Shown: piece after piece, positions 1-64,000 of the stretch
Layout: every line of letters begins with the position of its first letter
How positions within the stretch are numbered: the stretch's first letter is position 1
DNA from: a candidate division WOR-3 bacterium
Lineage (GTDB): Bacteria > Hydrothermota > Hydrothermia > LBFQ01
Assembly (NCBI GenBank): GCA_039802605.1
Contig: JBDRWW010000001.1
Location: 192,001 to 256,000, forward strand
Direction: 5' to 3'
Length of the DNA stretch: 64,000 bases
Notes under the pieces: model-generated
Databases searched by the model: none
What the model was told of the DNA's origin: nothing
Seen by the model: the letters and a program-made list of their open reading frames with translations, nothing else
Made by a program: the position numbers and the translations under genes

Positions 1-780
1 AACCTCAATGTTATGGTGGATATTCAGAGGTGGAACGGGGATACGCTTCTGGGTGTTGGTTTAAACTATATATTCGGTCAGTCGGGCGTTTTTAGGAGTT
101 TTAACGGGGGTTTAAGTTGGGCAAACACCTACCCCTATGCCCTTCCTTTAAATTATTACTCCTTCACCCACAAAATAATAAAATCCGGTTTAAGTCTTTA
201 CCTTTTGAGGGAAACCACAAATGTCTTTGTTTCAAATGACATGGGTACGAGTTTTAACATAATACCCAACCCCTCACCAAACGATACGATACTATCAATA
301 TGCCCGGCAAATAGTGGGTTTTACGCCCTGGTTTCCTCCCCAACATTTGACGGCATAAGGCTTTATAACGGGAGTTGGACGGATGTTTGGACTTCCCCTT
401 TGTACATATTACCAAACAGACTTTTGGCGGATATATCCTCAAACGGGAATTTCGTGGCGGCCACATTTAGCTATCCTTTACCAATTGTTTATTACAGGGG
501 TATAACATCAACCACCGAGGGCATGGATACCCTTCCGGATTACATATTACCAACCGCTATAAGCATAACCGCGAATAATAGGATAATAGTTTGTAGTGTT
601 TGGACAACGGGTTGTGTTATCAGCGATCCTTTGACTGGGATATCGGAAAGGGTTTATAAGACATCCGCAAAAGGTTCGGTTATATACGATGTTTTGGGCA
701 GGAAGGTGAAGGGTATGGATAAGAGGGGTGTTTATTTTGTGAAAGAGGGGGGAAAGGTTAAAAGGGTGATTGTTAGGTAA
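1..780 (+). CDS. Secreted BNR/Asp-box protein with T9SS type-A-like C-terminal domain (5' truncated by window edge)
   Basis: Frame is open from base 1. Asp-box motifs SFNGGLSW and SNDMGTSF; C-terminus IYDVLGRKV...GVYFVK...KRVIVR. Confidence 0.7.
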   Translation, partial: NLNVMVDIQRWNGDTLLGVGLNYIFGQSGVFRSFNGGLSWANTYPYALPLNYYSFTHKIIKSGLSLYLLRETTNVFVSNDMGTSFNIIPNPSPNDTILSICPANSGFYALVSSPTFDGIRLYNGSWTDVWTSPLYILPNRLLADISSNGNFVAATFSYPLPIVYYRGITSTTEGMDTLPDYILPTAISITANNRIIVCSVWTTGCVISDPLTGISERVYKTSAKGSVIYDVLGRKVKGMDKRGVYFVKEGGKVKRVIVR

Positions 781-835
781 ATGTAAAAGCCATCTTTATT
801 TCGCATACGGTTCCTACGAGTTTCGGCTATATAAA

Positions 836-2791
836 CTAATACAGTTTTCTTTTTATCTCCTCATAGGCCCTCTTTACTTCCTCAATGCTTGCCTCATCTT
901 CAAGCGTTGTTATATCTCCCAAAGATTTCCCCATAAAAACCGCCCTTAAAAGCCTCCTCATAATTTTCCCACTCCTCGTTTTCGGGAGTTTATCCACAAA
1001 CACTATCGCCTTCGGAACTGCTATTGGGCCTATAATCCTTTTGACCTGATCTTTTAATTCATCCTCTAACCCCCCATAAGGGTTTATCCCTTCCTTTAAA
1101 ACGACAAATGCAACGGGAACTTCCCCTTTAACCTCATCCGGTATGCTAACGACTGCGGCTTCCGAAACCTTATCGTGTTCCACAAGTGCGGATTCAATTT
1201 CATAAGTTCCCAGTCTATGACCCGCGACATTCATAACCTCATCCGCCCTACCCAAAACCCAAACATAACCGTCGTTATCCATTATGGCAAAATCTCCGGT
1301 ATAAAACTTCCCGGGGAACTTTTCCCAATAGGTTTCCACATATCTTTTATCATCCCCCCAAATGCTTAGGGGCATCCCCGGCCAAGGTGTGGTTATAACA
1401 AAATATCCCTTCTCACCTTTATCGGCTTTACTTCCGTCGGCTCTCAATACCTCTACCCCGATACCCGGTATGGGCAAACCGTTTGTACCCGGCTTTAAAG
1501 GTACCAGTTTCCACCCCGGCGTATGCGAAACCATTATTCCACCCGTCTCCGTCATCCACCAAGTTGATCCAACGGGACACCTACCACCTCCCACCAAAGA
1601 AAAATACCACTCCCAAGCCTCTGGATTTATAGGCTCCCCTACTGAATGCAAAATCCTTAAAGTGGAAAGATCGTATTTTTTAACATAATCGTCCGAATAC
1701 CTCATAAGCAACCTTATGGCCGTGGGGGAAGTATAAAATATGCTAACCCCATACCTTTCAACAATTTTCCACCAAATCCCCGGATCCGGCCAATTGGGTA
1801 CCCCCTCATACATAACGCTCGTTGCGCCCATCATAAGGGGACCAAAAACTATATAAGAATGCCCGGTTATCCAACCTATATCCGCAGCACACCAATAAAC
1901 ATCATCGTCGTTTATATCAAAAACCCACTTCATAGTGGCATGCAGTATAACCGCATACCCTCCGGTATCATGAACTATCCCTTTGGGTTTCCCGGTGGTT
2001 CCGGATGTGTAAAGTATAAAAAGCGGATGGGTGGATTCTATCTCCAAAGGTTCCAAATATACATTCTTCGGAACATCGGATAAGATTTCTTCCGCAAACA
2101 CATCTTTTTCATCCTTCTCCCAACCCCTCCCAAGCCTACGAACCACTATAACCTTTTCAACGGGATGTTCTTTTAAAACCTCCTTAACATTCGTTTGTAA
2201 AAATATTTCCTTACCCCTGCGATAATAACCATCCGCCGTTATCAGTATTTTTGCATCGCAATCCTTCATCCTCTGGGCCAAAGCGCTACCGGAAAATCCC
2301 GAAAAAACCACCGAAAATATCACCCCTATCCTTGAAAGGGCGAGCATAACCGTGGGTAACTCCGGTATCATAGGAAGATATATTGCAACCCTATCGCCCT
2401 TTTTGAGACCGAGTTTCTCCTTAAAAACATATGCCCACCTATTAACTTCGCGGTACAGTTGGTAATATGTAATTATCCTTTCAACCCCGTCCTCTCCGAG
2501 ATGAAAGTAAGCCACCTTGTTTTTCTTACCGTTTTTTATGTTTTTATCAAGGCACAAATAGGACATGTTAAGCGTTCCATCTTCAAACCATTTATAAAAA
2601 GGATGCGTTCCCGTTACCGATTTTGTGGGTTTTTTAAACCACTCTATGTTTTCCGCAACTTTAAGCCAAAAATCCGCATTGAGGGTTTTTGAGTGTTCGG
2701 ATAAGTATTCCTCCGGCGAAAGGAATTCCCAACCCTTTACGGTTATATATTCATCAAAGGGCAAACCAACATCCCTATCCTTTCCCATCAT
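836..2791 (-). CDS. acs: Acetyl-CoA synthetase (AMP-forming)
   Basis: YTSGTTGKPKG, TWWMTETGG and LPKTRSGKIMRR motifs. Start placed at ATG 2791, 9 nt after a TAGAAT box. Confidence 0.95.
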   Translation of the reverse strand: MMGKDRDVGLPFDEYITVKGWEFLSPEEYLSEHSKTLNADFWLKVAENIEWFKKPTKSVTGTHPFYKWFEDGTLNMSYLCLDKNIKNGKKNKVAYFHLGEDGVERIITYYQLYREVNRWAYVFKEKLGLKKGDRVAIYLPMIPELPTVMLALSRIGVIFSVVFSGFSGSALAQRMKDCDAKILITADGYYRRGKEIFLQTNVKEVLKEHPVEKVIVVRRLGRGWEKDEKDVFAEEILSDVPKNVYLEPLEIESTHPLFILYTSGTTGKPKGIVHDTGGYAVILHATMKWVFDINDDDVYWCAADIGWITGHSYIVFGPLMMGATSVMYEGVPNWPDPGIWWKIVERYGVSIFYTSPTAIRLLMRYSDDYVKKYDLSTLRILHSVGEPINPEAWEWYFSLVGGGRCPVGSTWWMTETGGIMVSHTPGWKLVPLKPGTNGLPIPGIGVEVLRADGSKADKGEKGYFVITTPWPGMPLSIWGDDKRYVETYWEKFPGKFYTGDFAIMDNDGYVWVLGRADEVMNVAGHRLGTYEIESALVEHDKVSEAAVVSIPDEVKGEVPVAFVVLKEGINPYGGLEDELKDQVKRIIGPIAVPKAIVFVDKLPKTRSGKIMRRLLRAVFMGKSLGDITTLEDEASIEEVKRAYEEIKRKLY

Positions 2792-2826
2792 GGTATGCAT
2801 ATTCTACGGAAGTATAATTCCCAACT

Positions 2827-3237
2827 ATGGAAAAATGGGCGAAACTATTTTTCAACGGTGAAAATTTTGATGTGGAAACCGATTCCGGGAATTTAAATGT
2901 GGGCGATAATTCTTTATCTCCCATGGGTTTGCTATTGGTGGCCCTTGGGGGATGTACTGGAATGGATGTTTCTTCGATGCTTAAAAAGATGAAGAAAACC
3001 TTTGATTTAAGGATTGAGGTGTTTGGGAAAAGGGCGGAGGAACACCCCAGGGTTTATAGGGAAATCCGCCTAATCTATTACATATCTGGTGATGTCGATG
3101 AAAGGGAAGTTAAAAGGGTGGTTTCCCTCTCTTTAAACAAGTACTGCTCGGTTTCCGCAATGCTCAGCAAGTCATGTCCTATATTTTATACGGTTTACCT
3201 AAACGGAAAGGAGGTTGAAGGTGGAAAGAAGGGATAA
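2827..3237 (+). CDS. OsmC/YhfA family protein
   Basis: SPMGLLLVALGGCTGMDV and KYCSVS Cys pair. Confidence 0.9.
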   Translation: MEKWAKLFFNGENFDVETDSGNLNVGDNSLSPMGLLLVALGGCTGMDVSSMLKKMKKTFDLRIEVFGKRAEEHPRVYREIRLIYYISGDVDEREVKRVVSLSLNKYCSVSAMLSKSCPIFYTVYLNGKEVEGGKKG

Positions 3238-4069
3238 ATGGCATATAAGGGGTAAAATCCTAGATGTATCCGATACGATAATTATGGGCATTCTCAACAT
3301 TACACCGGACAGTTTTTACCCGGGTAGTAGGCTAAAAGGGGTTGATGAAGCCTTAAAAAGGGCGGAAGAAATGATAAAAGGCGGGGCAAAAATACTTGAC
3401 ATAGGTGGGGAGAGTACGAGACCGGGTTCGGAACCCGTAGGAGAGGATGAGGAAAAGAGAAGGGTTATACCCGTCATAGAAGCCGTTAAAAAGGAGTTTC
3501 CCGATGCGGTTATATCTATAGACACATATAAATCCTCGGTGGCTAAGGAGGCCGTTGAGGCGGGAGCGGAAATAATAAACGACATATCGGGAGGTGTTTT
3601 TGACCCGGATATATTAAAAGTGGCAAAGGATTACGATACCGGAATAATTTTAAACCACATAAGGGGAAATCCAAAAACCATGCAGGAAAACCCGTATTAT
3701 GAGGATGTGGTTGGGGAGGTGAAGAAAGAGTTAATGGAAAGGGTACAAAGGGCTTTAAATGCGGGTATAAAGCCGGAAAGTATATGCATAGACCCGGGTA
3801 TAGGTTTTGGTAAGAGGTTGGAGGATAATTTAAAACTTATAAAAAATGCGGATGAATTCGTAAAAACGGGATATGTCGTCCTTTATGGGGTTTCAAGGAA
3901 GAGTTTTATAAAAATGGCCTTGGGTTATGAAAATCCGGAGGATAGACTATTTGCAACCTTAGGTGTTAATGCATATCTGTACTTAAAGGGGGTTCATATC
4001 CTAAGGGTTCATGATGTTAAGGAAAATATGGATGTTATTGATATTTTGAGGTTTGTGAAAAATGCCTAG
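3221..4069 (+). CDS. folP: Dihydropteroate synthase
   Basis: MGILNITPDSF, DIGGESTRPG, DPGIGFGK, SRKSF and RVHDV motifs. GTG start follows GGAGG. Confidence 0.97.
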   Translation: MERRDKWHIRGKILDVSDTIIMGILNITPDSFYPGSRLKGVDEALKRAEEMIKGGAKILDIGGESTRPGSEPVGEDEEKRRVIPVIEAVKKEFPDAVISIDTYKSSVAKEAVEAGAEIINDISGGVFDPDILKVAKDYDTGIILNHIRGNPKTMQENPYYEDVVGEVKKELMERVQRALNAGIKPESICIDPGIGFGKRLEDNLKLIKNADEFVKTGYVVLYGVSRKSFIKMALGYENPEDRLFATLGVNAYLYLKGVHILRVHDVKENMDVIDILRFVKNA

Positions 4070-4853
4070 CGAACTCGTTAAAGAGGGGGAGTACATAATA
4101 CTTTTTGGAGGACCCGATGCAAACTTTATAACGGAGTACAGGCCGGGAAAGGCTATACATTCCCATAGGGGGATATTTTACCTCCCGGAAAACCTTAAAT
4201 GGGGTGATGCTTTGGTATCAAGTAAAGGGAGGGTTTTTTATGTTATAAGGCCTTCAAATGCGGATTTCATATTGCGTTTAAAGCGCAAAACGAATATATT
4301 TTATCCGAAGGATATGGGTTTGATTTTGCTATACACAAACTTTTCCCCACTATCAAAGGTTGTGGAGGTTGGAACGGGTAGTGGTGCCATGGCGGTTTTA
4401 ATCAGCAGACTTTTAACCCCTCCGGGTAAGTTGTTTTCATACGACAATAACCCAAAGCATCAGAGGATTGCGAAGGAGAATATTGAAATGTTTGGAAAAC
4501 CCGAAAATGTCGTTTTTAGGCTTAGGGATGTCTATGAATGCGGTTTTTTGGAAAGGGATGTTGATATTGTTATAATTGATGTTCCGGAACCTTGGAGGGT
4601 TGTTCCACATGCTTACAAATCCTTAAAGGGTGGGGGATTTTTGGTTTTTGCATCCCCAAACATAGAGCAGGTTAAGGAAACCCGTAAAGTTATGGCGGAA
4701 ATGGGTTTTACGGCTATGAGAACCGTAGAGGTTCTTATGAGGGATTGGCAAATAAGGGATGTGGGTTGTAGGCCGGAACACGAGATGAGGGGGCATACCC
4801 TATTTTACTCCTTTGGTAGGAAAACCCTTAGAAGTTCAAAAGATACCACATAA
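4062..4853 (+). CDS. trmI: tRNA (adenine-58-N1)-methyltransferase
   Basis: IFYPKD, EVGTGSG, DVPEPW and SPNIEQV motifs of the GCD14/TrmI family. Confidence 0.9.
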   Translation: MPSELVKEGEYIILFGGPDANFITEYRPGKAIHSHRGIFYLPENLKWGDALVSSKGRVFYVIRPSNADFILRLKRKTNIFYPKDMGLILLYTNFSPLSKVVEVGTGSGAMAVLISRLLTPPGKLFSYDNNPKHQRIAKENIEMFGKPENVVFRLRDVYECGFLERDVDIVIIDVPEPWRVVPHAYKSLKGGGFLVFASPNIEQVKETRKVMAEMGFTAMRTVEVLMRDWQIRDVGCRPEHEMRGHTLFYSFGRKTLRSSKDTT

Positions 4854-5556
4854 CTTCGTCTTTTTTCCAAGGTGGCGTCGGCTTTTCCCCACCCCATACC
4901 GTAGTGTCTCCCACAATTAAAACCTTTTCCTTACAATCACCGAGGGCATAAACCTTAAAAGACCTATTTTTTTCAAAACCGTTTATTGGGCATATTTGAA
5001 AGGCCAAGAAACCATCACCGTATAAATCCGACAAATCCAAACTAACGGATTGTCCTTTAACCAACTTTAAAAGGTCCCTCTGTTCCATCATCGTAAAGGC
5101 ATAAACCCTAAAAATGTATTCTTCTGCCCTTCCCATCCACTTTATGTCCACTTCACCCCAATCCGGGAGGAAATCCCCCAAAGGTTCCAATATTTTGTTG
5201 CATTCGGGAAATGTTAAAAGGAACCTGTTCTTTGATATTAAAACCTCAACCGTGTCGCCGGTTTTAAACTTGGATGTATAAACGCTTATAGGTGTTGAAT
5301 CCATAACGAGGTTCTGGGTGTAATTTGTTCCGTATGTCCCCAAAAACACCCTACTGTGGTATTCAAATGTCCTTTCCTCACCCTTTGAAATGACGGAAAC
5401 CCTTATCTTTTTGCCTATGGTATCCGGTTGAAAGGCGCACAATCCGTTCCCATCCCTTGAAAGTACAACAACCATATTTCCGGGAAATACTTCTTCCCTT
5501 TTAAAAAGGGTAGCACACGATAGAACAAATGCGCTAAACGGAAGAATATACCGCAT
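4828..5556 (-). CDS. Hypothetical lipoprotein
   Basis: Lipobox-like VLSC at residue 14; 242-aa ORF following thiE. Confidence 0.65.
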   Translation of the reverse strand: MRYILPFSAFVLSCATLFKREEVFPGNMVVVLSRDGNGLCAFQPDTIGKKIRVSVISKGEERTFEYHSRVFLGTYGTNYTQNLVMDSTPISVYTSKFKTGDTVEVLISKNRFLLTFPECNKILEPLGDFLPDWGEVDIKWMGRAEEYIFRVYAFTMMEQRDLLKLVKGQSVSLDLSDLYGDGFLAFQICPINGFEKNRSFKVYALGDCKEKVLIVGDTTVWGGEKPTPPWKKDEVMWYLLNF

Positions 5557-6145
5557 CCCTTATCCTCCTCGTCGCATCCTCGGGGTCTGGGGATTTTAGA
5601 ACCGCACTAACCACGGCCACGCCGTATGCGCCTTTCTTAACCATTTCGCGGGCCCTATACTCGTCTATCCCTCCTATCGCGTAAAAGGGTATCTTTAAAA
5701 CTTCCTTAGCCCTTTCAAATAAAGAAAAGTCCGTTATTTCCTTCTCCTTTGTGGGTGATGGGTATGGGCTTGAAAAGGCCACATAATCCACACCCCTTTC
5801 TTGTAATTTCAAGGCTAAATCCAAATCATCATAGCAGGAAACCCCTAAGATTTTCCCCCTTAGAATTTCCCTAGCCCTTTCAAAAGGCATATCATCCTTG
5901 CCTATATGGGCCCCCGAGAATACCCTCCCCAATTCAACAAAATCGTTTATTATTAGTGGAACACCGTAATCAAGGCATATTTTAAACAATTCCGAAGCAA
6001 CTTTCTGTACCCTTTCGGGTTCCCAATCCTTAGCCCTTAACTGAATAACATCCGCACCACCCTTCAAAACCCTTTCACAAACCCCAGGCATATCGCCCTC
6101 ATCAACATAAAAACTGTCAATAATTATATAAACCCTTCCCAACAA
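5534..6145 (-). CDS. thiE: Thiamine-phosphate synthase
   Basis: QLRAK, LIIND, GAHIGKDD, SPTK and AIGGI motifs. Confidence 0.92.
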   Translation of the reverse strand: MLGRVYIIIDSFYVDEGDMPGVCERVLKGGADVIQLRAKDWEPERVQKVASELFKICLDYGVPLIINDFVELGRVFSGAHIGKDDMPFERAREILRGKILGVSCYDDLDLALKLQERGVDYVAFSSPYPSPTKEKEITDFSLFERAKEVLKIPFYAIGGIDEYRAREMVKKGAYGVAVVSAVLKSPDPEDATRRIRDAVYSSV

Positions 6146-6178
6146 GTTGGAAATTTTAAAGCCGTAGAATAAACGGCT

Positions 6179-8140
6179 ATGAATTGGGAAGAGGTTGCAT
6201 ACTATTGCCTGTTATCCCGACAAATGGATATAAAGGAGAAAAGGGAGAGATTACCCATGAGCTTTTCCGCAGCCGGGCATGAACTGGTTCAGGTTTTAAC
6301 CGCATTACTTATGGAACACAAAAGGGATGCCGCCGCGGTTTATTACAGGTCAAGACCCTTTGCCCTTGCAAGCGGCGTTAAACCGGAAGATATATTTGCC
6401 GCAAATTTGGGTAAAAGTGGTTTTCCCTCAAACGGCAGGGATGTGGGTATGATGTATTTTCTACCAGAAGGAAAGGGGAAAAACATAATTTTACCAACCG
6501 CGGGCGATGTGGGTAGTCAGTTTCCAAAGGCCCTGGGTTGGGCACAGGCGATAAGGTATCATAGCGAAGTTTTGGGAAACAGCGAATGGGAAGGGGCGGT
6601 TGCGGTTGCCATGGGCGGTGATGGGAGTATTGCTTCAAATGGGTTTTGGAGCGCTTTAAATGCCGCAACGACATTAAAACTTCCTCTAATTTTTGTTATA
6701 GAAGACAACGGTTGGGGTATAGGTGTTCCATCTTATTTACAAACGCCGAACGGAAATATAGCGGAAAACCTTAAAAACTTTGGAAACTTAAAGGTTTTGG
6801 ATGGTGTGGGTTATGTTCCGGAGGAAACGCTTGGGGTTTTAAAGGAGGGGTTTAACCACGCGAGGATGGGTAAAGGTCCAGTTTTGGTAAGGTTAAGGGT
6901 TGCGAGGATTGAGGGACATAGCATAAGCGATAGGCAGGAGTATAGGAGTAAGGAAGAGTTGGAAGAAGAATCGCAAAAGGACCCTTTAAATTATTTAAAG
7001 GCTTTGGTTCCAAACTGGGAAAATCTGGAAGAGAGGGTAAAAACGGATATCGAAAGGGCTTGGGAAGAGGCCATAAAAAGGGATTATCCGAAGGGTGAAA
7101 GTGCAAAAAGGTTTGTTTTCTTTGAGGGTGAGAGGGCTTATGGAGATGCTACTAGGAAATTCTCATTTAACAAACATCCTAAGATGAAAATGGCATTGGC
7201 GATAAGGAAAGCCCTTGAAGAGGCTTTGGAAGAGGATAAAACGGTTTTAATTTTTGGTGAGGATGTTGGTTTAAAGGGTGGGATTTATGGGATAACGAGG
7301 GGTTTAATGGAAAGGTTTGGGGGAAATAGGGTTTTTGACACATCTTTGAACGAATTGGGAATTGTGGGAAGGGCGGAAGGTTTGGCAATATCCGGATTAA
7401 AGCCAATTGCGGAGATACAGTTTAGAAAGTATGCGGATGAGGCGAGGCAGGCCATACATAATATAGGTTTTCTAAGGTGGAGGACTTACAATAACTTTTC
7501 CGCACCCGTTATAATAAGGATACCCGTGGGCTTTATAAAGGGAATATCGGATCCTTGGCATAGTTTTTCGGCCGAACAGGAGTTCTTACATATGTTCGGT
7601 TGGAAGGTTGCATACCCTTCAAATTCCGAGGATGCGTATTATTTGTTAAAAGACGCCCTTTCCTCAAACGATCCGGTGATATTCTTAGAGCATAGGGAGT
7701 TATACTTCTCAAAGTTGGCGGAAAGGGAGATAAAGGAATACCTTCCCTTTGGAAAGGCGAGGTTTTTAAAGGGGGGGAATTTATTGACCGTTGTGAGTTG
7801 GGGGTATATGGTTTATGAGGTATTGGAGGGGGTTGATGGTTTGGATGTTGAGGTAATAGATTTGAGAACTTTGAGGCCTTGGGACGAGGATGCGGTAATA
7901 AACTCCGTAAAAAAGACGGGAAGGCTGCTCGTAGTCCATGAAGATTCTTCAACCTGTGGTTTTGGGGCGGAAATAGTTTCAAGGGTTGTTGAAAGGTGTT
8001 TTGGATTTTTAAAGTGCGCACCCAAGAGGTTAGCCGTTCCGGATATACCGGTACCCTTTTCAAAAACACTTTTTGAAGAGGTGGTTCCGAACTCACAAAA
8101 GATAAGGAATGCTGCCCTTGAAATAATACAGCAACATTAA
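6179..8140 (+). CDS. Fused E1 alpha/beta subunit of 2-oxoacid (branched-chain/pyruvate) dehydrogenase
   Basis: TPP motif GDG...EDN, GHS, then beta-subunit motifs GEDVG, EIQF and IDLRTL. Confidence 0.92.
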   Translation: MNWEEVAYYCLLSRQMDIKEKRERLPMSFSAAGHELVQVLTALLMEHKRDAAAVYYRSRPFALASGVKPEDIFAANLGKSGFPSNGRDVGMMYFLPEGKGKNIILPTAGDVGSQFPKALGWAQAIRYHSEVLGNSEWEGAVAVAMGGDGSIASNGFWSALNAATTLKLPLIFVIEDNGWGIGVPSYLQTPNGNIAENLKNFGNLKVLDGVGYVPEETLGVLKEGFNHARMGKGPVLVRLRVARIEGHSISDRQEYRSKEELEEESQKDPLNYLKALVPNWENLEERVKTDIERAWEEAIKRDYPKGESAKRFVFFEGERAYGDATRKFSFNKHPKMKMALAIRKALEEALEEDKTVLIFGEDVGLKGGIYGITRGLMERFGGNRVFDTSLNELGIVGRAEGLAISGLKPIAEIQFRKYADEARQAIHNIGFLRWRTYNNFSAPVIIRIPVGFIKGISDPWHSFSAEQEFLHMFGWKVAYPSNSEDAYYLLKDALSSNDPVIFLEHRELYFSKLAEREIKEYLPFGKARFLKGGNLLTVVSWGYMVYEVLEGVDGLDVEVIDLRTLRPWDEDAVINSVKKTGRLLVVHEDSSTCGFGAEIVSRVVERCFGFLKCAPKRLAVPDIPVPFSKTLFEEVVPNSQKIRNAALEIIQQH

Positions 8141-8151
8141 AATTCCCGCCA

Positions 8152-9162
8152 ATGAAAATATCCTTTTGGATAAAGGCTTTAAGGGTTATACCGAGAATAG
8201 ATAAGGAGGAATGGGATAAACTTGATTTCATATCCAAATGGCTTATTTTGACGAGGGCGGCCGTTTTCGTGATAACGCTAATACCTTCCTTCATAGTGGC
8301 AATATTATCGTATTTGAACGGGAAGTTTGATTTTATAAATTGGTTTATTTTTACGGTAGGTATAGTTTCCGCACACGCCCTTAACAACATGCTAAACGAC
8401 CTTACGGATTATTTAAAAGGGGTTGATAAAGACAACTATTTTAGGGCTCAATACGGTCCCCATGCCCTTGAACACGGTTTAACAAACAAGAAAGAGTTCT
8501 TTGCGTATGTGGTATTTACGGCCTTTGTAGCGTTGGCCGTTGCGGTTTATTTTATATACCTAAGGGGTATAAGCGCCTTACTTTTGGTGATTGCCGGTTC
8601 ATTTTTTGTTCTGTTTTACACATACCCGCTCAAATATATAGGCCTTGGTGAATTAAGCGTTTTAATCGTTTGGGGTCCCCTTATGATAGGCGGAGGATAC
8701 TATGTAATAACCAACGAGTGGAATTTAAATGTTATCCTTACGAGTTTCATTTACTCCCTTGGGGCGACAAGCGTCCTTATGGGTAAGCATATTGACAAAT
8801 ATGAGGATGATAAATCCAAAAAAATCCACACACTACCCGTTATTATAGGCAAGAAAAACGCGAGATTGTTAAACATAGCCCTGATGTCCTTGCAATACAT
8901 AATAACCGTTTATATGGTGTTAATCGGATTCTTTAAAATTACAATGTTGGTGGTTTTGATCGGCCTTTACTGGTTTTTCAAAAGGACATTGAAGGTTTAT
9001 TTAAGCGAAAAACCCAAGGAAAAACCAAAGGATTATCCCGACGGTGTGTGGCCGCTTTGGTATGTAGCCTTTGCATTTGACCACAACAAAAAGTTTGGAT
9101 ACCTATTTGTTTTGGGTTTGCTATTGGAGGTGATACTAGAAATGAATCGTTCCGCTATATAA
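8152..9162 (+). CDS. menA: 1,4-dihydroxy-2-naphthoate prenyltransferase (UbiA family)
   Basis: NDLTDYLKGVD, YTYPLKYIGLGE and DxxxD...TLPV motifs; multi-pass membrane protein. Confidence 0.8.
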   Translation: MKISFWIKALRVIPRIDKEEWDKLDFISKWLILTRAAVFVITLIPSFIVAILSYLNGKFDFINWFIFTVGIVSAHALNNMLNDLTDYLKGVDKDNYFRAQYGPHALEHGLTNKKEFFAYVVFTAFVALAVAVYFIYLRGISALLLVIAGSFFVLFYTYPLKYIGLGELSVLIVWGPLMIGGGYYVITNEWNLNVILTSFIYSLGATSVLMGKHIDKYEDDKSKKIHTLPVIIGKKNARLLNIALMSLQYIITVYMVLIGFFKITMLVVLIGLYWFFKRTLKVYLSEKPKEKPKDYPDGVWPLWYVAFAFDHNKKFGYLFVLGLLLEVILEMNRSAI

Positions 9163-9172
9163 TTCTTTTATC

Positions 9173-10213
9173 ATGTTAATGGCATTACTATCCGCACCTT
9201 TAACGCCGGAGCAGTTGGAGCATATGAAAAGTGGTGGGGATTGGGTTCCATTTACCCTATTTTCCCCACCAGCGGGTGTAATAAGCGTGTCCATGATGGA
9301 CCCTCAAATATACACATTCCAATATCCACCCGGTCAGGAACATTACAGATTGGGTTGTTGGTGTAACGGATTCGGGGTTGGACATACATACGGGGGTACA
9401 TTTTACGGATATACCGACGGTGATGCCAGTTATTATTCTTTAACAAATCTCGGATCAGGGTACGGCACTTGGGGACCATCAGTTTATCAGTGGTGGACGA
9501 GAACACAAACAACCGATGGGAGGATAGAGGTTTATCAACAATATTCCTATTGTCCATCCGTAGGGGCTTTAAGGGGTAGGGCCACTATAAGGAATCTTAC
9601 GGGATATACCCTAACGGGTGTAAAATTCAAAAGATACATAGATTGGGATATGAATCCGGGATATTTCGTGAATAACTATTTTTACTGGGATGCCGGAAAC
9701 TCTATGTGCTATGCAGTTGCAAACAGTTGGGCGCATTATGCGGGTTTAACGGGAATAACACCTACAAGCACATATGCACTTTACGGATGGTCATACTACT
9801 ATACATACAATACCACGATTGATTATACATCATATACTGGTGATGGGTATTGCCTTTTGGATTGGTACATAGGAAACCTAGGCCCTTATGCGAGTGTGGA
9901 TATAAATTATTGCTATGTCGCCGGTAATTCTTATTCCGCTTTGGTTTCCGCAAGGGCGCTTTGTGGAACATGTCCCCTTGCAAGCGATGGAGAATTGGGT
10001 GTAGATGAAGGCAATTCTATAAAAAACCCATCCTTTGAGTATTCCAACGGTTTTATAGTGGTTAGGAATTATTCCGGTGATATAACTATATACCGTCTTG
10101 ACGGTTCAATATACGCGAAGGGGAAATTCAAGGATGGCGACAGGATAAGGGTTAACAAGGGTGCCTATATCATTAAGATAGATGGGGCTACATTCCGAGT
10201 TGTTGCCAAATAA
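9173..10213 (+). CDS. Secreted Tyr/Gly-rich hypothetical protein with T9SS-like C-terminal domain
   Basis: C-terminus IYRLDG...KGAYIIKI...RVVAK; very short hydrophobic N-terminus. Confidence 0.7.
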   Translation: MLMALLSAPLTPEQLEHMKSGGDWVPFTLFSPPAGVISVSMMDPQIYTFQYPPGQEHYRLGCWCNGFGVGHTYGGTFYGYTDGDASYYSLTNLGSGYGTWGPSVYQWWTRTQTTDGRIEVYQQYSYCPSVGALRGRATIRNLTGYTLTGVKFKRYIDWDMNPGYFVNNYFYWDAGNSMCYAVANSWAHYAGLTGITPTSTYALYGWSYYYTYNTTIDYTSYTGDGYCLLDWYIGNLGPYASVDINYCYVAGNSYSALVSARALCGTCPLASDGELGVDEGNSIKNPSFEYSNGFIVVRNYSGDITIYRLDGSIYAKGKFKDGDRIRVNKGAYIIKIDGATFRVVAK

Positions 10214-10237
10214 TATTAAAGATAAGGGGCATACCTT

Positions 10238-11548
10238 TTAACCCAATCTTTCCCTTATAACATCCTCCAAGGTGGGTTTTCCTATTTCTTGTAATTCGTA
10301 TCTAACCCTTAAAATGGGTTTATCCGTTTTAACAACCCTTGATAGGTTTATGGGTGTAGCGCTTATAACGATATCCGCCGGGCAAGAATTTATTACCTCT
10401 TGTAATTCCTCTATTTGCTTTGGAGAATAACCCAATGCGGGTAGAACATCAACAACACCCCAGGTTTCCATAGCCTTTTTTATGCTACCTATGGCGTATT
10501 CGTAAGGTTTTATTATTTCCTTTGCACCAAACTTCAATGCGGCTATGTATGCAGCCCCGAACTTCATCTCTCCGTGTGTGGTCGTCGGTCCATCCTCTAT
10601 ACATAATACCCTTTTGCCCTTAATCATTTCGTAGTTCTCGACAAATATGGGTGATGCGGCCTCTATAACCGTTGCCTTTGGGTTTGCCTCCATTATGTTC
10701 TTTCGCAGGATGTTTATATTTTCCAAGTTTGCGCTATCAATTTTATTGATTACTATAACATCGGCCATGCGTAAATTGGTTTCTCCGGGATGGTATTTTA
10801 ACTCATGGCCCGCCCTATGGGGATCCGTTACCACGATGAACAAATCGGGTTTAAAGAAGGGGAAATCGTTGTTTCCCCCATCCCAAAGTATGACATCACC
10901 AACCTTTTCGGCTTCTTCCAAAATCTTCCCGTAATCAACACCCGCAAATACGATATTACCCCTATCCAAATGTGGTTCAAACTCCTCCCTCTCCTCAACC
11001 GTTACATTATATTTATCCAAATCCTCATAAGTTTCAAACTTTTGAACCACTTGTTTTCTCAAATCCCCATAGGGCATTGGATGCCTAACGACGGCAACTT
11101 TTTTACCATAAGATTTTAATATATCGGCAACCCTGCGGCTCGTTTGGCTTTTCCCACATCCGGTTCTTATAGCCCCAACCGCCACCACCGGCTTTTTGGA
11201 TTTTAGCATAGTATCCTTTGGACCCAAAAGCATAAAAGATGCCCCGCAAGCCATGGCCCTTGAAGCCCTACTCATAACATATTCGTGCGACACATCCGAG
11301 TAGGCGAAAACCACCAAATCCACATCCTTTTCCTTTATCAACTTCTCCAAATCTTCCTCGGGATATATGGGAATCCCTTTTGGATACCTTTCACCCGCGA
11401 GTTCCGGTGGATATACCCTACCCTCTATATCCGGTATTTGTGTAGCGGTAAATCCCACAACCTCATACGCGTCGTTTTCCCTAAAAAACACATTAAAGTT
11501 ATGGAAATCCCTACCCGCTGCTCCCATTATTAAAACCCTTCTCTTCAT
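10238..11548 (-). CDS. cDPG-synthetase-like P-loop protein, probable arginine synthetase (ArcE type)
   Basis: MGAAGRDFHNFN N-terminus, P-loop RTGCGKS, WDGGNND and EDGPT motifs (COG2403 group). Confidence 0.75.
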   Translation of the reverse strand: MKRRVLIMGAAGRDFHNFNVFFRENDAYEVVGFTATQIPDIEGRVYPPELAGERYPKGIPIYPEEDLEKLIKEKDVDLVVFAYSDVSHEYVMSRASRAMACGASFMLLGPKDTMLKSKKPVVAVGAIRTGCGKSQTSRRVADILKSYGKKVAVVRHPMPYGDLRKQVVQKFETYEDLDKYNVTVEEREEFEPHLDRGNIVFAGVDYGKILEEAEKVGDVILWDGGNNDFPFFKPDLFIVVTDPHRAGHELKYHPGETNLRMADVIVINKIDSANLENINILRKNIMEANPKATVIEAASPIFVENYEMIKGKRVLCIEDGPTTTHGEMKFGAAYIAALKFGAKEIIKPYEYAIGSIKKAMETWGVVDVLPALGYSPKQIEELQEVINSCPADIVISATPINLSRVVKTDKPILRVRYELQEIGKPTLEDVIRERLG

Positions 11549-11626
11549 AGGTGGGAATAATAATACCGTTTGGTTTGTTAAGATGTGTTTGAACGATCGT
11601 TCAACACGGCCTTAGAATATACGCTT

Positions 11627-11908
11627 ATGCTTTTTGTGGTAATATGTTCCGCGCCGTTTATGGGGGAATTTGAAAACGCCCTTATGGATAGGGGAATAGA
11701 GGGTTATACGATAATACCCAAGGTTTTGGGTAGAGGTGGAAGTAGCGAGCCCGTAATGGATAACGATGTATGGCCGGGTTATTCCGTAATGTTTGTAATT
11801 TTCGTAGAAAGCGAAAAATTGGGGGATTTGAAGGGGGTATTAAAGGACTTTTCGCAAAGGGTTAAACCGTTTAAGGTTTTTGCATTAAAGGAGGTGGAAG
11901 TAATATGA
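11627..11908 (+). CDS. PII-like (PG0541-type) transporter-associated protein
   Basis: GYTIIPKVLGRG...EP...VWPG motif, directly upstream of a TolC gene. ATG 11627 is 8 nt after TAGAAT. Confidence 0.75.
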   Translation: MLFVVICSAPFMGEFENALMDRGIEGYTIIPKVLGRGGSSEPVMDNDVWPGYSVMFVIFVESEKLGDLKGVLKDFSQRVKPFKVFALKEVEVI

Positions 11909-13212
11909 TGTGGGTTATAGCGGTTTTGGAATTAACGGAAGATAAGGCGGTTGAAATTGCATTAAAAAACAGTCCGAGTATTTTGGCGGACAGTTTTGAT
12001 GTTTTATACGCTTACGAGCAGAGTAAAGAGGTGGGCTCTTCCCTTTGGCCGAGCATATCCTTGCAGTTCGGTTATACCTATAACTCCTACGCCACAACAT
12101 TCCAGCAGATAATCCCCACAAAATGGGGATTTCAGGAAATCCCACCGGGTTCCGGTCAGGGGATAGTTTTCCCAATAGAGGCGGAAACCGTTGGTGTTCA
12201 GTTCAACAGACATCACAACTACCGCTTTACCCTATCAATTTCAAGACCCTTATGGAGTTGGTGGAGGATGGAAAGGGGATACCAATTGCAAAAGGAAAAC
12301 ACAAAGGCAAAGTATAACGACTACCTATCCAAAAAGGCGGCTTATGAGTATAACATTAGAATGGTTTATACCCTTGCCTTGCTATCCAAGGAGGCTTTAA
12401 AAATAGCGGAGGAAAATTTAAAGTTTTCGGAAAAACGGTTAAAATTGATTGAAGAAGCGTATAAATCGGGAAGGGCCAATGGGGTAGATTATCTAAGGGC
12501 TACGGCGGATTACGAAAGCGCAAAGGCAAACCTCTTGAACGCCGAAAACAATTATAAATCCTCGTTAAAAACCTTAGCCTTATTTATCGGATTACCGGAT
12601 ACCGTAGAGATAGAATTAAAGGACAGCCTGGGTTCGGAGGATAAAAGCCTCCCACAGGTTGAAATACAGAGATATGATATCGCATATCTTGAAGAGCAGG
12701 TAAAAATTTTGGAAAGTATGTCAAGGGAGGAGTTAAAGGGTTATTTACCCACCGTCCTTGGACAATTTTCCCTTAATTATCAAAGACCCTTGGGATTTGA
12801 AGACAAATGGGGGAGTAACTGGACAGCGGGTATTACCCTAAACTGGACATTGTTTGACGGCCTATCCCCCTCGGTAAGGAGTAAAAAGTATAAATTGCAG
12901 GCGGAGGCCTTGAAGAGGAGGATAGAGTTTTTAAAATTGCAGGCTCAAAAGGAAATAGCAGATGCACAAAGGGAATATGAATACGCGGTTGCTGTTTTGG
13001 ATGCCCAAGAAAAGGGTTTGAACGCCATGAAAAAGGCTTTTGATCTGGCCTTGGAGGCCTATAAATCCGGTAGGATGACATACACGGAGTTTAAACAGGT
13101 TGAGTTGGCGTACTGGAATGCAAAACTATCTTACAAAAAGGCCATAAGCGATGTAAAATTGGCAAAGTTAAAGGTTAAATTCTTGGGTTTAACCTCCTTG
13201 GCATCAAGATGA
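11905..13212 (+). CDS. TolC family outer-membrane efflux protein
   Basis: ALKNSP and two OEP repeats (YKSG...DYL, YLPTV, WTLFDG). Confidence 0.9.
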   Translation: MMWVIAVLELTEDKAVEIALKNSPSILADSFDVLYAYEQSKEVGSSLWPSISLQFGYTYNSYATTFQQIIPTKWGFQEIPPGSGQGIVFPIEAETVGVQFNRHHNYRFTLSISRPLWSWWRMERGYQLQKENTKAKYNDYLSKKAAYEYNIRMVYTLALLSKEALKIAEENLKFSEKRLKLIEEAYKSGRANGVDYLRATADYESAKANLLNAENNYKSSLKTLALFIGLPDTVEIELKDSLGSEDKSLPQVEIQRYDIAYLEEQVKILESMSREELKGYLPTVLGQFSLNYQRPLGFEDKWGSNWTAGITLNWTLFDGLSPSVRSKKYKLQAEALKRRIEFLKLQAQKEIADAQREYEYAVAVLDAQEKGLNAMKKAFDLALEAYKSGRMTYTEFKQVELAYWNAKLSYKKAISDVKLAKLKVKFLGLTSLASR

Positions 13213-13875
13213 TTTAATCCTTTTCCTCCTCTCCTCCTGCAAAACCTTATGGGCTAAAAAAGTGGGAATTTCCCAACCGTTTTTCAAAAAATTTAAGATA
13301 ACCTTTAAACTCGTATCCAAAGATACTTTATGCCCCGGTGAAACGAATAAAAGTTTTTTACCGAGTTTTGGCCTTATAACCCAGCCTATAATTTCGTTGT
13401 TGTATTTGGAATACAGGGGTTTGTATCTTTGAGGTGGGGGTTCGTAATACTTACCAAACAGGAGGGATTTTGCGACGCCAATACTCGGAACATCAAGGAT
13501 GACCCCAAAATGGGAGGCTATTCCCATCCTTCTGGGATGCGCTATTCCCTGTCCATCAATTAAATATAAATCCGCCTTTGTTTTTAAAGATTCATAACCC
13601 CTTAAAAGCAGAGGTAACTCCCTATAAGCCAAAAATGTGGGTATATATGGGAAATCAACAAAACCATCAACGACCGTTTTTTCCAAGATCTTACCGTTTT
13701 TAAAATCAACCACAACGAATGCCACAAGCCCCACAGTTGGATTTTTCCAAATATCCAAAAAGGTTAAATCCGCACCGGCAACTAATTCCAACTTATCAAA
13801 ACCATCCTTTAAAACTATCCTTTTGGCCAGTTCCCTTTGCTCTTTTTCTAACCGCTTCCTATCAAATGTATCCAA
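13204..13875 (-). CDS. nfi: Endonuclease V
   Basis: FPYIPTFLAYRE, DGQGIAHPRRMGIASH, GVAKS and VSPGH motifs. Confidence 0.95.
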   Translation of the reverse strand: MDTFDRKRLEKEQRELAKRIVLKDGFDKLELVAGADLTFLDIWKNPTVGLVAFVVVDFKNGKILEKTVVDGFVDFPYIPTFLAYRELPLLLRGYESLKTKADLYLIDGQGIAHPRRMGIASHFGVILDVPSIGVAKSLLFGKYYEPPPQRYKPLYSKYNNEIIGWVIRPKLGKKLLFVSPGHKVSLDTSLKVILNFLKNGWEIPTFLAHKVLQEERRKRIKSS

Positions 13876-14944
13876 GGCTTCTTAGGGTTTCCGTCATAAC
13901 CCCTAAGAGTTCCTTTATATCGTCCGTTGTAAAATCTCCCATATGCCCCACCCTAAAAGTCTTATTTTTCAGTTGGCCGTACCCGTTTGCTATCGCATAA
14001 CCCCTATTCGCCAATTCGGATAAAAATTTCCCAACATCAATGTTTCTGGTATTCTTTATACAGGTTATGGTTTTTGACCAATAGCCCTTTTCGGGGAACA
14101 TATCAAAGTATTCAAGGGCCCAGTCTTGCACAAGCCTCGCCATTTCCTCATGCCTTCTATACCTGTTTTCCAACCCTTCCCTTTCAATCCTCTGCAGCTG
14201 ATAATCAAGGGCGTATAAAAGGGATATATTGGGTGTAAATGGGGTTTGCTTTCTATCCTCATAGTATCTAAGCATCTCCTCAAAGTTGAAATACAAACCT
14301 TTATCCTTTATCCCCTTTGAAACCTCCATAGCCCTTTGGCTAACAAAGGCCACCGCTATCCCGGGGGGCAACCCAAAGGCCTTTTGAACGCTTGCCGTTA
14401 TGGCATCAACATTCCAATTTTCAAGTTCTAAGTGTGTCCCCATCATTGATGTAACCGCATCAACTATTAAAAGCGTATTCGGAGATTTTTCTTTCAAAAC
14501 CTCACCTATTTCCTTTAAGGGACTCAATACACCCGTCGAAGATTCGTTATGTACAACTATTACGGCATCGTAATGCTCCTTTTTTACTTCTTCCTCCACC
14601 ATCTCGGGTTTAACCGCCTTTCCCCATTCTATATCATATGACTTTACCCTTTTACCGTTCAACTCGCATGCCTCAACCCACCTTTCGGCAAAAGAGCCGT
14701 TTTGCATAACCAAAACCTTTTCCTTGACAAAATTCCTAATAAAACCCTCCATTACTCCGGTGGCGGATGCGGTGAAGACAAAAGCGTAGTGGTTCGTTTT
14801 GAAAAGTCGCCTCAGGGTTTCTATGATCCTTTCATACATTTCCGAGAATTCCTTAGATCTGTGGCCTATAAGGGGTTTTGATTGTTGCTCTAAAATTTCC
14901 TTTTTAACCTCTACGGGACCCGGTAAAAAAAGCTTCTTGTACAT
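13862..14944 (-). CDS. Class V aminotransferase (alanine-glyoxylate/serine-pyruvate type)
   Basis: PGPV, HRS, HNESSTG, DAVTS, SVQK and FRVGHMG motifs. Confidence 0.9.
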   Translation of the reverse strand: MYKKLFLPGPVEVKKEILEQQSKPLIGHRSKEFSEMYERIIETLRRLFKTNHYAFVFTASATGVMEGFIRNFVKEKVLVMQNGSFAERWVEACELNGKRVKSYDIEWGKAVKPEMVEEEVKKEHYDAVIVVHNESSTGVLSPLKEIGEVLKEKSPNTLLIVDAVTSMMGTHLELENWNVDAITASVQKAFGLPPGIAVAFVSQRAMEVSKGIKDKGLYFNFEEMLRYYEDRKQTPFTPNISLLYALDYQLQRIEREGLENRYRRHEEMARLVQDWALEYFDMFPEKGYWSKTITCIKNTRNIDVGKFLSELANRGYAIANGYGQLKNKTFRVGHMGDFTTDDIKELLGVMTETLRSLGYI

Positions 14945-14996
14945 AGTTCGGATATTCTAATGTTGAAAGGATTTTTCATCCTTAGAATTTCCGCTT

Positions 14997-15464
14997 ATGA
15001 GGTGGATTGTCTTGGTAGTAGGTTTGTTAAGTCTTATAACCTGTTCAAAAAGGGAAGATAACAGCATTAAAGGTTTGAGCTTTAAAACCTTGGATGGTAA
15101 AATTTATAAATGGGAGGATTTGCAGGGTAAGGTTTTGATCGTTGATTTTTGGGCTACATGGTGTCAGCCTTGCAGGAAGTCCCTACCCGAGTTGGACGCA
15201 ATTTATAAGGAGTATAACGGTAAGGTTGTGGTTATAGGTTTTTCAAAGGATGATTCGGAAGAAGAAGTTAAAAACTTTTTGGAAAAGGAAATTAAAGTTT
15301 CCTATCCAATTGCTATGTCAAATCAAAAGCTGGAAAAAATGTTCGGTGGTATATTGGGTTTGCCCACAAGCTTTTTGGTTGATAAGGATGGTAAAGTTGT
15401 TAGGAGGTTCCTGGGATATGTCCCCAAGGAAGTTTTGGAAGAAAACATAAAAAGACTTTTATAA
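14997..15464 (+). CDS. TlpA family thiol-disulfide reductase (lipoprotein)
   Basis: FWATWCQPC and GLPTSFLVD motifs; N-terminal lipobox. Confidence 0.92.
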   Translation: MRWIVLVVGLLSLITCSKREDNSIKGLSFKTLDGKIYKWEDLQGKVLIVDFWATWCQPCRKSLPELDAIYKEYNGKVVVIGFSKDDSEEEVKNFLEKEIKVSYPIAMSNQKLEKMFGGILGLPTSFLVDKDGKVVRRFLGYVPKEVLEENIKRLL

Positions 15465-15492
15465 AGATTTCACCCTTATAATACCGCCCTCT

Positions 15493-16320
15493 ATGAAAGT
15501 TATCAAGTTTGGTAATATAATCATCTTTGTAAAGGATTTCCCGAGGACAATAAAAGGGCTAGCGGTATTTTTAACGGTCATTATTTCCATCTTATTCGGG
15601 GGTTTAACATTTTTTTATTTAAAGTTTCTGAAAAAGTTGTATTCTCAAAGGGTTTATACCAACCTGATTAAAGAAAATCAAGAGCTTAGGAAAACCCTGA
15701 GGGAACTTTCCAAAAAGTTGGATGATATGTATAATAGGCAAAGGGTACTGGCATCGGTATTGAATGTCCCCCTTTACGATATATCCTCCGATAACTTCGC
15801 AATAGGCGGTCAGATAAGGGATGTGGATATTGACAAAATTACCTCGTACGCAAAATTCCAAGAGGATGTATTAAACCAATTGGAAATAAAGGCAAAACTA
15901 ACAAAAGAGGAATTAAAGCGCATCCCGAGCATACCCCCTATAAAGGGGGTTTTCTCTTCGGGTTTTGGGATAAGAAAGGATCCGTTTACGGGTGGCATTG
16001 AATTCCACAAGGGCATTGATATATCCGCCCCCACGGGCACCCCTATAGTTGCCACAGCCGATGGGGTGGTTGAATATGCCGGTTGGAATTCCGAAGGTTA
16101 TGGGAACCAGGTGGTTATAGACCATGAAAACGGTATAAAAACACGCTACGCGCATATGTTTAAAGTCTTAGTTAAGGAAGGCCAAAGGGTTAAAAGGGGA
16201 CAGGTTATAGGGTTGGTTGGAAGCACCGGTAAATCCGTTGCCCCGCATGTGCATTACGAGGTTTATTTAAACGGGAACCCTGTAAATCCCACAAGGTATA
16301 TTCTAGTTGATTTGAGATGA
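15493..16320 (+). CDS. M23 family metallopeptidase
   Basis: HKGID, YAH and PHVHYE motifs; N-terminal TM helix and coiled coil. Confidence 0.93.
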   Translation: MKVIKFGNIIIFVKDFPRTIKGLAVFLTVIISILFGGLTFFYLKFLKKLYSQRVYTNLIKENQELRKTLRELSKKLDDMYNRQRVLASVLNVPLYDISSDNFAIGGQIRDVDIDKITSYAKFQEDVLNQLEIKAKLTKEELKRIPSIPPIKGVFSSGFGIRKDPFTGGIEFHKGIDISAPTGTPIVATADGVVEYAGWNSEGYGNQVVIDHENGIKTRYAHMFKVLVKEGQRVKRGQVIGLVGSTGKSVAPHVHYEVYLNGNPVNPTRYILVDLR

Positions 16321-16646
16321 ACTGCGTTTTCTGTAAAATTGTTAATGGGGAGATAAAGGCCAAGACGGTTTATGAAAACGAGAGGGCAATGGCCTTTTAC
16401 GATATAAACCCACAGGCCCCCATACATGTACTAATAATTCCCAAAAAACATTACGAAAACCTTTTTGAGGGTATGGATAGGGAAGATGTTGAGGGAATAT
16501 TAAACTGCATAAAGGGTGTCGTAAATGGCTTGAACATAAAGGAGTACAGGCTTGTTAGCAATGCGGGGAAGGGTGCAGGTCAAGAAGTCTTTCATTTACA
16601 CATACATCTACTCGCGGGTAAGGAGTTTCCGGCCAATACGGTATAA
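16317..16646 (+). CDS. HIT family protein
   Basis: CVFCKI and GQEVFHLHIH. Confidence 0.93.
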   Translation: MNCVFCKIVNGEIKAKTVYENERAMAFYDINPQAPIHVLIIPKKHYENLFEGMDREDVEGILNCIKGVVNGLNIKEYRLVSNAGKGAGQEVFHLHIHLLAGKEFPANTV

Positions 16647-16648
16647 GT

Positions 16649-16978
16649 ATGGAGTGCGTATTTTGTAAAATAGTTGAGGGGAAAGAGCCCGCTAAAAAGG
16701 TTTATGAAGAAGATAAAGTTTTGGTTTTCCACACATTGGTACCCGAGGCAAAAATTCACCTCCTCCTCATACCAAAAAAGCATTTCGTTAAGTTTGATGA
16801 ACTCGATGCTGAAACCGCCTATGCCCTGTTTAATACAATTCCGAAAGTTGTTAAAATGTTAAACTTAGACCATTTCAGGATAGTGAATAAAAACGGTTAT
16901 GGTGCGGGTCAGAGGGTACCGCATCTACACATACACATACTATCCGGAAACCTTCCGAAAACTATATTGCCGGGATAA
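16649..16978 (+). CDS. HIT family protein (second, tandem copy)
   Basis: CVFCKI and GQRVPHLHIH. Confidence 0.9.
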   Translation: MECVFCKIVEGKEPAKKVYEEDKVLVFHTLVPEAKIHLLLIPKKHFVKFDELDAETAYALFNTIPKVVKMLNLDHFRIVNKNGYGAGQRVPHLHIHILSGNLPKTILPG

Positions 16979-17858
16979 TCTCTGAGTGGTTTTTGGATAT
17001 AACGGCATATGTTCGTGGTGTTTCGTAAATTTTTAGAATATCCGCTTGCGTTTTATTGAAAATATATTCCGCTATGTTTTCAAGTGTGGGGTTATCAATG
17101 AAATCGTTTAAAATGTTATGGTCAAATTCTTTTACCACTCTTTCCGCTTTGGAAAAAGCCTTATCATCTTTTGAAAACACCACGAGCAAATAGTTATGAC
17201 CATGGGATTCCCTTTTGGCGCATTTCCCAAAAACTTTAAGGTTTTCCTCGTATTTGAATGTCTTCAATCCGAGTATATGGGCTGCGGAAAATTTGTAAGT
17301 TTTAAAATTTAGCCTTTCACCCCTTACTAATATATATCCCCCTTTATCCTCAACCCTTTCATACCTTTCAAAAAACCTCTTAGGGGAGGTAAAAATCCCT
17401 TTCAAATCCTCAACAATACCCCTATTATCCAAATATCCTTTAACCCAAGTTTCGTACTTCCAAGTGGCACCATTAAAGTTTAACCACTTAAAAGATCCGA
17501 GCAGATTATTCTTACCATCGTATGCCCCGAAAACATCCTCATCCTCAAAAACCTTCACGGAATAAACATTTTCCAAAACCCCCTTTACATTTTCGTAAAG
17601 AACCTTTGATATAATTTCAACGGTTGGGTTTAAACCCTCAAATTCCGGCATAGAATTTAAAAGGGTGTGATCAAATCTTTCAATTATGGGATTAACTTTT
17701 TCCTTTATTTCCGATATGTTCATAACCATACCCAAGTCGTTTATTTTCCCCTTAACGATAACCCAAACCTCATAGTTGTGGCCGTGGAGGTTTTTTAATT
17801 TTCCACCAAAGTTGTAGAAATGCGCCGATTCAAACTCAAACTTCCTCGCCAAAAACAT
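16962..17858 (-). CDS. Two-domain 6-pyruvoyl-tetrahydropterin synthase/QueD-family protein
   Basis: Two copies of the F-x-x-AH...HGHNY...DH..LN...NPT.E pattern. Confidence 0.85.
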   Translation of the reverse strand: MFLARKFEFESAHFYNFGGKLKNLHGHNYEVWVIVKGKINDLGMVMNISEIKEKVNPIIERFDHTLLNSMPEFEGLNPTVEIISKVLYENVKGVLENVYSVKVFEDEDVFGAYDGKNNLLGSFKWLNFNGATWKYETWVKGYLDNRGIVEDLKGIFTSPKRFFERYERVEDKGGYILVRGERLNFKTYKFSAAHILGLKTFKYEENLKVFGKCAKRESHGHNYLLVVFSKDDKAFSKAERVVKEFDHNILNDFIDNPTLENIAEYIFNKTQADILKIYETPRTYAVISKNHSEIIPAI

Positions 17859-17901
17859 CACCGGAAATTATAAGGGGTTAAGGGTTTTTAAATGCCAATG
17901 C

Positions 17902-18399
17902 AAATACCTGCGTATTTCCCTAACGGATAGGCGCAATTTGAGGTGTAGGTATTGTATGCCAGCATTTGGGGTAAAGTTTATGGACTGGGAAAAGGTCTTA
18001 ACATCTCGGGAAATATTAAGACTTGCAAAGATATTTAAAGAATTGGGTATATCTAAGGTTAGGCTTACGGGTGGAGAACCGCTTTTAAGATGGGATTTAA
18101 GGGAAATAGTTGAGGGTTTAAAAGAACTAAACCTATCGCTAAACATCACGACAAATGGCATATTGTTGGATAACTACTTGGATTTCTTGAAAGACAAGGT
18201 GGATTACCTTTACAAAGCCTTGGAAAAGGGGTTTAAAATGGTTAAAATAAACACAGTAATAGCAAATGGGTTTAACGATGATAAAATCTTTAACTTTGTT
18301 GAGTTTGCCAAAGAAAAACCGGTTGCAATTGGGTTTATAGAATTTAAAACCCCTTTTATGAAAGGCCCTTTGGCCATACGGGTGCGGAGAAAATATTAA
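17902..18399 (+). pseudogene. moaA: Degenerate MoaA (GTP 3',8-cyclase) remnant
   Basis: YLRISLTDRRNLRCRYCMP has the first radical-SAM Cys replaced by Arg; RLTGGEP, TTNG and KINTV present; internal deletions and no C-terminal part. Confidence 0.85.
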
Positions 18400-18420
18400 G
18401 GTCTCTGCAAGCGATCAAAA

Positions 18421-18535
18421 GGGATCGCCGGCATGATGGCGGCAAAAAGAACGGGCGAAATAATAACATACCCTTACTTTGGTAAAGGCCATACACCAAA
18501 CGGGTGTGGAGATGGGGGCGTTGTTAACCGTATAA
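18421..18535 (+). pseudogene. moaC: MoaC remnant
   Basis: Fragments GIAGMMAAKRTGEII and VKAIHQTGVEMGALL lie in different frames and resemble the MoaC motifs IAGIMAAK and TGVEMEAL. Confidence 0.8.
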
Positions 18536-18582
18536 TAGTATTGTTCCGACAACCTTGGGTTTCAAAAGTTTAAACCCCTATT

Positions 18583-18907
18583 TGAGGTTTATTATATCGG
18601 CTTTTGTGGGTGGGGGTTTGGGATTCTTGGCGGGAATCATAGGGATAGGAGGGGGAATATTTTTAAGCCCGGTATTGATATTTTTCGGATTTGATCCCAA
18701 AACTACCTTATAAACTCCGCAAGCGGGCTCATAGCCCGTTTGGGTTTCGTGGATATAGATTGGAAATTTACGGTTTTAAGCGTTATATCCGTATTCATAG
18801 GGGGTTTTGCCGGCTCATATCTCGGATCTTATAGGTTTCAAAGTAATACGCTTAGAACTCTCCTCGGTTTGGTTCTTGTAGTTGCCGGTATTAAACTCCT
18901 ACTCTAA
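18583..18907 (+). pseudogene. TauE/SafE (TSUP) transporter C-terminal remnant
   Basis: GFLAGIIGIGGGIFLSPVL, then after a frame break INSASGL...GSYLG...LVVAGIKLLL*. Confidence 0.75.
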
Positions 18908-20491
18908 TACCAAAACCCTTTTAACCCCGTTAGAACCTTTATAGAAATAAATCCCCTTATTTTCCGGTTTTGAAACCCTCCTACCATCAACCGTATACAG
19001 AAAACCGTTTTCCTTTATTATAAATCTCTCTTTCTCCATAACGATTGTGGAAGGTTCTTTAAAGCCTATATTTGCTATCCAAGTAGTCCATAAAGAATCC
19101 GTTCCCGCCTTCGGCAATTCCGCTATAACCCATAATGAGGAATCAACGGGATCAGGAGAACCCCCAAAATAATCCCCCCACCTGTTTCTACCGGAACCGT
19201 GGTCGTTAAAGTACCAACTTAAACCCGCTTTATACACATTGTAAGGGGAAAATAGTGTATCATAACTCACCCTTGCTATGTATGTGGCGGATGGATAGTT
19301 CGTACCGGATATGCCAACCCTCGTGAAGCTTATGGCAACACCCTTAGGCGATACGCTCACAGCCGGGTATATCCAACTTATCCCGTTCTCGTATAACCTC
19401 CTATCCTCCAAAACCACACCCGTTGTATCAACCACGACAAACCTAACGGATACCAACGAGGAATTAAGGGGGTGCGCTTCGTTAAATGCGTAGTAAATCT
19501 TTCCGTTTAGATAATAAACCTGAAAGGTTGCGAGTACAACTTCAAGGTTCGGATAACCCCCTCCCTGGGGGGCATCAGGAGGGGTGGAATATGGGGAGAT
19601 CGACAGGGTTATGCATGGTGAGAGTTGGGGCGATGAAACAGGCCCGTAGATTTTATACATCCTGTTAAACCTTATCAGATAAACGGCATCGGAATAATCA
19701 TAAGTACTCCTTGAAACCCTCGGCCAAGAGGGCATACAACCCAACTCCGAATCAACAAAATCCTCCCAAGATGATAGGGTACCATTATATGCGTCGGCTT
19801 TATTTAAAACCCTAACCTTTGGGTAATACGCATAGGATGAAAAACCTATCTGTTGTGAGGATATTACTATCCACTTATCGTTAAAACCCAATTCCGGATA
19901 ATCCGCCCAGTTGTTTGTTAAGGTGTTATCATCGTATTTGGCGTTTAGTCGGTAAAAGTACCATCCCCCTAAGGGGTTATCCCCCTCCGAAACGGCCAAC
20001 AGGTAATGGGATTCCCTGCTTGAAGAGTTGTAATACAAGGCCAAAACTATCCACCTTCCGGAAATTATGTCGTAAGCTATCTTAGGGTCAAAGGGCAAAC
20101 CCCCGGAGGGTATTACGGATGAAAAAAACCCGCGAAGAGTATTGATATATTCCGTAATCCCGGTAAATTTGTTTATAAATGCGATACTCGTATTAACCAC
20201 CACACCCACATGTGTGCTACAAGCGGCGAGTTGTGGATCCGGTGGTATCCAACCCGTATAGAAAATGCCTTCAAAATCCCTTATAAGGGTATCGGATGGG
20301 TAGGGGAGAAAGTCGGGATAAGGCCCCGTTTTATTTCCAAGGGGAACTTCTGCGGATTTTTCCCAAACATTTACATTCCTAAATTCCATAACCTCCTCCG
20401 GTGTTATCGGTATGTACTCCTTTGGGGGATTTGGCATATACGCCGTTTTTATTAAAACCGTATCAATTGCCAATATAAATAATCCCATCAT
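18899..20491 (-). CDS. Secreted hypothetical protein with T9SS-like C-terminal domain
   Basis: PPDPQLAA, DYP and RWGDY motifs; C-terminus LYTVDGRRV...KGIYFYK...KRVLVL. Confidence 0.75.
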   Translation of the reverse strand: MMGLFILAIDTVLIKTAYMPNPPKEYIPITPEEVMEFRNVNVWEKSAEVPLGNKTGPYPDFLPYPSDTLIRDFEGIFYTGWIPPDPQLAACSTHVGVVVNTSIAFINKFTGITEYINTLRGFFSSVIPSGGLPFDPKIAYDIISGRWIVLALYYNSSSRESHYLLAVSEGDNPLGGWYFYRLNAKYDDNTLTNNWADYPELGFNDKWIVISSQQIGFSSYAYYPKVRVLNKADAYNGTLSSWEDFVDSELGCMPSWPRVSRSTYDYSDAVYLIRFNRMYKIYGPVSSPQLSPCITLSISPYSTPPDAPQGGGYPNLEVVLATFQVYYLNGKIYYAFNEAHPLNSSLVSVRFVVVDTTGVVLEDRRLYENGISWIYPAVSVSPKGVAISFTRVGISGTNYPSATYIARVSYDTLFSPYNVYKAGLSWYFNDHGSGRNRWGDYFGGSPDPVDSSLWVIAELPKAGTDSLWTTWIANIGFKEPSTIVMEKERFIIKENGFLYTVDGRRVSKPENKGIYFYKGSNGVKRVLVLE

Positions 20492-20501
20492 CCCATTTAT
20501 T

Positions 20502-21119
20502 CTAAGGGAGGGAGATCCTATAAATGGATACCCGGGTTTTGTATATGTCCCTTTTGTGAAAACCCATAGAACGCCTTATTTTAAAGACAACATCCCCCTT
20601 CCTTTCAAAGGAAAAACCGTAAATTTTAGACAGCTTATCCAGAAACGGGTCACTGTTTGCCCCCAAAAGTGTCCAAACAACCTTTGCGCCCCTTATGGCG
20701 CATTCAATGAACTCTCTATCCGCCCCCTTTCTCTGCATACCAAAAGGGGGATTCATAATAACGGTATCACACTTAAAGTTAAACACCCTAACATCGGCGT
20801 TAATAAAATACACCGGTAATTTCCCATAAATTTCATCGGCCAGTAAAAGGTTCCTTTTTGCAACCTTTAACGCTTCAAGGTCAATATCAACACCTACGAC
20901 AAACTTTGCACCCAATATGGCGGCCCCTATACTCAAAACACCCGTCCCGCACCCAAGATCAAAAACGACCTTACCCTTTATATCCTTATAAGCCATATTC
21001 AGAAATTTCGCCGCTATTTCCGGAGGGGTTGGGTATTGTTCCAAGCGGGGTTTCGGATTTATAAAGGTTGCAAGGGTTTGTAAGAATATTTCATCCTGTT
21101 TCCTTAACATACCCTTCAA
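20502..21119 (-). CDS. METTL5-family N6-adenine methyltransferase
   Basis: LEQYPTP, DLGCGTG and MNPPFG motifs. Confidence 0.85.
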   Translation of the reverse strand: MKGMLRKQDEIFLQTLATFINPKPRLEQYPTPPEIAAKFLNMAYKDIKGKVVFDLGCGTGVLSIGAAILGAKFVVGVDIDLEALKVAKRNLLLADEIYGKLPVYFINADVRVFNFKCDTVIMNPPFGMQRKGADREFIECAIRGAKVVWTLLGANSDPFLDKLSKIYGFSFERKGDVVFKIRRSMGFHKRDIYKTRVSIYRISLP

Positions 21120-22342
21120 GTCTTTTTATAATTCCGTAGAAACACGATAATTAGGATGAATGTGGAATAGAGAATAACGGTCCATAAAGGGATTTTGAAT
21201 TCAAGGGCTGGCAATCGTAGGTTATAAGCAAGCACAACCAAACCGTAAAGTGTATTGAAGAGAAGTTCCGCCGATTTGTCAAAGGGGTAGCCCACGAACA
21301 TTGCCAGTATTTGGGAATACATAAACAAGGTCATTATGGGAATAACCAAAAGGTTTAAAGGAGCATAAATTATTGGGGATTTCCCAAAGAAATAAAGGGA
21401 AAAGGGTGTTGAGAATATTAAGGCGCCGAAAACGGATGTTATGGTGTTTTTTGGTAATAAAATAAACCCGAGAATTGCGGAAAATGATAACCAAAAGGAT
21501 GGGGAGAATATCCAAATGGGTTCCCATAGAAGGCATAAGGCAAAGGCCAACATAAACACATTTAAGGGCTTTACGGGCCTTGATATAATCTTTGATACTG
21601 CATAAAGGGTTAGCATTAGAGACGCCCGGAAAACGGAAGGGATAAGGCCCACAAAAAACGCATAAACCCAAACGAATAGGGATGAAAGAACATAAGACCA
21701 AACCCCAAGCCTTAGAAACCTGAGAATATGCAAAATCGCCAAGAATATTATACCTACATGCAATCCGGAGATCGCAAGGATATGCCCAACACCCGTATCG
21801 TAAAACATAGTTTTTGTTTTATAATCCAATTCCCTAACACCGGTTATAACCGATTTTGCAAACAAATACTGCCTTTCAGAACCGGTTGATTTTATAAGTA
21901 ATTTATCAACGATATCAACAAATGGCCGAAAGGAGGAGAATTTGTAATATTCGGAAACATAGAGGGTATCTTTTGAAAAATTTCCTTTAACCAAAATATT
22001 TCCAACGGGATAAGCCAACTTATCACCAAACAAAACGGTTTTAAACCCTTCGCCTACAACAAACCCCTTACCGATATCATAAACTTGAACCTCGTAAAAA
22101 TCACTCCCCTTTGGTATAAGCCTCTCCCAAACCCTTATGTATCCCAAGAGGAAGCAAAGTATAATTCCAAGAACCTCTAGGGGCTTTCTTAGAAACAATG
22201 GCAATAAAACAAAGGGTAAAAGGGCGAAGCCCGTAAATTTAAAAGATATGCCCAAAAATACAAAAAACGAGCATAAGGAGGGATAGTACAAGAAAAAATT
22301 ATATGTTGGTTTGGAAAATTTCACCGACCATAGAATAAACAA
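21116..22342 (-). CDS. comEC: ComEC/Rec2 family competence protein (no beta-lactamase domain)
   Basis: GVGHILAISGLHVG, PSVFRA and SFWLSF motifs. Confidence 0.85.
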   Translation of the reverse strand: MFILWSVKFSKPTYNFFLYYPSLCSFFVFLGISFKFTGFALLPFVLLPLFLRKPLEVLGIILCFLLGYIRVWERLIPKGSDFYEVQVYDIGKGFVVGEGFKTVLFGDKLAYPVGNILVKGNFSKDTLYVSEYYKFSSFRPFVDIVDKLLIKSTGSERQYLFAKSVITGVRELDYKTKTMFYDTGVGHILAISGLHVGIIFLAILHILRFLRLGVWSYVLSSLFVWVYAFFVGLIPSVFRASLMLTLYAVSKIISRPVKPLNVFMLAFALCLLWEPIWIFSPSFWLSFSAILGFILLPKNTITSVFGALIFSTPFSLYFFGKSPIIYAPLNLLVIPIMTLFMYSQILAMFVGYPFDKSAELLFNTLYGLVVLAYNLRLPALEFKIPLWTVILYSTFILIIVFLRNYKKT

Positions 22343-22344
22343 CT

Positions 22345-22629
22345 ATGGAGATTTTGTTGAATGCGCTTGTTGTGGTTTCAATTTTGAGTTTAATATCCAT
22401 CACGGTGGCGATATGGTATTTGGTATTGAAGATTACAAAAACCCTTGAAAGCATAGACAAGAACATAGAAAAGATGGCGGACGATATGGAGAGGATTTTG
22501 AAGAATGCCGATAGCATAACGGAAAAAATTGACAACATCTTAACCCCCATTGAAAGGATAACAAAGATTACACCGATTTTGAGTTTAATTGTTAGGTTTT
22601 TCCCCTTTTTCAAAAAGGGTAAAAAATAA
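22345..22629 (+). CDS. Small membrane-anchored coiled-coil protein (DUF948-like)
   Basis: N-terminal TM helix followed by heptad repeats; ATG 8 nt after TAGAAT. Confidence 0.6.
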   Translation: MEILLNALVVVSILSLISITVAIWYLVLKITKTLESIDKNIEKMADDMERILKNADSITEKIDNILTPIERITKITPILSLIVRFFPFFKKGKK

Positions 22630-22649
22630 CGGCCTTATAATACCACCTT

Positions 22650-24305
22650 ATGAAAAGGTGTATATTTGTTTTACCGCTGTTGGCAGGCCCCTTAGGGGCA
22701 CAACTCTTCTACGCGTATCCCCAGACGGTATTCGGTCTCAGAGGGGTGTATTCCTTCCGCTTCATGCACACGGCTTTCCTGTTTGAGGACGACTTGGATA
22801 GGCTGTTCTACCCCGTTAAACTCTCGGAAATAGAGGGTGGTAGGTTCTTCTCCGCGTTGTCCAACCCCTTCGGGAACGAAAGGGCGCTTGACCCCACGGC
22901 CCCTACAAACAACCAGTTAATCTTAGGAGCAAAGACAAATGTTTTCCTAAACCTTTCTCCTTTGTATATGCAAACGGATCTAAACTTTGGAGTTTCTTCC
23001 AAATTGGACACGGTTTATTATCAAAATTGGAGTAATCCGGATAACAAGTACGCGGATAGGATAGAATTAAAGGATACCGTGTTCCAAGGTAGAGGATACG
23101 GCGAAAAGGGTTTCCTATTATCCCTAGGAAATCAAACCTTTGGCTTCCTGTTCCTCTATTCAAGCATGAATATTAAGGTTTATCCACAAAGAACGGGGGT
23201 TTTCCCATTCTCTTATGGAAATTACGCGTATGTGCGTAAAGAATACGATAACATAAACAACACCTTACAATCCTCAGATTCCGCGGTATCTTACAGAACC
23301 GTTGATACAAGTATAACACCCGTTTTGTTTGGGGTATCGCTTGGTTTCGGAGGGTTTTCCGGAATGGTTTTTGGCGGTTTTATGGGCGCAGGCGATAGGG
23401 ATACGGCAAATAGGTATGCGGAGAGAAACACAAATCCGGCAAGTCCGTTTACCGGTCAGAAATGGAATGGTGTTTTAACCGCTAACGGTAGAGCCTCAGG
23501 GCCCATATTCGGATTGCAGGGGGATTTGGCCTTCGGTTCCGAAACCTGGAAGTCCAACCTGATGTTTGCCTATGCCCTTAGATACCTTTCAAACGGAAAA
23601 GGTAAATCAAACGAGGTGAACTGGTGGGGAATATATAACGCCACTCAATACCCCACTTTTAGCACACTCGATTCTACTATCGGCGAGTACAAATATTCTT
23701 CAAATACACACGATATAACCATATATCTGAGGAATAAATATCCGGTTCACGAGCAGGTTTTGTTCGGTGCCGGATTGGCCTTAGAAATGGTGTTTGGGGG
23801 AATGAGTAGGGATTACACAAATGTTTTAAACAAAAGGATAACCTTTAACGATACCGATGGGGACGGTCTCGTTGATGCCCCCGGAGATGTTAGAACAACC
23901 AATTATACCAAATATTCTTATAAGGAGAATGTATCAACCACATCTTTTAACTACCACATACCCGTTGGCTTTGAAGTTGTACCCATAGCGAGTTGGGAGG
24001 ATGTTAAGTTAAGGCTTGGGGCACTGTATTCCCATACATCAACTACAACGACTACAAAAACCTATAATTGGAGCGTGGAGAGTAAAACTAAAACCGAAAC
24101 ATCGGGGGGAACAACGGAAACCCCAAACGATATAACCGTACCTGGTGAGAACATATCCAAGACAAAAACCTCCATATCAAACACCGCTTTCTATTACGGC
24201 GCATCCGTGGCGATAGCAAAGAGGGTTGTTATAGACTTTACCGGCTTTGGAAACGGGATATTAACACCGGCTTTTTGGAACATATCCGTTGTACTAAGGT
24301 ATTAA
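22650..24305 (+). CDS. Hypothetical outer-membrane beta-barrel protein
   Basis: Signal peptide, amphipathic beta-strands and aromatic C-terminus (WNISVVLRY). Confidence 0.65.
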   Translation: MKRCIFVLPLLAGPLGAQLFYAYPQTVFGLRGVYSFRFMHTAFLFEDDLDRLFYPVKLSEIEGGRFFSALSNPFGNERALDPTAPTNNQLILGAKTNVFLNLSPLYMQTDLNFGVSSKLDTVYYQNWSNPDNKYADRIELKDTVFQGRGYGEKGFLLSLGNQTFGFLFLYSSMNIKVYPQRTGVFPFSYGNYAYVRKEYDNINNTLQSSDSAVSYRTVDTSITPVLFGVSLGFGGFSGMVFGGFMGAGDRDTANRYAERNTNPASPFTGQKWNGVLTANGRASGPIFGLQGDLAFGSETWKSNLMFAYALRYLSNGKGKSNEVNWWGIYNATQYPTFSTLDSTIGEYKYSSNTHDITIYLRNKYPVHEQVLFGAGLALEMVFGGMSRDYTNVLNKRITFNDTDGDGLVDAPGDVRTTNYTKYSYKENVSTTSFNYHIPVGFEVVPIASWEDVKLRLGALYSHTSTTTTTKTYNWSVESKTKTETSGGTTETPNDITVPGENISKTKTSISNTAFYYGASVAIAKRVVIDFTGFGNGILTPAFWNISVVLRY

Positions 24306-24334
24306 ACATTTCACCTTTATAATACAAGGTTAGC

Positions 24335-24425
24335 GGAGAGGTGGCCGAGCGGTCTAAGGCGGCGGCTTGCTAAGCCGTTGGGGAGGGTAATACCTCCCCC
24401 GTGGGTTCAAATCCCACCCTCTCCG
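24335..24425 (+). tRNA. tRNA-Ser (GCT), CCA not encoded
   Basis: GGAGAGG/CCTCTCC acceptor stem, anticodon loop TTGCTAA, long variable arm, GGTTCAAATCC T-arm. Confidence 0.95.
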
Positions 24426-24437
24426 CTTTTTTGGGTT

Positions 24438-24707
24438 ATGGAACTTTATGAAATCTACATAGAGGTTTTTAGTACAGAGGTTATACCTTTGAGCGAATTC
24501 CTTTTGGATGTAAAAAAGGGGAAATATGGGAATTTTTCGGAAGAGGATATAAGGGCTTTTAGGTATCGGTTGGAAAACAACATTCAGGAAAGCGCGTACT
24601 TGAAGGGCGAGGAATTATCCCTAAGCGACATAGATATTGAAAGTGTTATTGAAGAAAACATAGAGGAGATTAGAAAAACCTTTTTGGAGGTCTTCGGTTG
24701 GTTGTAG
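24438..24707 (+). CDS. Hypothetical acidic protein
   Basis: ATG 12 nt after tRNA-Ser; stop overlaps the uppP start. Confidence 0.65.
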   Translation: MELYEIYIEVFSTEVIPLSEFLLDVKKGKYGNFSEEDIRAFRYRLENNIQESAYLKGEELSLSDIDIESVIEENIEEIRKTFLEVFGWL

Positions 24708-25450
24708 AAAAGATAATATTGGGTATTGTTCAAGGCATTACCGAGTTTTTACCCGTTTCAAGTTCCGGGCATCTGGTTTTTTTAAAACACATTTTTGGAT
24801 TGGAATTTAAGGGGGCATTCTATGAAACGTTTTTACATACCGCCACATTTCTTTCCGTAGTATTTGTATTGCGGGATAAAATTTTTAACCCACAAAATTT
24901 TAGAAAATATTTTCCACTTTCGGTGGTGGCCACAATACCCCTAATTCCCACCGTTTTTATAATAAAACCCCTTGAAGATACGTTTAACAACCCAAAAATT
25001 TTAGCTTTTACATTTCTCATAACCGGTGTTTTCCTGTTTTTAACCCTATTTGCACCAGAGGGGAATGAAAAACCCAATTTAAAAAATTCAATAATTATGG
25101 GTATATTTCAAACAATGGCCTTGCTGCCGGGAATTTCCAGGTCGGGGATTACAATATCTTCGGGGATATTTTCAAAAATGGAACCCGAAGAGGCCTTCAA
25201 TCTATCCTTTTGGATATTTTTACCCGCATCCCTCGGCGCCTTTGTTCTGGAAAGCAGATACATAAAAGAAATAAGCCTTAATATTTACGATTTTATCGTA
25301 TGGATAATAACATTCCTCGTTGGCGTTATATCCCTTAAAATATTAAGGCGGGTTCTTCTGGGTAAATTCTTCTGGGTTTTTTCGGTTTATACCCTATTCC
25401 TTTCCATCCTATCCTTCCTAATTTTCAACCTTAGAATTATTACACCATGA
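24698..25450 (+). CDS. uppP: Undecaprenyl-diphosphate phosphatase
   Basis: QGITEFLPVSSSGH and PGISRSG motifs. Confidence 0.95.
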   Translation: MVVEKIILGIVQGITEFLPVSSSGHLVFLKHIFGLEFKGAFYETFLHTATFLSVVFVLRDKIFNPQNFRKYFPLSVVATIPLIPTVFIIKPLEDTFNNPKILAFTFLITGVFLFLTLFAPEGNEKPNLKNSIIMGIFQTMALLPGISRSGITISSGIFSKMEPEEAFNLSFWIFLPASLGAFVLESRYIKEISLNIYDFIVWIITFLVGVISLKILRRVLLGKFFWVFSVYTLFLSILSFLIFNLRIITP

Positions 25451-25854
25451 AAAGGATTTTAGTGATATTGGCATTTGTTTTGCCTATCGTGGTATTTGCG
25501 GATAAGGGGCATAAAAAGGGGAAACCCGTTAAGGAGATAGAGGGAGTAATAAGCGGGGCGGTCTGCGGGGTTTATGGTATTGCGTGTAACCACCGGCCTG
25601 GGGAACGCGGATACGAGTTACTCGGATTGTTCAACGATAAAAGGGGATTCTTTTACTTGGCAAATGTTCCTCAGGATATTTTGGCAAAGATAAACAGGGA
25701 AGAGGTCTTAGTTGTGGGTGAGGTTTATAGGGAGAGGGCAACGATAATAGCCGAAAAAATTATAAAGGATGGGAATGTAGTGTGGCAAGCGGAGGTGAAG
25801 GAAGACAAAGCAAAGGAAGGGGAGGAAAAGGACAAAGGGAGTAAGAGTAAGTAA
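25447..25854 (+). CDS. Exported hypothetical protein
   Basis: Sec signal peptide (..VVFA); C-x6-C-N-H motif. Confidence 0.65.
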   Translation: MKRILVILAFVLPIVVFADKGHKKGKPVKEIEGVISGAVCGVYGIACNHRPGERGYELLGLFNDKRGFFYLANVPQDILAKINREEVLVVGEVYRERATIIAEKIIKDGNVVWQAEVKEDKAKEGEEKDKGSKSK

Positions 25855-25857
25855 AAA

Positions 25858-26841
25858 CTAGGGAATTATAGCATACTTAAAGCCTTTGCCATTTTTGAGG
25901 TTTTCAAAGGCTTCACCAATATCTTCCAAAGGGTAGTATCCGCTTATGAGAAATTCAAAATTTTTGTGGTTTTTCAACAAAAAATTATAAGCCTTCCTAA
26001 CGCTTATCGGCGTATGGTGAAAGGAAGTTAATATTTGTATTTCGTTGTAATGCAAAGTGTGCGGATTTAATGTTATACTAGCATTCCTTTCCAAACCCGC
26101 AAACATTAGGAAATATCCCCCTTTATTTACGAACTCGAAAAACCTGTGTATAACATCCACGCTTGCGGTTGTATCTATTACGAGGTCAAATTTTCCGGAA
26201 AGTTTATCCGCTTTACATATCCCTACACCCGTGTGTTTTGCAAATAAATTAAGCTTTTCTTCACTCCTTCCACAAACAAGGACATCCTTATCGTAGGATC
26301 TTAGTACCAAAGAAAACATTGCGGAAATTGAACCGCTACCGAGGATTAAAACGCTTTCAAACCTATCAAAGGGCAACTTTTCAAGGGCTCTCATTACGCA
26401 TGAGAGGGGTTCAATAATGGGGGCTATATGGAAGGGCAAGTATTCCGGTTTTTTAAAGAGGTTTATCTTTACAACATTTTCCGGTATGAGTAGGTATTCG
26501 GCATATGCCCCCAAAACCATGTTTTTAAATAGGTTCTCACATAAGTTAAACCTATTTTTCACACATTGAGTGCACTTAAAACAAGGCGCCGTATTTACCC
26601 CAAAAACCTCATCTCCCACTTCAAAACCCACAACCCCCTCACCCACACTATGAACCACCCCGGAATATTCGTGCCCAAATGGTCCACGTCTTAATATCGG
26701 ATGTCCCCTTAAAACCGCTTTTAAATCCGTCCCATCCGTTAGGGCCGCCTTTACCTTTATAACCAACTCACCATAAGAGGGTTGTGGCTCCGGAACCTCC
26801 AAAACTTCTAAACCCTTATCCGTTAAATATGCGGCCTTCAA
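25858..26841 (-). CDS. Zinc-dependent medium-chain dehydrogenase (threonine/sorbitol dehydrogenase-like)
   Basis: GHEYSG, CxxCxxC-x7-C and EPLSC motifs. Confidence 0.88.
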   Translation of the reverse strand: MKAAYLTDKGLEVLEVPEPQPSYGELVIKVKAALTDGTDLKAVLRGHPILRRGPFGHEYSGVVHSVGEGVVGFEVGDEVFGVNTAPCFKCTQCVKNRFNLCENLFKNMVLGAYAEYLLIPENVVKINLFKKPEYLPFHIAPIIEPLSCVMRALEKLPFDRFESVLILGSGSISAMFSLVLRSYDKDVLVCGRSEEKLNLFAKHTGVGICKADKLSGKFDLVIDTTASVDVIHRFFEFVNKGGYFLMFAGLERNASITLNPHTLHYNEIQILTSFHHTPISVRKAYNFLLKNHKNFEFLISGYYPLEDIGEAFENLKNGKGFKYAIIP

Positions 26842-26880
26842 GCCGATATTCTAAATCCGACAACCTTAAAATATATTATT

Positions 26881-27078
26881 GTGCGTAGGGAATTGGTTTG
26901 GAGGGGTCTTGATAAAGTATATAGATATTTGGGTTATGTCCTATTAGGGGTTGAGTTCTTAACGGATAATTTGATAAAGATACATATACTAACGCCGAGA
27001 TGGACGATAAAGGAGTTAATAGCGATAGTGGAATTTAAGGGGGAATTTGCCTTTAAGGTAAAAATACTAAAACAATGA
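26881..27078 (+). CDS. Small hypothetical protein
   Basis: GTG start 8 nt after TAAAAT; ORF fills the intergenic gap. Confidence 0.55.
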   Translation: MRRELVWRGLDKVYRYLGYVLLGVEFLTDNLIKIHILTPRWTIKELIAIVEFKGEFAFKVKILKQ

Positions 27079-27099
27079 TTCTGCCTTAGAATACTCTCT

Positions 27100-27573
27100 A
27101 TGACGGAATTAAAAGTTGAAAAGGGTAAATATGTTAAGTTTGAATACGAGTTGTATTTGGCGGATAACGATCAACTCGTGGATGCGGGTGTTGTTGATTA
27201 TTGCCACGGCAACGGCGAGATATTTCCAAAGTTGGAACGGGCATTGGAAGGTGCTTCCGTTGGGGATATTCTGGATATAACCCTTTCCCCACAAGATGCG
27301 TTTGGGGAGTTTGATAGGGAACTCGTTAAGGAGATACCGCTGGATTATTTTGAGGATAAGGATGTTAAGCCCGGGCAAATTTTAAGGGCACAAACGGTTG
27401 ATGGTACGGTTTTTCAATTTACGGTTCTTGATGTTAAGGATAACATCGTATATGCGGATTTTAATCATCCATTAGCGGGTGAAACGGTTAGGTTTAAGAT
27501 AAGGATTTTGGAAATAAACGATGAAAAACCGGAAGGCGGATGTTGTTGCGGAGGAGGTTGCGGTTGCTCGTAA
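27100..27573 (+). CDS. slyD: FKBP-type peptidyl-prolyl isomerase SlyD with Cys-rich tail
   Basis: DFNHPLAG motif; C-terminus GGCCCGGGCGCS. Confidence 0.92.
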   Translation: MTELKVEKGKYVKFEYELYLADNDQLVDAGVVDYCHGNGEIFPKLERALEGASVGDILDITLSPQDAFGEFDRELVKEIPLDYFEDKDVKPGQILRAQTVDGTVFQFTVLDVKDNIVYADFNHPLAGETVRFKIRILEINDEKPEGGCCCGGGCGCS

Positions 27574-28765
27574 AATAAGGCTGGAATTCCCATCGCTTAA
27601 AGAAAACGCGGTATATCTTGATTCCGGTGCTACCTCTTTAAAACCAAAAACGGTTATAGATGCCGTAAGGAAATACGAAGAGGAATTTCCGGCCAATGTG
27701 CATAGGGGGGCATACCCTTGGGCGGAAAGGGCTACGGAGGAGTATGAAAATGCGAGGAAAAAAGTTGCAAAACTTATAAACGCAAAGCCCGAAGAGGTTG
27801 TATTTACAAAAAATTGTACGGAAGCCCTGAACCTAGCGGCAAAGATTCTATCCGAATATGTTAAAGAAGGGGATAGGATAGTTGTAAGTATCCTTGAACA
27901 CCACGCGAATTTTTTGCCCTGGATGAGGTTGGCTAGGGAAAAGGGAGCGGAGTTTGTCGTGGTGGATATTACCCCCGAAGGTTTTCTGGATTTGGAAGAC
28001 CTCAAAAGGAAAATAACCCAAAACACAAAAATCGTAGCCATAACAATGGCTTCAAATGTATTGGGTACCATTCCCCCCATAAAAGAAGTGGTTAAACTCG
28101 CGAAGGATGTCGGGGCCTATGTTGTCCTCGATGGCGCTCAATACCTTCCACATCATCCCGTCAATGTGGGGAGCATAGGCGCGGATTTTGTGGGGTTTGC
28201 CGGGCATAAGATTTTTGGGCCATCCGGAACGGGTTTCCTTTGGGGTAAGTTGGAATTGCTTGAAAAGGGGGAACCTTTATTGGTTGGCGGTAGTATGATA
28301 AAGGAGGTTTATATAGACGATTATATAATGGCTGAAAGTCCGACAAGATACGAATCCGGAACGCCCAATATAGGAGGCGTGATAGGCTTGGGTGCGGCGG
28401 TTGATTTCATAAATTCCATAGGATACGATTTCATGGAAAGGTATGAAGCCAAACTCGTGGAATACCTTTACAACTCCCTTAAAAGCGTTAAAGGGGTTGA
28501 GGTTTATGGCCCAGAACCAAAGTACAGGACATCATTGGTTGCCTTTAATGTTAAGGGGATACACCCCCATGATGTGGCCTGGTATTTGGGTTTGGAGGGA
28601 ATAATGGTTAGATCGGGGGGGCATTGCGCCCACCCCTTACACCAAAGGTTAAAGATCCCCCACCACCAAAGCGTAAGGGCGAGTTTATCCGTTTTTAATA
28701 CGACGGAAGACATAGACAAACTTATTGAGGGTATTTTGAAGGCCAAAAAGGCCTTTAAAGTTTAA
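27521..28765 (+). CDS. sufS: SufS-family cysteine desulfurase (start uncertain)
   Basis: YLDSGAT, EHHAN, DGAQ, AGHK and RSGGHCA motifs. Confidence 0.92.
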   Translation: MKNRKADVVAEEVAVARKIRLEFPSLKENAVYLDSGATSLKPKTVIDAVRKYEEEFPANVHRGAYPWAERATEEYENARKKVAKLINAKPEEVVFTKNCTEALNLAAKILSEYVKEGDRIVVSILEHHANFLPWMRLAREKGAEFVVVDITPEGFLDLEDLKRKITQNTKIVAITMASNVLGTIPPIKEVVKLAKDVGAYVVLDGAQYLPHHPVNVGSIGADFVGFAGHKIFGPSGTGFLWGKLELLEKGEPLLVGGSMIKEVYIDDYIMAESPTRYESGTPNIGGVIGLGAAVDFINSIGYDFMERYEAKLVEYLYNSLKSVKGVEVYGPEPKYRTSLVAFNVKGIHPHDVAWYLGLEGIMVRSGGHCAHPLHQRLKIPHHQSVRASLSVFNTTEDIDKLIEGILKAKKAFKV

Positions 28766-28767
28766 GC

Positions 28768-31176
28768 CTATCTAATTACCCCAAACCATTTTTCAACCTT
28801 CTTATTATTTACGACTACCCTTAGAACATAAATATCCGGGGGCAAATCCGGCAAGGGGATTTCAACGGTATTTAACTTTTGGGTGGTAATCTCTTTGCCT
28901 AGAACCCTTGCCGCCCTTATGTTAAACACCTCTATTTTTACCTTAACATTTCCACCAGTTCCGTCATCGCCTATGAATATTTTAATTTTCCCGCTACCCT
29001 TAACGGGGTTGGGTATTACAAGAACATTCTTTGGATCCAGTAATGGGGGTTTGTTTAAAACTTTAAAGTTTGTTGAAGCCTTGGAAGAGGTTGTATAATC
29101 GTTATATGCCTCTACGGATACGGAATGTACTCCTGGACTCAGGTTGTCGGTTTTAACATAAACATAATCATAAGGAGATCCATCCAAATAAAACATACCT
29201 CCCCTTATCACGAATGCGGACGAGACTTGTGCTAGAACCAATACGCTATCCCCTATATAAGCGCTATCGGGTATAGTCCTTATAAAATCTATAAAAGCAT
29301 TTTCTCTCTTTTGTGTGATAAAGTAAAATGAATCCCTTCCGGCCCAATTTCCGACTACATCCTTTAAAGAATCAACTATAACCCAAACGGTGTCGCCGTA
29401 CGGTAGGGGATTTTTGGGGGATATCGTGATAATCTTTTGGGAGACCCAATTCTTGTTATATCCCGTAGAATCCAAAACGGTAGTATTGTACCTTATCCTT
29501 ATGGAATTTGGGTAAAATTCAACCGTATTCATGGGCTCGTTAAAGGTAATTTGAATATATGTAGCCGTTGAAACACCGGTTTGACCGTTTGCCGGATATG
29601 TATAAACTATATAAGGGCCCACGGTATCGTATATTTGCAGATAAAAGGAATCCCTTGAAGTGTTTCCGTAGAAGTCCGACGCATAAGCAAACATTTTATA
29701 AGTACCCTGTGGTAAATTTTCGGAGCTTATATGCACACATATGGTATCGGGGTTGGAGTAAGAACTTGAACCGTCGCAAGGCCTCAATGTAGCCCTTCTG
29801 TTATTGGCGCTATCCGTTATCCAAGCATCCAAAATGCCCGGTATAGCGGGGAAATCTCGAACGAAAACCCTTAAGGTATCGGTATAGGGTTGGTATATAA
29901 CAAGGGTATCAACATCCGTTGTATCGGAATCTATTAGGACCTTTACAATTGGCGGGGTTATATCCCCCAATGAGGAATAATATATTGCCGAATCCGGGTT
30001 TGATATTCCTACACCCCAAAGGTTTTTAATAAAAGTACCCACTTTTATTTTCACGGTATCACCGGCGTTGTAAGCGGTAATAAACATGTTTCTGTGCAAT
30101 GGGTTAAAGGTATCGGGAACTATTTTGAATCTTAAATTTCTGGGTAGGTTATTCACCCAAAACATAGTATCCCTGATACTTCTGGGGTCTATGGGTTGGT
30201 TAAAAATAACCACAATGCCCGCATTTGGAGGAACATCTGAACCGCTTGGGGGATTGAAGGATATTATAGAAGGTGGAGATCCGGGAGGTGGAACATAAAC
30301 ATCTTTGTATTTAAGCCCAACTTCGGAGGTATCTATGATGAATGTGCTATCCCCTGATAAGTCATAAACATAAAACCTATAAGCCGTTTTTATATCCCTG
30401 CTTTTAATTCCGAAGTTTCGAATAACCACCCACCTTACACTATCAATCCCGTCTATACTATCAATCCGTATGTTATAAGCCGTATCAACCCATCCGGTTG
30501 TTAGTTTTAATCTAAAAGCAATAGGGGTTAAAGTAGTCATTGTATCAGCCCTTATATCCAATACCCGTGAGTTTGTTTGTATAAATTTAATTGAATCGTT
30601 TCGCCCATCGTCATCAATGTCATCATTAAACATAACATAATTCATAATAGGCTTGTATATGCAGGTATCCAAAACGGGCCAACTATCGCTTGATGATAAA
30701 CCCTCCTTTACAAACCTCACACCATCAAAGGAATAAGGAACATTCTCTAATAAATCAACAATTCCATATACCATAGATGTATCAAGGATAACACCACGCA
30801 AGTGATTTGCCAAGGTATCCGGGCTTAGGGTATCTCCGATTATGGTGCTATCAACGAATTTCCATCGTAGGATATAACCAAATTTGTAGGTTTCCGGTAT
30901 CAAATAATTACACACCCCAAATGAAGATATAGTCGTAGAATACACCGAATACACACTATCCTTTATATAACCGGAACCCATTTTTCTACCGCTTATTCTA
31001 TAAACCCAATAATTTCCCGTTCCAACGCCTATGTATCCCAAGTCCCCCGAGCCCATTGGAGAGCCCGAAGGCCGTTTTATGGTTTTTATGCCCATATATT
31101 CGTGTTTAAGGTGGTCAAATATACTATCCAATTTTGCCAGATTTCCCAATATCCAAAAGGGTAAAAGCATATTCAT
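28768..31176 (-). CDS. Large secreted Ig-like (Big_5-type) repeat protein with T9SS type-A-like C-terminal domain
   Basis: PPSIISFNP...FNQPID and PYIVYTYPANG...FNEPM Ig-like repeats; CTD IPNPV...VFNI...DIYVLRV. Confidence 0.75.
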   Translation of the reverse strand: MNMLLPFWILGNLAKLDSIFDHLKHEYMGIKTIKRPSGSPMGSGDLGYIGVGTGNYWVYRISGRKMGSGYIKDSVYSVYSTTISSFGVCNYLIPETYKFGYILRWKFVDSTIIGDTLSPDTLANHLRGVILDTSMVYGIVDLLENVPYSFDGVRFVKEGLSSSDSWPVLDTCIYKPIMNYVMFNDDIDDDGRNDSIKFIQTNSRVLDIRADTMTTLTPIAFRLKLTTGWVDTAYNIRIDSIDGIDSVRWVVIRNFGIKSRDIKTAYRFYVYDLSGDSTFIIDTSEVGLKYKDVYVPPPGSPPSIISFNPPSGSDVPPNAGIVVIFNQPIDPRSIRDTMFWVNNLPRNLRFKIVPDTFNPLHRNMFITAYNAGDTVKIKVGTFIKNLWGVGISNPDSAIYYSSLGDITPPIVKVLIDSDTTDVDTLVIYQPYTDTLRVFVRDFPAIPGILDAWITDSANNRRATLRPCDGSSSYSNPDTICVHISSENLPQGTYKMFAYASDFYGNTSRDSFYLQIYDTVGPYIVYTYPANGQTGVSTATYIQITFNEPMNTVEFYPNSIRIRYNTTVLDSTGYNKNWVSQKIITISPKNPLPYGDTVWVIVDSLKDVVGNWAGRDSFYFITQKRENAFIDFIRTIPDSAYIGDSVLVLAQVSSAFVIRGGMFYLDGSPYDYVYVKTDNLSPGVHSVSVEAYNDYTTSSKASTNFKVLNKPPLLDPKNVLVIPNPVKGSGKIKIFIGDDGTGGNVKVKIEVFNIRAARVLGKEITTQKLNTVEIPLPDLPPDIYVLRVVVNNKKVEKWFGVIR

Positions 31177-31186
31177 ACCTTACCTC

Positions 31187-32707
31187 CTACCTTTCAACGG
31201 CGTTTTTTAACCTAAAATAAACATTCCTATATTTCTCGTTATCCGGCTGCAATTCATATGCCCGTTTTATATATGCATAGGCTTTTATTACATCACCTTT
31301 TTGATAAGCCTCCAAGGATTTTATATAAAGGGATGCGGCATCCTCCTTTATCTGCTGTATAACCCAACTCAAAAGTGAAGCGGCCTCGCTATTGGGCTCA
31401 ACGCTTAGAACATTCTCCAAATAATATTTTGCTTCCACATACCCATTCTATATATACCCTCCTTTCGGATGGGGGTAATGTTTTAATAATTTTGAGAGCC
31501 TCTGAAATCATTCCCTTGTTTAGAAGGTTTTTTATGCGATCTTTCTTCTTTTGAATAACCTCCTCGTTGGCCTTCTGTTCGACGGATGTCCTTTCTCCCG
31601 CTTTTAACTTTCTTTGAATATCTTTTATTATCCTATCAACGGAGGTATCCTCGGGGAATTCCTCTTTCATAAGGTATGCCTCCGCAAGGGCATCGGAATG
31701 GAGTTTGTTTTTTAGTAATATGTTTATTCGGTTTAGGTATGCCTCTTTTTTGTTTTTCTTAATAACTTCCCTTAGACTATCAATTTTAAGGTCTATATCC
31801 TTATCGCCAGAAAATGCCCTTGCTATTTGAAGTTTCATTAAGGCTTCTTCCGGATTTGGTGTTTGAAGGGCTTGCTTTACGAGTTCATCCGCATAAGCCC
31901 GAGAACCTTTTTCCAACTCCTGTATTTTCTTTTCCAATTCCGTAATTCTCTTCTCGTGCTTCGCCAACATTTCTCCGTACTCTTCAAATCTCCTTTCAAA
32001 AACCCTTTGCTTTTCAAAGAGGTAGGATATTAAAAGTTTATATGCTGATAGGAATAATAAAATACGAAAAAGCCCGCCTGAATACCCATACCCGCTGTAA
32101 GGTTTTTATAAGATGGAGACGCGTATATTTCAACCATTGGGAGTTTTAAGGATACAAAACCCCCGAAATCTTTATCAATATCCCCGTAAAACCTGACAGA
32201 AGCCCCCAATCCAAATATTCCAAAATACTTTTTGCCAAGGGCAAGGACTTCTGGAAGTGTAAATACCTTTCCAAATCCGCCCTCTGATGAATACCCCAAA
32301 CCGAGATTCTGAACGGAAATTAGGACATCCCAGTCCTCGGAAAGTCCCCTTACCATACCGTTTATAGTTGCCGCATACGAACTCCAATTGTGTATCCTTC
32401 CCGTTATTATTCCCGGTCCCACTCCGAATACCCAACCCTCTTTACCGAGTTTTCCGTTAAAGAATAAGGAATTCAAACCTATGAAAAAAGGCGAATACTG
32501 TCCGATAACATTTCCGTTTTCATCAACGAGTTCAATACCGTTTACATACGCGCCTTTAAGGTTTATAAGGTATCTACCGAAGGAAAAAACGGCCTCCTCC
32601 TGTCGCAAGCCGAGAAAATATTCCCTGTGGTAGAACGAGATGGCCGAAGGTATAAAAAGATTATCATACGCATTACCCAAATACCAAAAAGAAAAACCCA
32701 TAAACAT
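31187..32707 (-). pseudogene. PorV/PorQ-like beta-barrel fused to coiled-coil/TPR region, broken into three ORFs
   Basis: Barrel ORF 32030-32707 (DENG..IG.Y, VQNLG, LP motifs). A -1 frame shift continues as LISYLFEKQ...EMLAKHEK into 31398-31970; TPR fragment at 31187-31438. Confidence 0.6.
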
Positions 32708-32839
32708 ATTCCGAATATTTTAAGGTTGATGTATAATTTCATCAATGGGACTTCTACATTATTTTTAAATCGGCATTTCTGAACTTCGGGGATAGGCGAG
32801 GTTAAAGGTAAAAATTTTTACGCAAGTTCTTGCAATTTT

Positions 32840-33961
32840 TTACTCCCCTCCCCCAGGGTTTATATTAAGACTTCTAATAAAGCTTTTATAAGCAATTGGC
32901 ACATTTTCAAACTTTCCGAGGAAATAGGCCTGTAATAATCTCATAGCCAGATAATGGGGTTTTATGGGTGAGGGTTGCCCAACGGAGAACGCAACCACAC
33001 CAACTTCGGGATTTTCCACGGGTGCAAAACCTACAAACCACTCAGTTAATCCCCCAAGCTCCCTACTCGTTAATGTACCCGTCTTTCCCCCAACTTTCAC
33101 CCCCACTATTAGGTTTCCGTTGCTATCCATAAAGTACCTACTCGCCGTACCTTCTAAAACGGTTGATATGGAAATTTTCCTAAACTTCCCAACCACATCA
33201 TCCCCCAATACCCTACCCAAAATCTTAGGGGAACTTTTATAGAGCAGTGTCCCGTCTTTTGAGATTATCCTATCTATTATGTAAGGCTCAATGTCGTAGC
33301 CGGTTGATGCGATTTGTATAATCCTTGCGGCTTGAATGGGGTTTAATGTGGCGCCATCAAATCCACTACCCAAAAGGGCGAGATCATAATCGTTTTTTGG
33401 CGTTTTTATTCTACCAAATGGAATACCATCCACCGTATCGTTAAAGTATAATTTTTCGGCAAATTCATTTATTACATCAAAACCCAAACTTACGGCCAAC
33501 CTCCCAAAAAGGGCATTGTTTGATATACCAAATCCGTAATATAGGGTTGAAGGATATTCGCGATCGCATTTTAACCACCTGCGGGGATGTTTGTAGTATA
33601 TGGGGGGACAAAAGGAAAAAGTATCGTAAGGCTGGACATCATTGTAGGATAAAAAGGACAGAAGTGTAACGATTTTAAATATTGATGCCGCGGGATATAT
33701 GTTTATCTTAAACGGGTATAAGCTCTTCTCACCTTTAAAGAACCCGGAAATTGCCAGAATCTTGCCGCTTCTAAGGTCTATCAACATTAAACCCTCATAA
33801 TCCTTTGGATATGTGGATATCAATGTGTTTGCGGCCCTTTGAATGGCGGGATCAACCGTGAAATACACTTTACTCCCATCGGACATGGTATATACATATT
33901 CCCCGTTTTCAAGTTTTGCATTTTGGAACATCCAAAGGGCCAAAGATAAATTTGGAACCAT
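32840..33961 (-). CDS. Penicillin-binding transpeptidase-domain protein
   Basis: SxxK (SIFK), SxN (SNN), KTG and WFVGFAP motifs. Confidence 0.88.
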   Translation of the reverse strand: MVPNLSLALWMFQNAKLENGEYVYTMSDGSKVYFTVDPAIQRAANTLISTYPKDYEGLMLIDLRSGKILAISGFFKGEKSLYPFKINIYPAASIFKIVTLLSFLSYNDVQPYDTFSFCPPIYYKHPRRWLKCDREYPSTLYYGFGISNNALFGRLAVSLGFDVINEFAEKLYFNDTVDGIPFGRIKTPKNDYDLALLGSGFDGATLNPIQAARIIQIASTGYDIEPYIIDRIISKDGTLLYKSSPKILGRVLGDDVVGKFRKISISTVLEGTASRYFMDSNGNLIVGVKVGGKTGTLTSRELGGLTEWFVGFAPVENPEVGVVAFSVGQPSPIKPHYLAMRLLQAYFLGKFENVPIAYKSFIRSLNINPGGGE

Positions 33962-34009
33962 GTTAAGAATTATATCGGGGAATAACTTTTGGCACGGGAT
34001 GCCCTAACC

Positions 34010-34681
34010 TTACCAATTCCAAACTATGTTAAACAACCTGTTAAACCTTATCCTTTTGTAATTCCAATCAAAGGAGAAATAAATTATTAGGGGTTTGCCC
34101 CGTAAATATTTTAAAGGTAGGGGACCCCAAAACCTCGAATCCCAAGAATAATCCCTATTATCCCCCATAACGAATACGGTACCCTTTGGAACAACAACCG
34201 GACCAAAATTATCCCTAACCCATATAACATTTGAAAAATACCCTTTTTCCCAATATTTTTGAAACTCTTCATCGTCAAAACTTTCCTCGGGTTCATACAC
34301 CGTGGTATCTTTATGGACGGCATAGGGTTCAAACATCGGCCTTCCGTTTACATAAACCCGTTTGTTTATTATTTCAACCGTATCGCCCTCCAATGCTATA
34401 ACCCTTTTAACATAATCCTTACTTTCATTAAAAAACTTGAAAACGACTATTTCCCCCCTCTTAGGTTTAACATTTTCGGGAATTTTCACATCGGTGAACG
34501 GTATTACAAACCCATAGACGGGCTTAAAAACAAAAAGGAAATCCCCTATTAACAGGGTGTTTTCCATTGAAGAAGAAGGTATAACATACGCCTGAATTAA
34601 AAAAGCCCTTATCAAGAGGACCACAAAAATTATAAAAACCCACTCCTTAACCTGTTCGTATAGGGTTTTTTTATTTTTCAT
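34010..34681 (-). CDS. lepB: Signal peptidase I
   Basis: SSSMENTL, YVKRVI and GDNRDYSWDSRFWG motifs. Confidence 0.95.
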   Translation of the reverse strand: MKNKKTLYEQVKEWVFIIFVVLLIRAFLIQAYVIPSSSMENTLLIGDFLFVFKPVYGFVIPFTDVKIPENVKPKRGEIVVFKFFNESKDYVKRVIALEGDTVEIINKRVYVNGRPMFEPYAVHKDTTVYEPEESFDDEEFQKYWEKGYFSNVIWVRDNFGPVVVPKGTVFVMGDNRDYSWDSRFWGPLPLKYLRGKPLIIYFSFDWNYKRIRFNRLFNIVWNW

Positions 34682-35247
34682 TTGCGGGAAACTACAACAT
34701 GCTGATATTCGTAAACGTCAAACTCCTTGGGACCTTTAAAGCCTACCAGATTTAAAACGCTTAAAAGTTCGGAAATATCTTTTCTCTCCTCCAAAGGGGG
34801 ACCGAAATCCGTCGGTATGGGCTTCCAATCTATTACCAAGAATTCGCCGTTTTCCTTTAATATCCTTTTAACCTCGTTGAAGATTTTTACGGGGTCCTCC
34901 AATTCGTGAAAAACATGCGCCATTATTACCACATCGGCCATATCGTCCTCCAATGGAAGTTTATTTTCCTCGGATTTTAAAATACGGATATTTTTTAAAT
35001 TCAAACGATCAACCTTTTCCTTCAAAATCCTTAGCATCTCGTCTTGGATGTCAAGGCAATAAACCAAACTTTTGGGAAATCTTTGGGCCAAGGGTATAGA
35101 AAAATAGCCAGTACCGGCACCGATATCAACTATAACCCCTTTATTACTAAAATCAATCAAATCAAAAATCCTTTCCGGGGGTTGGATTGACCTTCTCCCT
35201 TCGCCGTCCAACCTATCCGCAAATTCGGGATTGAATTTATGAGGCAT
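34678..35247 (-). CDS. Class I SAM-dependent methyltransferase
   Basis: DIGAGTG, VFHE and IDW...GPP motifs. Confidence 0.88.
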   Translation of the reverse strand: MPHKFNPEFADRLDGEGRRSIQPPERIFDLIDFSNKGVIVDIGAGTGYFSIPLAQRFPKSLVYCLDIQDEMLRILKEKVDRLNLKNIRILKSEENKLPLEDDMADVVIMAHVFHELEDPVKIFNEVKRILKENGEFLVIDWKPIPTDFGPPLEERKDISELLSVLNLVGFKGPKEFDVYEYQHVVVSRK

Positions 35248-35584
35248 TAAGTTCCCGTATTCTTCTATCCAAACTTTCGGCCGTTATTTTATCGTTGTTT
35301 TTGTATTCAAGCGTTAAGGCCTTTAAAATCCTTCTTTTTTCGCTTGACTTCATATTTAGTATCGTAGGACCTATAACCTCACCCCAAGCCTTAACGAGAT
35401 CAACAAGCCTCCAAGATTTTACATGTGTGGGGTATTTTAGGAGCATTTTGTGGGCCAATTCCTTTGCCTCATCCATCCTGGCGTTCATAAGGAAATCCAC
35501 AATTTTTTGAAAAGCCTTGTCAAGCTTTGCGTTTATTTTTGTCCTTTGTTGCTTTTTAATCTGATACTGCTTCCACCTGCTCAT
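35237..35584 (-). CDS. Hypothetical basic protein downstream of rpsG
   Basis: 115-aa ORF with a purine-rich RBS; stop overlaps the next gene. Confidence 0.65.
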   Translation of the reverse strand: MSRWKQYQIKKQQRTKINAKLDKAFQKIVDFLMNARMDEAKELAHKMLLKYPTHVKSWRLVDLVKAWGEVIGPTILNMKSSEKRRILKALTLEYKNNDKITAESLDRRIRELNAS

Positions 35585-35594
35585 ACTCTACCCC

Positions 35595-36062
35595 CTACCA
35601 CCTGAAATGGGCGAATACCCTGTTTGCCTCGGCCATCTTATGGACATTTTCCTTGGTTTTGACCGCATTACCCGTCCCCTTGTACGCGTCAATTATTTCG
35701 GCGGCGAGTTTTTCGTACATCCTCCTACCCGGCCTTTTGCGGGCGGCATCTATAATCCATTTGATTGCCAGGGAAGTTTGTCTCTTGGGTCTTACTTCCA
35801 CGGGTATCTGGTAGTTTGCACCGCCTATACGACGGGATCTAACTTCCATTGAGGGTTTGACATTTTCTATGGCTTTCTGGAATACATCAAGGGGATTTTC
35901 ACCCGTTCTCTCACCCACTATTTCCATAGCCTTGTAGAATATCTTCTGGGCAACGGTCTTTTTACCATCCCACATAAGGTTATTAATAAACCTCGCAACC
36001 AACTCACTGTTATATATGGGATCCGGTTCAACCTTTCTTTCAGGAGCCCTTCTCCTCCTCAT
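35595..36062 (-). CDS. rpsG: 30S ribosomal protein S7
   Basis: [15 protein letters not shown] and [13 protein letters not shown] motifs. Confidence 0.99.
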
Positions 36063-36073
36063 ATTCTACCCCC

Positions 36074-36448
36074 TTATTCCTTTGGCCTTTTTGTTCCGTA
36101 CTTTGACCTTGAATTACGCCTATTCGCCACCCCCGCGGCATCATAAGCACCCCTAACTATATGATACTTAACGCCCGGCAAATCCTTAACCCTACCACCT
36201 CTAACCAATACCACGGAGTGTTCCTGTAAGTTGTGCCCTTCGCCCGGTATATATGCTATAACCTCTTTACCATTTGAAAGTCTAACCTTTGCCACCTTTC
36301 TCAAAGCGGAGTTGGGTTTCTTGGGTGTTGTGGTATAAACCCTTATACATGTTCCCCTTTTCTGCGGGCAACCATCCAAAGCCGGCGACTTTGACTTGCG
36401 CTTTTTCGGTTTTCTGCCGTACCTTACCAATTGATTAATGGTTGGCAT
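36074..36448 (-). CDS. rpsL: 30S ribosomal protein S12
   Basis: [19 protein letters not shown] and RVKDLPGV motifs. Confidence 0.99.
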
Positions 36449-36490
36449 AAGTGGGTATTATATTGCCGTTTTATTTGTTTGTGAATGCTT

Positions 36491-37360
36491 TTAAAATACC
36501 CTACCGATACTTGAATTTATGGGTAATCCCAATTCCCTCACCGCCTTTAAAACCTTCCTTTCATCAACCGAAACCTCTGCCCCCATTTCCCTAAGGGCAA
36601 AAACCACATCTTCCGTTGCAATATTTCCGCTAGCCCCTGGGGCATAAGGACACCCCCCCAATCCCCCCGCCGAGGAGTCAAACCTGTATATCCCGAAATC
36701 TCTATAAGAGCATACGACATTTGCTATTCCCATTCCATAAGTAGCGTGAAAGTGTAAGACTACCTTGTCCAAATCCACATCCTTTAAAATCAATTCCAAT
36801 AGTTCGGAAACATCCTTGGGAGATGCCCTCCCTATGGTATCACCCAAAGAAACCTCATCAACTCCCAATTCTAAGAGTCTTAGGGCGATCTCCCTAACTT
36901 TATACGGGGAAACCTTTCCCTCATATGGACACCAAAACGATGTGGATACATATCCCCTAACCTTTAACCCTTCCGCTTTTGCATTCTTTACAACCGGTGT
37001 AAGAATTTTAAAGGAACCTTCTATATCCGTATTTATGTTTTTCCTGTTAAAGGTATCGGATGCAGCGGTTAAAACCGCTATTTTATCGGGCTTAACCTTT
37101 AATGCCCTTTCCAAACCCTTTTCGTTTGGAACGATTGCCGAGTAAATTACACCCTCCTTCCTGTTTATTTTTTGAAATACGTCTTCGGCATCCGCAAGTT
37201 GTGGTACCCATTTGGGATGCACAAAAGAACTAACCTCTATCTCATCAACCCCCGTTTCGGAAAGTAAATTTATGAATTTTACCTTTTTATCCGTTTCAAT
37301 CAATTCCTTTATGTTTTGCAAACCATCCCTAGGAGCAACTTCGGTAATGTATATTTTCAT
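36491..37360 (-). CDS. Hydroxymethylglutaryl-CoA lyase
   Basis: PRDGLQN, SLGDTIG and GGLGGCPYAPGASGN motifs. Confidence 0.92.
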   Translation of the reverse strand: MKIYITEVAPRDGLQNIKELIETDKKVKFINLLSETGVDEIEVSSFVHPKWVPQLADAEDVFQKINRKEGVIYSAIVPNEKGLERALKVKPDKIAVLTAASDTFNRKNINTDIEGSFKILTPVVKNAKAEGLKVRGYVSTSFWCPYEGKVSPYKVREIALRLLELGVDEVSLGDTIGRASPKDVSELLELILKDVDLDKVVLHFHATYGMGIANVVCSYRDFGIYRFDSSAGGLGGCPYAPGASGNIATEDVVFALREMGAEVSVDERKVLKAVRELGLPINSSIGRVF

Positions 37361-38586
37361 TGCTCACCCCCAACAAAATACCTGGTTAAAAATATCCCAA
37401 AAGTCATTATTATAACGCTAACCAGTATAACCCCGAAGGCATAAGAGAGCAAAAGGTTTGCGTACTGGGGTAATACCGATCCCACATTAAAGGCCACTAT
37501 GGCCGTTACCAAACCCCTTGGCATCATAAAGAACAGGGTTAAGACTTCTCTATTCCGCTTAATATCCTTGTCAATGAGGTATACCAAAAAAGTCACAAAC
37601 GCCCTTATTATTATAATTATCAGGGAAAAGCCAAAAATGGCCGATAATACATTCCAATCAAGCAAATAGTCAAGTTTTACCACCATACCCAAAATTAGAA
37701 AGAAAAATGTGCTGAATACGAATGACAGTTCCACACTAACCTGCCTCGTGAATTCGTCTATGGAAAAGTTTAGGATTCTTACCCTCTCTTCATCTATGCG
37801 CAAAAAGGGTAAAACCCTTGCCACAACCTTCTCCGTATTTGATATAACCATACCCAATACCAGGGCCGCCAATGGTCCGTTTGCATGGATGAACTCAACA
37901 AACCAATATGTCCCGAATAAAACGGCAAGGGTTAAGATATAATATATCTCGTTTTTAACCAAAAACTTTATGGCTTGCAACCAAACCAAACCCACAAATA
38001 TACCTATAAGCGTGGAATTTACTATGGAATTAAAGAAGTAAGAGGGGATGTTGAAATCGCCCTCCCCTTTTATCATTCCCAAAATTACGCTAACACCTAC
38101 AATTATATAAATTTCCGCAAGGACGGCTTCCATTTTTGCCACCGTTTTTACCTCTTCGGACACCTTTAACTTTGATATTATTGGGATAACAATAGCCCCG
38201 CTTATACCACCGAGCATTATACCTATTATTGCCCCTATGTAGGGGTCTCCTCCGAATAAAATCCAAAAAATGGCTAAGGATATTGCCGTAAGCAAAAATA
38301 TTAATGTCCCGAATAAAAACGCTATTCCGAGTTTCTTTACGAGTGAATATATATCAAGTGCCAAACCGCCTTCAAAAAGTATAATGGCAAAGGCCATAGT
38401 TCCGAAGTAAGGTGCAAATATTAAAATCATTTCTGAGTCAAAAAGGTGGAAGATGTTGGTTAATATAAATCCTACGGTAAGGAGTGATAGGGTTGGGGGT
38501 ATGCTAAACCTTTTAAAAATTATGTCGGATATAAATCCCAAGATTATTATTCCCGATATCAGACCCAAAAAGTTGTACGGGGACAT
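37357..38586 (-). CDS. Cation:proton antiporter (CPA1/NhaP-like)
   Basis: ILFEGGL, FFFLILG and MPRGL motifs; about 12 TM helices. Confidence 0.85.
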   Translation of the reverse strand: MSPYNFLGLISGIIILGFISDIIFKRFSIPPTLSLLTVGFILTNIFHLFDSEMILIFAPYFGTMAFAIILFEGGLALDIYSLVKKLGIAFLFGTLIFLLTAISLAIFWILFGGDPYIGAIIGIMLGGISGAIVIPIISKLKVSEEVKTVAKMEAVLAEIYIIVGVSVILGMIKGEGDFNIPSYFFNSIVNSTLIGIFVGLVWLQAIKFLVKNEIYYILTLAVLFGTYWFVEFIHANGPLAALVLGMVISNTEKVVARVLPFLRIDEERVRILNFSIDEFTRQVSVELSFVFSTFFFLILGMVVKLDYLLDWNVLSAIFGFSLIIIIIRAFVTFLVYLIDKDIKRNREVLTLFFMMPRGLVTAIVAFNVGSVLPQYANLLLSYAFGVILVSVIIMTFGIFLTRYFVGGEQ

Positions 38587-38616
38587 TGCGGAGATTATAA
38601 ACTTGCCAGGTTTTTA

Positions 38617-38651
38617 TAAAAAAGTGGGGGCGGCACCGCATACCGCCCCCA
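38617..38651 (-). terminator. Rho-independent terminator after cbaA
   Basis: TGGGGGCGG/CCGCCCCCA hairpin followed by a T-run on the minus strand. Confidence 0.8.
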
Positions 38652-38657
38652 TAAGTG

Positions 38658-40298
38658 TTATTTTATGGGCAAAGGACTGAAAGGAGAAAAGGCTCCTTCT
38701 ACGAAGTATGTTGCCCTGAACACATCGTAGAAAACTGGTGAGTAGTTGATTACTATAAGCAATACCGCTATGCCTATCCAAACCTTCCAATTATCCCATA
38801 TGGGTGAAAGGTTTGCCTCGGGATGATAAGATTCGGCGTAATCAATTTCAACGACTTCAACTTCCCTTTCCTTCTTTCCAAAAACCGTACCGAGGAAGTT
38901 TATCAGGAATATCACGAAGGATATAAACATCAATATACCGCCTATTGCGGCAATAATCATAAATATTTTCTCCTCGGGCTCCATATAAGGTGAAAGTCCG
39001 AGGTTTGTCCTTCTGGGAATGCCGGCCCTTCCCAATTGCATCATACCCCAGGAGAATATTAAAACGCCTATAAGCCAAAGGTATGCCGATAGGGTTCCCA
39101 ACCTTTCGCTAAAAATCCTCTTACCCATGAGTTTGTTTGTTAAATAAAGGGATAATCCGAGGAATGTTAGGAACACGGCCGAACCAAGGGTTAAATGGAA
39201 ATGGCCGGGTATCCAGGATGTGTTATGTACCACTTGGTTCATATTGTAAGAGGCATTGACTATACCGCTTATTCCACCGAATATAAATGCTATCATGCCG
39301 GAAATCATATATGCAAAGAGATAATTACCCCACGGGAGTTTTAACCACCAACCAAACAGGCCGTTTCCACCCCTCTGCCTTGCGGCGTATTCAAGGGATG
39401 CCGCAACGGTAAAGGCTGTTATAAGGGATGGAACCGCAACCATAAATGTAAAGAAGGCGTGCAGGCCCTTCCAAACATTGGTAATGCCTGGATCCGAGTA
39501 TTGGTGATGAACACCTACGGGTACGGAGAATACGATAAACATTATAAAAGCTAGTCTTGCGGCCGTTGCGGAGTATAATTTTCCGCCGATTACCTTTGGA
39601 AGAATGTAATACCATGCGAGGTATGCGGGCAATAGCCAGAAATAAACCAATGGGTGTCCAAACCACCAGAAAAGCGTCCTCGCGAGTTGTGGGTTTATTG
39701 ATTTAACTATGCCCAAGGACCAAGGGATTAGGAAAAACAGAACCTCTATTGCAACACCCAAGGTTGCCAAAAACCACACGGAGTATATGGAAATAACGGC
39801 CACCATGGGACCGGGCGTCCTCTGGCCCGGATTATTCTTCCTCCACCTGAGGAAGGTTAAAATGGTGTTCAGAATTGCTATCCAAGAACCCACTATTAAC
39901 AAAGTGGCGCCTATGTAAAATAGTGGGTGGGCTTGTAGGGGTGGGTAAAAGGTATATAGAACCGTAGCCTTATTGGTTAAAAGCGTGTAAGCCGCCAAAA
40001 CTGCACCCAAAAGCATGACAAAGAAGGATAGATAAACCAGGGTTTTATTCAGCCTCTCCTTCAAACTCGTTTCGGTTATAACATAAAGGAATCCTACTAT
40101 AAAGAATGTTGTAAAGACGACGGCGTTAAGGACACCGTGCATTGTTAAGCCTTGATAGTAAAGGTTCGGAGATATGACATATATTCCAGCCCTTGATAAA
40201 ACTTGGAGGAGTCCGAAAATTACACCTATGGTTATGGATGCTATGGCAACATATATATGCCACATAACGGCGGAACGCAAATATCCTTCCATTTTCAT
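38658..40298 (-). CDS. cbaA: ba3-type (B-family) cytochrome c oxidase subunit I
   Basis: WWFGHPLVY, HHQY, GHFH and PRRT motifs. ATG 40298 follows GGAGG. Confidence 0.95.
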   Translation of the reverse strand: MKMEGYLRSAVMWHIYVAIASITIGVIFGLLQVLSRAGIYVISPNLYYQGLTMHGVLNAVVFTTFFIVGFLYVITETSLKERLNKTLVYLSFFVMLLGAVLAAYTLLTNKATVLYTFYPPLQAHPLFYIGATLLIVGSWIAILNTILTFLRWRKNNPGQRTPGPMVAVISIYSVWFLATLGVAIEVLFFLIPWSLGIVKSINPQLARTLFWWFGHPLVYFWLLPAYLAWYYILPKVIGGKLYSATAARLAFIMFIVFSVPVGVHHQYSDPGITNVWKGLHAFFTFMVAVPSLITAFTVAASLEYAARQRGGNGLFGWWLKLPWGNYLFAYMISGMIAFIFGGISGIVNASYNMNQVVHNTSWIPGHFHLTLGSAVFLTFLGLSLYLTNKLMGKRIFSERLGTLSAYLWLIGVLIFSWGMMQLGRAGIPRRTNLGLSPYMEPEEKIFMIIAAIGGILMFISFVIFLINFLGTVFGKKEREVEVVEIDYAESYHPEANLSPIWDNWKVWIGIAVLLIVINYSPVFYDVFRATYFVEGAFSPFSPLPIK

Positions 40299-40309
40299 AA
40301 CCCACCTCC

Positions 40310-40747
40310 TCATTTAACTATTATTTCCCCATACATCGCCTGATGCCCTATACCGCAGAACTCGTGGCAAACAAACCTATAAACACCCGGCTTGTTAAAC
40401 ACTACCTCGGCTTTATTCACAGCCCCCGGAATGGCCATAAGGTTAACCGCTCTCCCCTCTATCTCAAAACCGTGTTGCACATCGATGGATGTGGTATAAA
40501 TTATAACCTTTGAACCGGCCGGGATTTCTATACTGTTGGGTTCAAATGCCCACATCCTCGCCAATAATTGAACCTGATATTCCTTATCCGATAGTTTTAT
40601 TACTTTACCCTCTTTGAAAGGTGGGAAATCGGTTAAACAGGTTGGGACATCTATGCCCTTTAAGGCCGCAAGGCCAACAACGGCAAAGAAGAACACCAAA
40701 ACCAGCGCAAACGCCAACTTTATGGCTAAACTCTCGAACCTATCCAT
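40310..40747 (-). CDS. cbaB: ba3-type cytochrome c oxidase subunit II
   Basis: CuA motif H...CHEFCGIGHQAM. Confidence 0.95.
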   Translation of the reverse strand: MDRFESLAIKLAFALVLVFFFAVVGLAALKGIDVPTCLTDFPPFKEGKVIKLSDKEYQVQLLARMWAFEPNSIEIPAGSKVIIYTTSIDVQHGFEIEGRAVNLMAIPGAVNKAEVVFNKPGVYRFVCHEFCGIGHQAMYGEIIVK

Positions 40748-40750
40748 ACC

Positions 40751-40876
40751 TCAACCTCCTCTGTAAATTACCAAAAGCGCGTATATTGAGAACCACATAA
40801 CCGCGTATAGAAGTATCATCCCTACAAAAAATGCTATTGCACCCTTTGGCACGAATTTTTCATTTTGCCCTTTCAT
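40751..40876 (-). CDS. cbaD: ba3-type oxidase subunit IIa (not in the ORF track)
   Basis: 41-aa MKGQNEKFVPKGAIAFFVGMILLYAVMWFSIYALLVIYRGG with the PKGA...W...Y...RG signature, directly upstream of cbaB. Confidence 0.85.
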   Translation of the reverse strand: MKGQNEKFVPKGAIAFFVGMILLYAVMWFSIYALLVIYRGG

Positions 40877-40886
40877 GGCAGAAAAT

Positions 40887-40913
40887 ATTATAAGGGTGTA
40901 AAGTTATTGTCAA
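40887..40913 (-). promoter_or_regulatory. Sigma70-type promoter of cbaDBA
   Basis: TTGACA-15 nt-TATAAT, 10 nt before the cbaD ATG. Confidence 0.6.
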
Positions 40914-40944
40914 GTAAAAAAGTTTGGTAGTCGTTATGCACGAC

Positions 40945-40973
40945 TTGAAAAACGAATTTCACGGCCTTAAAAT
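40945..40973 (+). promoter_or_regulatory. Sigma70-type promoter (leaderless arrangement)
   Basis: TTGAAA-17 nt-TAAAAT, 8 nt before ATG 40982. Confidence 0.65.
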
Positions 40974-40981
40974 ATCAAGTG

Positions 40982-42478
40982 ATGAAAATAGAATTAATTT
41001 TATTAGCAATTGCCCTAAATATGGGGATTTTGTACGCGAGCAGTTCCTCTTTTGCTTTCACCTTTGGGAAAAACCAAAACGAGTACTCGTACGGCGTTAT
41101 GGAAACCCCGGACGGGTATGTATTGGTGGGTGAGGCCCTGCTGGGCGGTGGTGGGAAAACGGATGCAACGGCCATAAAGTTAAATCCTATGGGTTCTCTT
41201 ATTTGGTATAAAACTTATGGGAAAAACGATAGGGATGTTATGAGGTTTCCGTTTATATCGGATGATGGAAACTATATACACTTCGGATATACGGATTTTT
41301 CGGGTATTATAACCATTAGGAGACCCACATCCATAAAAACCGACCCCAACGGGAACCTTATATGGACGAAGGCTTATAACATTTCCGGTGAATTCTTAGG
41401 GGTTATAAAACATCCCGGTGAGTTTGTGGCCGTTGGAAGGGATTATCTTGGAAACGGTATTTTAGCGTTTCTAACTTCGGATGCGAATATAAGGGATTTT
41501 AAAACATACTCTTCCGGAAGTTTGTACGGTGTCGCCCCTGACGGTTTTGGGGGATTTATACTTGTTGGGCAAAAGAATAACAACGGTTGGATAATGAGGG
41601 TGGATAATAGCGGTAATGTTTTATGGTCAAGGGAGTATGGGGGAAGTAATGTAGACATATTTAAAGAGGTTGTTGTATTACCACCTTATGCATATGTTGG
41701 GGGTTCTACACAATCCGCCGGTGCGGGCAATTGGGATGTGTGGATTTTAAAGGTTGATATAACGGATGGCGATGTTATATTCTCAAAGACATATGGGGGT
41801 ACAAACGAAGATGAAATTAGGAGTTTGATGCCAAAAGGTTCAAAGATAGGGGTTTTGGCATATACGAGGAGTTGGGGTTTCGGGGGTGCCGAATTCTGGT
41901 TCTTTGAAATAGATTTGAACGGAAATCTTTTAGCCTCATATACCTATGGAGGAAACGGCGACGATTTTCCTCAGATGGGTAAAACAACATCCGATGGCGG
42001 TTATGTTTTGGTTGGATATTCCCAAACGGCGGCATTTACATCCGGAAGGGCATACGACCACTTTATAGTTAAAATAAGTGCAGGCGGTTTTTCCTGTATA
42101 AACAGCGGAAGCCCTATCCCCGTTATAACCGATTTCATCCCCATTATAAGCTACCTTGCGGAATCCCCCACCACCTCAACGCCGGCTTTCAATTGGATAA
42201 GCTTCACATCCACCTCACCCGATTTGGATATAACGCAGGTCTGCTCCCCACTTGGAGGGGATGACGAGTTATCCGTATTTGAGAGGTACAAAGGTATTTA
42301 TTCCATAAATCTATACGGGAATACATTGAGGATAAGCGCTTATGGAAACGAAATCGGTGTATTTACGGTGGATGGTAGGGTTGTTATTAATGCCGTAAAC
42401 GGATTGGAAGCAAAATTGCCCAGAGGGATATACAAGGTTAAGGTGGGAAGGGATATACACACTATTGTTGTGCGATAA
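40982..42478 (+). CDS. Secreted beta-propeller repeat protein with T9SS-like C-terminal domain
   Basis: Signal peptide; repeats of GN.lW.KTYGG...D; CTD VFTVDGR...RGIYKVKV. Confidence 0.8.
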   Translation: MKIELILLAIALNMGILYASSSSFAFTFGKNQNEYSYGVMETPDGYVLVGEALLGGGGKTDATAIKLNPMGSLIWYKTYGKNDRDVMRFPFISDDGNYIHFGYTDFSGIITIRRPTSIKTDPNGNLIWTKAYNISGEFLGVIKHPGEFVAVGRDYLGNGILAFLTSDANIRDFKTYSSGSLYGVAPDGFGGFILVGQKNNNGWIMRVDNSGNVLWSREYGGSNVDIFKEVVVLPPYAYVGGSTQSAGAGNWDVWILKVDITDGDVIFSKTYGGTNEDEIRSLMPKGSKIGVLAYTRSWGFGGAEFWFFEIDLNGNLLASYTYGGNGDDFPQMGKTTSDGGYVLVGYSQTAAFTSGRAYDHFIVKISAGGFSCINSGSPIPVITDFIPIISYLAESPTTSTPAFNWISFTSTSPDLDITQVCSPLGGDDELSVFERYKGIYSINLYGNTLRISAYGNEIGVFTVDGRVVINAVNGLEAKLPRGIYKVKVGRDIHTIVVR

Positions 42479-44174
42479 CCTTATTGAATTCCGGGCATAA
42501 GCGTTTTAAAGTTTTTATATCACCGTCGCATACAATTTCCCCGTTTTCAAGGACCAAAATCCTATCCCCCCAATTAATAGTTGTAGGTTTATGCGCCACG
42601 ACTAAAAGGGTTGTATCGTTTAAGGTCTTTAAAAGGTTATAAACCGCCGATTCGTTTTTTAAATCCAGTGCGCTTGTGGGTTCATCCATTATTAAAAAGG
42701 ATGGATTTCTCAACAAAACCCTCCCTATTGCTATCCTCTGCTTTTCCCCTCCCGAAAGTTTTCCTTTTAGGTTTAAGACTTCTTCACCAAGCCTATCCTT
42801 CAAATGCTCCAAATTAAGGGATGATAATATTTCCAGGGGGTTTTTTCCAAAATTCTCCAAAAGTGTATCCTCAAAAATATACGGTTCCTGTGGGACAAAA
42901 CCTATTAACTCCCTCCATTTCTTTACATCGTAATCGTATAAACTTTTGCCATCTAAAAGGATTTCTCCCTTATAAGGTTTTACAAATCCGGCCAGGAGTT
43001 CAACAAATGTGGTTTTTCCCGAACCGGACTTTCCCACAACCACGATCTTTTCACCCCTTTTAATCCGCAAATGCGGAATCCTTAAAACGGATTTTTGTCC
43101 GTATTTAACCTCAACATTCCTTAATTCCAAAACCTCCCAATTTCTTGGGTCAAGGTTTCCCCAAACCTCCTTTGGTAGATCGTAAATCTCCTTTAACCTT
43201 TTGAGGCTAACCCTTGCGGTTTGCAGGTATGCCAAACTCTGGAAGATAAGTTTCAATGGCCTTATCGTTGAGAGGGAGGCGGCCAGGAATACTATAAAAG
43301 CGTCCGGTGAAACCGTACCGGTTTTGTATATGAAATATCCGGATAGTAGGAGTATTAAAGAGGCGCTAATACCCACAAGGCTTTCCGAGAGTATTGGGGC
43401 CAATGCGGCGGAAAATTCCAGTTTCAAGTATTTTTTGAAAAGGTTTTGTGAATACCTGTTAAACTTTAACTTGAATTTTTCGGCCAAATTTAAGGATTTT
43501 ATAACCTTTATCCCATCAAAGGTGTGCGCCAAAAAGGATGTCGTATCCCCTAAAGCGTTCATGGCTTTTTGCGCCCTCCTCTTTATGGTGCTTGATATAA
43601 TCCAACCCAACAATGCGGATAAGAAGAGGATACCCCAAGCGAAAAAACTCAATATGGGGGCCGATGTTATGGCCAATATTACAAAAATTAGCAGGTTCAA
43701 ACCATCCCCCACGATAGAACCCAAACCATCCCTAACGGCGAGTTTTACATTGTTTATTTCTACAGTTAAACGACCTATAATATCGCCAGACCGCAGGTTT
43801 TTAACGCTTTCAAAATCCGCATCGATTAAAGAGGAAAAAACCCCATTCCTTAAATCCCTACCTATGACCTCTTGTAGGAATAGTATGCCGAACTTTTTAG
43901 CGGAATTAACAATTAGTTTTGCCAAAAATATAAAAGCCACAAATAGGGAAAGGTTTCTTATGTTTTGAAAGGGATCCCCGCTTATTAAGAAGTTCTCTAT
44001 AAATCCCTTTAAAGGCTTCAAGGCGGGTATCAGGTTTATTTCCCCCTCTGACGATAGTAGAACCCTGAGAATTATCGGCAGTACGGATATTGATATACCC
44101 TCAAGTCCCGATGAAATTAAGCTAAAAAGGGAATATACGGCAAAAAGTGATATGTAAATGGGTTTAACCCTCAT
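42462..44174 (-). CDS. ABC transporter, fused permease/ATPase (MsbA-like)
   Basis: N-terminal TMD plus GKSGSGKT, LSGGEKQR and DEPTSALD motifs. Confidence 0.9.
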   Translation of the reverse strand: MRVKPIYISLFAVYSLFSLISSGLEGISISVLPIILRVLLSSEGEINLIPALKPLKGFIENFLISGDPFQNIRNLSLFVAFIFLAKLIVNSAKKFGILFLQEVIGRDLRNGVFSSLIDADFESVKNLRSGDIIGRLTVEINNVKLAVRDGLGSIVGDGLNLLIFVILAITSAPILSFFAWGILFLSALLGWIISSTIKRRAQKAMNALGDTTSFLAHTFDGIKVIKSLNLAEKFKLKFNRYSQNLFKKYLKLEFSAALAPILSESLVGISASLILLLSGYFIYKTGTVSPDAFIVFLAASLSTIRPLKLIFQSLAYLQTARVSLKRLKEIYDLPKEVWGNLDPRNWEVLELRNVEVKYGQKSVLRIPHLRIKRGEKIVVVGKSGSGKTTFVELLAGFVKPYKGEILLDGKSLYDYDVKKWRELIGFVPQEPYIFEDTLLENFGKNPLEILSSLNLEHLKDRLGEEVLNLKGKLSGGEKQRIAIGRVLLRNPSFLIMDEPTSALDLKNESAVYNLLKTLNDTTLLVVAHKPTTINWGDRILVLENGEIVCDGDIKTLKRLCPEFNKVIAQQ

Positions 44175-44515
44175 TCCGAATAAGATGCCCCGAATTCATC
44201 CGTTTCCCAAACTATAACCTCTTCAACATTGGGAAACTTTTCCTTTACCCTTTTGAACACCCACTCCGCCAACCTCTCCGAGGTTGAATTTCCCGGTATT
44301 AAATCGTTTATGTTAATCCGATGGGGTAAAATTTTCATTAAAAAATCCTTTACCTCCAAAAAATCAACCACGTATTCCTCTCCGTTTAAATCGCCACCTA
44401 TAACGACCTCAACCCTGTAATTGTGCCCGTGAAGGGGTTCGGCCTTTCCCTTATAACTTTTAAGATAATGCGCCCCACAAAAGGTATGCCTTACCCTAAC
44501 CTTAAACTTTCCCAT
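44171..44515 (-). CDS. 6-pyruvoyl-tetrahydropterin synthase family protein (ExxHGH, PTPS-III-like)
   Basis: GAH...AEPLHGHNY...VDF...TSE...VWET. Confidence 0.85.
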   Translation of the reverse strand: MGKFKVRVRHTFCGAHYLKSYKGKAEPLHGHNYRVEVVIGGDLNGEEYVVDFLEVKDFLMKILPHRININDLIPGNSTSERLAEWVFKRVKEKFPNVEEVIVWETDEFGASYSE

Positions 44516-44527
44516 TTATAAAAAAAG

Positions 44528-44601
44528 CGCCCCAGGAGGGAATCGAACCCCCGACCTGCGGCTTAGGAAGCCGCCGCTCTATCCTACTGAGCTACTGGGG
44601 C
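44528..44601 (-). tRNA. tRNA-Arg (CCT), CCA not encoded
   Basis: GCCCCAG/CTGGGGC acceptor stem, anticodon loop TTCCTAA, GGTTCGATTCC T-arm. Confidence 0.95.
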
Positions 44602-44671
44602 GAGACGGATATTATAAGGGTGTTTTTATTTCTACAACAAAAAAGCCAAACCCCCTTACAATACACCGCTT

Positions 44672-47600
44672 ATGAACGCCGAAAGGGTAAAATGGATAAT
44701 CTTTATTTTGGTGTTCCTTTTCGTATCCTTTGTATATTTTAAGACAACCGCTCCGACCACTGCATTTTGGGATGTGGGTGAATTCCTAGCAGCGGCGCAT
44801 ATCCTCGGAGTCCCACACCCGCCCGGCACGCCGTTTTATGTGATCTTGGCAAAGTTTTTTGACCTATTACCGATTCCTGCGGCGGAACTATACTCTTTGA
44901 TAAACGGGGGAATAAAGGCAAACCCAGCCGTTTTAAAAATGACACTTATACCCATACTCATGGGCGGTTTAAACGCCGCTTTGGTATACCTCTTGGCCTA
45001 TGAGGTTTTAAAGATTGTGGATAAAGAAAGTGCCTTTCCCGATTGGGTTTTACATGTTTTTGCAGCCGCGGGGGCATTAACCATGGCCTTTGCTAGGATA
45101 GTATGGTTTGATTCCATAGAGGTGGAAACATATGCCCCCGGCGCATTTTTTGGAATATTGGCCCTGTATTTTGGCCTTTTATGGTATAAAAACAAGGACG
45201 ACAACAACTCTTTGAAATGGTTAATACTAGGGGTTTATTCAATAATGTTGGGTACGGGCATTCACCTAACGGTTCTTTTTGCCCTACCCCCTTTATTCTT
45301 TTTGGTTTGGGTTGCAAAACCAAAGCTCTTGTGGGATAGAATAGCCATAGGTCTTTTTGGAGCCATGTTTTCCTTATTCTTTCTGATGTTTTTAACTTAT
45401 GAACAAAACGGCCCGGTTTTGTTGTTTGGGATTTCATATCTGTTGATGTTTTGGTATATGGTGTTGGATAAAAAACTCTCAAAACTAACCGATCCTCTGA
45501 CTTTATTGTTTTTACTCGGAGCATTTCTTGCCGGTTTTGGAATCGTTCAGAAAAACTCCCAGTTTTTAACATTGGGTACATTTTTATCCGTTGCTTCAAT
45601 GTTTGTAGCGGGAAGGATGTGGGAGGATTGGAAGGGTTGGGTGTTTATGGTGATTTTGGTGGGGTTTTCAATAGAGTTTTGGATAATCGCGAGGGCTTAT
45701 TACCTCCACATGCATCCCCTTGATGCCAGGATAAACGAGGGGGATCCATATACTTGGCAAGCCTTTATGGATGTCCTTTTGAGAAAACAATACGAACCGG
45801 CAAATATATTACCCAGAAGGATAGAACTAATTGACCAGATAAAGGTTTTCTTAATGTGGTTTGGATGGCAGTTTAACGCATCAACATACAATGTTTTAGA
45901 CCCGCAGAAAATCGCAAATATGACCCTATTTGACCATATAGGGCCTTTTGGAATATTCGCCATAGCATTGGGGATTTTGGGCATGTGGGAACACTTTGTT
46001 AAAGACAACAAAGATAGGGGTACGTTTGTCCTCGTGGGTATTGCAACACTGCTGGCTGGTATAGGTTTCTTCATAGCATTTAACTTTAAAGATTCTCCAA
46101 CGCATCCCGTAAACCCCTTTAACGCCCAATTTGGAAATGTTGAGGTTAGAAACAGGGATTATTTCTACCATCCGTTTTACCAACTTTGGGGTTTGTATTT
46201 AGCAATCGGTATGTTTTACCTCGGGAAGATTTTAACGGATTACTTAAAAAACTACCTTTATGCGGCCTTGTCCCTTACGGTTTTGGGTGTATTTATGGTA
46301 TATCTTCAAATAACCCAACACGCAAAACTCAACATCAGAACCGCAAACTATATACCCGAAGATTTCGCGCATAACATTCTGGTTTCCGCAAAGTCGGATA
46401 AAGGGGTATTTATGACAAACGGGGATAACGATACATTTCCCGTATGGTTTGTACAAGAAGTATTAAAGAGGAAATGGGGCCTTATAAACGCAAACCTATC
46501 CCTGCTCAATACGAATTGGTACATAAGGGAATTGAAACACTGGGGTGCCCCCATAAGTTTTTCGGATGAGGACATATATAGGCTTCCCCCTATAATTGAA
46601 GGCGGCGGTGAAAGGGGCTTCCTATACCTAAGGGATTTGGCCATAAGGGATATGATAGCAACGGCCGTTGGATATAAAACGGATAATTATCGCGAGATAT
46701 TGGGTATGGATGGAAAACCCATAAGGGTACCCGCCATATACTTGGCGGATAACTTAACCTTTGCCAAGGAGGTTTTTGAGGGTAAGGAATTCTCAATGCC
46801 TATATACTTCTCCTTGACCTCAGACCCGGAAGTCTTTGCCGGTTGGGAACAATATATGGTACTTGAAGGAATGCTTTTAAGACTAACGGGGCAAAGGCAG
46901 CAAAAAACCATAGGTTTGGGCGCAGTAGATGCAGAATGGACGGATAAACTCATAACTGGGGGTTCGGATAACCCCGTTGAATATGTAAAGAAGGCATCTT
47001 TGAACTACTACGAGGAACCGAGGTTGGACAGGTGGTATTATAGAAGCCTATTTGACGATAGGGTTCCGAAGAACGAGGATCATCTAAGGCTTTTGAGGAA
47101 TTACGCATCCGCAACTTTAACGCTCGCCGCGCACTATACTTCCGAAGGGAATTACGACCGGGCGGAAAAGTTGTTTGACCTTGGAGAAATGTTTGTGAAA
47201 AAATCGGTTGAAGATCTTCAAAGGGATATTGAAAGCGATCCGCAAATTTTTGCAATAAGGTTGTCAAGGGCTTATATAAGTATGAGGTTGGGGAAATTCA
47301 AAGAGGCGGAAAGGGTTTTGAGGAAGTATTCTAAAAACCTTCCCGATGGCGAATATAAATGGAGATTGGCTTTAATAAAGCTGTACGAGGGGAAAACCGA
47401 TAGCGCCGCCGAACTCGCAAAGGTACTTATAACCTATGTACCCGAAGAAGACCCCGTTTGGGGAATATCCCTTGATACGCTTTACACCCTTCTGCCCGCG
47501 GACAGCTTGATAAACATATCTTATAAGGCATTTGAGGGGGGAAAACTCGACCTATCCCTAAAACTCCTTGAAAAATCCAATACCACGCAAGCGGTTAAAA

Positions 47601-47821
47601 ACTGGGCGGGTATGTTAATAAACGCCGTTAAATACCAAGATGAAAATATTTTCAAGTCTTTGGCCTCCTACGCGCCCTTTGATACAACGAAGGCCGGGGC
47701 TTGGAAATCCGAATTGGATAGGTTATACGGTTCTTTGAGTAAGTATTTCTCACGGCTTGGGGATACGACAACGGCAAATAGGTTTGAAGAATACAGAAAA
47801 ATTTACGCCGAACAGAAATGA
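44672..47821 (+). CDS. DUF2723 / TMEM260-like GT-C membrane protein with C-terminal TPR-like region
   Basis: FWDVGEF...LGVPHPPGTPFY, EVETY, RNRDYFY and TNGDNDTFP motifs. Confidence 0.85.
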   Translation: MNAERVKWIIFILVFLFVSFVYFKTTAPTTAFWDVGEFLAAAHILGVPHPPGTPFYVILAKFFDLLPIPAAELYSLINGGIKANPAVLKMTLIPILMGGLNAALVYLLAYEVLKIVDKESAFPDWVLHVFAAAGALTMAFARIVWFDSIEVETYAPGAFFGILALYFGLLWYKNKDDNNSLKWLILGVYSIMLGTGIHLTVLFALPPLFFLVWVAKPKLLWDRIAIGLFGAMFSLFFLMFLTYEQNGPVLLFGISYLLMFWYMVLDKKLSKLTDPLTLLFLLGAFLAGFGIVQKNSQFLTLGTFLSVASMFVAGRMWEDWKGWVFMVILVGFSIEFWIIARAYYLHMHPLDARINEGDPYTWQAFMDVLLRKQYEPANILPRRIELIDQIKVFLMWFGWQFNASTYNVLDPQKIANMTLFDHIGPFGIFAIALGILGMWEHFVKDNKDRGTFVLVGIATLLAGIGFFIAFNFKDSPTHPVNPFNAQFGNVEVRNRDYFYHPFYQLWGLYLAIGMFYLGKILTDYLKNYLYAALSLTVLGVFMVYLQITQHAKLNIRTANYIPEDFAHNILVSAKSDKGVFMTNGDNDTFPVWFVQEVLKRKWGLINANLSLLNTNWYIRELKHWGAPISFSDEDIYRLPPIIEGGGERGFLYLRDLAIRDMIATAVGYKTDNYREILGMDGKPIRVPAIYLADNLTFAKEVFEGKEFSMPIYFSLTSDPEVFAGWEQYMVLEGMLLRLTGQRQQKTIGLGAVDAEWTDKLITGGSDNPVEYVKKASLNYYEEPRLDRWYYRSLFDDRVPKNEDHLRLLRNYASATLTLAAHYTSEGNYDRAEKLFDLGEMFVKKSVEDLQRDIESDPQIFAIRLSRAYISMRLGKFKEAERVLRKYSKNLPDGEYKWRLALIKLYEGKTDSAAELAKVLITYVPEEDPVWGISLDTLYTLLPADSLINISYKAFEGGKLDLSLKLLEKSNTTQAVKNWAGMLINAVKYQDENIFKSLASYAPFDTTKAGAWKSELDRLYGSLSKYFSRLGDTTTANRFEEYRKIYAEQK

Positions 47822-49053
47822 TACCCCTTGACCCCAGAAACATATTTTGTTTTGGGTTTTGTTTTTGGGTACCGGATTCTTCGCAGTTTTCACTAAACCT
47901 TTACAGTAGGAATAATCCTTATGCCGGTTTTGTTGAATTCACCCCGCAAATATCTTTAAAAATTGGGAATTTCGGGGTTTTGGTTGGGATGAGCGCCTTC
48001 AACGGTAGGTCAAAGCTCATAAATAAGGAGGATTGGAACCCTTATAGGGAGTATTCCCTTGAAATAGTTGATTGGAAGGGGGAACCCGTTATAACAAAAT
48101 ATCCATTATTTGAGGCCTTGCAATACAGGGCTTTTGGGTGGCTTGACTACGGTTTCATAAAAGTTAAAATGGGGAGGGATTATTTAAAGGTTAGCCACTC
48201 CTTAAGGTATCCCCTTTTGTTTTCCGGATGGGGCTATCCCTTGGACTGGTTTTATTTGGTGGAAGGGGGATATAGGGGTTTAAGGGGATATGCGGGTTTT
48301 GCGAGGGTTCCATCAAATTTTTATGAAAACAAGAGGTTGGCCTTTCAAAGGCTTGAATGGGAATTCTGGAAGGTGAAACTAGGTATAACGGAAATGGTGG
48401 TTTATACGAGGGATGATACCTGGAAATACGCAAACCCATTCGTGCTGTATTATGTGGTTCAGAGGAGGGAATCGGATAACGATGACAACCTATTTTTACA
48501 CCTTGATGCGACCATTGATTTGGGCCTTATGGAATTTTATGGGGAATTTATGGGGGATGACCCCTCGGTCTTTCATGGGGAAGGGCAGGCACCCCTTATG
48601 GGTTTTACGGGTGGGTTTAGAATTGATGGGAATTACGGGTTTTTCAACATGGAAGGTTCGGCGGTTTTACCTTTCACATACGCCCATTTCACATATAAAA
48701 ACACATTTGACGCTTTGGGATTACCCTTGGCGACATATCTAGGGCAGGATTACACATCCCTCTACTCAATCTATTCTTTTAAGGGGTTTTTTGCGGACTT
48801 TGAATACATATTGCACGGCAATACACCCTTTGGATTACCCTTCGAGGAATCCGGCTTACCACCTACGGGTGAATTCCCAAGAAAACCCAGAAGTGAGTGG
48901 TTTAGGTTTGGATTGGGTATTCGCGATGTGAATTTTGATTTATCAATAGCATATTTCGGATTATCGGGAAGGCTGGGATTTGATGTAATAAACGGAAAGT
49001 TTTACCCGGCGTGGTCTTTTGTTTGGTTTTCTTCTCTTAAATGGGGAATATGA
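47818..49053 (+). CDS. Capsule assembly Wzi-like outer-membrane protein
   Basis: GRD, RLE, E.VVY, NPF, DN and YGEFMGDD pattern. Confidence 0.6.
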   Translation: MIPLDPRNIFCFGFCFWVPDSSQFSLNLYSRNNPYAGFVEFTPQISLKIGNFGVLVGMSAFNGRSKLINKEDWNPYREYSLEIVDWKGEPVITKYPLFEALQYRAFGWLDYGFIKVKMGRDYLKVSHSLRYPLLFSGWGYPLDWFYLVEGGYRGLRGYAGFARVPSNFYENKRLAFQRLEWEFWKVKLGITEMVVYTRDDTWKYANPFVLYYVVQRRESDNDDNLFLHLDATIDLGLMEFYGEFMGDDPSVFHGEGQAPLMGFTGGFRIDGNYGFFNMEGSAVLPFTYAHFTYKNTFDALGLPLATYLGQDYTSLYSIYSFKGFFADFEYILHGNTPFGLPFEESGLPPTGEFPRKPRSEWFRFGLGIRDVNFDLSIAYFGLSGRLGFDVINGKFYPAWSFVWFSSLKWGI

Positions 49054-50078
49054 GGTTTGACGATTCAAGGGTTAGAAAGGCTTTTTACCCTTTTAGTAAG
49101 TTGAAGGGGGTGGAGGATTTAAGGGTTGGGATTTTTACATTTGGTGAAAGGATAAAGGGGGTTTTGGGGGATGTTGATTATGTTCTCTCCCCCAACTTTG
49201 TGCCCTTTGAAGGATTAAAGGGTAATCCGCCGGTTATATTGGTGAAAGGCGAAGTGGTGGGGTATAGGATGGGACGGGTAAGGGGTTGGGAAGATGCATA
49301 TAATCTGGCCCATAAAGGCCTTGGCGGGGAATTAAATGGAATATATTTCGGACACTTTTGGGAGATCCCTTTAAAAATTGAAAGCGTTTTGGAGTTTGAT
49401 CTAAAACTTCTCAAACTTGAAGATTTCTATAAATTGGGCGAACTGTACATTCATAAAAGTTCAAGGGTTTCCTTAAAAGGAGACTTTAACGCTTGGGGGG
49501 TTGTGGATATGGGTGCGGTTATAAAGCCCTTTGTGGTTTTGGAGGGTGGGGTTTATATAGGGGAAAACAGCCTTGTAAAGCCTTTTACATATGTTTCATC
49601 TTCCGTTATAGGCCCGGTTTGTAAGGTTGCGGGCGAAATATCGCACACCGTTTTTGAGGGCTTTTCAAACAAGCAGCACGGAGGTTTTATAGGACATTCC
49701 TATGTTGGGAGTTGGGTTAATATAGGTGCGGGAACAGAGGTTAGCAATTTAAAAAACACATACGGTACGGTAAAGGTTTATTCTTATGAAAAGGAAGGAT
49801 TGGTTGATACGGGAGAGATGTTTTTGGGTTTGTTTGCGGGGGACCACTCAAAAATAGGGATAAACACCACAATTTCAACCGGGACGGTTTTGGGTATATT
49901 TGCAAACATAACGGCAAACGATTCCCCAACGGAGAAATTTATACCGGACTTCTATTGGACGGGTGGGGGGAAGATGGAATTAAATAAAGCCGTTGAGATC
50001 GCAAAAAGGGTTATGAACAGGAGGGGAATAAGCCCAAGCGAAGACTACATAAATAGAATAAAGGAGTGTTATGAATAA
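49050..50078 (+). CDS. Putative sugar-nucleotidyltransferase / GlmU-like left-handed beta-helix protein
   Basis: LRVGIFT, NKQHGGFIGHSYVGSWVNIGAGT and SNLKNTYG motifs. Confidence 0.8.
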   Translation: MRFDDSRVRKAFYPFSKLKGVEDLRVGIFTFGERIKGVLGDVDYVLSPNFVPFEGLKGNPPVILVKGEVVGYRMGRVRGWEDAYNLAHKGLGGELNGIYFGHFWEIPLKIESVLEFDLKLLKLEDFYKLGELYIHKSSRVSLKGDFNAWGVVDMGAVIKPFVVLEGGVYIGENSLVKPFTYVSSSVIGPVCKVAGEISHTVFEGFSNKQHGGFIGHSYVGSWVNIGAGTEVSNLKNTYGTVKVYSYEKEGLVDTGEMFLGLFAGDHSKIGINTTISTGTVLGIFANITANDSPTEKFIPDFYWTGGGKMELNKAVEIAKRVMNRRGISPSEDYINRIKECYE

Positions 50079-51234
50079 ACCCGTATGCGTTATGAAGTTT
50101 GGGGGGTCATCCGTTGCAAATGTGGAAAGGATTTTAAATGTTGCGAGGATAATTAGGGATAAGACCGAACAATATATGCCCATAGTTGTGGTATCAGCAA
50201 TGGGGAAAACTACGGATAATTTAATAGAAATGGCCTATACGGTTAATGAAAACCCCCCTCCGAGGGAATTGGATATGCTTCTAACCGCCGGGGAAAGGAT
50301 ATCTATGGCCTTACTTTCTATGGCACTACACAAATTTGGTTTAAAAGCAAGGTCTTTTACGGGTTCTCAGGTGGGTATAATAACGGAAAACAGGTTTAAC
50401 AGGGCAAGGGTTCTGGAAGTTAAACTTTTAAGGGTTAAGGAGAGTTTGGAAGAGGGCGTAATACCAGTTATAGCGGGTTTTCAGGGTGTTAGTACGAACA
50501 AGGAGATAACGACTTTGGGAAGGGGTGGGTCGGATTTAACGGCCGTGGCCTTGGCCATATCCCTCGGAAACGTTAAGTGTGAGATATATACGGATGTTGA
50601 TGGGGTTTATTCCCTTGATCCTAGGAAATATCCAAATGCAAAGAGGTACGATAAAATTTCATTTGAAATCCTTGCCGAAATGTCATCCGCTGGGGCAAAG
50701 GTTATGCACAGCAGGGCCGTAAGTTTGGCCGCAAAGTACAATCTACCCTTCTTTATAATGTCAAGTTTTAACCCTAAGAAAGGGGGAACTATGGTTGATA
50801 AGTTTTTAGAGGGACCCAATGTAAAGGGGATAACCACAAAGGATGTGGTGATTTTTGATGTTGAGGGTTTTGAAGATGGCTATATACTACAAAGGGTTTT
50901 AAAGGATGTGGATATTTTAAACTTATCGCAAGATTCATCGGGTAGGCATTTGGTGTTTCTGTTGGATATAGGCGAAAGGGATAAAATGTTAAGGATATTA
51001 TCGGAAGAAAGGGTGAAATTTGTTATGAGGGAAAACTTACAAATGATAAGCATTATAGGATGGGGAATAGGAAGTTCGTATGAAATTTTGGAAGGTATAT
51101 TTGATAGTATAAAAGGAGAACATGTTTTTTCCCTGAATATTACCGAAATGCGGGTTTCGGTAGTTGTGGAAAAGGATAAAGGGGAAAAGGTGGTGGAAAA
51201 CTTGGCGGAAAGGTTTAACCTATTGGAGAAATGA
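50071..51234 (+). CDS. lysC: Aspartate kinase
   Basis: KFGGSSV, VVSAMG, TTLGRGGSD and TDVDGV motifs. Confidence 0.93.
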   Translation: MNKPVCVMKFGGSSVANVERILNVARIIRDKTEQYMPIVVVSAMGKTTDNLIEMAYTVNENPPPRELDMLLTAGERISMALLSMALHKFGLKARSFTGSQVGIITENRFNRARVLEVKLLRVKESLEEGVIPVIAGFQGVSTNKEITTLGRGGSDLTAVALAISLGNVKCEIYTDVDGVYSLDPRKYPNAKRYDKISFEILAEMSSAGAKVMHSRAVSLAAKYNLPFFIMSSFNPKKGGTMVDKFLEGPNVKGITTKDVVIFDVEGFEDGYILQRVLKDVDILNLSQDSSGRHLVFLLDIGERDKMLRILSEERVKFVMRENLQMISIIGWGIGSSYEILEGIFDSIKGEHVFSLNITEMRVSVVVEKDKGEKVVENLAERFNLLEK

Positions 51235-52454
51235 GGTTATTACCTTATATAGCGGCGGTTGTTCTGGGTGTGTCCTTTGTTGCTCTTAAAGTTTATAAGG
51301 AAACAAAGATGGGGAGAAGCGTTTATGCACCCCTTTCGGACCTGAAAACCCTGTTAAACACGCCAATTGTGGGAACAATCGAAGACTCGTATTCTTACCT
51401 ATTATCTGCATATGGGTATTACAAGAACTTTGTGCCTGTAATAGATTGGGAAAGGGATAGGTATTTCGTATCTTTCAGGTTCTTATCTTCCATAGTATTC
51501 GTTCCTTTTATGTGGATATTTAAGGGTTATTTCCCAATAGCGTATATATTATTCTTTTCGTTGGCGGTTATGCTCTCTTATGCCCATCTATTACAAACCC
51601 TAAAAATACACCCGATAATATCAACCATAACTTTGGTTGCATTATCCCCTTTAACATTTTACCACATACCCCGTTTGATGTTGGAACCCCCAGCGGTTTT
51701 ATTTCTAATCTGGTTTTTGATATCATTTTTAAAGCGTAGGTATATCTTATCCTTTGTTTTCCTGTTTATCGCGGGAATAATTAGGGCCGAGATTTCGGTT
51801 TTGTGTCTTATTTTTGGAATTTACGCTTTTGCGAAAACACGCAAGTTGTCCTTTTCGCTTTCGGTAATACCGGTCATTTTACAAGTTTCCATTAATTATT
51901 TCCTCGGGGATCAGAGCAACTTTTATTTTTGGACCTATAGGGGATATTTGGAAAACTTTAAGTATAATGAGTATTCATCGGATAATGTGAAGGCATGCAT
52001 TAATAAAAAACTGGGATTTGTTCCGGAAAAGCCGATGATATATACACACCCGTATTTAAGGGTTTCAACCGAATGTTGGAAAGAAGTTGTGTCATCCGAA
52101 ATGGATTTTAAGAAGGGTTTCGGTTATGCTTTTAAACAAATATTAAAAAACGCCTTTGATGTTGTATTTTTCCCGGTAAGTAAGTTTTCATCGTTCTTTA
52201 AATGGCCTATTTTATCCTTTTACCTTTTTTATGGTATATTGGTGTTTATTTCTGTTTTTGGATTTTGGTTTTGGGGTTCAAGACTTCTTATCGTATTCTA
52301 CGCCATCCTTATAACCATTTACTCGCTTTACAATCCCTTCGGATTGTTTGATTCTTCGAGGTTCAAACAGATGCTTATACCCTTTGAGGTGGTATTCATC
52401 TCCTCATTACTATCAATACATCGTTTTCAAGTTTTAAAACCTCGTCAATTTTAA
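51231..52454 (+). CDS. Multi-pass membrane protein, possibly GT-C-fold glycosyltransferase
   Basis: Many TM helices; DS..Y in the first loop, MLE and IRAE motifs, and a late RF motif typical of GT-C-like proteins. Confidence 0.5.
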   Translation: MRLLPYIAAVVLGVSFVALKVYKETKMGRSVYAPLSDLKTLLNTPIVGTIEDSYSYLLSAYGYYKNFVPVIDWERDRYFVSFRFLSSIVFVPFMWIFKGYFPIAYILFFSLAVMLSYAHLLQTLKIHPIISTITLVALSPLTFYHIPRLMLEPPAVLFLIWFLISFLKRRYILSFVFLFIAGIIRAEISVLCLIFGIYAFAKTRKLSFSLSVIPVILQVSINYFLGDQSNFYFWTYRGYLENFKYNEYSSDNVKACINKKLGFVPEKPMIYTHPYLRVSTECWKEVVSSEMDFKKGFGYAFKQILKNAFDVVFFPVSKFSSFFKWPILSFYLFYGILVFISVFGFWFWGSRLLIVFYAILITIYSLYNPFGLFDSSRFKQMLIPFEVVFISSLLSIHRFQVLKPRQF

Positions 52455-53475
52455 ACTTTAACCTCCTCTCCAAACCCAAATTTTCCGCATAAACATCCAA
52501 ACCCTTACCCATAAAGGAAGGGGAAACAAATGCATAGATTTTATCAACCAAACCGGAGTTTAGGAAAGTTGAAAACATCATCCTCCCCCCTTCAACCAAA
52601 ACCGATTGAATGCCGAAATCCTTTAAAACCTCCAAGATTTTTTGCGCATCTATGTTTTTAATTTTCCTTACAATTACGCCCTCGGGGACGACGGGTTCCC
52701 CAGAGGTTATAAGTATGGTGGGGGCGTTTTCGGTATGGAATATCCTTGCGGAAAATGGCACATTTCCCCTACCGCTTACAACAACCCTAAAAGGCATTCT
52801 TTCCGAATAAACATCCCTTGGGGTTAATAAAGGGTTATCGGTTAGTACCGTATTTGCACCTACGACAATGGCATCGTATTCCCCCCTTAATTTGTGAACC
52901 AACATCCTTGAAAAATCATCCGTTATCCATTTTGATTTTCCCCCAATATCCGCTATCTTTCCGTCAACCGTTAATGCCATTTTTAATGCCACAAACGGCC
53001 TATTTTTTTCATAGAAAGTAAAAAACGCCTCGTTTTGCTTTCTAACTTCATCTTCTAAAACCCCCCATTTAACATCTATACCCGCATTCAAGAGCTCTTT
53101 TACCCCCTTTCCCCTAACCTTTGGGTTCGGATCCAATGAGCCTATAATAACCTCCTTTATTCCGGCCTCTATAATCGCTTTTGTGCAAGGCGGTTGTTTT
53201 CCGTAAAAATTATGCGGTTCCAAACTAACATACATGCGGGCACCCTTACAGGATTCCCCGGCTTCCCTTATAGCCCTAACCTCCGCGTGTTCCTCCCCAT
53301 ATCTCCTGTGATAACCTATACCCACAATCCTACCCTTGTTCACTATTACCGCCCCGACCAGGGGGTTTGGAGAAACAAAACCCCTCCCAAATTCCGCCAA
53401 CCTTATAGCAAGTCTCATAAAAAATTCGTCGTCGTTTTCCCTATAAGCCCTTAAAACCTCCTCATCCCTTATCAA
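52396..53475 (-). CDS. ribD: Riboflavin biosynthesis deaminase/reductase RibD
   Basis: PNPLVGAV, HAE, SKWIT, DNP and VEGG motifs. Confidence 0.95.
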   Translation of the reverse strand: MIRDEEVLRAYRENDDEFFMRLAIRLAEFGRGFVSPNPLVGAVIVNKGRIVGIGYHRRYGEEHAEVRAIREAGESCKGARMYVSLEPHNFYGKQPPCTKAIIEAGIKEVIIGSLDPNPKVRGKGVKELLNAGIDVKWGVLEDEVRKQNEAFFTFYEKNRPFVALKMALTVDGKIADIGGKSKWITDDFSRMLVHKLRGEYDAIVVGANTVLTDNPLLTPRDVYSERMPFRVVVSGRGNVPFSARIFHTENAPTILITSGEPVVPEGVIVRKIKNIDAQKILEVLKDFGIQSVLVEGGRMMFSTFLNSGLVDKIYAFVSPSFMGKGLDVYAENLGLERRLKFKIDEVLKLENDVLIVMRR

Positions 53476-53984
53476 AGTTTTTTAATTTCGGATTTGAAGG
53501 GAACGGGGTTTGAAACCGTATATGCGGCCGGACACTTTTTATCCGCCAACTCCCTTATCTCGTTTAAAACCTCAAAGGGGGCATCCGATTCAACCTCTAA
53601 GAATACCCCAACCTCTTCAACCACGGGGGCATCCGCGATTTCAAAAACGGCCTTCATATTAACCTTACTATAACCCCTAGCCCTTAAGGATTTTATTTCT
53701 ACCCCCTTTAAAGCCGCCAGGGTCATAAACGTGGTGCAATAACAAGCCACCATGGAAAAAACGCAGTATTGAACGGGATTCGGGGCATTTCCATTGCCTC
53801 CGGATGGTGTCGGTTGATCCGTGAATAGGGTTATTGAACCGTTTTCAAACTTCAACTCCGCCGAAAACTGTGTTTCCCCAAAATTCCAAGATCCTTCAAC
53901 TTCGAAAATGCGATGTTCCGGCATTTCTCCACTTTCCAGCTTCTTACGACTTTCTAAAATTCTCTCAACATTTATATTGTTCAT
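53472..53984 (-). CDS. OsmC family protein
   Basis: DQP...GG...PNP, ACY and KCP motifs. Start at ATG 53984, 7 nt after TATAAT. Confidence 0.85.
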   Translation of the reverse strand: MNNINVERILESRKKLESGEMPEHRIFEVEGSWNFGETQFSAELKFENGSITLFTDQPTPSGGNGNAPNPVQYCVFSMVACYCTTFMTLAALKGVEIKSLRARGYSKVNMKAVFEIADAPVVEEVGVFLEVESDAPFEVLNEIRELADKKCPAAYTVSNPVPFKSEIKKL

Positions 53985-53992
53985 CTTGGGTA

Positions 53993-55237
53993 TTATAAAG
54001 CGGGTTGTTTTGTAAGGTTTAAAACCCTTCTCCTCCAAAAGGCGGATTTTCTTGCGGAATTTTTTATCCTCTTCTTTTCAAGTAGAGGTCTCGTAGCATC
54101 CGTGGATTCGGGATGCCTCCTGTAATAGTATAAAACCTTATGTATCCTTCCAATCCTATAAAGTTCGCTTATCTTTAAAACCACATCGTAATCTTCGGCA
54201 AAATTCGGAAAATTAACCTCATCAAATCCCCCAATCCTTTCCAGAACTTCCCTCTTATAACTCCTAACGGCCCCGGCACCCTCTACCCTTAAAATGTTGT
54301 TTATAGAAAACTCCAAATGCTTAACCGTTCCCATTTCCCCTATCGGATTACCCTTTTCATCAACCACTTGGTAATATGATACGGCCAATCCAACAGGGTA
54401 TTCCTTATGGTATTCGTAAACGGTTCTTAAAGCATCCTTTGAGTAAAAATCGTCGGAATCCAACTGCGAAATTATCCAACCCTTTGAATTTTTTATACCC
54501 ATGTTTAAGCAACCCGCCAAACTCTCCCCATAAACCTCAACTAACTTTATTCTACCATCCCCTTGTGAAAACCTCTTAACGATTTCCCTCGTATTATCCG
54601 TTGAGCCGTTATCCACAACTATGCACTCCCAGTGTGGGAAATCGTTTTCTAAAATCGATTCCAAGGCCTTACCTATGAACCTTTCCCTATTCCTTACTGG
54701 GATTATAACGGATATATAGGGCTTATGCGGCTTTTCTTTTAAAGGCAGGTCAAGGGGTTTGTTTAAATATGCCCCAATTTTAACGAGGAAATCCTTAAAG
54801 ATCCCCTCCAAGGCAATCTCGTCCTCTTGGGAATATGTTAGGTATTTAAAAGCCTCGGAGTAAAGTTTCCCAAACCCCTCAACGCTAAACCTTTCAGATA
54901 GAACCCTATCGAGGACCAAATGGTTTTTACCTATAATATATAGTTGCAACCTCGCGTAATATTCCCAGAATTTTCCGTATTTCCAAGCCTTTATACCCTC
55001 CAAAAAATCCCAATGGTACAACCTCAAAGGTCCCAACTCCGCCCTTTCGGTAAAATCCTGAAAATCCCCAACATCAAAAACCTTACCCTTATAAATGTAT
55101 TTACCAACAACTATTGGATGTTTTGGGATATCCTTTAAGTTTTCGTATATTACGGCGGCGTTATCCTCCAAAACCGCCAGCACATCCCCAACCCTATTGG
55201 GTAAAGGCTCCCCAGATTTTAAAAACTGTACTTTCAT
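53993..55237 (-). CDS. Glycosyltransferase family 2
   Basis: SVIIPV, VVDNGSTD, LDSDD and EDYD motifs. Confidence 0.88.
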   Translation of the reverse strand: MKVQFLKSGEPLPNRVGDVLAVLEDNAAVIYENLKDIPKHPIVVGKYIYKGKVFDVGDFQDFTERAELGPLRLYHWDFLEGIKAWKYGKFWEYYARLQLYIIGKNHLVLDRVLSERFSVEGFGKLYSEAFKYLTYSQEDEIALEGIFKDFLVKIGAYLNKPLDLPLKEKPHKPYISVIIPVRNRERFIGKALESILENDFPHWECIVVDNGSTDNTREIVKRFSQGDGRIKLVEVYGESLAGCLNMGIKNSKGWIISQLDSDDFYSKDALRTVYEYHKEYPVGLAVSYYQVVDEKGNPIGEMGTVKHLEFSINNILRVEGAGAVRSYKREVLERIGGFDEVNFPNFAEDYDVVLKISELYRIGRIHKVLYYYRRHPESTDATRPLLEKKRIKNSARKSAFWRRRVLNLTKQPAL

Positions 55238-56160
55238 CCACCCCCAAGGGATTGGACATATTTGTTTCTCAAATCCGTAGCAACCGTCCTTATTGCATTT
55301 GAAAGGTTTGAACCCACCTGTAGGTTTTCCACCCTCTGACTTAGAGGGTTGCCATTAACCTCAACGGGTTTTCCGGTTTTTACATCATAAATGGTTATTG
55401 TAAAACTAACTATGTTGTTTTTTGAAGAAACCGAACCGAAGACGAATATGTCGGAACCCACGGTTTGCGCTATGCTTAAAACATCCCTTTCGTTTATCGT
55501 CCTTTTCGTTAATCCCTTTGAATTTATATACATCTTTGCCGCATTTTTATCATAAACCCTAAACCTCGTGCTCTCGTTAAAAACATCGTATATGTAATCC
55601 ATCAATGTATCGCCTAAGCCATAGGATGCCGCCTGATCATCCTCTTCCCTAAAAGGAAAAACGATAACCTTCTTTTGCAAAAACTCAACTCCCCTATAAG
55701 CCTTGTTTAATTCGTCAAGGACCAAAGGGGTTATATCATGCCTTGAATCGTACCAAACAGCATTTGATACATCAAGGACAACCTCATAACCCATACCCTT
55801 TGCTATCCTCTCGGTTGTTTCCCTAACTTTCTGGATATAAGGGGTCATTACCTCTTTGCTTTTGGCCTCAACCTGCTTGATTATAAAGTTTGAAATACTA
55901 TCAAGTTGCCTTTTGTATCCTTCTATTTCCCGTTGTCTTAAAATCCTCTCCGCATCCGTTAATATAGGCCACTGCTTTTCCAATGCGGATTGTAGGGAAT
56001 CCAACTTTCTCTTTACGGAATCCCTTTTAACTTCAAGGGTTGCCTTATACCTTATAACCTGCTCCCTCGCATCCTTTAAATCTATGTATTCGTTGTAAAT
56101 CTTTTCCATATTCACAAGGGCCACCTTGGAGGATTGGGACAAAATCATCAAAAGAACCAT
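55234..56160 (-). CDS. OmpH/Skp chaperone fused to a CsgG/TolB-N-like domain (start approximate)
   Basis: KVALVNMEKI...GYEVVLD...DIT..VL (Skp), followed by VIVFPF...VGSDIFVFGSV...IYDVKTG. Confidence 0.7.
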   Translation of the reverse strand: MVLLMILSQSSKVALVNMEKIYNEYIDLKDAREQVIRYKATLEVKRDSVKRKLDSLQSALEKQWPILTDAERILRQREIEGYKRQLDSISNFIIKQVEAKSKEVMTPYIQKVRETTERIAKGMGYEVVLDVSNAVWYDSRHDITPLVLDELNKAYRGVEFLQKKVIVFPFREEDDQAASYGLGDTLMDYIYDVFNESTRFRVYDKNAAKMYINSKGLTKRTINERDVLSIAQTVGSDIFVFGSVSSKNNIVSFTITIYDVKTGKPVEVNGNPLSQRVENLQVGSNLSNAIRTVATDLRNKYVQSLGGG

Positions 56161-56879
56161 GACAATCTGGAAATCCTCCCGTGCCAAATTTTGAGGTATA
56201 CCCTTATGGAATCACGGGAATGATCACCGTAATGAATGCTATCAACAACAACCTTACCGAGGTAATCGCCCTCATCGAAATTCCCGGAGACACCGAAGTC
56301 AAGCCATAAGGCCAAGGTATCGTAAGGGGTTATATTAATGTATTTTTCGTATCCCGAAGGCGGTATTGGATAATCGGTATTGTAGGGTTTAAACAGGGTT
56401 TCCCTATGACCAAACTTCGCCGTATCCCGTGAAGGGGAGATCAATCTCAAACTATCAAGGACAAACAGAAGATATGCAAAGTTATCCCCATCTTCCGGAT
56501 TGCAAGGGGATATGCTGTCTTTAAAACACACACCGGAAAACTGTCCAGAACCATAAGAATAAAGGCTTATATGCGAATAATAGGGTGAAACATTTATAGT
56601 GTCGCTCATTCTAATATCCGATGGGGCGTATGCGAATACCAATAATTTTTTATATGGTGTGGTAATTAAAGCAAATGTATCCTTTGTTGTAAGTATCCAG
56701 CCCAAGGATGTGGAATCTACCCCATAAACCGTAAAACTATCCGCACCTTCCAAGTAATACCAATATATGTATAGGGATTTGCCATCCCTTCCGCCAATAA
56801 CTTTTGATATTCTCGGATTTGAAGGCAAAGTTCCGCCTGCACAGGATATAAACAGGGTTAATAATGCCAACCGTTTCAT
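56148..56879 (-). CDS. Hypothetical lipoprotein
   Basis: MKRLALLTLFISC lipobox. Confidence 0.7.
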   Translation of the reverse strand: MKRLALLTLFISCAGGTLPSNPRISKVIGGRDGKSLYIYWYYLEGADSFTVYGVDSTSLGWILTTKDTFALITTPYKKLLVFAYAPSDIRMSDTINVSPYYSHISLYSYGSGQFSGVCFKDSISPCNPEDGDNFAYLLFVLDSLRLISPSRDTAKFGHRETLFKPYNTDYPIPPSGYEKYINITPYDTLALWLDFGVSGNFDEGDYLGKVVVDSIHYGDHSRDSIRVYLKIWHGRISRLSWFF

Positions 56880-57199
56880 ACCTTTATTTTTATCGCGTAT
56901 CCGAGGGCGTCCCTCGCGAGGCTTTCTATTTCCCTTATTATGTGTTCATCGCTCGTCCCTTCAAGGCCTATCTCTATAAATACCGGTTCCGTGCTTTCAA
57001 ATATCAGATTTTTGGTATATGGGGAGAATCCCTTTACCAACTTTTCATCTATTATAACCAAGGCATACTCCTGGGTGTTTAGTAGGCTTTTAACCTTTTT
57101 TTCAACTTCCAAAGAGTCTTCGGATTCAAAGACATCACAACCGGCCAAGAGGAAACCCGAAGAAAATTGAGGTCTTACTATTGCAAGAACCTTATGCAT
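56876..57199 (-). CDS. V/A-type ATP synthase subunit F
   Basis: GFLLAG, YALVIIDE, P..IEI and RDALG pattern. Confidence 0.75.
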   Translation of the reverse strand: MHKVLAIVRPQFSSGFLLAGCDVFESEDSLEVEKKVKSLLNTQEYALVIIDEKLVKGFSPYTKNLIFESTEPVFIEIGLEGTSDEHIIREIESLARDALGYAIKIKV

Positions 57200-57231
57200 A
57201 AGTTGGGAATTTTACAGGAGATTAATACAAC

Positions 57232-57259
57232 TTGACATAAAGTTAATCACCCTTAAAAT
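57232..57259 (+). promoter_or_regulatory. Sigma70-type promoter (leaderless arrangement)
   Basis: TTGACA-16 nt-TAAAAT, 8 nt before ATG 57268. Confidence 0.75.
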
Positions 57260-57267
57260 AGAATATT

Positions 57268-58854
57268 ATGAAAAGGTTATTTTTAGCGGTTGTCGCTTTA
57301 TAGGTTGCATTTTTGGGGTTTGCCCATGCCCAGTTTCCCCCAAGGCATATAGCCCTCGGCGATTGGCTTATGCTTCACGGCTCATTGGGTCATAACGGAT
57401 TCTCCGCCCTAAAGGGTTCAATTACTACTTGGAATGTAAAGTATTCCATAAGTGCAGGGGAAGGAGAATCCCAACCCGCCGTTGGCGATGCGAATGGAGA
57501 CGGTATCCCGGATATAGTATTTGTTAACTGGTTTAATTGTACCGTTAGTTCTTATAACGGTTCAACGGGGAGCTTACAATGGATGATATCCCTTGGGGGT
57601 TCCGGGGCTCCAAATGCCCCGGCTATGGCCGATCTAATACCTACTTCACCGGGACTTGAAATAGTGGTATCTTGTGGTTCCGCTTTATATCTCCTAAGGG
57701 GTACCGATGGTAGCACCATATGGGTAAACAGTTATGGGGGGTTTCCAGCTCCGGCCGTAGCGTTTGACGGACCCGATACTTTAATAATATCTTCAGATGG
57801 CGCAAATGTATATGCTCTTAGGCCTAATGGTACACTGGTTTGGTCTGCAACGGCCGGCGGAACAACATATCACTCCGCATCCCCGGCAATAGGTGATATA
57901 GATGGGGATGGCAGGTATGAAGTGGTTGTTTATGGTAATGACGGATATGTTAGAGCTTACCGATTTTCAAACGGTGCGTTTCTATGGAGCAGCTATGTTG
58001 GAAGCCCAGCTTGGTCGGAGGTTAGCCTTGGCGATATAAACGGCGATTGCATAGATGAGGTGATAGTTGCAAACTCATCGGGAGCCCTTTATACACTTAG
58101 AGGAACGGATGGTAGCACGATATGGACATATTCTTTGGGTGCGGTTCCGTCCGGACCCATATCCGTGGCGGATATCAACGGAGATAGGATAAACGATATT
58201 ATAGTGGGTCTTAGAAATAGTTCAGATGCTTGTGTTAGCGGTGTGGGTATAACCGTCTTATCCGGAACGGGGACACCTTTATGGAGTAATTGGGGCTGGA
58301 CACCAAACGCAATGCACGGAGGGGGAAGGATTGTTGCGGATTTTGATGGCGATGGGCAACTTGAAATAGCCGGCGTGCCTTATAGTTCTTGGTGCTCTGG
58401 AGATGGAACTTTTCGCATGTTTAACGCTTTAACCGGGACATTGGAATGGACATATCCTTATGGTGTAGATGCCGAAGGGGCTTCTATGGCGGATGTTGAT
58501 GGGGATATGTGCGCGGAATTGATGTTATTGCCATCATGCTGTGGGAGTATGAATATCGTTGTTTTGGATGGACCCGGTACCGGCTGCGGTTTTTATCCTT
58601 ATAACGATACCTGTGGCGTATTGGGTTATGATGACCCCGTTAATGTTGGGGAAGTTATATCATCCGATAAATTTGGGGTTGAAGGGGGAAAGGGTGGTTT
58701 GTTCGTTAATGGTGAGGGTTATGTTGTAATATACGATAATGCGGGCTCAAAGAGGTTTGAGGGATTTGTTAAGGGTAATAGGTTTGTGAGGTTGAATAAG
58801 GGGATTTATTATGTGAAAGTTGGAGGTGGAATAAGGGCGGTTGTGGTCAAATAA
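57268..58854 (+). CDS. Secreted FG-GAP/PQQ-like repeat protein with T9SS-like CTD; in-frame TAG in the signal peptide
   Basis: Repeats GDxxGDGxxE/D; CTD IYDNAG...KGIYYVKV. The N-terminus MKRLFLAVVAL*VAFLGFAHA is in frame with the ORF. Confidence 0.75.
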
Positions 58855-58885
58855 GGGATAAAAAATCCGGGGATATAATTCCCTT

Positions 58886-61381
58886 ATGTTTCCCTTGCCC
58901 CCTTTTTTGGAGTTTTTTACATACGAGAGCTCCCACTTTCACATACATTATCATAAAGGGGTTGAAGATGTCGTTATAACCGTTTCGGAAATAGCGGACA
59001 GCATATACGAGGAGTATGTTAAGGTTTTTGGATACCATCCAGGGAAGATAAACCTTGTGGTTCTAGACGCCTACGATTTTTCAAACGGTTTTTCCACACC
59101 CATTTATGAAAACACTATTTACATTTTCCTCCAAAACCCATTTGCGGATTTTTACTTTGGATTTGGTTCAATGAAAAGCTGGTTGGAACTCCTTATATCT
59201 CATGAATTGGTTCATATATTTCACCTTGATTATCCGCATACATTTTTGGATTTTCCGGTTGCAGGCATTGTTAGGAAAACCTTTGGTAGGGTTCCATCAA
59301 TATTCGCATTTCCAAACATCTTTGACCCCGGTTGGCAAATAGAGGGTTTGGCGGTTTATTTTGAATCAAAAGGCGGATATGGCAGGTTAAACTCCGGCCA
59401 GTACAAAAACCTATTATTGGCTTATGTTTCGGGTAATAGGTTTTCCCCAGATATTATGTCAAGCAACCCATCCGTATGGCAGGAGGGTTTAATCCCGTAT
59501 CTATGGGGCGGCTTTTTCACAAAATATTTGGCTGAGAAATATGGTGAAGATTACATAATTGACAGGTTCGTTAAATCCTCTTATTTTGAAGACCCGTCTT
59601 GTGTTTTAACACTCGGATTTTTCCCGGGAAGTTGGATTTTAAAAGATTATGAGGATTTTAAAAGTTGGAGGGAGGGGCTTATAAAAGAGGCGATGGAATT
59701 TAAAATGCCGGATAGTCTAATAACGGATTACGGATACTTAAAACTTTCACCTACACTATCCCCATCAAGCAAATACTTGGCTTTTATTGAAAACACAACA
59801 TACGATTACCCTTCAATTGTGATAATTGACATAGGGAACGGAAAGGAAATAAACCGCTTAAAGGGTTTGGTCTTACCCAATTTGTCCTTTGAAGGGGATA
59901 GCGTCATTTACTTTGCCATGTACGAAAATCACAAAAACTTTTTCGTATTTTCGGATATTTATTCTTGGAATTTTATAACGGGGAAAACCAAAAGGATAAC
60001 AATGGGTGAAAGGGCCTTTTCACCGTATAAATACGGGGATACGCTCTTTTATGTAAGAAGGGTTGGGTTAAAGCAGGAGATAGTTATGAGGGTTGGGGAT
60101 AAAGGGGAAGTTTTACACACCGGAAAAGTTTATCAGGGATTTAATAACCTCCAATACTTTAACGGGAAATTGTTTCTCAGCATCAACGACGATGGGAAAT
60201 ACGATATAGGGTATTTTGACTTTGAAGATGGGGAAATTAAGAGGATTACAAACGATGAAGCCGTTGATATTTTTTCTTATGCGGATAGTTCGGGGGTTTA
60301 TTTTTCAAGGGATGAGGGGAAAGGTTATGAGGTTTTCGTTTATAAAAACGGTAAATTTTTTAAGGCTAACAAAAGGTTCTTTTCGGTTATGTATCCCAAG
60401 CCTTTTAAAGGGAAAGTATTGGGTTCTTATTTGACGCCAAAGGGTTATGATGTGGGAATTTCCGCCGTTGATTTTGAAATGGCGGAAGTCCCCATTTTAT
60501 ATAAACAAAAGGAGGAATTGCCCCTTTATGGCTTAAAGCCCGTTTCAAAACCTTACAACCCCCTAAAACACACGATTCCGAAGTATTGGTTACCCTCAAC
60601 ATTTGCCGTTTTGTACGATACCTTAATCATATTTGAATCCGCGGTTGAAACATCTGGTGGCGATGTTTTGTTTAGGCACAATTACGCATATTCTTTAAAC
60701 CTCTTTTCAAGGATAAGCCCTTCCGATACATTTCTGATGTTTTCTCAAAACCTCTCATATATATTTACCGGTTCTTATCCCTTTTTCTCCGCCAATATAA
60801 AATTGGCATACGATACCATTCCCCGCTTTGAAGTGTACCCGTCCTTTGATTTTCCCGTTTTTAAAACGAGGAGCTTGAAGGGGTTTTCAATAGTTTCAGG
60901 GTTTTCAAGGGATTTTTGGAAGTTGGGGGTTTCCGCTTATTATTCCTCGGCGTTTTCATACAAAAAAAGCGGGATTTTGGCCGAGGGCTTTACGGTTTAT
61001 ACGGAAGCGTTATACGGAAATTATGGAAAAGAGTTTTATGTAGGTGGAAGACTCGCTTTACCTCTGTGGAACATCCTCTTAAACTTTAAGGGCTTTGCCT
61101 ATAAAGGTTTGTTCGACACCTTGGGTTACTTTGTCCTATTGCTACCAAACATTTTTAAACCCAATTTTCCGGATATAAACATAGGGTTGATACCACCACC
61201 TTATTACCATTTTTCGCCTTTATTGTTCCTTTCAAGGATATACCCATCCGCCTTTTACGATGGGGATTTTGGATTTTTGCTCTTTGGAGATTTTGTAGTT
61301 TTGGGAAATACACCCATAACTTTTGGAGTCGGATATTCAATGTACCCGAATAGGGGTTTAAGGCTTGTAATTCGGCCATGA
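58886..61381 (+). CDS. Envelope protein: zincin-like domain (HELVH), TolB-like propeller and C-terminal beta-barrel-like region
   Basis: HELVH...W..EGLAVYFES, SPTLSPSS-type repeats, beta-rich aromatic C-terminus. Confidence 0.65.
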   Translation: MFPLPPFLEFFTYESSHFHIHYHKGVEDVVITVSEIADSIYEEYVKVFGYHPGKINLVVLDAYDFSNGFSTPIYENTIYIFLQNPFADFYFGFGSMKSWLELLISHELVHIFHLDYPHTFLDFPVAGIVRKTFGRVPSIFAFPNIFDPGWQIEGLAVYFESKGGYGRLNSGQYKNLLLAYVSGNRFSPDIMSSNPSVWQEGLIPYLWGGFFTKYLAEKYGEDYIIDRFVKSSYFEDPSCVLTLGFFPGSWILKDYEDFKSWREGLIKEAMEFKMPDSLITDYGYLKLSPTLSPSSKYLAFIENTTYDYPSIVIIDIGNGKEINRLKGLVLPNLSFEGDSVIYFAMYENHKNFFVFSDIYSWNFITGKTKRITMGERAFSPYKYGDTLFYVRRVGLKQEIVMRVGDKGEVLHTGKVYQGFNNLQYFNGKLFLSINDDGKYDIGYFDFEDGEIKRITNDEAVDIFSYADSSGVYFSRDEGKGYEVFVYKNGKFFKANKRFFSVMYPKPFKGKVLGSYLTPKGYDVGISAVDFEMAEVPILYKQKEELPLYGLKPVSKPYNPLKHTIPKYWLPSTFAVLYDTLIIFESAVETSGGDVLFRHNYAYSLNLFSRISPSDTFLMFSQNLSYIFTGSYPFFSANIKLAYDTIPRFEVYPSFDFPVFKTRSLKGFSIVSGFSRDFWKLGVSAYYSSAFSYKKSGILAEGFTVYTEALYGNYGKEFYVGGRLALPLWNILLNFKGFAYKGLFDTLGYFVLLLPNIFKPNFPDINIGLIPPPYYHFSPLLFLSRIYPSAFYDGDFGFLLFGDFVVLGNTPITFGVGYSMYPNRGLRLVIRP

Positions 61382-61421
61382 GGGTTGTTATTAAACAAAA
61401 CGCCCTTATAATACCCACCTC

Positions 61422-61493
61422 GGCCCCATCGTCTAAGGGCTAGGACGCCACTCTTTCAAGGTGGAAGTGGGGGTTCGAGTCCCCCTGGGGCCG
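61422..61493 (+). tRNA. tRNA-Glu (TTC), CCA not encoded
   Basis: GGCCCCA/TGGGGCC acceptor stem, anticodon loop CTTTCAA, GGTTCGAGTCC T-arm. Confidence 0.95.
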
Positions 61494-62828
61494 TTGCCCT
61501 TATTAAGGTATTCAACCCCGGAGCTTTTATCTCTTTGGTCGGAATCAAACAAGTTTAGAACATGGGCAAGGGTTGAGTGGGCGGTTTCGAAATCCCAAGA
61601 AGAGCTAGGAGTTATACCGAAAAAAGGCCTTTCCGAAAGGCTCCAAAAACTAATAGAGGATGACAAATTCTGGGAAGATGTTCCAAAGAAGGTTGAGGAG
61701 GTTGAAAGGGAATACGACCACGATGTTTTGGCGTTTTTAGCGGTAATTGAAAGGGAGTTGGGTGAGGCCGGAAATTTTTTACATTTCGGTTTAACATCCT
61801 CGGATGTCGTTGATACCGCAAACTCAATTCTATTTAGGGATGCCCTTAAACACATACTTACATCTTTGGAAGAACTTTCACAGGAGTTGTTAAAAAAGGC
61901 GGAAAAATACAAGTATTCCCCGGTAATGGGTAGAACGCACGGAGTATTCGCTCAACCAACAACATTTGGGTTAAAATTCCTAAGCTTCTATTCCGAATCC
62001 CTGCGCAACATTGAAAGGTTAAAAGAGGCAATTGATGAAATATCCTATGGGAAGATTTCCGGAGCCGTTGGTAATTATATCACAATAACCCCAGAGGTTG
62101 AGGAAAGGGCTTTGAGATATCTCGGATTAAAGGTTGAACCCGTATCAACCCAGATAATCCCAAGGGATAGGTACGCGTATGTTTTAAACGTTTTAACCCT
62201 TATAGGGGCCTTTTTGGAGAGGCTTGCGCTTGAAATAAGGCTTTCTTCAAGGACGGAGGTGGGGGAAATTCTTGAACCTTTTGGGAAACAGCAGAGGGGT
62301 TCATCCGCAATGCCGCATAAGAGGAATCCGATAAAAAGCGAAAGGCTAACGGGTATAGCGAGGCTTTTGAGGGGGTGGGCTTTGGCGGAGAACGAAAGCG
62401 TTGCGCTATGGCACGAAAGGGATATAAGTCATTCATCCGTTGAAAGGTTTGTCCTCCCGGATGCCACAACCACATTACATTACGCCTTAAAACTCGCAAA
62501 AAGAATTGTTGAAGGCTTATATATTGATACCCAAAGGGCAGAAGGGAACATAACAAAATTTGGGGATTTCTATTTATCTTCAATTCTCTTAATGCTTTTG
62601 GTTGAAAAGGGGGTTTCAAGGGACGAATGTTATGCTTGGGTTAAAGAGGTTTCGCAAAGGGCATTTGAAAACCAAAGCGGCATAATTGAAGAATCCTTAA
62701 AACACCCAAAGATAAGATCCCTAATAAGCGAAGATGAGTTGAGAAAACGCTTAAAAATTGATTTTACATCGTATGTTGATACGATTTTTGAAAGGGTTAA
62801 AGGTTTAAATAAAACCGGCATAGAATAA
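61494..62828 (+). CDS. purB: Adenylosuccinate lyase
   Basis: RY near the N-terminus, HFGLTSSD, GRTHG and SSAMPHKRNP motifs. TTG 61494 is the first in-frame start outside the tRNA. Confidence 0.95.
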   Translation: MPLLRYSTPELLSLWSESNKFRTWARVEWAVSKSQEELGVIPKKGLSERLQKLIEDDKFWEDVPKKVEEVEREYDHDVLAFLAVIERELGEAGNFLHFGLTSSDVVDTANSILFRDALKHILTSLEELSQELLKKAEKYKYSPVMGRTHGVFAQPTTFGLKFLSFYSESLRNIERLKEAIDEISYGKISGAVGNYITITPEVEERALRYLGLKVEPVSTQIIPRDRYAYVLNVLTLIGAFLERLALEIRLSSRTEVGEILEPFGKQQRGSSAMPHKRNPIKSERLTGIARLLRGWALAENESVALWHERDISHSSVERFVLPDATTTLHYALKLAKRIVEGLYIDTQRAEGNITKFGDFYLSSILLMLLVEKGVSRDECYAWVKEVSQRAFENQSGIIEESLKHPKIRSLISEDELRKRLKIDFTSYVDTIFERVKGLNKTGIE

Positions 62829-62834
62829 ACAATA

Positions 62835-64000
62835 ATGATTTTGGAAAATATCAAATTGCCGGAAGGTTTAAGGGGTTTGAATTACAAGGAATTGGAAGCC
62901 CTTGCAGAGGAGATAAGGGAACTCATAATAACCGTAACATCCGAAAACGGCGGACATGTTGGGCCCAATCTCGGGGTAGTGGAATTAACCATTTCATTGC
63001 TAAGGAATTTCAATCCACCAAAGGATAAGATTATTTGGGATGTTTCACACCAGACATATGTTTATAAAATCTTAACCGACAGGCTTGAAAGGTTCCATAC
63101 ATTAAGGAAATTCGGGGGAATATCCGGTTTTGCCAACATATTTGAAAGCCCCTATGATGCTTGGGGTGCCGGGCATGCGGGAACCGCCCTCTCCGCGGCG
63201 TTGGGGTTTGCAAAGGCTAGGGATCACACCGGCGAGGATTATTATGTGGTTTGTGTAATAGGGGATGCAACATTAACCGTGGGTATGACGCTTGAAGCCA
63301 TGAACAATGCCGGTTCCTTAGGTGTTGATATCATAACCATACTAAACGATAACGGTTGGTCAATTGACAAAAATGTGGGAATAATAGCGCAAATGCTATC
63401 AAAGGTTCAGGTAAACCCCGTTTATAATACCTTGCGGGAAAAGATATATAGGTTGCTTCCGAAAAAGGGGAAATATTGGGGTGGGAAATTAGAAGATGTT
63501 ATAAAAACAATTGTCCAAGACCCGGCCGCCTTGTTTGAGTTCTTTGGTTTCAGGTATATAGGTCCAATTGACGGGCATAATTTAAGATTGCTTGACGATG
63601 TTATAGGGAATGCGAAGGGTTTAAAGGGGCCCATCCTTATACATGTAATAACCGAAAAGGGTAGGGGTTTTAAGCCGGCCTTAGCCGACCCGGAAACCTT
63701 CCACGGCCTTGGCCCTTATGACAAAATAGACGGGAAGTCTAAGAAGAGTGGCGATCTACCCACATACTCTTCCGTATTTGGAAACACCGTACTTGAAATA
63801 GCCCGTATGGACCCCAAGGTGGTGGGTATAACCGCCGCGATGCCTAAGGGGACGGGGCTTGATAAGTTAAGGGACAATTTAAAATCGCAATATTACGATG
63901 TTGGTATAGCGGAACAGCATGCCGTAACATTTGCGGCGGGACTGGCAAGGGCTGGTGTTAAACCTTTTGTCGCAATATACTCAACATTCTTACAGAGGGC
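62835..64000 (+). CDS. dxs: 1-deoxy-D-xylulose-5-phosphate synthase (3' truncated by window edge)
   Basis: Translated by hand: MILENIKLP...GGHVGPNLGVVEL...WDVSHQ...GPIDGH...ITAAM...DVGIAEQHAV...YSTFLQR. Confidence 0.95.
   Translation, partial: MILENIKLPEGLRGLNYKELEALAEEIRELIITVTSENGGHVGPNLGVVELTISLLRNFNPPKDKIIWDVSHQTYVYKILTDRLERFHTLRKFGGISGFANIFESPYDAWGAGHAGTALSAALGFAKARDHTGEDYYVVCVIGDATLTVGMTLEAMNNAGSLGVDIITILNDNGWSIDKNVGIIAQMLSKVQVNPVYNTLREKIYRLLPKKGKYWGGKLEDVIKTIVQDPAALFEFFGFRYIGPIDGHNLRLLDDVIGNAKGLKGPILIHVITEKGRGFKPALADPETFHGLGPYDKIDGKSKKSGDLPTYSSVFGNTVLEIARMDPKVVGITAAMPKGTGLDKLRDNLKSQYYDVGIAEQHAVTFAAGLARAGVKPFVAIYSTFLQR

Follow-up and report, generated by a model that had tools for sequence, protein, structure and literature searches.

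The 64,000-nucleotide stretch of a candidate division WOR-3 genome analyzed here (the window) raises the question of why an 802-aa Ig-like protein, encoded on the minus strand at 28768..31176, contains 25 copies of D-[ST]-[AILVMT], a motif resembling the general O-glycosylation site of Bacteroidota. A preliminary description of this DNA proposed that exported proteins are loaded with this motif, that a host outside the Bacteroidota runs a related general O-glycosylation system, and that the Ig-like protein is heavily glycosylated at the surface. The per-protein counts given there were all exact on the translated open reading frames, and the host does lie outside the Bacteroidota, since the nearest genus-named records to the DUF2723 protein of the window (44672..47821, plus strand) are those of Ca. 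Caldipriscus (76-77% identity), reported as a WOR-3 lineage (PMC12285271). Other motif-bearing products of the window include a 243-aa lipoprotein (56148..56879, minus strand; 8 motifs), a probable envelope protein of 831 aa with no Pfam or NCBIfam match (58886..61381, plus; 7), a 551-aa signal-peptide protein (22650..24305, plus; 5), a 530-aa protein with a T9SS-type tail and a short leader (18899..20491, minus; 5), a Skp/OmpH-domain fusion protein (55234..56187, minus; 4) and a probable lipoprotein of 242 aa (4828..5556, minus; 4). Acs and E1 contain no motif, and the window's 26 cytoplasmic proteins defined by Pfam together hold 9 (11.1 expected).

Genome-wide, the motif ratio (observed over shuffled, with the first 20 residues of each protein removed) was computed for localization classes that, like the gene calls, were defined by our own heuristics rather than by SignalP, and it was 2.68 for tail-bearing proteins (414/155, n=77), 4.83 for lipoproteins (160/33, n=50), 2.56 for signal-peptide proteins (214/84, n=141) and 2.15 for short-leader proteins (141/66, n=83). 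The residual 'cytoplasmic' bin, which still contains exported proteins including the 802-aa protein, gave 1.16 (574/494, n=946), and a conserved cytoplasmic set, comprising proteins with a homolog among the soluble proteins of non-FCB controls, gave 0.94 (56/59.8; 90 of 91 proteins, one lipoprotein being dropped). When a crude topology rule was applied to multi-pass proteins, assigning 102 of 166 in this genome, predicted outward loops were enriched (37/21 = 1.80) and inward loops were not (17/19 = 0.91); the corresponding counts in other WOR-3 genomes (55 of 96 assigned) were 20/12 and 11/15. The proposal that exported proteins are loaded with the motif is thus borne out by class but not for every member, as 15 of the 77 tail-bearing proteins have no motif at all, against 3.4 expected if enrichment were uniform; examples in the window are 40979-42478 and 9173-10213.

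The trait is phylum-wide in our sample rather than peculiar to this one thermophile. Exported sets from five other WOR-3 families (G149, G030, G107, G039 and G006) gave ratios of 2.15-3.03, or 1.99-2.79 under a second signal rule, and non-FCB negative controls (E. coli, Fusobacterium, Paenibacillus, Shinella, Deferribacter and Thermomicrobium) gave 0.38-1.32 in small sets of 11-46 exported proteins each, the two thermophile sets being plasmids. Heat adaptation alone was rejected as a cause, the two thermophile plasmid controls standing at 0.4-1.1 in these small sets. A Gemmatirosa plasmid gave 1.17-1.27 and a Rhodothermus plasmid 1.79, with control motifs on the latter at 1.0-1.5. Because the motif occurs in exported proteins at 2-5 times chance in six genomes, the WOR-3 envelope is likely glycosylated in the Bacteroidota way; the enrichment is real and likely represents a phylum-level extension of a known system.

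The excess in WOR-3 is larger than in two Bacteroidia samples, which were included as positive controls and were flat when pooled (0.99 and 0.90 under the two signal rules for P. nigrescens, 1.11 and 0.76 for Parabacteroides), so the motif test is not calibrated by these known glycosylators. A sidedness signal was also sought in the Bacteroidia control and none was seen (outward loops 17/18). Among sub-classes, the ratio was 1.61 for tail-less signal proteins of Prevotella, and in Parabacteroides it was 1.64 for lipoproteins and 0.77 for other signal proteins. Tail-bearing cargo is depleted in Prevotella (0.26), as it is in P. gingivalis, whereas WOR-3 cargo is loaded.

The excess could in principle arise without any modification, if the motif were a structural preference of exported proteins (a beta-turn leading into a strand, a helix N-cap, a calcium-binding Asp or a contribution to heat stability). 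Residue specificity, computed on 351 exported proteins of this genome, bears directly on this explanation. At position 1 only D is enriched (2.8; every other residue 0.6-1.3, with E and N both at 0.8), and at position 2 only T (3.5) and S (2.3) exceed 1.2. Position 3 favors L (4.3), T and V (2.5 each), I (2.4), A (2.3), C (2.1), F (1.7), S (1.6) and M (1.2), and does not favor G (0.8), charged residues (0.4-0.7) or the strand-formers Y (0.6) and W (0.5), which argues against a turn-to-strand preference. In Bacteroidota, third residues have been measured to rank as L, I, V, T, A, S, M (PMC12871550), and the P. intermedia motif excludes R, H, K, W and Y (PMC10897501). The Bacteroidota-type rule (Asp and not Glu at -1; L/I/V/T/A/S and not R/H/K/W/Y in third place) is therefore matched as a statistical preference, its weak points being Met in this genome and Ala in the other five WOR-3 genomes (1.0). 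A DNA-level cause was rejected, as the motif residues draw on all synonymous codons.

Several further observations could be accommodated by a structural preference: the residual cytoplasmic bin also mildly favors a hydrophobic residue after D-[ST] (0.49 v 0.37), several motifs of the DUF2723 protein lie at helix starts in its model, and motif Ser codons are skewed to AGY (55% v 29%), as if derived from Gly/Asn turn residues. Against it, the related patterns E/N/G/K-[ST]-h, [ST]-D-h and h-[ST]-D are all near 1, exported proteins of the controls stand at 0.88 in their beta-like third, dividing the exported set into thirds by beta-like or helix-like character leaves the excess much the same (2.79, 3.44, 2.55), and the effect tracks lineage across a GC range of 31 to 49%. 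An all-helical TPR region is itself enriched 4.2-fold (0.88 there for [ST]-D-h). In addition, motif sites lack fixed positions between orthologs: only 31 of 112 are common to orthologs at 33% identity, and the motif Asp is retained no better than other Asp residues (0.40 v 0.47). Because the excess holds in helical TPR domains and in outward loops, and because the sites turn over, beta-turn bias does not explain it, and we regard the absence of any modification as quite unlikely. A correction for composition and beta-turn preference, set beforehand as the test that could refute the proposal, did not do so.

The same turnover speaks to a second explanation, in which the motifs are relics of a glycosylating ancestor whose use of them has since been lost. 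The sharing of 16 of the 25 motifs of the 802-aa protein with a 52%-identical homolog would fit such a history. At 33% identity, however, most motifs are lineage-specific yet dense in both orthologs (unshared motifs number 3.8-4.5 per 1000, vs 1.4-1.6 in cytoplasmic pairs), a pattern that needs continued gain, and DUF2723 has an unbroken reading frame whose active-site residues are invariant; a relic is accordingly a highly improbable account. Given these data, it is quite probable that D-[ST]-hydrophobic is read as a glycosylation signal in the periplasm, so a related general O-glycosylation system in a host outside the Bacteroidota is supported, with sugar attachment itself inferred.

The 802-aa protein, a predicted heavily modified cargo, stands out under this interpretation. 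Its 25 motifs compare with a mean of 3.9 (sd 1.9, maximum 11) in 10,000 shuffles of its own residues; the count is the highest among 1633 called genes, and its motif density ranks fourth among proteins of at least 200 aa. A homolog search returned two proteins, P0122 with 27 motifs and P0123 with 22, and the protein is present in 4 of 41 class genomes, all four belonging to the taxonomic family of this organism. The layout includes a Big_5 domain at 517-620, a T9SS-type tail at ~721-796 and a short hydrophobic leader. Neither a Big_5 linker (the domain start holds just 1 of the 25 motifs) nor the sorting tail (8 observed, 8.0 expected) is the source of the high count. A single-sequence AlphaFold2 model reached a pLDDT of 33.5. 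The start codon is preceded by a clear Shine-Dalgarno site, and the search for a classical Sec signal peptide found instead a short, uncharged, hydrophobic start, of the kind seen in 49 of the 77 tail-bearing proteins. The tail is a weak match to Pfam (24.8 bits, below the cut-off of 27); our own tail profile matched it when the tail alone was searched (E 4e-5) but missed it genome-wide, and the 802-aa protein is absent among the TIGR04183 matches listed, where a paralog scores 35 against a cut-off of 23. Of the idea that this protein is heavily glycosylated at the surface, the motif load is well founded, and the surface location is suggested by a weak T9SS-type tail and a short hydrophobic leader. 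The export route itself is represented in the genome by SprA and two PorV proteins above cut-off and by a PorU-like protein below it (319.6 v 420).

Which enzyme might modify the motif? The window encodes our favored candidate transferase, the TMEM260-like GT-C membrane protein noted above (DUF2723, PF11028; 1049 aa), which has a GT-C part, a periplasmic domain and a TPR tail, and itself carries 6 motifs, 5 of them within the TPR part. It matches PF11028 at 100 bits (cut-off 24.2) and TMEM260 (9rql) by profile at E 7e-33. Its Asp34, invariant across 85 sequences, aligns with the catalytic Asp52 of human TMEM260, whose D52A variant is inactive (PMC10214176). The predicted model (pLDDT 92.8) has as top fold matches PglB (Z 21.8, rmsd 4.1, 400 aligned), Pmt1-Pmt2 (21.4) and Pmt4 (20.7); a TMEM260 chain is absent among the matches listed, and the structure libraries may lack it. 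Of 151 phylum genomes, 150 encode PF11028, among them all 122 of good quality; of 14 control genomes, just one does, that of B. thetaiotaomicron. The DUF2723 proteins of Prevotella and Parabacteroides carry the same motifs, and published supplement rows record DUF2723 as a glycoprotein in P. gingivalis and P. intermedia. If a periplasmic GT-C enzyme glycosylates the motif, DUF2723 has just short of an even chance of being that transferase. No publication tying DUF2723/TMEM260 to Bacteroidota glycosylation was found in the open-access literature.

The gene run around DUF2723 continues on the plus strand with a 411-aa predicted outer-membrane barrel of Wzi/RemB-like fold, which overlaps the DUF2723 stop and has no motif (47818..49053), a GlmU-like sugar-nucleotide enzyme (49041..50078; TIGR03991 above cut-off) and, as its final gene, a 407-aa multi-pass protein resembling PMT_2/ArnT-type GT-C proteins (51231..52454), which is PMT_2-like by its features and predicted structure and has no Pfam or NCBIfam match. 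A conserved glycosylation operon was considered and rejected: the run, including the barrel-DUF2723 linkage, is retained in the closest relatives (L011-L013) and absent in L014-L016, which have other neighbors.

The same glycosylation could have another starter, either one of two YfhO-like GT-C proteins of this genome or, as a putative and minor rival, the PMT_2-like protein, in which case DUF2723 would perform a later or unrelated transfer, for example as an outer-glycan ligase or in lipid or LPS modification; we hold this to be a tentative possibility with a sizeable share of the probability. YfhO is a predicted Bacteroidota oligosaccharyltransferase in a 2026 preprint (10.64898/2026.07.27.740950), and the family (PF09586), which is multi-pass and GT-C-like, matches 139 of 151 phylum genomes, as well as the two genes of this genome, with weak matches. 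The PMC8729774 supplement lists a glycosylated 'putative YfhO/PMT family glycosyltransferase' in P. gingivalis, which weakens the absence of YfhO from that species as reported by the preprint; that absence was consequently dropped as an argument for DUF2723. Unlike DUF2723, the YfhO profile also matches B. subtilis and L. lactis, and G149, a single-contig genome (97% complete) that is enriched (2.0-2.15) and encodes DUF2723, is negative for YfhO by Pfam and gave just one weak match when searched with the YfhO protein of this genome (E 7e-4, in a 304-aa frame). Of 5 genomes negative by Pfam, 3 gave matches to the latter query, which makes sensitivity the reason for many of the absences.

As for the glycan, Gmd and PGI/PMI are above cut-off, genes for GDP-mannose use are present, and two GT2 proteins of 237 aa each look like polyprenyl-phosphate sugar synthases while scoring below all cut-offs. 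The Bacteroidota core is mannose-rhamnose(-glucuronic acid), and with rmlB below cut-off (279.8 bits vs 365.1) its rhamnose is not assured. The LFG layout (metG, wzx and glycosyltransferases; outer glycan), described as not universal within Bacteroidota (PMC12871550), was sought at metG, and no wzx/glycosyltransferase locus follows that gene; after metG come instead genes for a 10-TM protein and a small protein and then V-ATPase-like genes, the wzx-like genes are located on different contigs, and the best match to the O-glycosylation flippase model scores 85 bits (cut-off 720). The missing layout and the low rmlB score leave room for another modification of the motif, a phospho-form (phosphoglycerol or phosphoethanolamine) or an unrelated glycan added by a convergent enzyme, all the more as statistics reveal selection on an extracytoplasmic Ser/Thr motif and not its chemistry. 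This alternative carries little probability, given that the motif agrees with that of Bacteroidota at all three positions and that a GT-C family common to Bacteroidota is nearly universal in the phylum.

On evidence that is statistical throughout, the best overall explanation, and a fairly probable one, is that WOR-3 has Bacteroidota-type glycosylation with SprA/PorV-exported cargo. A sugar, probably mannose first, would be loaded on polyprenyl phosphate and flipped, a GT-C enzyme would recognize D-[ST]-hydrophobic on periplasmic proteins, and tail-bearing cargo such as the 802-aa protein would then be exported via SprA/PorV to form a coat dense in glycans, resembling Tannerella forsythia and not Porphyromonas gingivalis in this respect; the glycans may stabilize envelope proteins. 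This system would resemble that of B. fragilis, T. forsythia, P. gingivalis, P. intermedia and F. johnsoniae in its motif (D-[ST]-(L,I,V,T,A,S), with C and F rarer; PMC12871550), in its confinement to non-cytoplasmic proteins and outward loops, and in its conserved DUF2723 protein. T9SS-type cargo is also a substrate in T. forsythia, where TfsB has 19 sites and TfsA 11 (PMC8729774). It differs in phylum, in lacking a metG-wzx locus and in having many substrates with ultra-short leaders. Motif enrichment outside Bacteroidota, measured in the same way as the frequency of the motif among predicted non-cytoplasmic proteins relative to chance, was already published for Fibrobacterota in the text and Fig. 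2A of a 2025 review (PMC12871550); the three of its four text parts that were covered make no mention of WOR-3, although Fig. 2A spans GTDB genera and may plot it, and no publication naming the motif in WOR-3 was found in the open-access literature.

A broader joint reading, somewhat unlikely to hold in full, is that D-[ST]-hydrophobic O-glycosylation is ancestral to a multi-phylum clade, that WOR-3 employs it at a higher density than gut and oral Bacteroidia, making a glycoprotein coat out of T9SS-like cargo, and that DUF2723 is the initiator, a bacterial TMEM260 counterpart and the enzyme missing for >15 years, which would transfer a single mannose from polyprenyl phosphate with no pre-built core. 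With human TMEM260 (CAZy GT117; PDB 9rql/9rqm/9rqn) the protein shares PF11028, a GT-C module whose first outward loop holds the catalytic Asp, homology reaching into the luminal domain and, if it is the transferase, Ser/Thr acceptors on Ig-like domains. TMEM260, however, is described in a preprint (10.64898/2026.09.21.753134) as recognizing Px6Px3Px2GGx3T on IPT domains, a motif that lacks Asp at -1, and it serves few clients, and the bacterial protein is ~300 aa longer and would serve hundreds of clients.

The Bacteroidota system is reported to modify about half of the non-cytoplasmic proteins in major gut and oral bacteria (PMC12871550), and its transferase is described as still to be identified (PMC12871550; 10.64898/2026.07.27.740950); the available text of the review names no enzyme and suggests seeking homologs of eukaryotic O-mannosylation. 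A strong, phylum-wide WOR-3 signature provides a broader comparison for separating transferase candidates and directs attention to a family that has a human disease enzyme among its relatives. The genome is also small and carries few GT-C genes, its enzyme is probably heat-stable and thus suited to structural work, and a relative, strain sy37, has been cultured (PMC12285271).

The 802-aa Ig-like protein encoded on the minus strand at 28768-31176 contains 25 copies of D-[ST]-[AILVMT], the O-glycosylation tag of Bacteroidota, when its translated open reading frame is counted; this agrees with the preliminary description, whose remaining per-protein counts were also exact on recount. The excess survived a composition control, since 10,000 shuffles of the protein's own residues gave a mean of 3.9 motifs and a maximum of 11. 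Its Pfam matches are a Big_5 domain and, below threshold, a type IX secretion (T9SS) sorting tail; two homologues, P0122 and P0123, contain 27 and 22 motifs, respectively. The protein is present in 4 of 41 class genomes, every one from its own family, and is probably a densely glycosylated surface cargo. Sixteen residues after residue 670, common to both homologues, are missing in-frame from the window's protein.

To place this count in a genomic context, 1633 genes were called by our own hexamer model, the 1578 of at least 80 aa were retained and assigned to classes by heuristics plus a tail profile built from the same genome, and the motifs in each class were compared with within-protein shuffles. 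The observed/expected ratio was 4.83 for lipoproteins (n = 50), 2.68 for proteins with a T9SS-type C-terminal tail (n = 77), 2.56 for signal-peptide proteins (n = 141), 2.15 for those led by a brief hydrophobic stretch rather than a signal peptide (n = 83), 3.40 for an ambiguous class (n = 20), 1.33 for multi-pass (n = 166) and 1.29 for single-pass proteins (n = 94). The residual cytoplasmic bin (1.16, n = 946) is contaminated by exported proteins because short-leader proteins, the 802-aa one included, land there, and it still gave 1.22 after a stricter hydrophobicity filter. An independently defined cytoplasmic set gave 0.94; its 90 proteins each have a homologue in the soluble fraction of the non-FCB control proteins. 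The window's 26 Pfam-defined cytoplasmic proteins hold 9 motifs versus 11.1 expected. The excess is real and far beyond chance. The proposal that exported proteins are loaded with the motif holds for them as classes but not uniformly, as 47 of the 77 tail-bearing proteins reach twice the expected number and 15 have none.

Such an excess could reflect a structural habit, such as a beta-turn or fold preference, rather than a sequon. Across the genome's 351 exported proteins, only Asp at position 1 and only Ser or Thr at position 2 showed specificity, while position 3 favours L, T, V, I, A, C, F and S, with Tyr, Trp, Gly and charged residues at chance level or lower. This preference is close to the order measured in Bacteroidota (L, I, V, T, A, S, M; PMC12871550), although Met is weak in this genome and Ala is without enrichment in the other WOR-3 samples. 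Among multi-pass proteins (102 of 166), outward loops had a ratio of 1.80 and inward loops 0.91. When exported proteins were divided into thirds from beta-like to helix-like, ratios were 2.79, 3.44 and 2.55 (controls 0.88, 1.17 and 0.61), and in 85 DUF2723 proteins the helical TPR part reached 4.22, so the excess persists where beta-turns cannot readily explain it. Of the 112 motifs compared in 77 pairs of exported orthologues (33% identity), only 31 are shared, yet the unshared ones still occur at roughly threefold the density seen in 206 cytoplasmic pairs. Together, residue specificity, sidedness, fold independence and turnover favour a sequon over a structural habit.

WOR-3 lies near the FCB group. 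In 200-kb samples from five other WOR-3 families (G006, G030, G039, G107 and G149), exported proteins gave 2.15-3.03 (1.99-2.79 under a second signal rule) and cytoplasmic proteins 0.89-1.30; these samples amount to one lineage-level observation because kin are not independent. Negative controls of 11-46 proteins each (E. coli, Fusobacterium, Paenibacillus, Shinella, and Deferribacter and Thermomicrobium plasmids) gave 0.38-1.32. The main result against a sequon reading comes from the two Bacteroidia positive controls, Prevotella nigrescens (400 kb) and Parabacteroides distasonis (200 kb), which were flat when pooled (0.76-1.11). Splitting by class rescues them in part: in P. nigrescens, tail-bearing cargo is depleted (8/30 = 0.26; 12 T9SS-tail proteins, loci L030-L049, record W01) and remaining signal proteins are enriched (70/43 = 1.61), and in Parabacteroides lipoproteins gave 1.64 and remaining signal proteins 0.77. 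The depletion agrees with selection against surface glycosylation reported for P. gingivalis, in contrast to the heavily glycosylated cargo of T. forsythia (PMC8729774 and PMC8550257). The WOR-3 pattern resembles that of T. forsythia. The motif statistic is thus uncalibrated by these two controls. On balance, we consider it likely that a Bacteroidota-type O-glycosylation system exists throughout WOR-3. A literature search found no report of the motif in WOR-3, though the tree-wide figure of PMC12871550 may include this lineage.

The leading but unproven candidate for the transferase is a 1049-aa DUF2723 protein (PF11028; 44672-47821). PF11028 has matches in 150 of the 151 phylum genomes; among 14 controls, B. 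thetaiotaomicron alone has one. The family profile matches human TMEM260 (E 7e-33), whose catalytic Asp52 aligns with the window protein's Asp34, invariant in 85 sequences. The structural model (pLDDT 92.8) combines a GT-C module with TPRs and an alpha/beta domain that faces outward. Fold searches with it rank protein glycosyltransferases first, namely PglB, Pmt1-Pmt2, Pmt4, OST-B and AglB, then ArnT; a common fold proves no function. Prevotella and Parabacteroides DUF2723 proteins retain the same motifs. A sequon lies within the last 40 residues in 44 of the 85 family members. Shorter DUF2723 forms may occur in phyla without the sequon. Supplement rows list DUF2723 proteins of P. gingivalis and P. 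intermedia as measured glycoproteins, which places the sequon region in the periplasm without identifying these proteins as the transferase. The closest genus-named records to the window's protein are Ca. Caldipriscus (76-77% identity), and other homologues carry the labels WOR-3, Hydrothermales, Zixibacteria, Ignavibacteria, Eisenbacteria and Bacteroidetes; Ca. Caldipriscus is a member of the WOR-3 lineage, and a single WOR-3 strain, sy37, is cultured (PMC12285271 and PMC12542636). A literature search found no paper giving DUF2723 as the Bacteroidota-type transferase. YfhO (PF09586) is instead predicted to be the OTase in a 2026 preprint, and occurs in 139 of 151 phylum genomes, with two copies in the window's own; however, it also occurs in Bacillus and Lactococcus, and single-contig G149 shows motif enrichment with no Pfam YfhO match.

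The DUF2723 gene run, which ends in a PMT_2-like gene, is retained in close relatives only. Among the 10 loci L001-L010, which come from other WOR-3 classes and extend only 1.5 kb each side of the match, 8 have DUF2723 adjoining folP and one other conserved gene (C4:103243-103998 in the window's genome). A Ca. Caldipriscus record (L013:10916-13357) has extra matching frames behind the PMT_2-like gene, as if duplicated. Sugar donor supply appears plausible: Gmd and PGI/PMI exceed profile cut-offs, and two 237-aa GT2 proteins resembling polyprenyl-phosphate sugar synthases and an rmlB match fall below them. No metG-wzx locus was found in the window's genome. SprA (C4:4452-9941), two PorV (C2:177748-178803 and C7:61669-62658) and a PorU-like protein (C5:48936-52349), with at least 77 tail-bearing proteins, suggest a T9SS-like system, for which a search on WOR-3 and 'type IX secretion' found no paper.

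In 49 of the 77 tail-bearing proteins, a 5-9 residue uncharged hydrophobic leader replaces the signal peptide (18899-20491, 28768-31176 and 58886-61381 in the window), whereas in the other WOR-3 classes tail-bearing proteins mostly carry ordinary signals. Short leaders often begin a few codons past an in-frame stop. By eye, many genes genome-wide have a TATAAT-, TAAAAT- or TAGAAT-like box that precedes the start codon by about 8-12 bases, without a Shine-Dalgarno sequence, for example upstream of 18899-20491 (minus) and 40979-42478 (plus); mRNAs that are leaderless or nearly so would be expected to show this pattern. In the run at 35237-36448, fusA does not come after rpsL-rpsG; the genes that do are one for a 115-aa unknown protein, a methyltransferase gene, lepB and one whose product has a transpeptidase domain. 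The window also encodes two HIT proteins of 109 aa in tandem (16317-16978) and a two-PTPS-domain protein (16962-17861), along with a separate single-domain PTPS at 44171-44515.

Follow-up and report, generated by a model that had tools for sequence, protein, structure and literature searches.

The gene at 44672–47821 of the DNA analysed here – a 64,000-nucleotide stretch from a candidate division WOR-3 bacterium, hereafter the window – is a candidate for the periplasm-facing initiating transferase of a general O-glycosylation system of the Bacteroidota type, operating in WOR-3, a reading to which we give a probability of roughly 70%.

44672..47821, plus strand: TMEM260/DUF2723 (GT117-like) GT-C glycosyltransferase, 1049 aa, PF11028

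An earlier note, made from the sequence alone, had proposed this protein as the transferase acting on D-S/T-hydrophobic sequons. Family membership, conserved residues, an enriched genome and the constancy of the family speak for that proposal, whereas carriers of the gene without enrichment, and one gene-less genome (G591), speak against it. A 2025 review lists the oligosaccharyltransferase (OTase), the ligase and the core-glycan machinery of Bacteroidota O-glycosylation as undiscovered, and advises looking for homologues of eukaryotic O-mannosylation enzymes (PMC12871550). Our literature search found no paper naming the TMEM260/DUF2723 family as the initiating enzyme of Bacteroidota O-glycosylation; the TMEM260 structure preprint has no occurrence of 'bacteri', and the PNAS paper on TMEM260 mentions only 'distant homologs in bacteria'.

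Family, fold and architecture

The protein, the only PF11028 member in the source genome, matches the Pfam profile with 100.1 bits (cut-off 24.2) and human TMEM260 (9rql) with an E-value of 2e-4 by sequence alone and 2e-35 by profile, the family profile covering residues 29–216 and 261–479 of the human enzyme. Its AlphaFold2 model (pLDDT 92.6) superposes on STT3 (8agc) with a Z-score of 22.3 and an rmsd of 4.2 over 412 aligned residues; in the fold search STT3/PglB (Z 22) and Pmt (21.5) are tied, the next unrelated class lies at Z 10, and human TMEM260 (9rql/9rqm/9rqn) was absent from the rows of both fold searches with this model. The predicted assignment to the TMEM260/GT117 family of GT-C enzymes – on the Pfam match, the AlphaFold fold and the Z of 22 to STT3/PglB – thus holds up. 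The comparison that the earlier note had proposed as a check gave both a profile match to TMEM260 and a GT-C fold, with STT3/PglB and Pmt as the nearest solved structures, and its description of the gene product as a TMEM260-like GT-C is borne out by these results together with the catalytic set described below.

The predicted layout comprises a transmembrane core, a Rossmann-like periplasmic domain with a GDND motif (D585) and a TPR region; in the model, strands start at residue 578 and helical repeats at about 800, the Pfam matches to TPR being weak. The same three parts make up human TMEM260 (CAZy GT117; PDB 9rql/9rqm/9rqn), a protein O-mannosyltransferase that shares PF11028, although it is shorter (707 against 1049 aa), the bacterial protein having additional helices and a more extended TPR region. 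With STT3/PglB/AglB and fungal Pmt the likeness is one of fold (Z 20–22, rmsd about 4 Å over about 360–420 residues), whereas identity is 9–13%, PF02516 occurs in 0 of 12 panel genomes and PF02366 is absent from the source genome. N-x-S/T is not enriched in the source genome (257 observed, 275 expected).

Some genomes also carry shorter PF11028 paralogues of about 530–800 aa. A phage collection held no relative of the protein, and a plasmid collection held five records with relatives, all from Bacteroidota.

Predicted catalytic and acceptor-facing residues

A HMMER alignment places D52, H67, R355 and D441 of human TMEM260 opposite D34, H49, R495 and D585, and R264 and Y267 were matched by eye to R371 and Y374 through an R-x-x-Y-G motif, in a stretch that HMMER did not align. 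All six bacterial residues are invariant among the 82 aligned family hits (82/82). In mutagenesis of the human enzyme, five of these six substitutions abolish activity and R355A keeps about 20% (bioRxiv 10.64898/2026.03.17.711096), so that every residue critical there appears, four by HMMER and two by eye, to have an invariant bacterial counterpart. The predicted catalytic base is D585 of the GDND motif (human D441), which in TMEM260 adjoins the acceptor Thr.

The acceptor groove differs. R493, N586, D587, S610 and N613, invariant among the bacterial proteins, align to positions lining the groove of TMEM260, where S610 stands in place of E466 (which contacts acceptor residue −1), N586/D587 in place of L442/P443 and R493 in place of V353. 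The proposed acceptors differ likewise: a three-residue sequon on many bacterial proteins, as against the long IPT-domain signature read by human TMEM260.

Sequon enrichment in the source genome

In line with the earlier note's report of sequons throughout the window, the motif exceeds chance genome-wide in exported proteins, and does so specifically for Asp: the 160 predicted exported proteins contain 399 sequons against 122.9 ± 10.6 in within-protein shuffles (3.25-fold), while the controls gave 90/107.4 (observed/expected) with Glu for Asp, 75/101.2 with Asn for Asp and 140/121.7 for the reversed motif. The excess recurs with a second exported-protein classifier (364/114.9) and after removal of the ten sequon-richest proteins (314/111.5). 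Proteins sorted as 'cytoplasmic' show an excess of 1.29–1.57, which we attribute largely to mis-sorted exported proteins, because 15 such proteins inspected look exported and, once the 40 with most sequons are taken out of the 854, no excess is left (365/405, although choosing them in this way pulls the figure down).

Motif (D-S/T-A/I/L/V/M/T), Asp specificity and export bias are those of general O-glycosylation in Bacteroidota, where the sites carry a Man-Rha-GlcA core; the host here is a WOR-3 bacterium. The text of the review names only Bacteroidota and Fibrobacterota as sequon-enriched (PMC12871550), to which strong enrichment in WOR-3 can now be added.

The family itself bears the motif. 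The roughly five sequons noted earlier in the C-terminal region of the protein are real (DSA910, DTL935, DSL944, DTT1004, DTT1031) and compare with 1.41 expected over residues 555–1049 and 0.55 over 900–1049, both windows having been picked post hoc; across the periplasmic parts of 82 family members, sequons number 201 against 82.7 (Glu control 65/72.5).

Distribution across phyla and the choice of acceptor

PF11028 was found in 150/151 genomes of WOR-3, 300/301 of Bacteroidota, 90/91 of Marinisomatota and 69/71 of Fibrobacterota, and in 1/14 control genomes. Of five membrane sugar-transferase families tested it is the most constant: in a 12-genome panel it occurs in 11, Wzy_C in 9, PMT in 4 and STT3 in none. 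Such near-universality would fit any core function of these phyla, whose related genomes are not independent.

The earlier note had proposed co-occurrence of DUF2723 with sequon enrichment as a check, and the outcome is mixed. Controls lacking PF11028 show no excess (32/32.8), and the gene is present in the source genome and in all nine significantly enriched carriers sampled. Enrichment at P<0.01 was, however, seen in only 9 of 17 other carriers, each sampled over 100–300 kb (G257 and G160 over 100 kb only); among the eight others, G186 has an apparently intact gene, yet its sequons are depleted (35/53.2). Conversely, the gene was not detected in the apparently closed G591 (Fibrobacterota; a single contig of 1.6 Mb that its GC skew divides into two equal halves), which also lacks the other membrane transferase families tested, retains a DPM1-like synthase and shows a weak residual excess (53/36.1 in exported proteins; 11/356 proteins at P<0.01, against 0/168 in E. 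coli). A fragmented assembly, G598, has no PF11028 match and 15 sequons against 3.3. G472 was rejected as a PF11028-less genome, its gene being cut at a contig end, and G425 and G100, fragmented or 81% complete, are uninformative for presence or absence.

The unenriched carriers, together with the narrow specificity of human TMEM260 (IPT domains), could suggest that the protein modifies few proteins or a non-protein acceptor, such as LPS core or an envelope glycolipid, and that a WaaL/PglL-like or other enzyme serves the sequon. A GT9 gene directly following the PF11028 gene in six Ignavibacteria-type loci hints at such an LPS link, and the source genome has three Wzy_C matches. We consider this unlikely: of 14 unrelated controls 9 contain Wzy_C, which 3 of the 12 panel genomes lack, PF11028 proteins are themselves rich in sequons in their periplasmic part, and an active system does not need enrichment, since P. 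nigrescens DNA shows none (9/9.1 in 11 proteins) while P. intermedia has 443 mapped glycosylation sites.

Orthologues in model Bacteroidota

P. gingivalis, P. intermedia, P. nigrescens and B. thetaiotaomicron all have a PF11028 orthologue, so that a candidate can now be named in model species (PGN_0192/PG2144; BWX39_09045). Two of these orthologues, PGN_0192 and that of P. intermedia, are themselves glycoproteins. PGN_0192 is on a 463-gene essential list from one Tn-seq library, with no polar flag (PMC3547785 supplement 1); it lies outside the 281 genes common to two libraries, its only code there standing for in-vivo fitness (PMC11436796 supplement 3). Essentiality in one library and an in-vivo fitness effect in another may be why knockouts missed the gene.

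Proposed donor synthesis and transfer steps

The predicted donor synthase lies outside the window:

G000:C1:72748-73461, source genome: DPM1-like GT2, putative polyprenyl-P-mannose synthase, matching 5mlz

The match to 5mlz has an E-value of 9e-35, and the protein recurs in 21/21 panel genomes, 68/71 Fibrobacterota and 81/81 Bacteroidota; in 32 of 66 Fibrobacterota its gene is directly downstream of the PF11028 gene, within 7.1 kb. In P. gingivalis, PGN_1026, annotated K00721 – which we take to be dolichol-phosphate mannosyltransferase – is on the essential list; PGN_0777 was rejected as the DPM1 orthologue, being that of GtfE. One GT4 orthologue lies near the PF11028 gene in 11/78 loci. PF03706 is so widespread (5/5 genomes, 10/14 controls) that no single flippase can be picked out. 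The partners conserved near PF11028 in other lineages sit far from it in the source genome.

In the proposed model, the DPM1-like GT2 would make polyprenyl-phosphate-mannose on the cytoplasmic side, and the lipid donor – mannose alone or, perhaps, a short mannose-rooted core – might then be flipped, possibly by a PF03706 protein. By analogy with the human enzyme, the GT-C core would hold the donor through D34, H49, R371, Y374 and R495, D585 would take the proton from Ser/Thr wherever an exported protein carries a D-(S/T)-hydrophobic motif, and the sugar would be transferred with inversion; R493, N586, D587, S610 and N613 may, more speculatively, read the sequon Asp. The donor proposed is a bacterial polyprenol, with the glycan extended, as opposed to the dolichol donor of human TMEM260.

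The protein could instead act later, as a ligase or extender adding a second glycan block to a protein-bound core while another protein reads the sequon. The review cited above lists both OTase and ligase as undiscovered (PMC12871550), the solved structures closest in fold include OTases no less than mannosyltransferases (Z 22 for STT3/PglB, 21.5 for Pmt), and G591 keeps sequons without the gene. The conserved base adjoining the acceptor Thr in TMEM260 and the linkage to a DPM1-like synthase argue against this, and the other membrane transferase families tested occur less constantly, G591 lacking those too; we regard a later role as quite improbable.

A wider proposal – tentative, and to our minds a little short of an even bet – is that the long, GDND-type TMEM260 clade initiates an ancestral O-glycosylation in Bacteroidota, Fibrobacterota, Marinisomatota, WOR-3 and related phyla; that the missing core-glycan machinery consists of this enzyme, the universal DPM1-like synthase and three linked partners (GT4, methyltransferase and PF03706 protein); that the donor is carried on a polyprenyl monophosphate and not on a pyrophosphate; and that animal TMEM260, narrower in range, either descends from this clade or is its sister. 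A point against the initiating role is that Tannerella glycans, according to the review, deviate from the mannose core (PMC12871550). The analysis offers a predicted catalytic base and a predicted donor synthase for the missing enzyme; a sequon-directed bacterial O-mannosyl/oligosaccharyl transferase, if confirmed, would serve glyco-engineering and provide a bacterial model for TMEM260.

Neighbouring genes

The other features considered in the window are as follows:

42462..44174, minus strand: ABC exporter half-transporter, MsbA superfamily (TIGR02203, 232.7)
44171..44515, minus strand: QueD/PTPS-family gene (PF01242, E 5e-24)
44527..44601, minus strand: tRNA-Arg(CCT) (ARAGORN)
47818..49053, plus strand: Wzi/RemB-like predicted outer-membrane protein (Atlas structure match; no Pfam, including PF14052, or NCBIfam match)
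49041..50078, plus strand: alternative GlmU-like sugar nucleotidyltransferase/acetyltransferase (TIGR03991)
50071..51234, plus strand: aspartate kinase lysC, housekeeping (NF005154, TIGR00657)
51231..52454, plus strand: second multi-pass protein, PMT_2/ArnT-like GT-C by resemblance (Atlas features)
53993..55237, minus strand: GT2

The reading frames named in the earlier note lie at its coordinates. From 44672 to 52454 five plus-strand reading frames do overlap end to start, as first noted, by 4, 13, 8 and 4 nt; it is these overlaps that argue for co-transcription, since searching for promoters and terminators yielded about what chance predicts (16 against 18.3; 14 against 11.9). The Wzi-like protein has an Atlas TM-score of 0.82 to a Wzi cluster (25% of members with PF14052) and 0.81 to RemB-like clusters. 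The GlmU-like protein scores 253.9 bits against TIGR03991 (cut-off 225.3), a hypothetical equivalog family, and LysC 378.6 against NF005154 (cut-off 376), also exceeding the cut-off of TIGR00657. The second GT-C has Atlas features at 0.98 to PMT_2 clusters with TM-scores of 0.57–0.71, structure rows below the naming bar; it has no Pfam match, and its single-sequence model is unusable (pLDDT 45). Present in 7 of the class's 41 genomes, it is too narrowly distributed to be the general transferase.

Gene order around DUF2723 breaks inside the genus and is not kept beyond it: the five-gene order is intact in G142, in G146 the DUF2723, Wzi-like and GlmU-like genes are together with lysC and the second GT-C apart, and in the sister genus the counterparts lie on different contigs. 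Around PF11028 relatives in other lineages (78 loci, with as much as 10 kb of flank on either side), neither the Wzi-like, GlmU-like, lysC and second GT-C genes nor queD was found (0/78). The earlier view of 42462–52454 as glycosylation machinery – a dedicated locus in which the GlmU-like enzyme supplies sugar nucleotide, the ABC protein acts as flippase, and two GT-Cs are joined by an outer-membrane protein – could appeal to the overlaps, to the relation of four of the five genes to envelope glycans and to the order in G142 and G146, but is already largely refuted by synteny. The rarity of the second GT-C, the remoteness of conserved partners and the separation of the ABC gene by queD and a tRNA also count against it, and it seems to us very improbable. 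The genes adjoining DUF2723 are not supported as a cluster and look like a recent genus-level arrangement outside the O-glycosylation system.

Two placements also change. The GT2 is where it had been reported, although on the other strand from the five-gene run and beyond ribD and osmC. The ABC exporter gene, described as divergent, is on the opposite strand but not directly divergent from DUF2723, because queD and the tRNA-Arg stand between. It is the weakest of three MsbA-like genes in the source genome, the others scoring 355.8 and 331.1 against TIGR02203 and all three remaining below the equivalog cut-off of 602. With the lipid A flippase MsbA it shares the ABC_membrane and ABC_tran half-transporter domains, and the source genome has lpxB.

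A TMEM260-family candidate for the initiating transferase

The product of the DUF2723 (PF11028) gene at 44672–47821 (+), 1049 residues long, is – with a probability we put at roughly 0.7 – an initiating transferase directed to the D-[ST]-[AILVMT] sequons of Bacteroidota general O-glycosylation; it would be about as likely to transfer mannose alone as a short core. The available text of a recent review describes the core flippase, OTase and ligase of the Bacteroidota pathway as still undiscovered and proposes seeking homologues of eukaryotic O-mannosylation (PMC12871550). The DUF2723 candidate makes the long-open question of the initiating transferase directly testable.

Profile comparison with TMEM260 and a check for a GT-C fold, both suggested in the earlier note, bear out its family assignment. 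The protein matches the Pfam profile at E 1.6e-28, and human TMEM260 is its top solved non-TPR sequence match (E 2e-35 with a profile). The structure predicted from an alignment of 82 sequences (82 of the 120 matches listed, query included) has a pLDDT of 92.6 and a pTM of 0.88, and its top fold matches are all GT-C, among them STT3 (Z 22.3, rmsd 4.2, 412 aligned), PglB (Z 22.0) and Pmt (Z 21.5). Named relatives at 28–40% identity come from WOR-3/Hydrothermales; two at 57–60% carry the source label Thermotogae.

According to the available part of a cryo-EM preprint on human TMEM260 (10.64898/2026.03.17.711096), D441 is the catalytic base, activity is abolished by D52A, R264A, Y267A and D441A and by change of H67, and R355A keeps about 20% activity. 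HMMER places D52, H67, R355 and D441 at D34, H49, R495 and D585 of the DUF2723 protein, R264 and Y267 being paired with R371 and Y374 by eye only; all six residues are invariant across the 82 sequences. Human V352, in the +1 pocket, aligns with V492, which fits a hydrophobic +1 residue common to the two proteins. They differ where human E466, which contacts −1, meets an invariant S610, and where V353 meets an invariant R493 – positions that make S610 and R493 candidate residues for reading the sequon Asp. By every test of sequence and fold with a clear result, the product belongs to the TMEM260 family and would work in a TMEM260-like manner.

Sequons in the host genome

In the 1.65 Mb genome (90% complete), with 1611 ORFs called here and sorted by a hydropathy rule (255 ambiguous proteins uncounted), the 160 predicted exported proteins hold 399 sequons, against 122.9 ± 10.6 in within-protein shuffles, and 115 of them have at least one. 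The excess remains with a second classifier (364 observed/114.9 expected) and without the ten richest proteins (314/111.5); membrane proteins give 335/206.9 and the cytoplasmic class 605/467.2. Control motifs (E, N, permuted, reversed) stay at ratios of 0.74–1.15, and N-x-S/T at 0.93. The enzyme itself has the five C-terminal sequons read earlier from the sequence, at residues 910–1033; in its 82 aligned relatives, the part from the GDND motif onward holds 201 sequons versus 82.7 expected (at least one in 77), and the part ahead of it 28 versus 57.1. Two sequon-rich proteins of the window would make good reporter substrates:

28768–31176 (−), 25 motifs versus 3.9 expected
56148–56879 (−), 8 motifs versus 1.0 expected

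Enrichment among carriers and exceptions

The proposed co-occurrence of DUF2723 with sequon enrichment held in part: 9 of 17 sampled carriers are enriched at P<0.01 and the rest are not, and one genome without the gene keeps a weak excess.

Exported sequons (observed/expected) in carriers, 100 kb each except where 300 kb is given; phylum names are record titles and imperfect lineage labels
WOR-3: 75/23.3, 46/21.9
Fibrobacterota: 86/36.6, 44/13.9
Zixibacteria: 65/35.5 ('cytoplasmic' class likewise 1.77)
Bacteroidota: 30/16.5, 41/25.2, 6/7.3; G186, 35/53.2 (300 kb)
Marinisomatota: 37/21.3, 46/26.5, 11/10.7, 19/13.4, 22/15.4
Eisenbacteria: 26/21.8
Latescibacterota: 14/15.6
Gemmatimonadota: G152, 44/46.1 (300 kb)
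Without the gene (200 kb of E. coli and 50 kb from each of a Thermus and a Deinococcus plasmid sample): 32/32.8, a thin control of 32 proteins only

An unenriched carrier may still have an active system, since not every species is enriched, as the same review states in its available part (PMC12871550), and since P. nigrescens, where the family's catalytic-residue motifs recur, stands at 9/9.1, P. intermedia being reported to have 443 glycosites (PMC10897501, in part). The depletion in G186, whose gene has intact motifs, could reflect avoidance of an active enzyme.

The host genome has one copy of PF11028. In its phylum, 150 of 151 genomes carry the family (122/122 high-quality ones), as do 300 of 301 in the phylum to which a genome titled Chitinophagaceae belongs (Bacteroidota), 90 of 91 Marinisomatota, genomes near 1 Mb among them (the sole miss is a gene cut by a contig end), and 69 of 71 Fibrobacterota. 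Among 14 control genomes, only B. thetaiotaomicron has it. A 12-genome panel has PF11028 in 11, Wzy_C in 9, PMT in 4 and STT3 in none; PMT_2 is above cut-off in two of five genomes. Locus L032 is titled Cloacimonadota, yet its match coordinates are identical to those of G016, from the window's phylum. The PF11028 frame at G525:C1:865532-866035, in a Marinisomatota genome of 0.97 Mb, is 279 aa long, against 961–986 aa in genomes of similar size; either the gene is split or the sequence is in error.

Of the Fibrobacterota exceptions, G598 has no PF11028 match and 15/3.3 sequons in six proteins; its assembly is fragmented, with a C-terminal-like match at a contig end. The other, G591, is one 1.6 Mb contig, apparently closed, whose GC skew gives two about equal halves. 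PF11028, our own DUF2723 profile and a Fibrobacterota orthologue all find no match there, and other genes occupy the syntenic position; G591 is possibly a natural loss, and a DPM1-like synthase is kept. Its exported proteins hold 53/36.1 sequons and its 'cytoplasmic' ones 176/132.1; among 356 proteins, 11 reach P<0.01 (E control, 0). The exported excess is real but lies below that of gene-bearing Fibrobacterota (130/50.5; P 4e-4). We prefer to read this excess as decaying relics following gene loss, because Wzy_C, PMT, PMT_2 and STT3 have no match in G591 either; possibly, an unseen enzyme is at work, or the gene was lost in an assembly gap.

Gene order and partners

All ORFs of the earlier note were recovered, and five plus-strand genes indeed overlap end to start, by 4, 13, 8 and 4 nt:

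44672–47821 (+), DUF2723
47818–49053 (+), Wzi-like, no match in Pfam or NCBIfam
49041–50078 (+), GlmU-like, passes TIGR03991
50071–51234 (+), aspartate kinase (lysC)
51231–52454 (+), second GT-C-like gene, no match in Pfam or NCBIfam, present in 7 of the class's 41 genomes

The idea that 42462–52454 forms a glycosylation locus was not borne out by comparison. The window neighbours of DUF2723 recur in none of 78 relatives' loci at E 1e-4 (30 further WOR-3 loci, too short, were left out), and the order is broken among kin: intact at DNA level in G142, it is interrupted between the GlmU-like gene and lysC in G146, and in three genomes of a sister genus the window genes are spread across different contigs. 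Nor is the ABC exporter (42462–44174, −) directly divergent from DUF2723, as had been thought, queD and a tRNA-Arg gene intervening; its MsbA-type score is 231.6, two other genes of the genome reaching 355.8 and 331.1. The 'operon' is an ordinary, recent one.

In the same 78 loci – picked by GDND/RDYF patterns, hence long-type by construction, and including the query – one GT4 orthologue recurs near the family in 11, a SAM methyltransferase in 7, a downstream PF03706 protein in 3 and a DPM1-like GT2 in 3; a GT9 lies directly downstream in six Ignavibacteria-type loci. L089:8920-16647 (DUF2723, GT4, PF03706, GtrB-like GT2, one gene, DPM1-like), with parts in L059 and L066, is a candidate core-glycan locus. 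The candidate donor synthase of the host lies outside the window:

G000:C1:72748-73461 (−), DPM1/Ppm1-like polyprenol-phosphate mannose synthase, E 9e-35 to the Dol-P-Man synthase 5mlz

All 21 panel genomes, 68/71 Fibrobacterota and 81/81 Bacteroidota carry a close orthologue of this synthase (45–62% identity). Among the 66 Fibrobacterota that have both genes, 32 have the synthase on the strand of PF11028 and downstream of it by no more than 7.1 kb; the count omits six PF11028 matches that are weak and partial and a second match of DPM1 type, and many of these 32 genomes are probably closely related.

Orthologues in the literature

In the available parts of the sources, PGN_0192/PG2144 is annotated as a DUF2723 inner-membrane protein with one glycosite (PMC8729774), is listed among 463 putative essential genes, unmarked for polarity (PMC3547785), and is coded to an abscess/epithelial fitness study, outside 281 shared essential genes (PMC11436796). 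In BWX39_09045, a DTL site is glycosylated. The available text of a TMEM260 paper mentions distant bacterial homologues only (PMC10214176). Searches covering literature other than subscription papers found no relevant main text on PGN_0192/PG2144 and, bioRxiv supplements also aside, no match for TMEM260 with Bacteroid; titles and abstract beginnings since 2023 held nothing related on a Bacteroidota O-glycosylation mannosyltransferase, and the GT117 matches listed, seen in part, included no bacterial study.

Other features of the window

Two secreted-looking proteins (40979–42478 and 57313–58854) share similar short C-terminal domains, which we take to resemble type IX secretion signals; their sequons are sparse (0 versus 1.6 and 1 versus 1.8, respectively). 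Two genes at 38658–40747 (−) resemble, in their motifs, those for subunits I and II of a ba3-type heme-copper oxidase, and 55234–56187 (−) fuses an OmpH/Skp domain with a TolB-N/DUF2380-like domain. A strongly conserved −10-like element, TTATAA(T)ATC, stands at a short, near-constant distance ahead of tRNA genes, at 44527–44620 and at roughly 20 further sites across the genome.

Follow-up and report, generated by a model that had tools for sequence, protein, structure and literature searches.

A tRNA-Glu gene directly abuts the purB start codon in a candidate division WOR-3 bacterium: a possible case of genome-wide tRNA punctuation with leaderless UUG messages

The locus described here, from an uncultured hot-spring bacterium, lies at the end of the window, by which we mean the whole 64,000-nucleotide stretch of DNA that was analyzed. 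A promoter-like site, a tRNA-Glu gene, purB, and dxs follow one another there on the plus strand, closely behind an open reading frame (ORF) that lies upstream. The features are as follows.

58886..61381, plus strand: upstream ORF of 831 aa, with a weak TolB-propeller match only (context)
61385..61390, plus strand: -35-like hexamer TTGTTA (promoter scan, 10/12 matches), 16 nt before the -10 box
61407..61412, plus strand: -10 box TATAAT of the putative tRNA-Glu/purB/dxs unit
61413..61421, plus strand: pyrimidine-rich spacer acccacctc, 9 nt, between TATAAT and G61422
61422..61493, plus strand: tRNA-Glu(UUC), 72 nt (Rfam RF00005), with discriminator G61493 and no encoded CCA
61494..61496, plus strand: TTG start codon of purB, beginning at the first base past the discriminator
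61494..62828, plus strand: purB, adenylosuccinate lyase, 444 aa (TIGR00928, 438.5 bits against a cut-off of 326.2)
62835..63998, plus strand, running beyond the window edge: dxs (TIGR00204, 475 bits), with its ATG 6 nt past the purB stop

A preliminary description of this DNA had read the junction as TATAAT, 9 nt, a CCA-less tRNA-Glu at 61422-61493, and a TTG start codon at 61494, with neither a spacer nor a ribosome-binding site (RBS) at purB, and the Rfam search and the sequence itself reproduce every one of these elements. The Rfam tRNA model matches 61422-61493 over its full length (model positions 1-71) at 62 bits against a gathering threshold of 29 (E 4.7e-13), which places the element among the tRNAs. 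The bases that follow discriminator G61493 are TTGCCC, and from the end of the tRNA-Glu onward the DNA reads TTGCCCTTATTAAGGTAT. ARAGORN likewise calls a tRNA-Glu with anticodon ttc, at 61421-61494, a register shifted by one base at either end, since the acceptor stem can also pair in another 7-bp arrangement; it is the Rfam register, shared with the preliminary description, that puts a T at tRNA position 8. The tRNA-Glu(UUC) gene is single in the assembly, the other glutamate tRNA being CUC. In folding predictions its cloverleaf forms independently, and the 5' end of purB is predicted to be unpaired at 70 C.

The promoter-like site as a whole is sigma-70-like (TTGTTA-16-TATAAT, 61385-61412), and its -35-like hexamer begins 4 nt past the stop codon of the 831-aa ORF, itself a separate leaderless unit composed of TATAAT, 6 nt, and ATG. 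The regional promoter scan was not significant (3 sites versus 2.3 expected from shuffles), and the TATAAT call at tRNA-Glu draws its weight from the recurrence of the same box before nearly every tRNA gene. At the distance from this box that is typical of leaderless start codons, the first purine is G61422, a position that points to a pre-tRNA 5' leader of probably 0 to 3 nt. An independent promoter within the tRNA would have told against the proposed arrangement; on the plus strand, a scan confined to the sigma-70 consensus detected no promoter-like site inside tRNA-Glu. Because the spacer is 0 nt and the sole promoter-like site lies upstream of the tRNA, there is no room for a purB promoter or RBS. 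The -10 box ends 81 nt upstream of the TTG, with the tRNA between, which is far outside the 6 to 10 nt by which a primary leaderless mRNA is recognized. The junction sequence between the purB stop and the dxs ATG contains no Shine-Dalgarno (SD)-like motif.

The purB product is a full-length equivalog match, its residues 5-435 aligning to positions 4-435 of the 436 positions in the TIGR00928 profile. Downstream of TTG 61494 there is no in-frame ATG, GTG, or TTG until well beyond the conserved N terminus. Upstream, the purB frame remains open backwards into tRNA-Glu, where GTG codons lie at -27 and -33 (61467 and 61461); these in-frame GTGs occur in the window's genus only and are fixed there by the tRNA sequence itself. 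We used the junction to search 41 related genomes and read the 30 loci that were returned. In 12 of the 30, all from the window's own family, purB directly follows tRNA-Glu, and the junction is kept in 12/12 of the family genomes that hold it. The zero spacing anticipated by the preliminary description is conserved within the window's genus, where all five genomes combine a zero spacer with TTG and an N terminus reading MPLLRY or MPLKRY. The sister genus has instead, in 7/7 genomes, a spacer of 5 to 8 nt made of T (one ends in C), followed by ATG and by MPLRRY or MSLRRY. No Shine-Dalgarno motif precedes purB in either genus (12 family genomes), and in 10/12 family genomes 9 nt separate the end of the -10 box from tRNA-Glu. 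Between the preceding stop and the sister-genus ATG there is no in-frame start in 6/7 genomes, and TTG 61494 aligns with that ATG (MPLLRY versus MPLRRY). By alignment, TTG 61494 is thus the homologue of an unambiguous ATG start, and the 12 family loci uphold the PurB start that had been proposed.

The arrangement is not confined to purB. The assembly (1.65 Mb in 23 contigs, 41% G+C, 90% complete) contains 46 tRNA genes by both ARAGORN and Rfam, none of which encodes CCA (0/46), and a cTTATAATA box ends 9 to 13 nt before nearly every tRNA gene or cluster. Directly 3' of 40/46 tRNAs stands TTT or CTT, regardless of what comes next being an ORF or not, and this regularity, together with the lack of encoded CCA, points to a processing signal centered on the tRNA 3' end. 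In 35/46 tRNAs an ORF of 50 aa or more has its start codon within 0 to 12 nt of the discriminator, whereas the same property holds for 2,681 of 20,000 random positions (13.4%). These starts comprise 23 TTG and 12 ATG codons, at offsets of 0 (once, at purB), 1 (12 times), 2 (4 times), 3 (9 times), and 4 to 12 nt (9 times); not one start codon overlaps a discriminator among the 46 tRNAs. In 4 of the 11 tRNAs without an abutting ORF, it is the next tRNA of a cluster that follows, and in one other it is tuf, at 19 nt. When the 34 other abutting ORFs were compared with NCBIfam, 23 matched at E <=1e-15 and 11 had no match. Twelve of the matched ORFs align residue 1-4 to profile position 1-6 (L28, MurA, a GalE-like epimerase, Asd, Prs, a 2-hydroxyacid dehydrogenase, an Rrf2 regulator, FadD, L33, AhcY, a patatin-like protein, and PdxT), a further 6 are collinear to within 8 residues, and the other 5 match internal domains only. 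By these alignments, which support the N terminus in 12/23 of the matched ORFs, the starts behind tRNAs are real N termini of unrelated housekeeping genes. Recurrent abutment at zero to a few nucleotides, the property by which punctuation of the mitochondrial type is recognized, is found here both at purB (spacer 0) and across the genome (35/46), and purB is the zero-spacer extreme of a genome-wide habit rather than a special case.

For comparison we took, in each of four further genomes, the 30 tRNAs with the highest scores and counted those with a start codon at 0 to 12 nt.

G010, sister genus: 16/30 tRNAs, offsets 0-10
G013, second family of the same order: 14/30 tRNAs, offsets 0-9
G020, another order of the class, complete genome: 4/30 tRNAs (background level), with normal SD sites visible
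G024, yet another family: 10/29 tRNAs, offsets 6-12 and never closer, with CCA encoded by 12/29 tRNA genes

As far as this sample reaches, tight tRNA abutment appears to be a trait of the order.

The genome is also rich in leaderless genes of the ordinary kind, which makes leaderless translation of purB plausible. In 153 cases an exact TTATAAT has, 6 to 10 nt further on, the start of an ORF no shorter than 100 aa, versus 29 for a control heptamer, and the looser TA[TA]AAT is followed at the same distance by ATG 358 times, GTG 54 times, and TTG 118 times. A -10-like hexamer stands 6 to 10 nt before the longest start of 454/1,487 crude genes (~30%), versus 45 to 60 at four control distances. SD-like 4-mers, by comparison, are only modestly enriched genome-wide (241 versus 135 in the control), and a search of the 90%-complete assembly with a 12-nt motif for the 16S 3' tail gave no match. 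Leaderless start codons and tRNA 5' ends share the same distance from the -10 box. The two sets of genes differ, however, in their start codons, ATG dominating among primary leaderless genes and TTG among those that abut tRNAs (23/35). A reason may be that in a primary transcript the start codon's first base has to double as a purine well suited to initiation, whereas behind a tRNA it would have to satisfy the Y-T-T rule that holds after discriminators; under that rule UUG would be the sole possible start at offsets 0 to 2.

Around this observed anatomy, its conservation, its recurrence across the genome, and its leaderless setting, we propose a mechanism that we favor with measured confidence. 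Transcription would begin at tRNA-Glu or 1 to 3 nt before it, and tRNA-Glu(UUC), purB, and dxs would be cotranscribed as one RNA from the TATAAT at 61407-61412. A single endonucleolytic cut exactly past discriminator G61493 would then yield two products, a tRNA to which one of two CCA-type nucleotidyltransferases could add CCA and a 5'-monophosphate purB-dxs mRNA beginning with its own UUG start codon. The mRNA would be translated by the leaderless route that a large share of the genes already use. Genome-wide and order-wide, tRNA genes would act as 5' modules that bring a promoter to ordinary operons and can be excised, not as parts of a purine-specific circuit. Several observations count against this proposal. 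No RNase Z, RNase E/G, or RNase J that might make a precise cut was found in the 90%-complete assembly. ATG, as noted above, dominates the primary leaderless genes and TTG the starts behind tRNAs. UUG reportedly performs poorly as a leaderless start (O'Donnell and Janssen) in those systems that have been examined. Finally, the reading frame of the genus stays open into the tRNA as far as the GTGs at -27 and -33, so that a longer PurB is compatible with the sequence.

RNA data touch the junction only from its flanks. Three raw hot-spring metatranscriptomes gave 0 reads in the 3 to 5% of each that was read, and the contigs of a fourth, in which DNA carry-over is possible, cover 61100-61243 and 61594-61900 and not 61244-61593.

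Zero spacing (5/5 in the genus) demands precision of the enzyme that would make the cut: an error of one base ruins either the discriminator or the start codon. The processing genes found comprise RNase P RNA (211.6 bits), RNase Y (635 bits), two RNB-family exonucleases, and two PolyA_pol/CCA-type nucleotidyltransferase ORFs (PF01743) of 388 and 469 aa. Maturation of CCA-less tRNAs calls for a CCA-adding-type enzyme, and one is available here to tRNAs that encode no CCA; the RNase Z that would complete the set was not found. The best match to the RNase Z model (TIGR02651) in the 90%-complete assembly is 16.5 bits, to a beta-CASP protein; none of 41 related genomes exceeds the cut-off, and the family shows weak metallo-beta-lactamase (MBL) matches only. 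RNase Z-like proteins (~250 aa, 75-130 bits) do exist in two other families of the class, and no homologue of them was found in this genome. RNase E/G, RNase J, and RNase PH were not found in this genome either; for RNase PH the search took in 19 genomes, where the weak matches were PNPase-sized ORFs only. By gene content, whatever would cut at tRNA-Glu/purB is not a canonical RNase Z.

Three groups of candidate cutters were considered. A 434-aa beta-CASP RNase encoded here closely resembles Thermus TTHA0252 (327 bits to 2dkf); it cannot be the common cutter because it was found in 0/7 genomes of the second family, which also shows abutment. For the 231- to 237-aa MBLs of G003, G006, and G010, this genome has no orthologue. 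A 291-aa MBL (C14:12367-13239) tracks the abutting lineages, being present in 8/11 genomes of family f1, 7/7 of f2, 3/4 of f8, and 1/2 of f6 and found in none of six other families, in a comparison with abutment that draws on four genomes and on kin that are not independent. Its structural model (pLDDT 94.8) is similar to PqsE (Foldseek TM 0.80) and ST1585 and, at a greater distance, to LACTB2; the top 50 Foldseek structures include no RNase Z. We regard this PqsE-like MBL as a weak lead toward the putative cutter.

Stated at its broadest, the proposal becomes one of bacterial tRNA punctuation throughout an order of uncultured hot-spring bacteria, in which most tRNA genes would be 5' modules that carry a promoter, a nuclease other than RNase Z would cut at a Y-U-U signal exactly past the discriminator, and the mRNAs set free would be translated efficiently as leaderless messages; in two thirds of these mRNAs a UUG start would stand at the new 5' end or no more than 3 nt from it. 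We hold this extension tentatively and would give it somewhat less than an even chance.

The rival that survives best grants cotranscription and denies the neat split. An imprecise endonuclease, such as RNase Y, would act together with 3' exonucleases, and purB would be translated independently of an SD sequence from uncut or variably cut RNA, needing only an unstructured, U-rich start region. The necessary enzymes are those listed above, the SD-like motifs are weakly enriched genome-wide, and dxs also lacks an SD motif. A precedent exists in Propionibacterium acnes, where, according to PMC3848588, there is no obvious tRNase Z and an unidentified endonuclease nevertheless appears to cut 3' of CCA-less tRNAs. 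Against this reading, imprecision should be costly at a junction where a one-base error destroys the discriminator or the start, and yet zero spacing is kept in 5/5 genomes. No start codon, moreover, overlaps a discriminator in any of the 46 tRNAs, and a folded, GC-rich tRNA at -1 should, to judge from ribosome structure, block the mRNA path of the small subunit. We consider imprecise processing unlikely, though a good deal more credible than the remaining alternatives.

The preliminary description had assigned the cut after the discriminator to RNase Z and had seen in the arrangement a specific coupling of tRNA processing to purine synthesis. RNase Z of the Bacillus subtilis type matures CCA-less pre-tRNAs that carry a U-rich trailer after the discriminator, and the junctions here resemble such substrates in being CCA-less, in having a U as the next base and a U-rich trailer, and in needing a cut exactly 3' of the discriminator. 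A CCA-adding-type enzyme, which this scheme also expects, is present. Unlike in B. subtilis, however, searches of this genome and of its family turned up no RNase Z gene, a result sharpened by the 16.5-bit best match, by the 0/41 relatives over the cut-off, and by the lack here of a homologue of the RNase Z-like proteins from elsewhere in the class. At least 34 other, unrelated ORFs stand behind the same kind of junction, and the arrangement precedes murA, asd, prs, rpmB, rpmG, fadD, ahcY, and nuoH, so that a specific link to purine synthesis is not supported. The combination of RNase Z and a purine-specific coupling is very improbable. The earlier mechanism finds partial support: its outline, with cotranscription, a cut at the discriminator, and a leaderless UUG message, would stand, and its choice of enzyme and its purine meaning do not.

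A still less probable reading treats the adjacency as mechanistically meaningless, a by-product of genome compaction in which purB has an unrecognized promoter of its own or is scantly expressed. The genome is indeed small and dense (1.65 Mb), and the promoter scan saw only the sigma-70 consensus. Compaction, however, does not readily account for an intact and conserved purB whose junction, across two genera, has a start codon without an RBS, for abutment in 35/46 tRNAs versus 13% of random positions, or for the mere 4/30 tRNAs in another order of the class with similar genome sizes. Last, we can hardly credit that PurB starts inside the tRNA, at GTG 61461 or 61467, with TTG 61494 as an internal leucine codon of an N-terminally extended protein: the frame is open to 61461 and GGTGG adjoins the GTG codons, but this SD-like motif ends 2 nt before GTG 61467 and overlaps GTG 61461, too close in either case, the whole region is enclosed by tRNA stems, the sister genus, with spacers of 5, 7, and 8 nt, has no conserved frame into the tRNA and in 6/7 genomes no in-frame start upstream of its ATG, and the purB profile begins 3 positions before residue 5.

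Precise tRNA excision, the reading we prefer, has its closest parallel in animal mitochondria, whose transcripts were reportedly described as punctuated by tRNAs by Ojala, Montoya and Attardi in 1981. There, tRNA genes abut coding sequences at zero to a few nucleotides in a genome-wide pattern, as they do here; here, too, excising the tRNA would place the mRNA 5' end on the start codon or beside it, the message would be leaderless, and CCA would be added afterwards. Excision of tRNAs across the genome probably frees ready-to-translate messages, much as it does in mitochondria. The differences are nevertheless substantial. The setting here is a free-living bacterium whose genome measures 1.65 Mb; every tRNA carries a promoter of its own, unlike the single polycistronic precursor of mitochondria; the mRNA 5' end alone is punctuated; and UUG is the commonest start. 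Mitochondria also use RNase P at the tRNA 5' end and RNase Z/ELAC2 at the 3' end, whereas this genome has the RNase P RNA and no RNase Z/ELAC2 homologue was found in it.

Among bacteria, the leaderless background has a counterpart in Deinococcus-Thermus, where about a third of ORFs are preceded, at a distance of a few bases, by a -10 motif, as described in PMC12340547 (see also PMC3160421); the 454/1,487 genes with a -10 box beside the start in this genome are a comparable share. Those leaderless mRNAs are described in PMC12340547 as primary transcripts that start with AUG or GUG. Here, unlike there, the -10 box is parted from the start codon by a tRNA, and the leaderless end must therefore come from processing; in the text of PMC12340547 the word "tRNA" occurs 0 times. 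P. acnes is likewise rich in leaderless genes, but the accessible part of PMC3848588, unlike the present genome, describes neither abutting starts nor the production of mRNA by the cut 3' of its tRNAs.

We found no report of bacterial tRNA punctuation, or of tRNA excision that creates leaderless mRNAs, in the full-text literature searched, a scope that lies outside the subscription journals; in PMC4633059 the term "tRNA punctuation" figures solely among the cited references. If both the cut and leaderless translation are real, this would be, within that literature, the first free-living bacterium described with mitochondria-like tRNA punctuation, and it would follow that a punctuation design can arise outside organelles. 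The lineage, which appears to lack RNase Z, RNase E/G, and RNase J, would then possess a new and very precise tRNA 3' endonuclease, and its ribosome would accept a 5'-terminal UUG, which would challenge the rule that leaderless initiation needs AUG or GUG. For annotation, gene callers that require an RBS or penalize TTG will place dozens of wrong starts in these genomes.

A more familiar way of joining tRNA genes to a protein gene is seen in the E. coli tufB operon, where the two share one promoter. Unlike at purB, a long spacer with a normal RBS separates tRNA from gene there. In the present genome tRNA-Gln(CUG)-tuf is a junction of this classical kind, with a 19-nt spacer that contains a clear GGAGG.

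The stretch between the -10 box and the 5′ end of tRNA-Glu(UUC) (window 61413-61422) is pyrimidine-rich, as are the corresponding spacers in all tRNA promoters of the window's own genome, the consensus of which is atCCaCcTc. The first purine past the -10 box is often G1 of the tRNA itself. Judged from sequence, pre-tRNA leaders in this genome may be only 0 to 3 nt long, despite the presence of RNase P RNA.

Leaderless-looking spacing between a -10 box and a start codon occurs in ~30% of all genes of this genome. The 831-aa ORF upstream of tRNA-Glu, in which TATAAT is followed by 6 nt and then ATG (window 58874-58888), is itself leaderless as judged from sequence. Within the purB-dxs unit, 6 nt separate the purB stop from the dxs start, and no SD-like motif is found in this junction (gaaTAAacaataATG, window 62826-62837); translation of operon-internal genes may rely on coupling or on re-initiation instead of SD pairing.

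In the seven sister-genus loci (L006-L012), a T run of 5 to 8 nt lies right behind the GC-rich acceptor stem of tRNA-Glu. A further role is conceivable for this T run, in which it partly terminates or pauses transcription and so sets the ratio of tRNA to mRNA. The spacer that it forms has been lost in the window's genus. In G024, a relative from another family of the same class, CCA is encoded in 12 of 29 tRNA genes (loci L212-L235), and behind these CCA-encoding genes there is often a T run with an ATG after it, at 6 to 12 nt and again without an SD; an RNase Z-like protein is present in the family. The tRNA 3′ cut in Thermotoga is placed after CCA, and the arrangement in the G024 family resembles that system.

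Other protein genes lie behind tRNA genes elsewhere in the genome (contigs C2 and C5):

C2:41485-44889, BREX PglX-like methyltransferase gene, 1134 aa, behind tRNA-Leu(UAG) (L254)
C5:46697-47179, 160-aa ORF with a match to the C-terminal part of LysA, behind tRNA-Leu(CAG) (L265)

The PglX-like gene starts 10 nt past its tRNA, and a defence gene is therefore wired to a tRNA promoter. The LysA match of the 160-aa ORF is limited to profile positions 315-410, and a LysA-like N-terminal motif is readable near its start; the ORF may be what a deletion or other breakage has left of lysA, or it may stem from an error in the assembly.

The remaining two tRNA genes of the window share the design of tRNA-Glu/purB:

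24335-24425, + strand, tRNA-Ser(GCU), own TATAAT box, CTTTTTT trailer
44528-44601, - strand, tRNA-Arg(CCU), own TATAAT box, CTTTTTT trailer

Each is followed at 12 nt by an ATG, that of an 89-aa ORF without a family match in the NCBIfam scan behind tRNA-Ser and that of a 114-aa QueD-like ORF (window 44171-44515; TIGR03367, 64.6 bits, under the cut-off of 89) behind tRNA-Arg.
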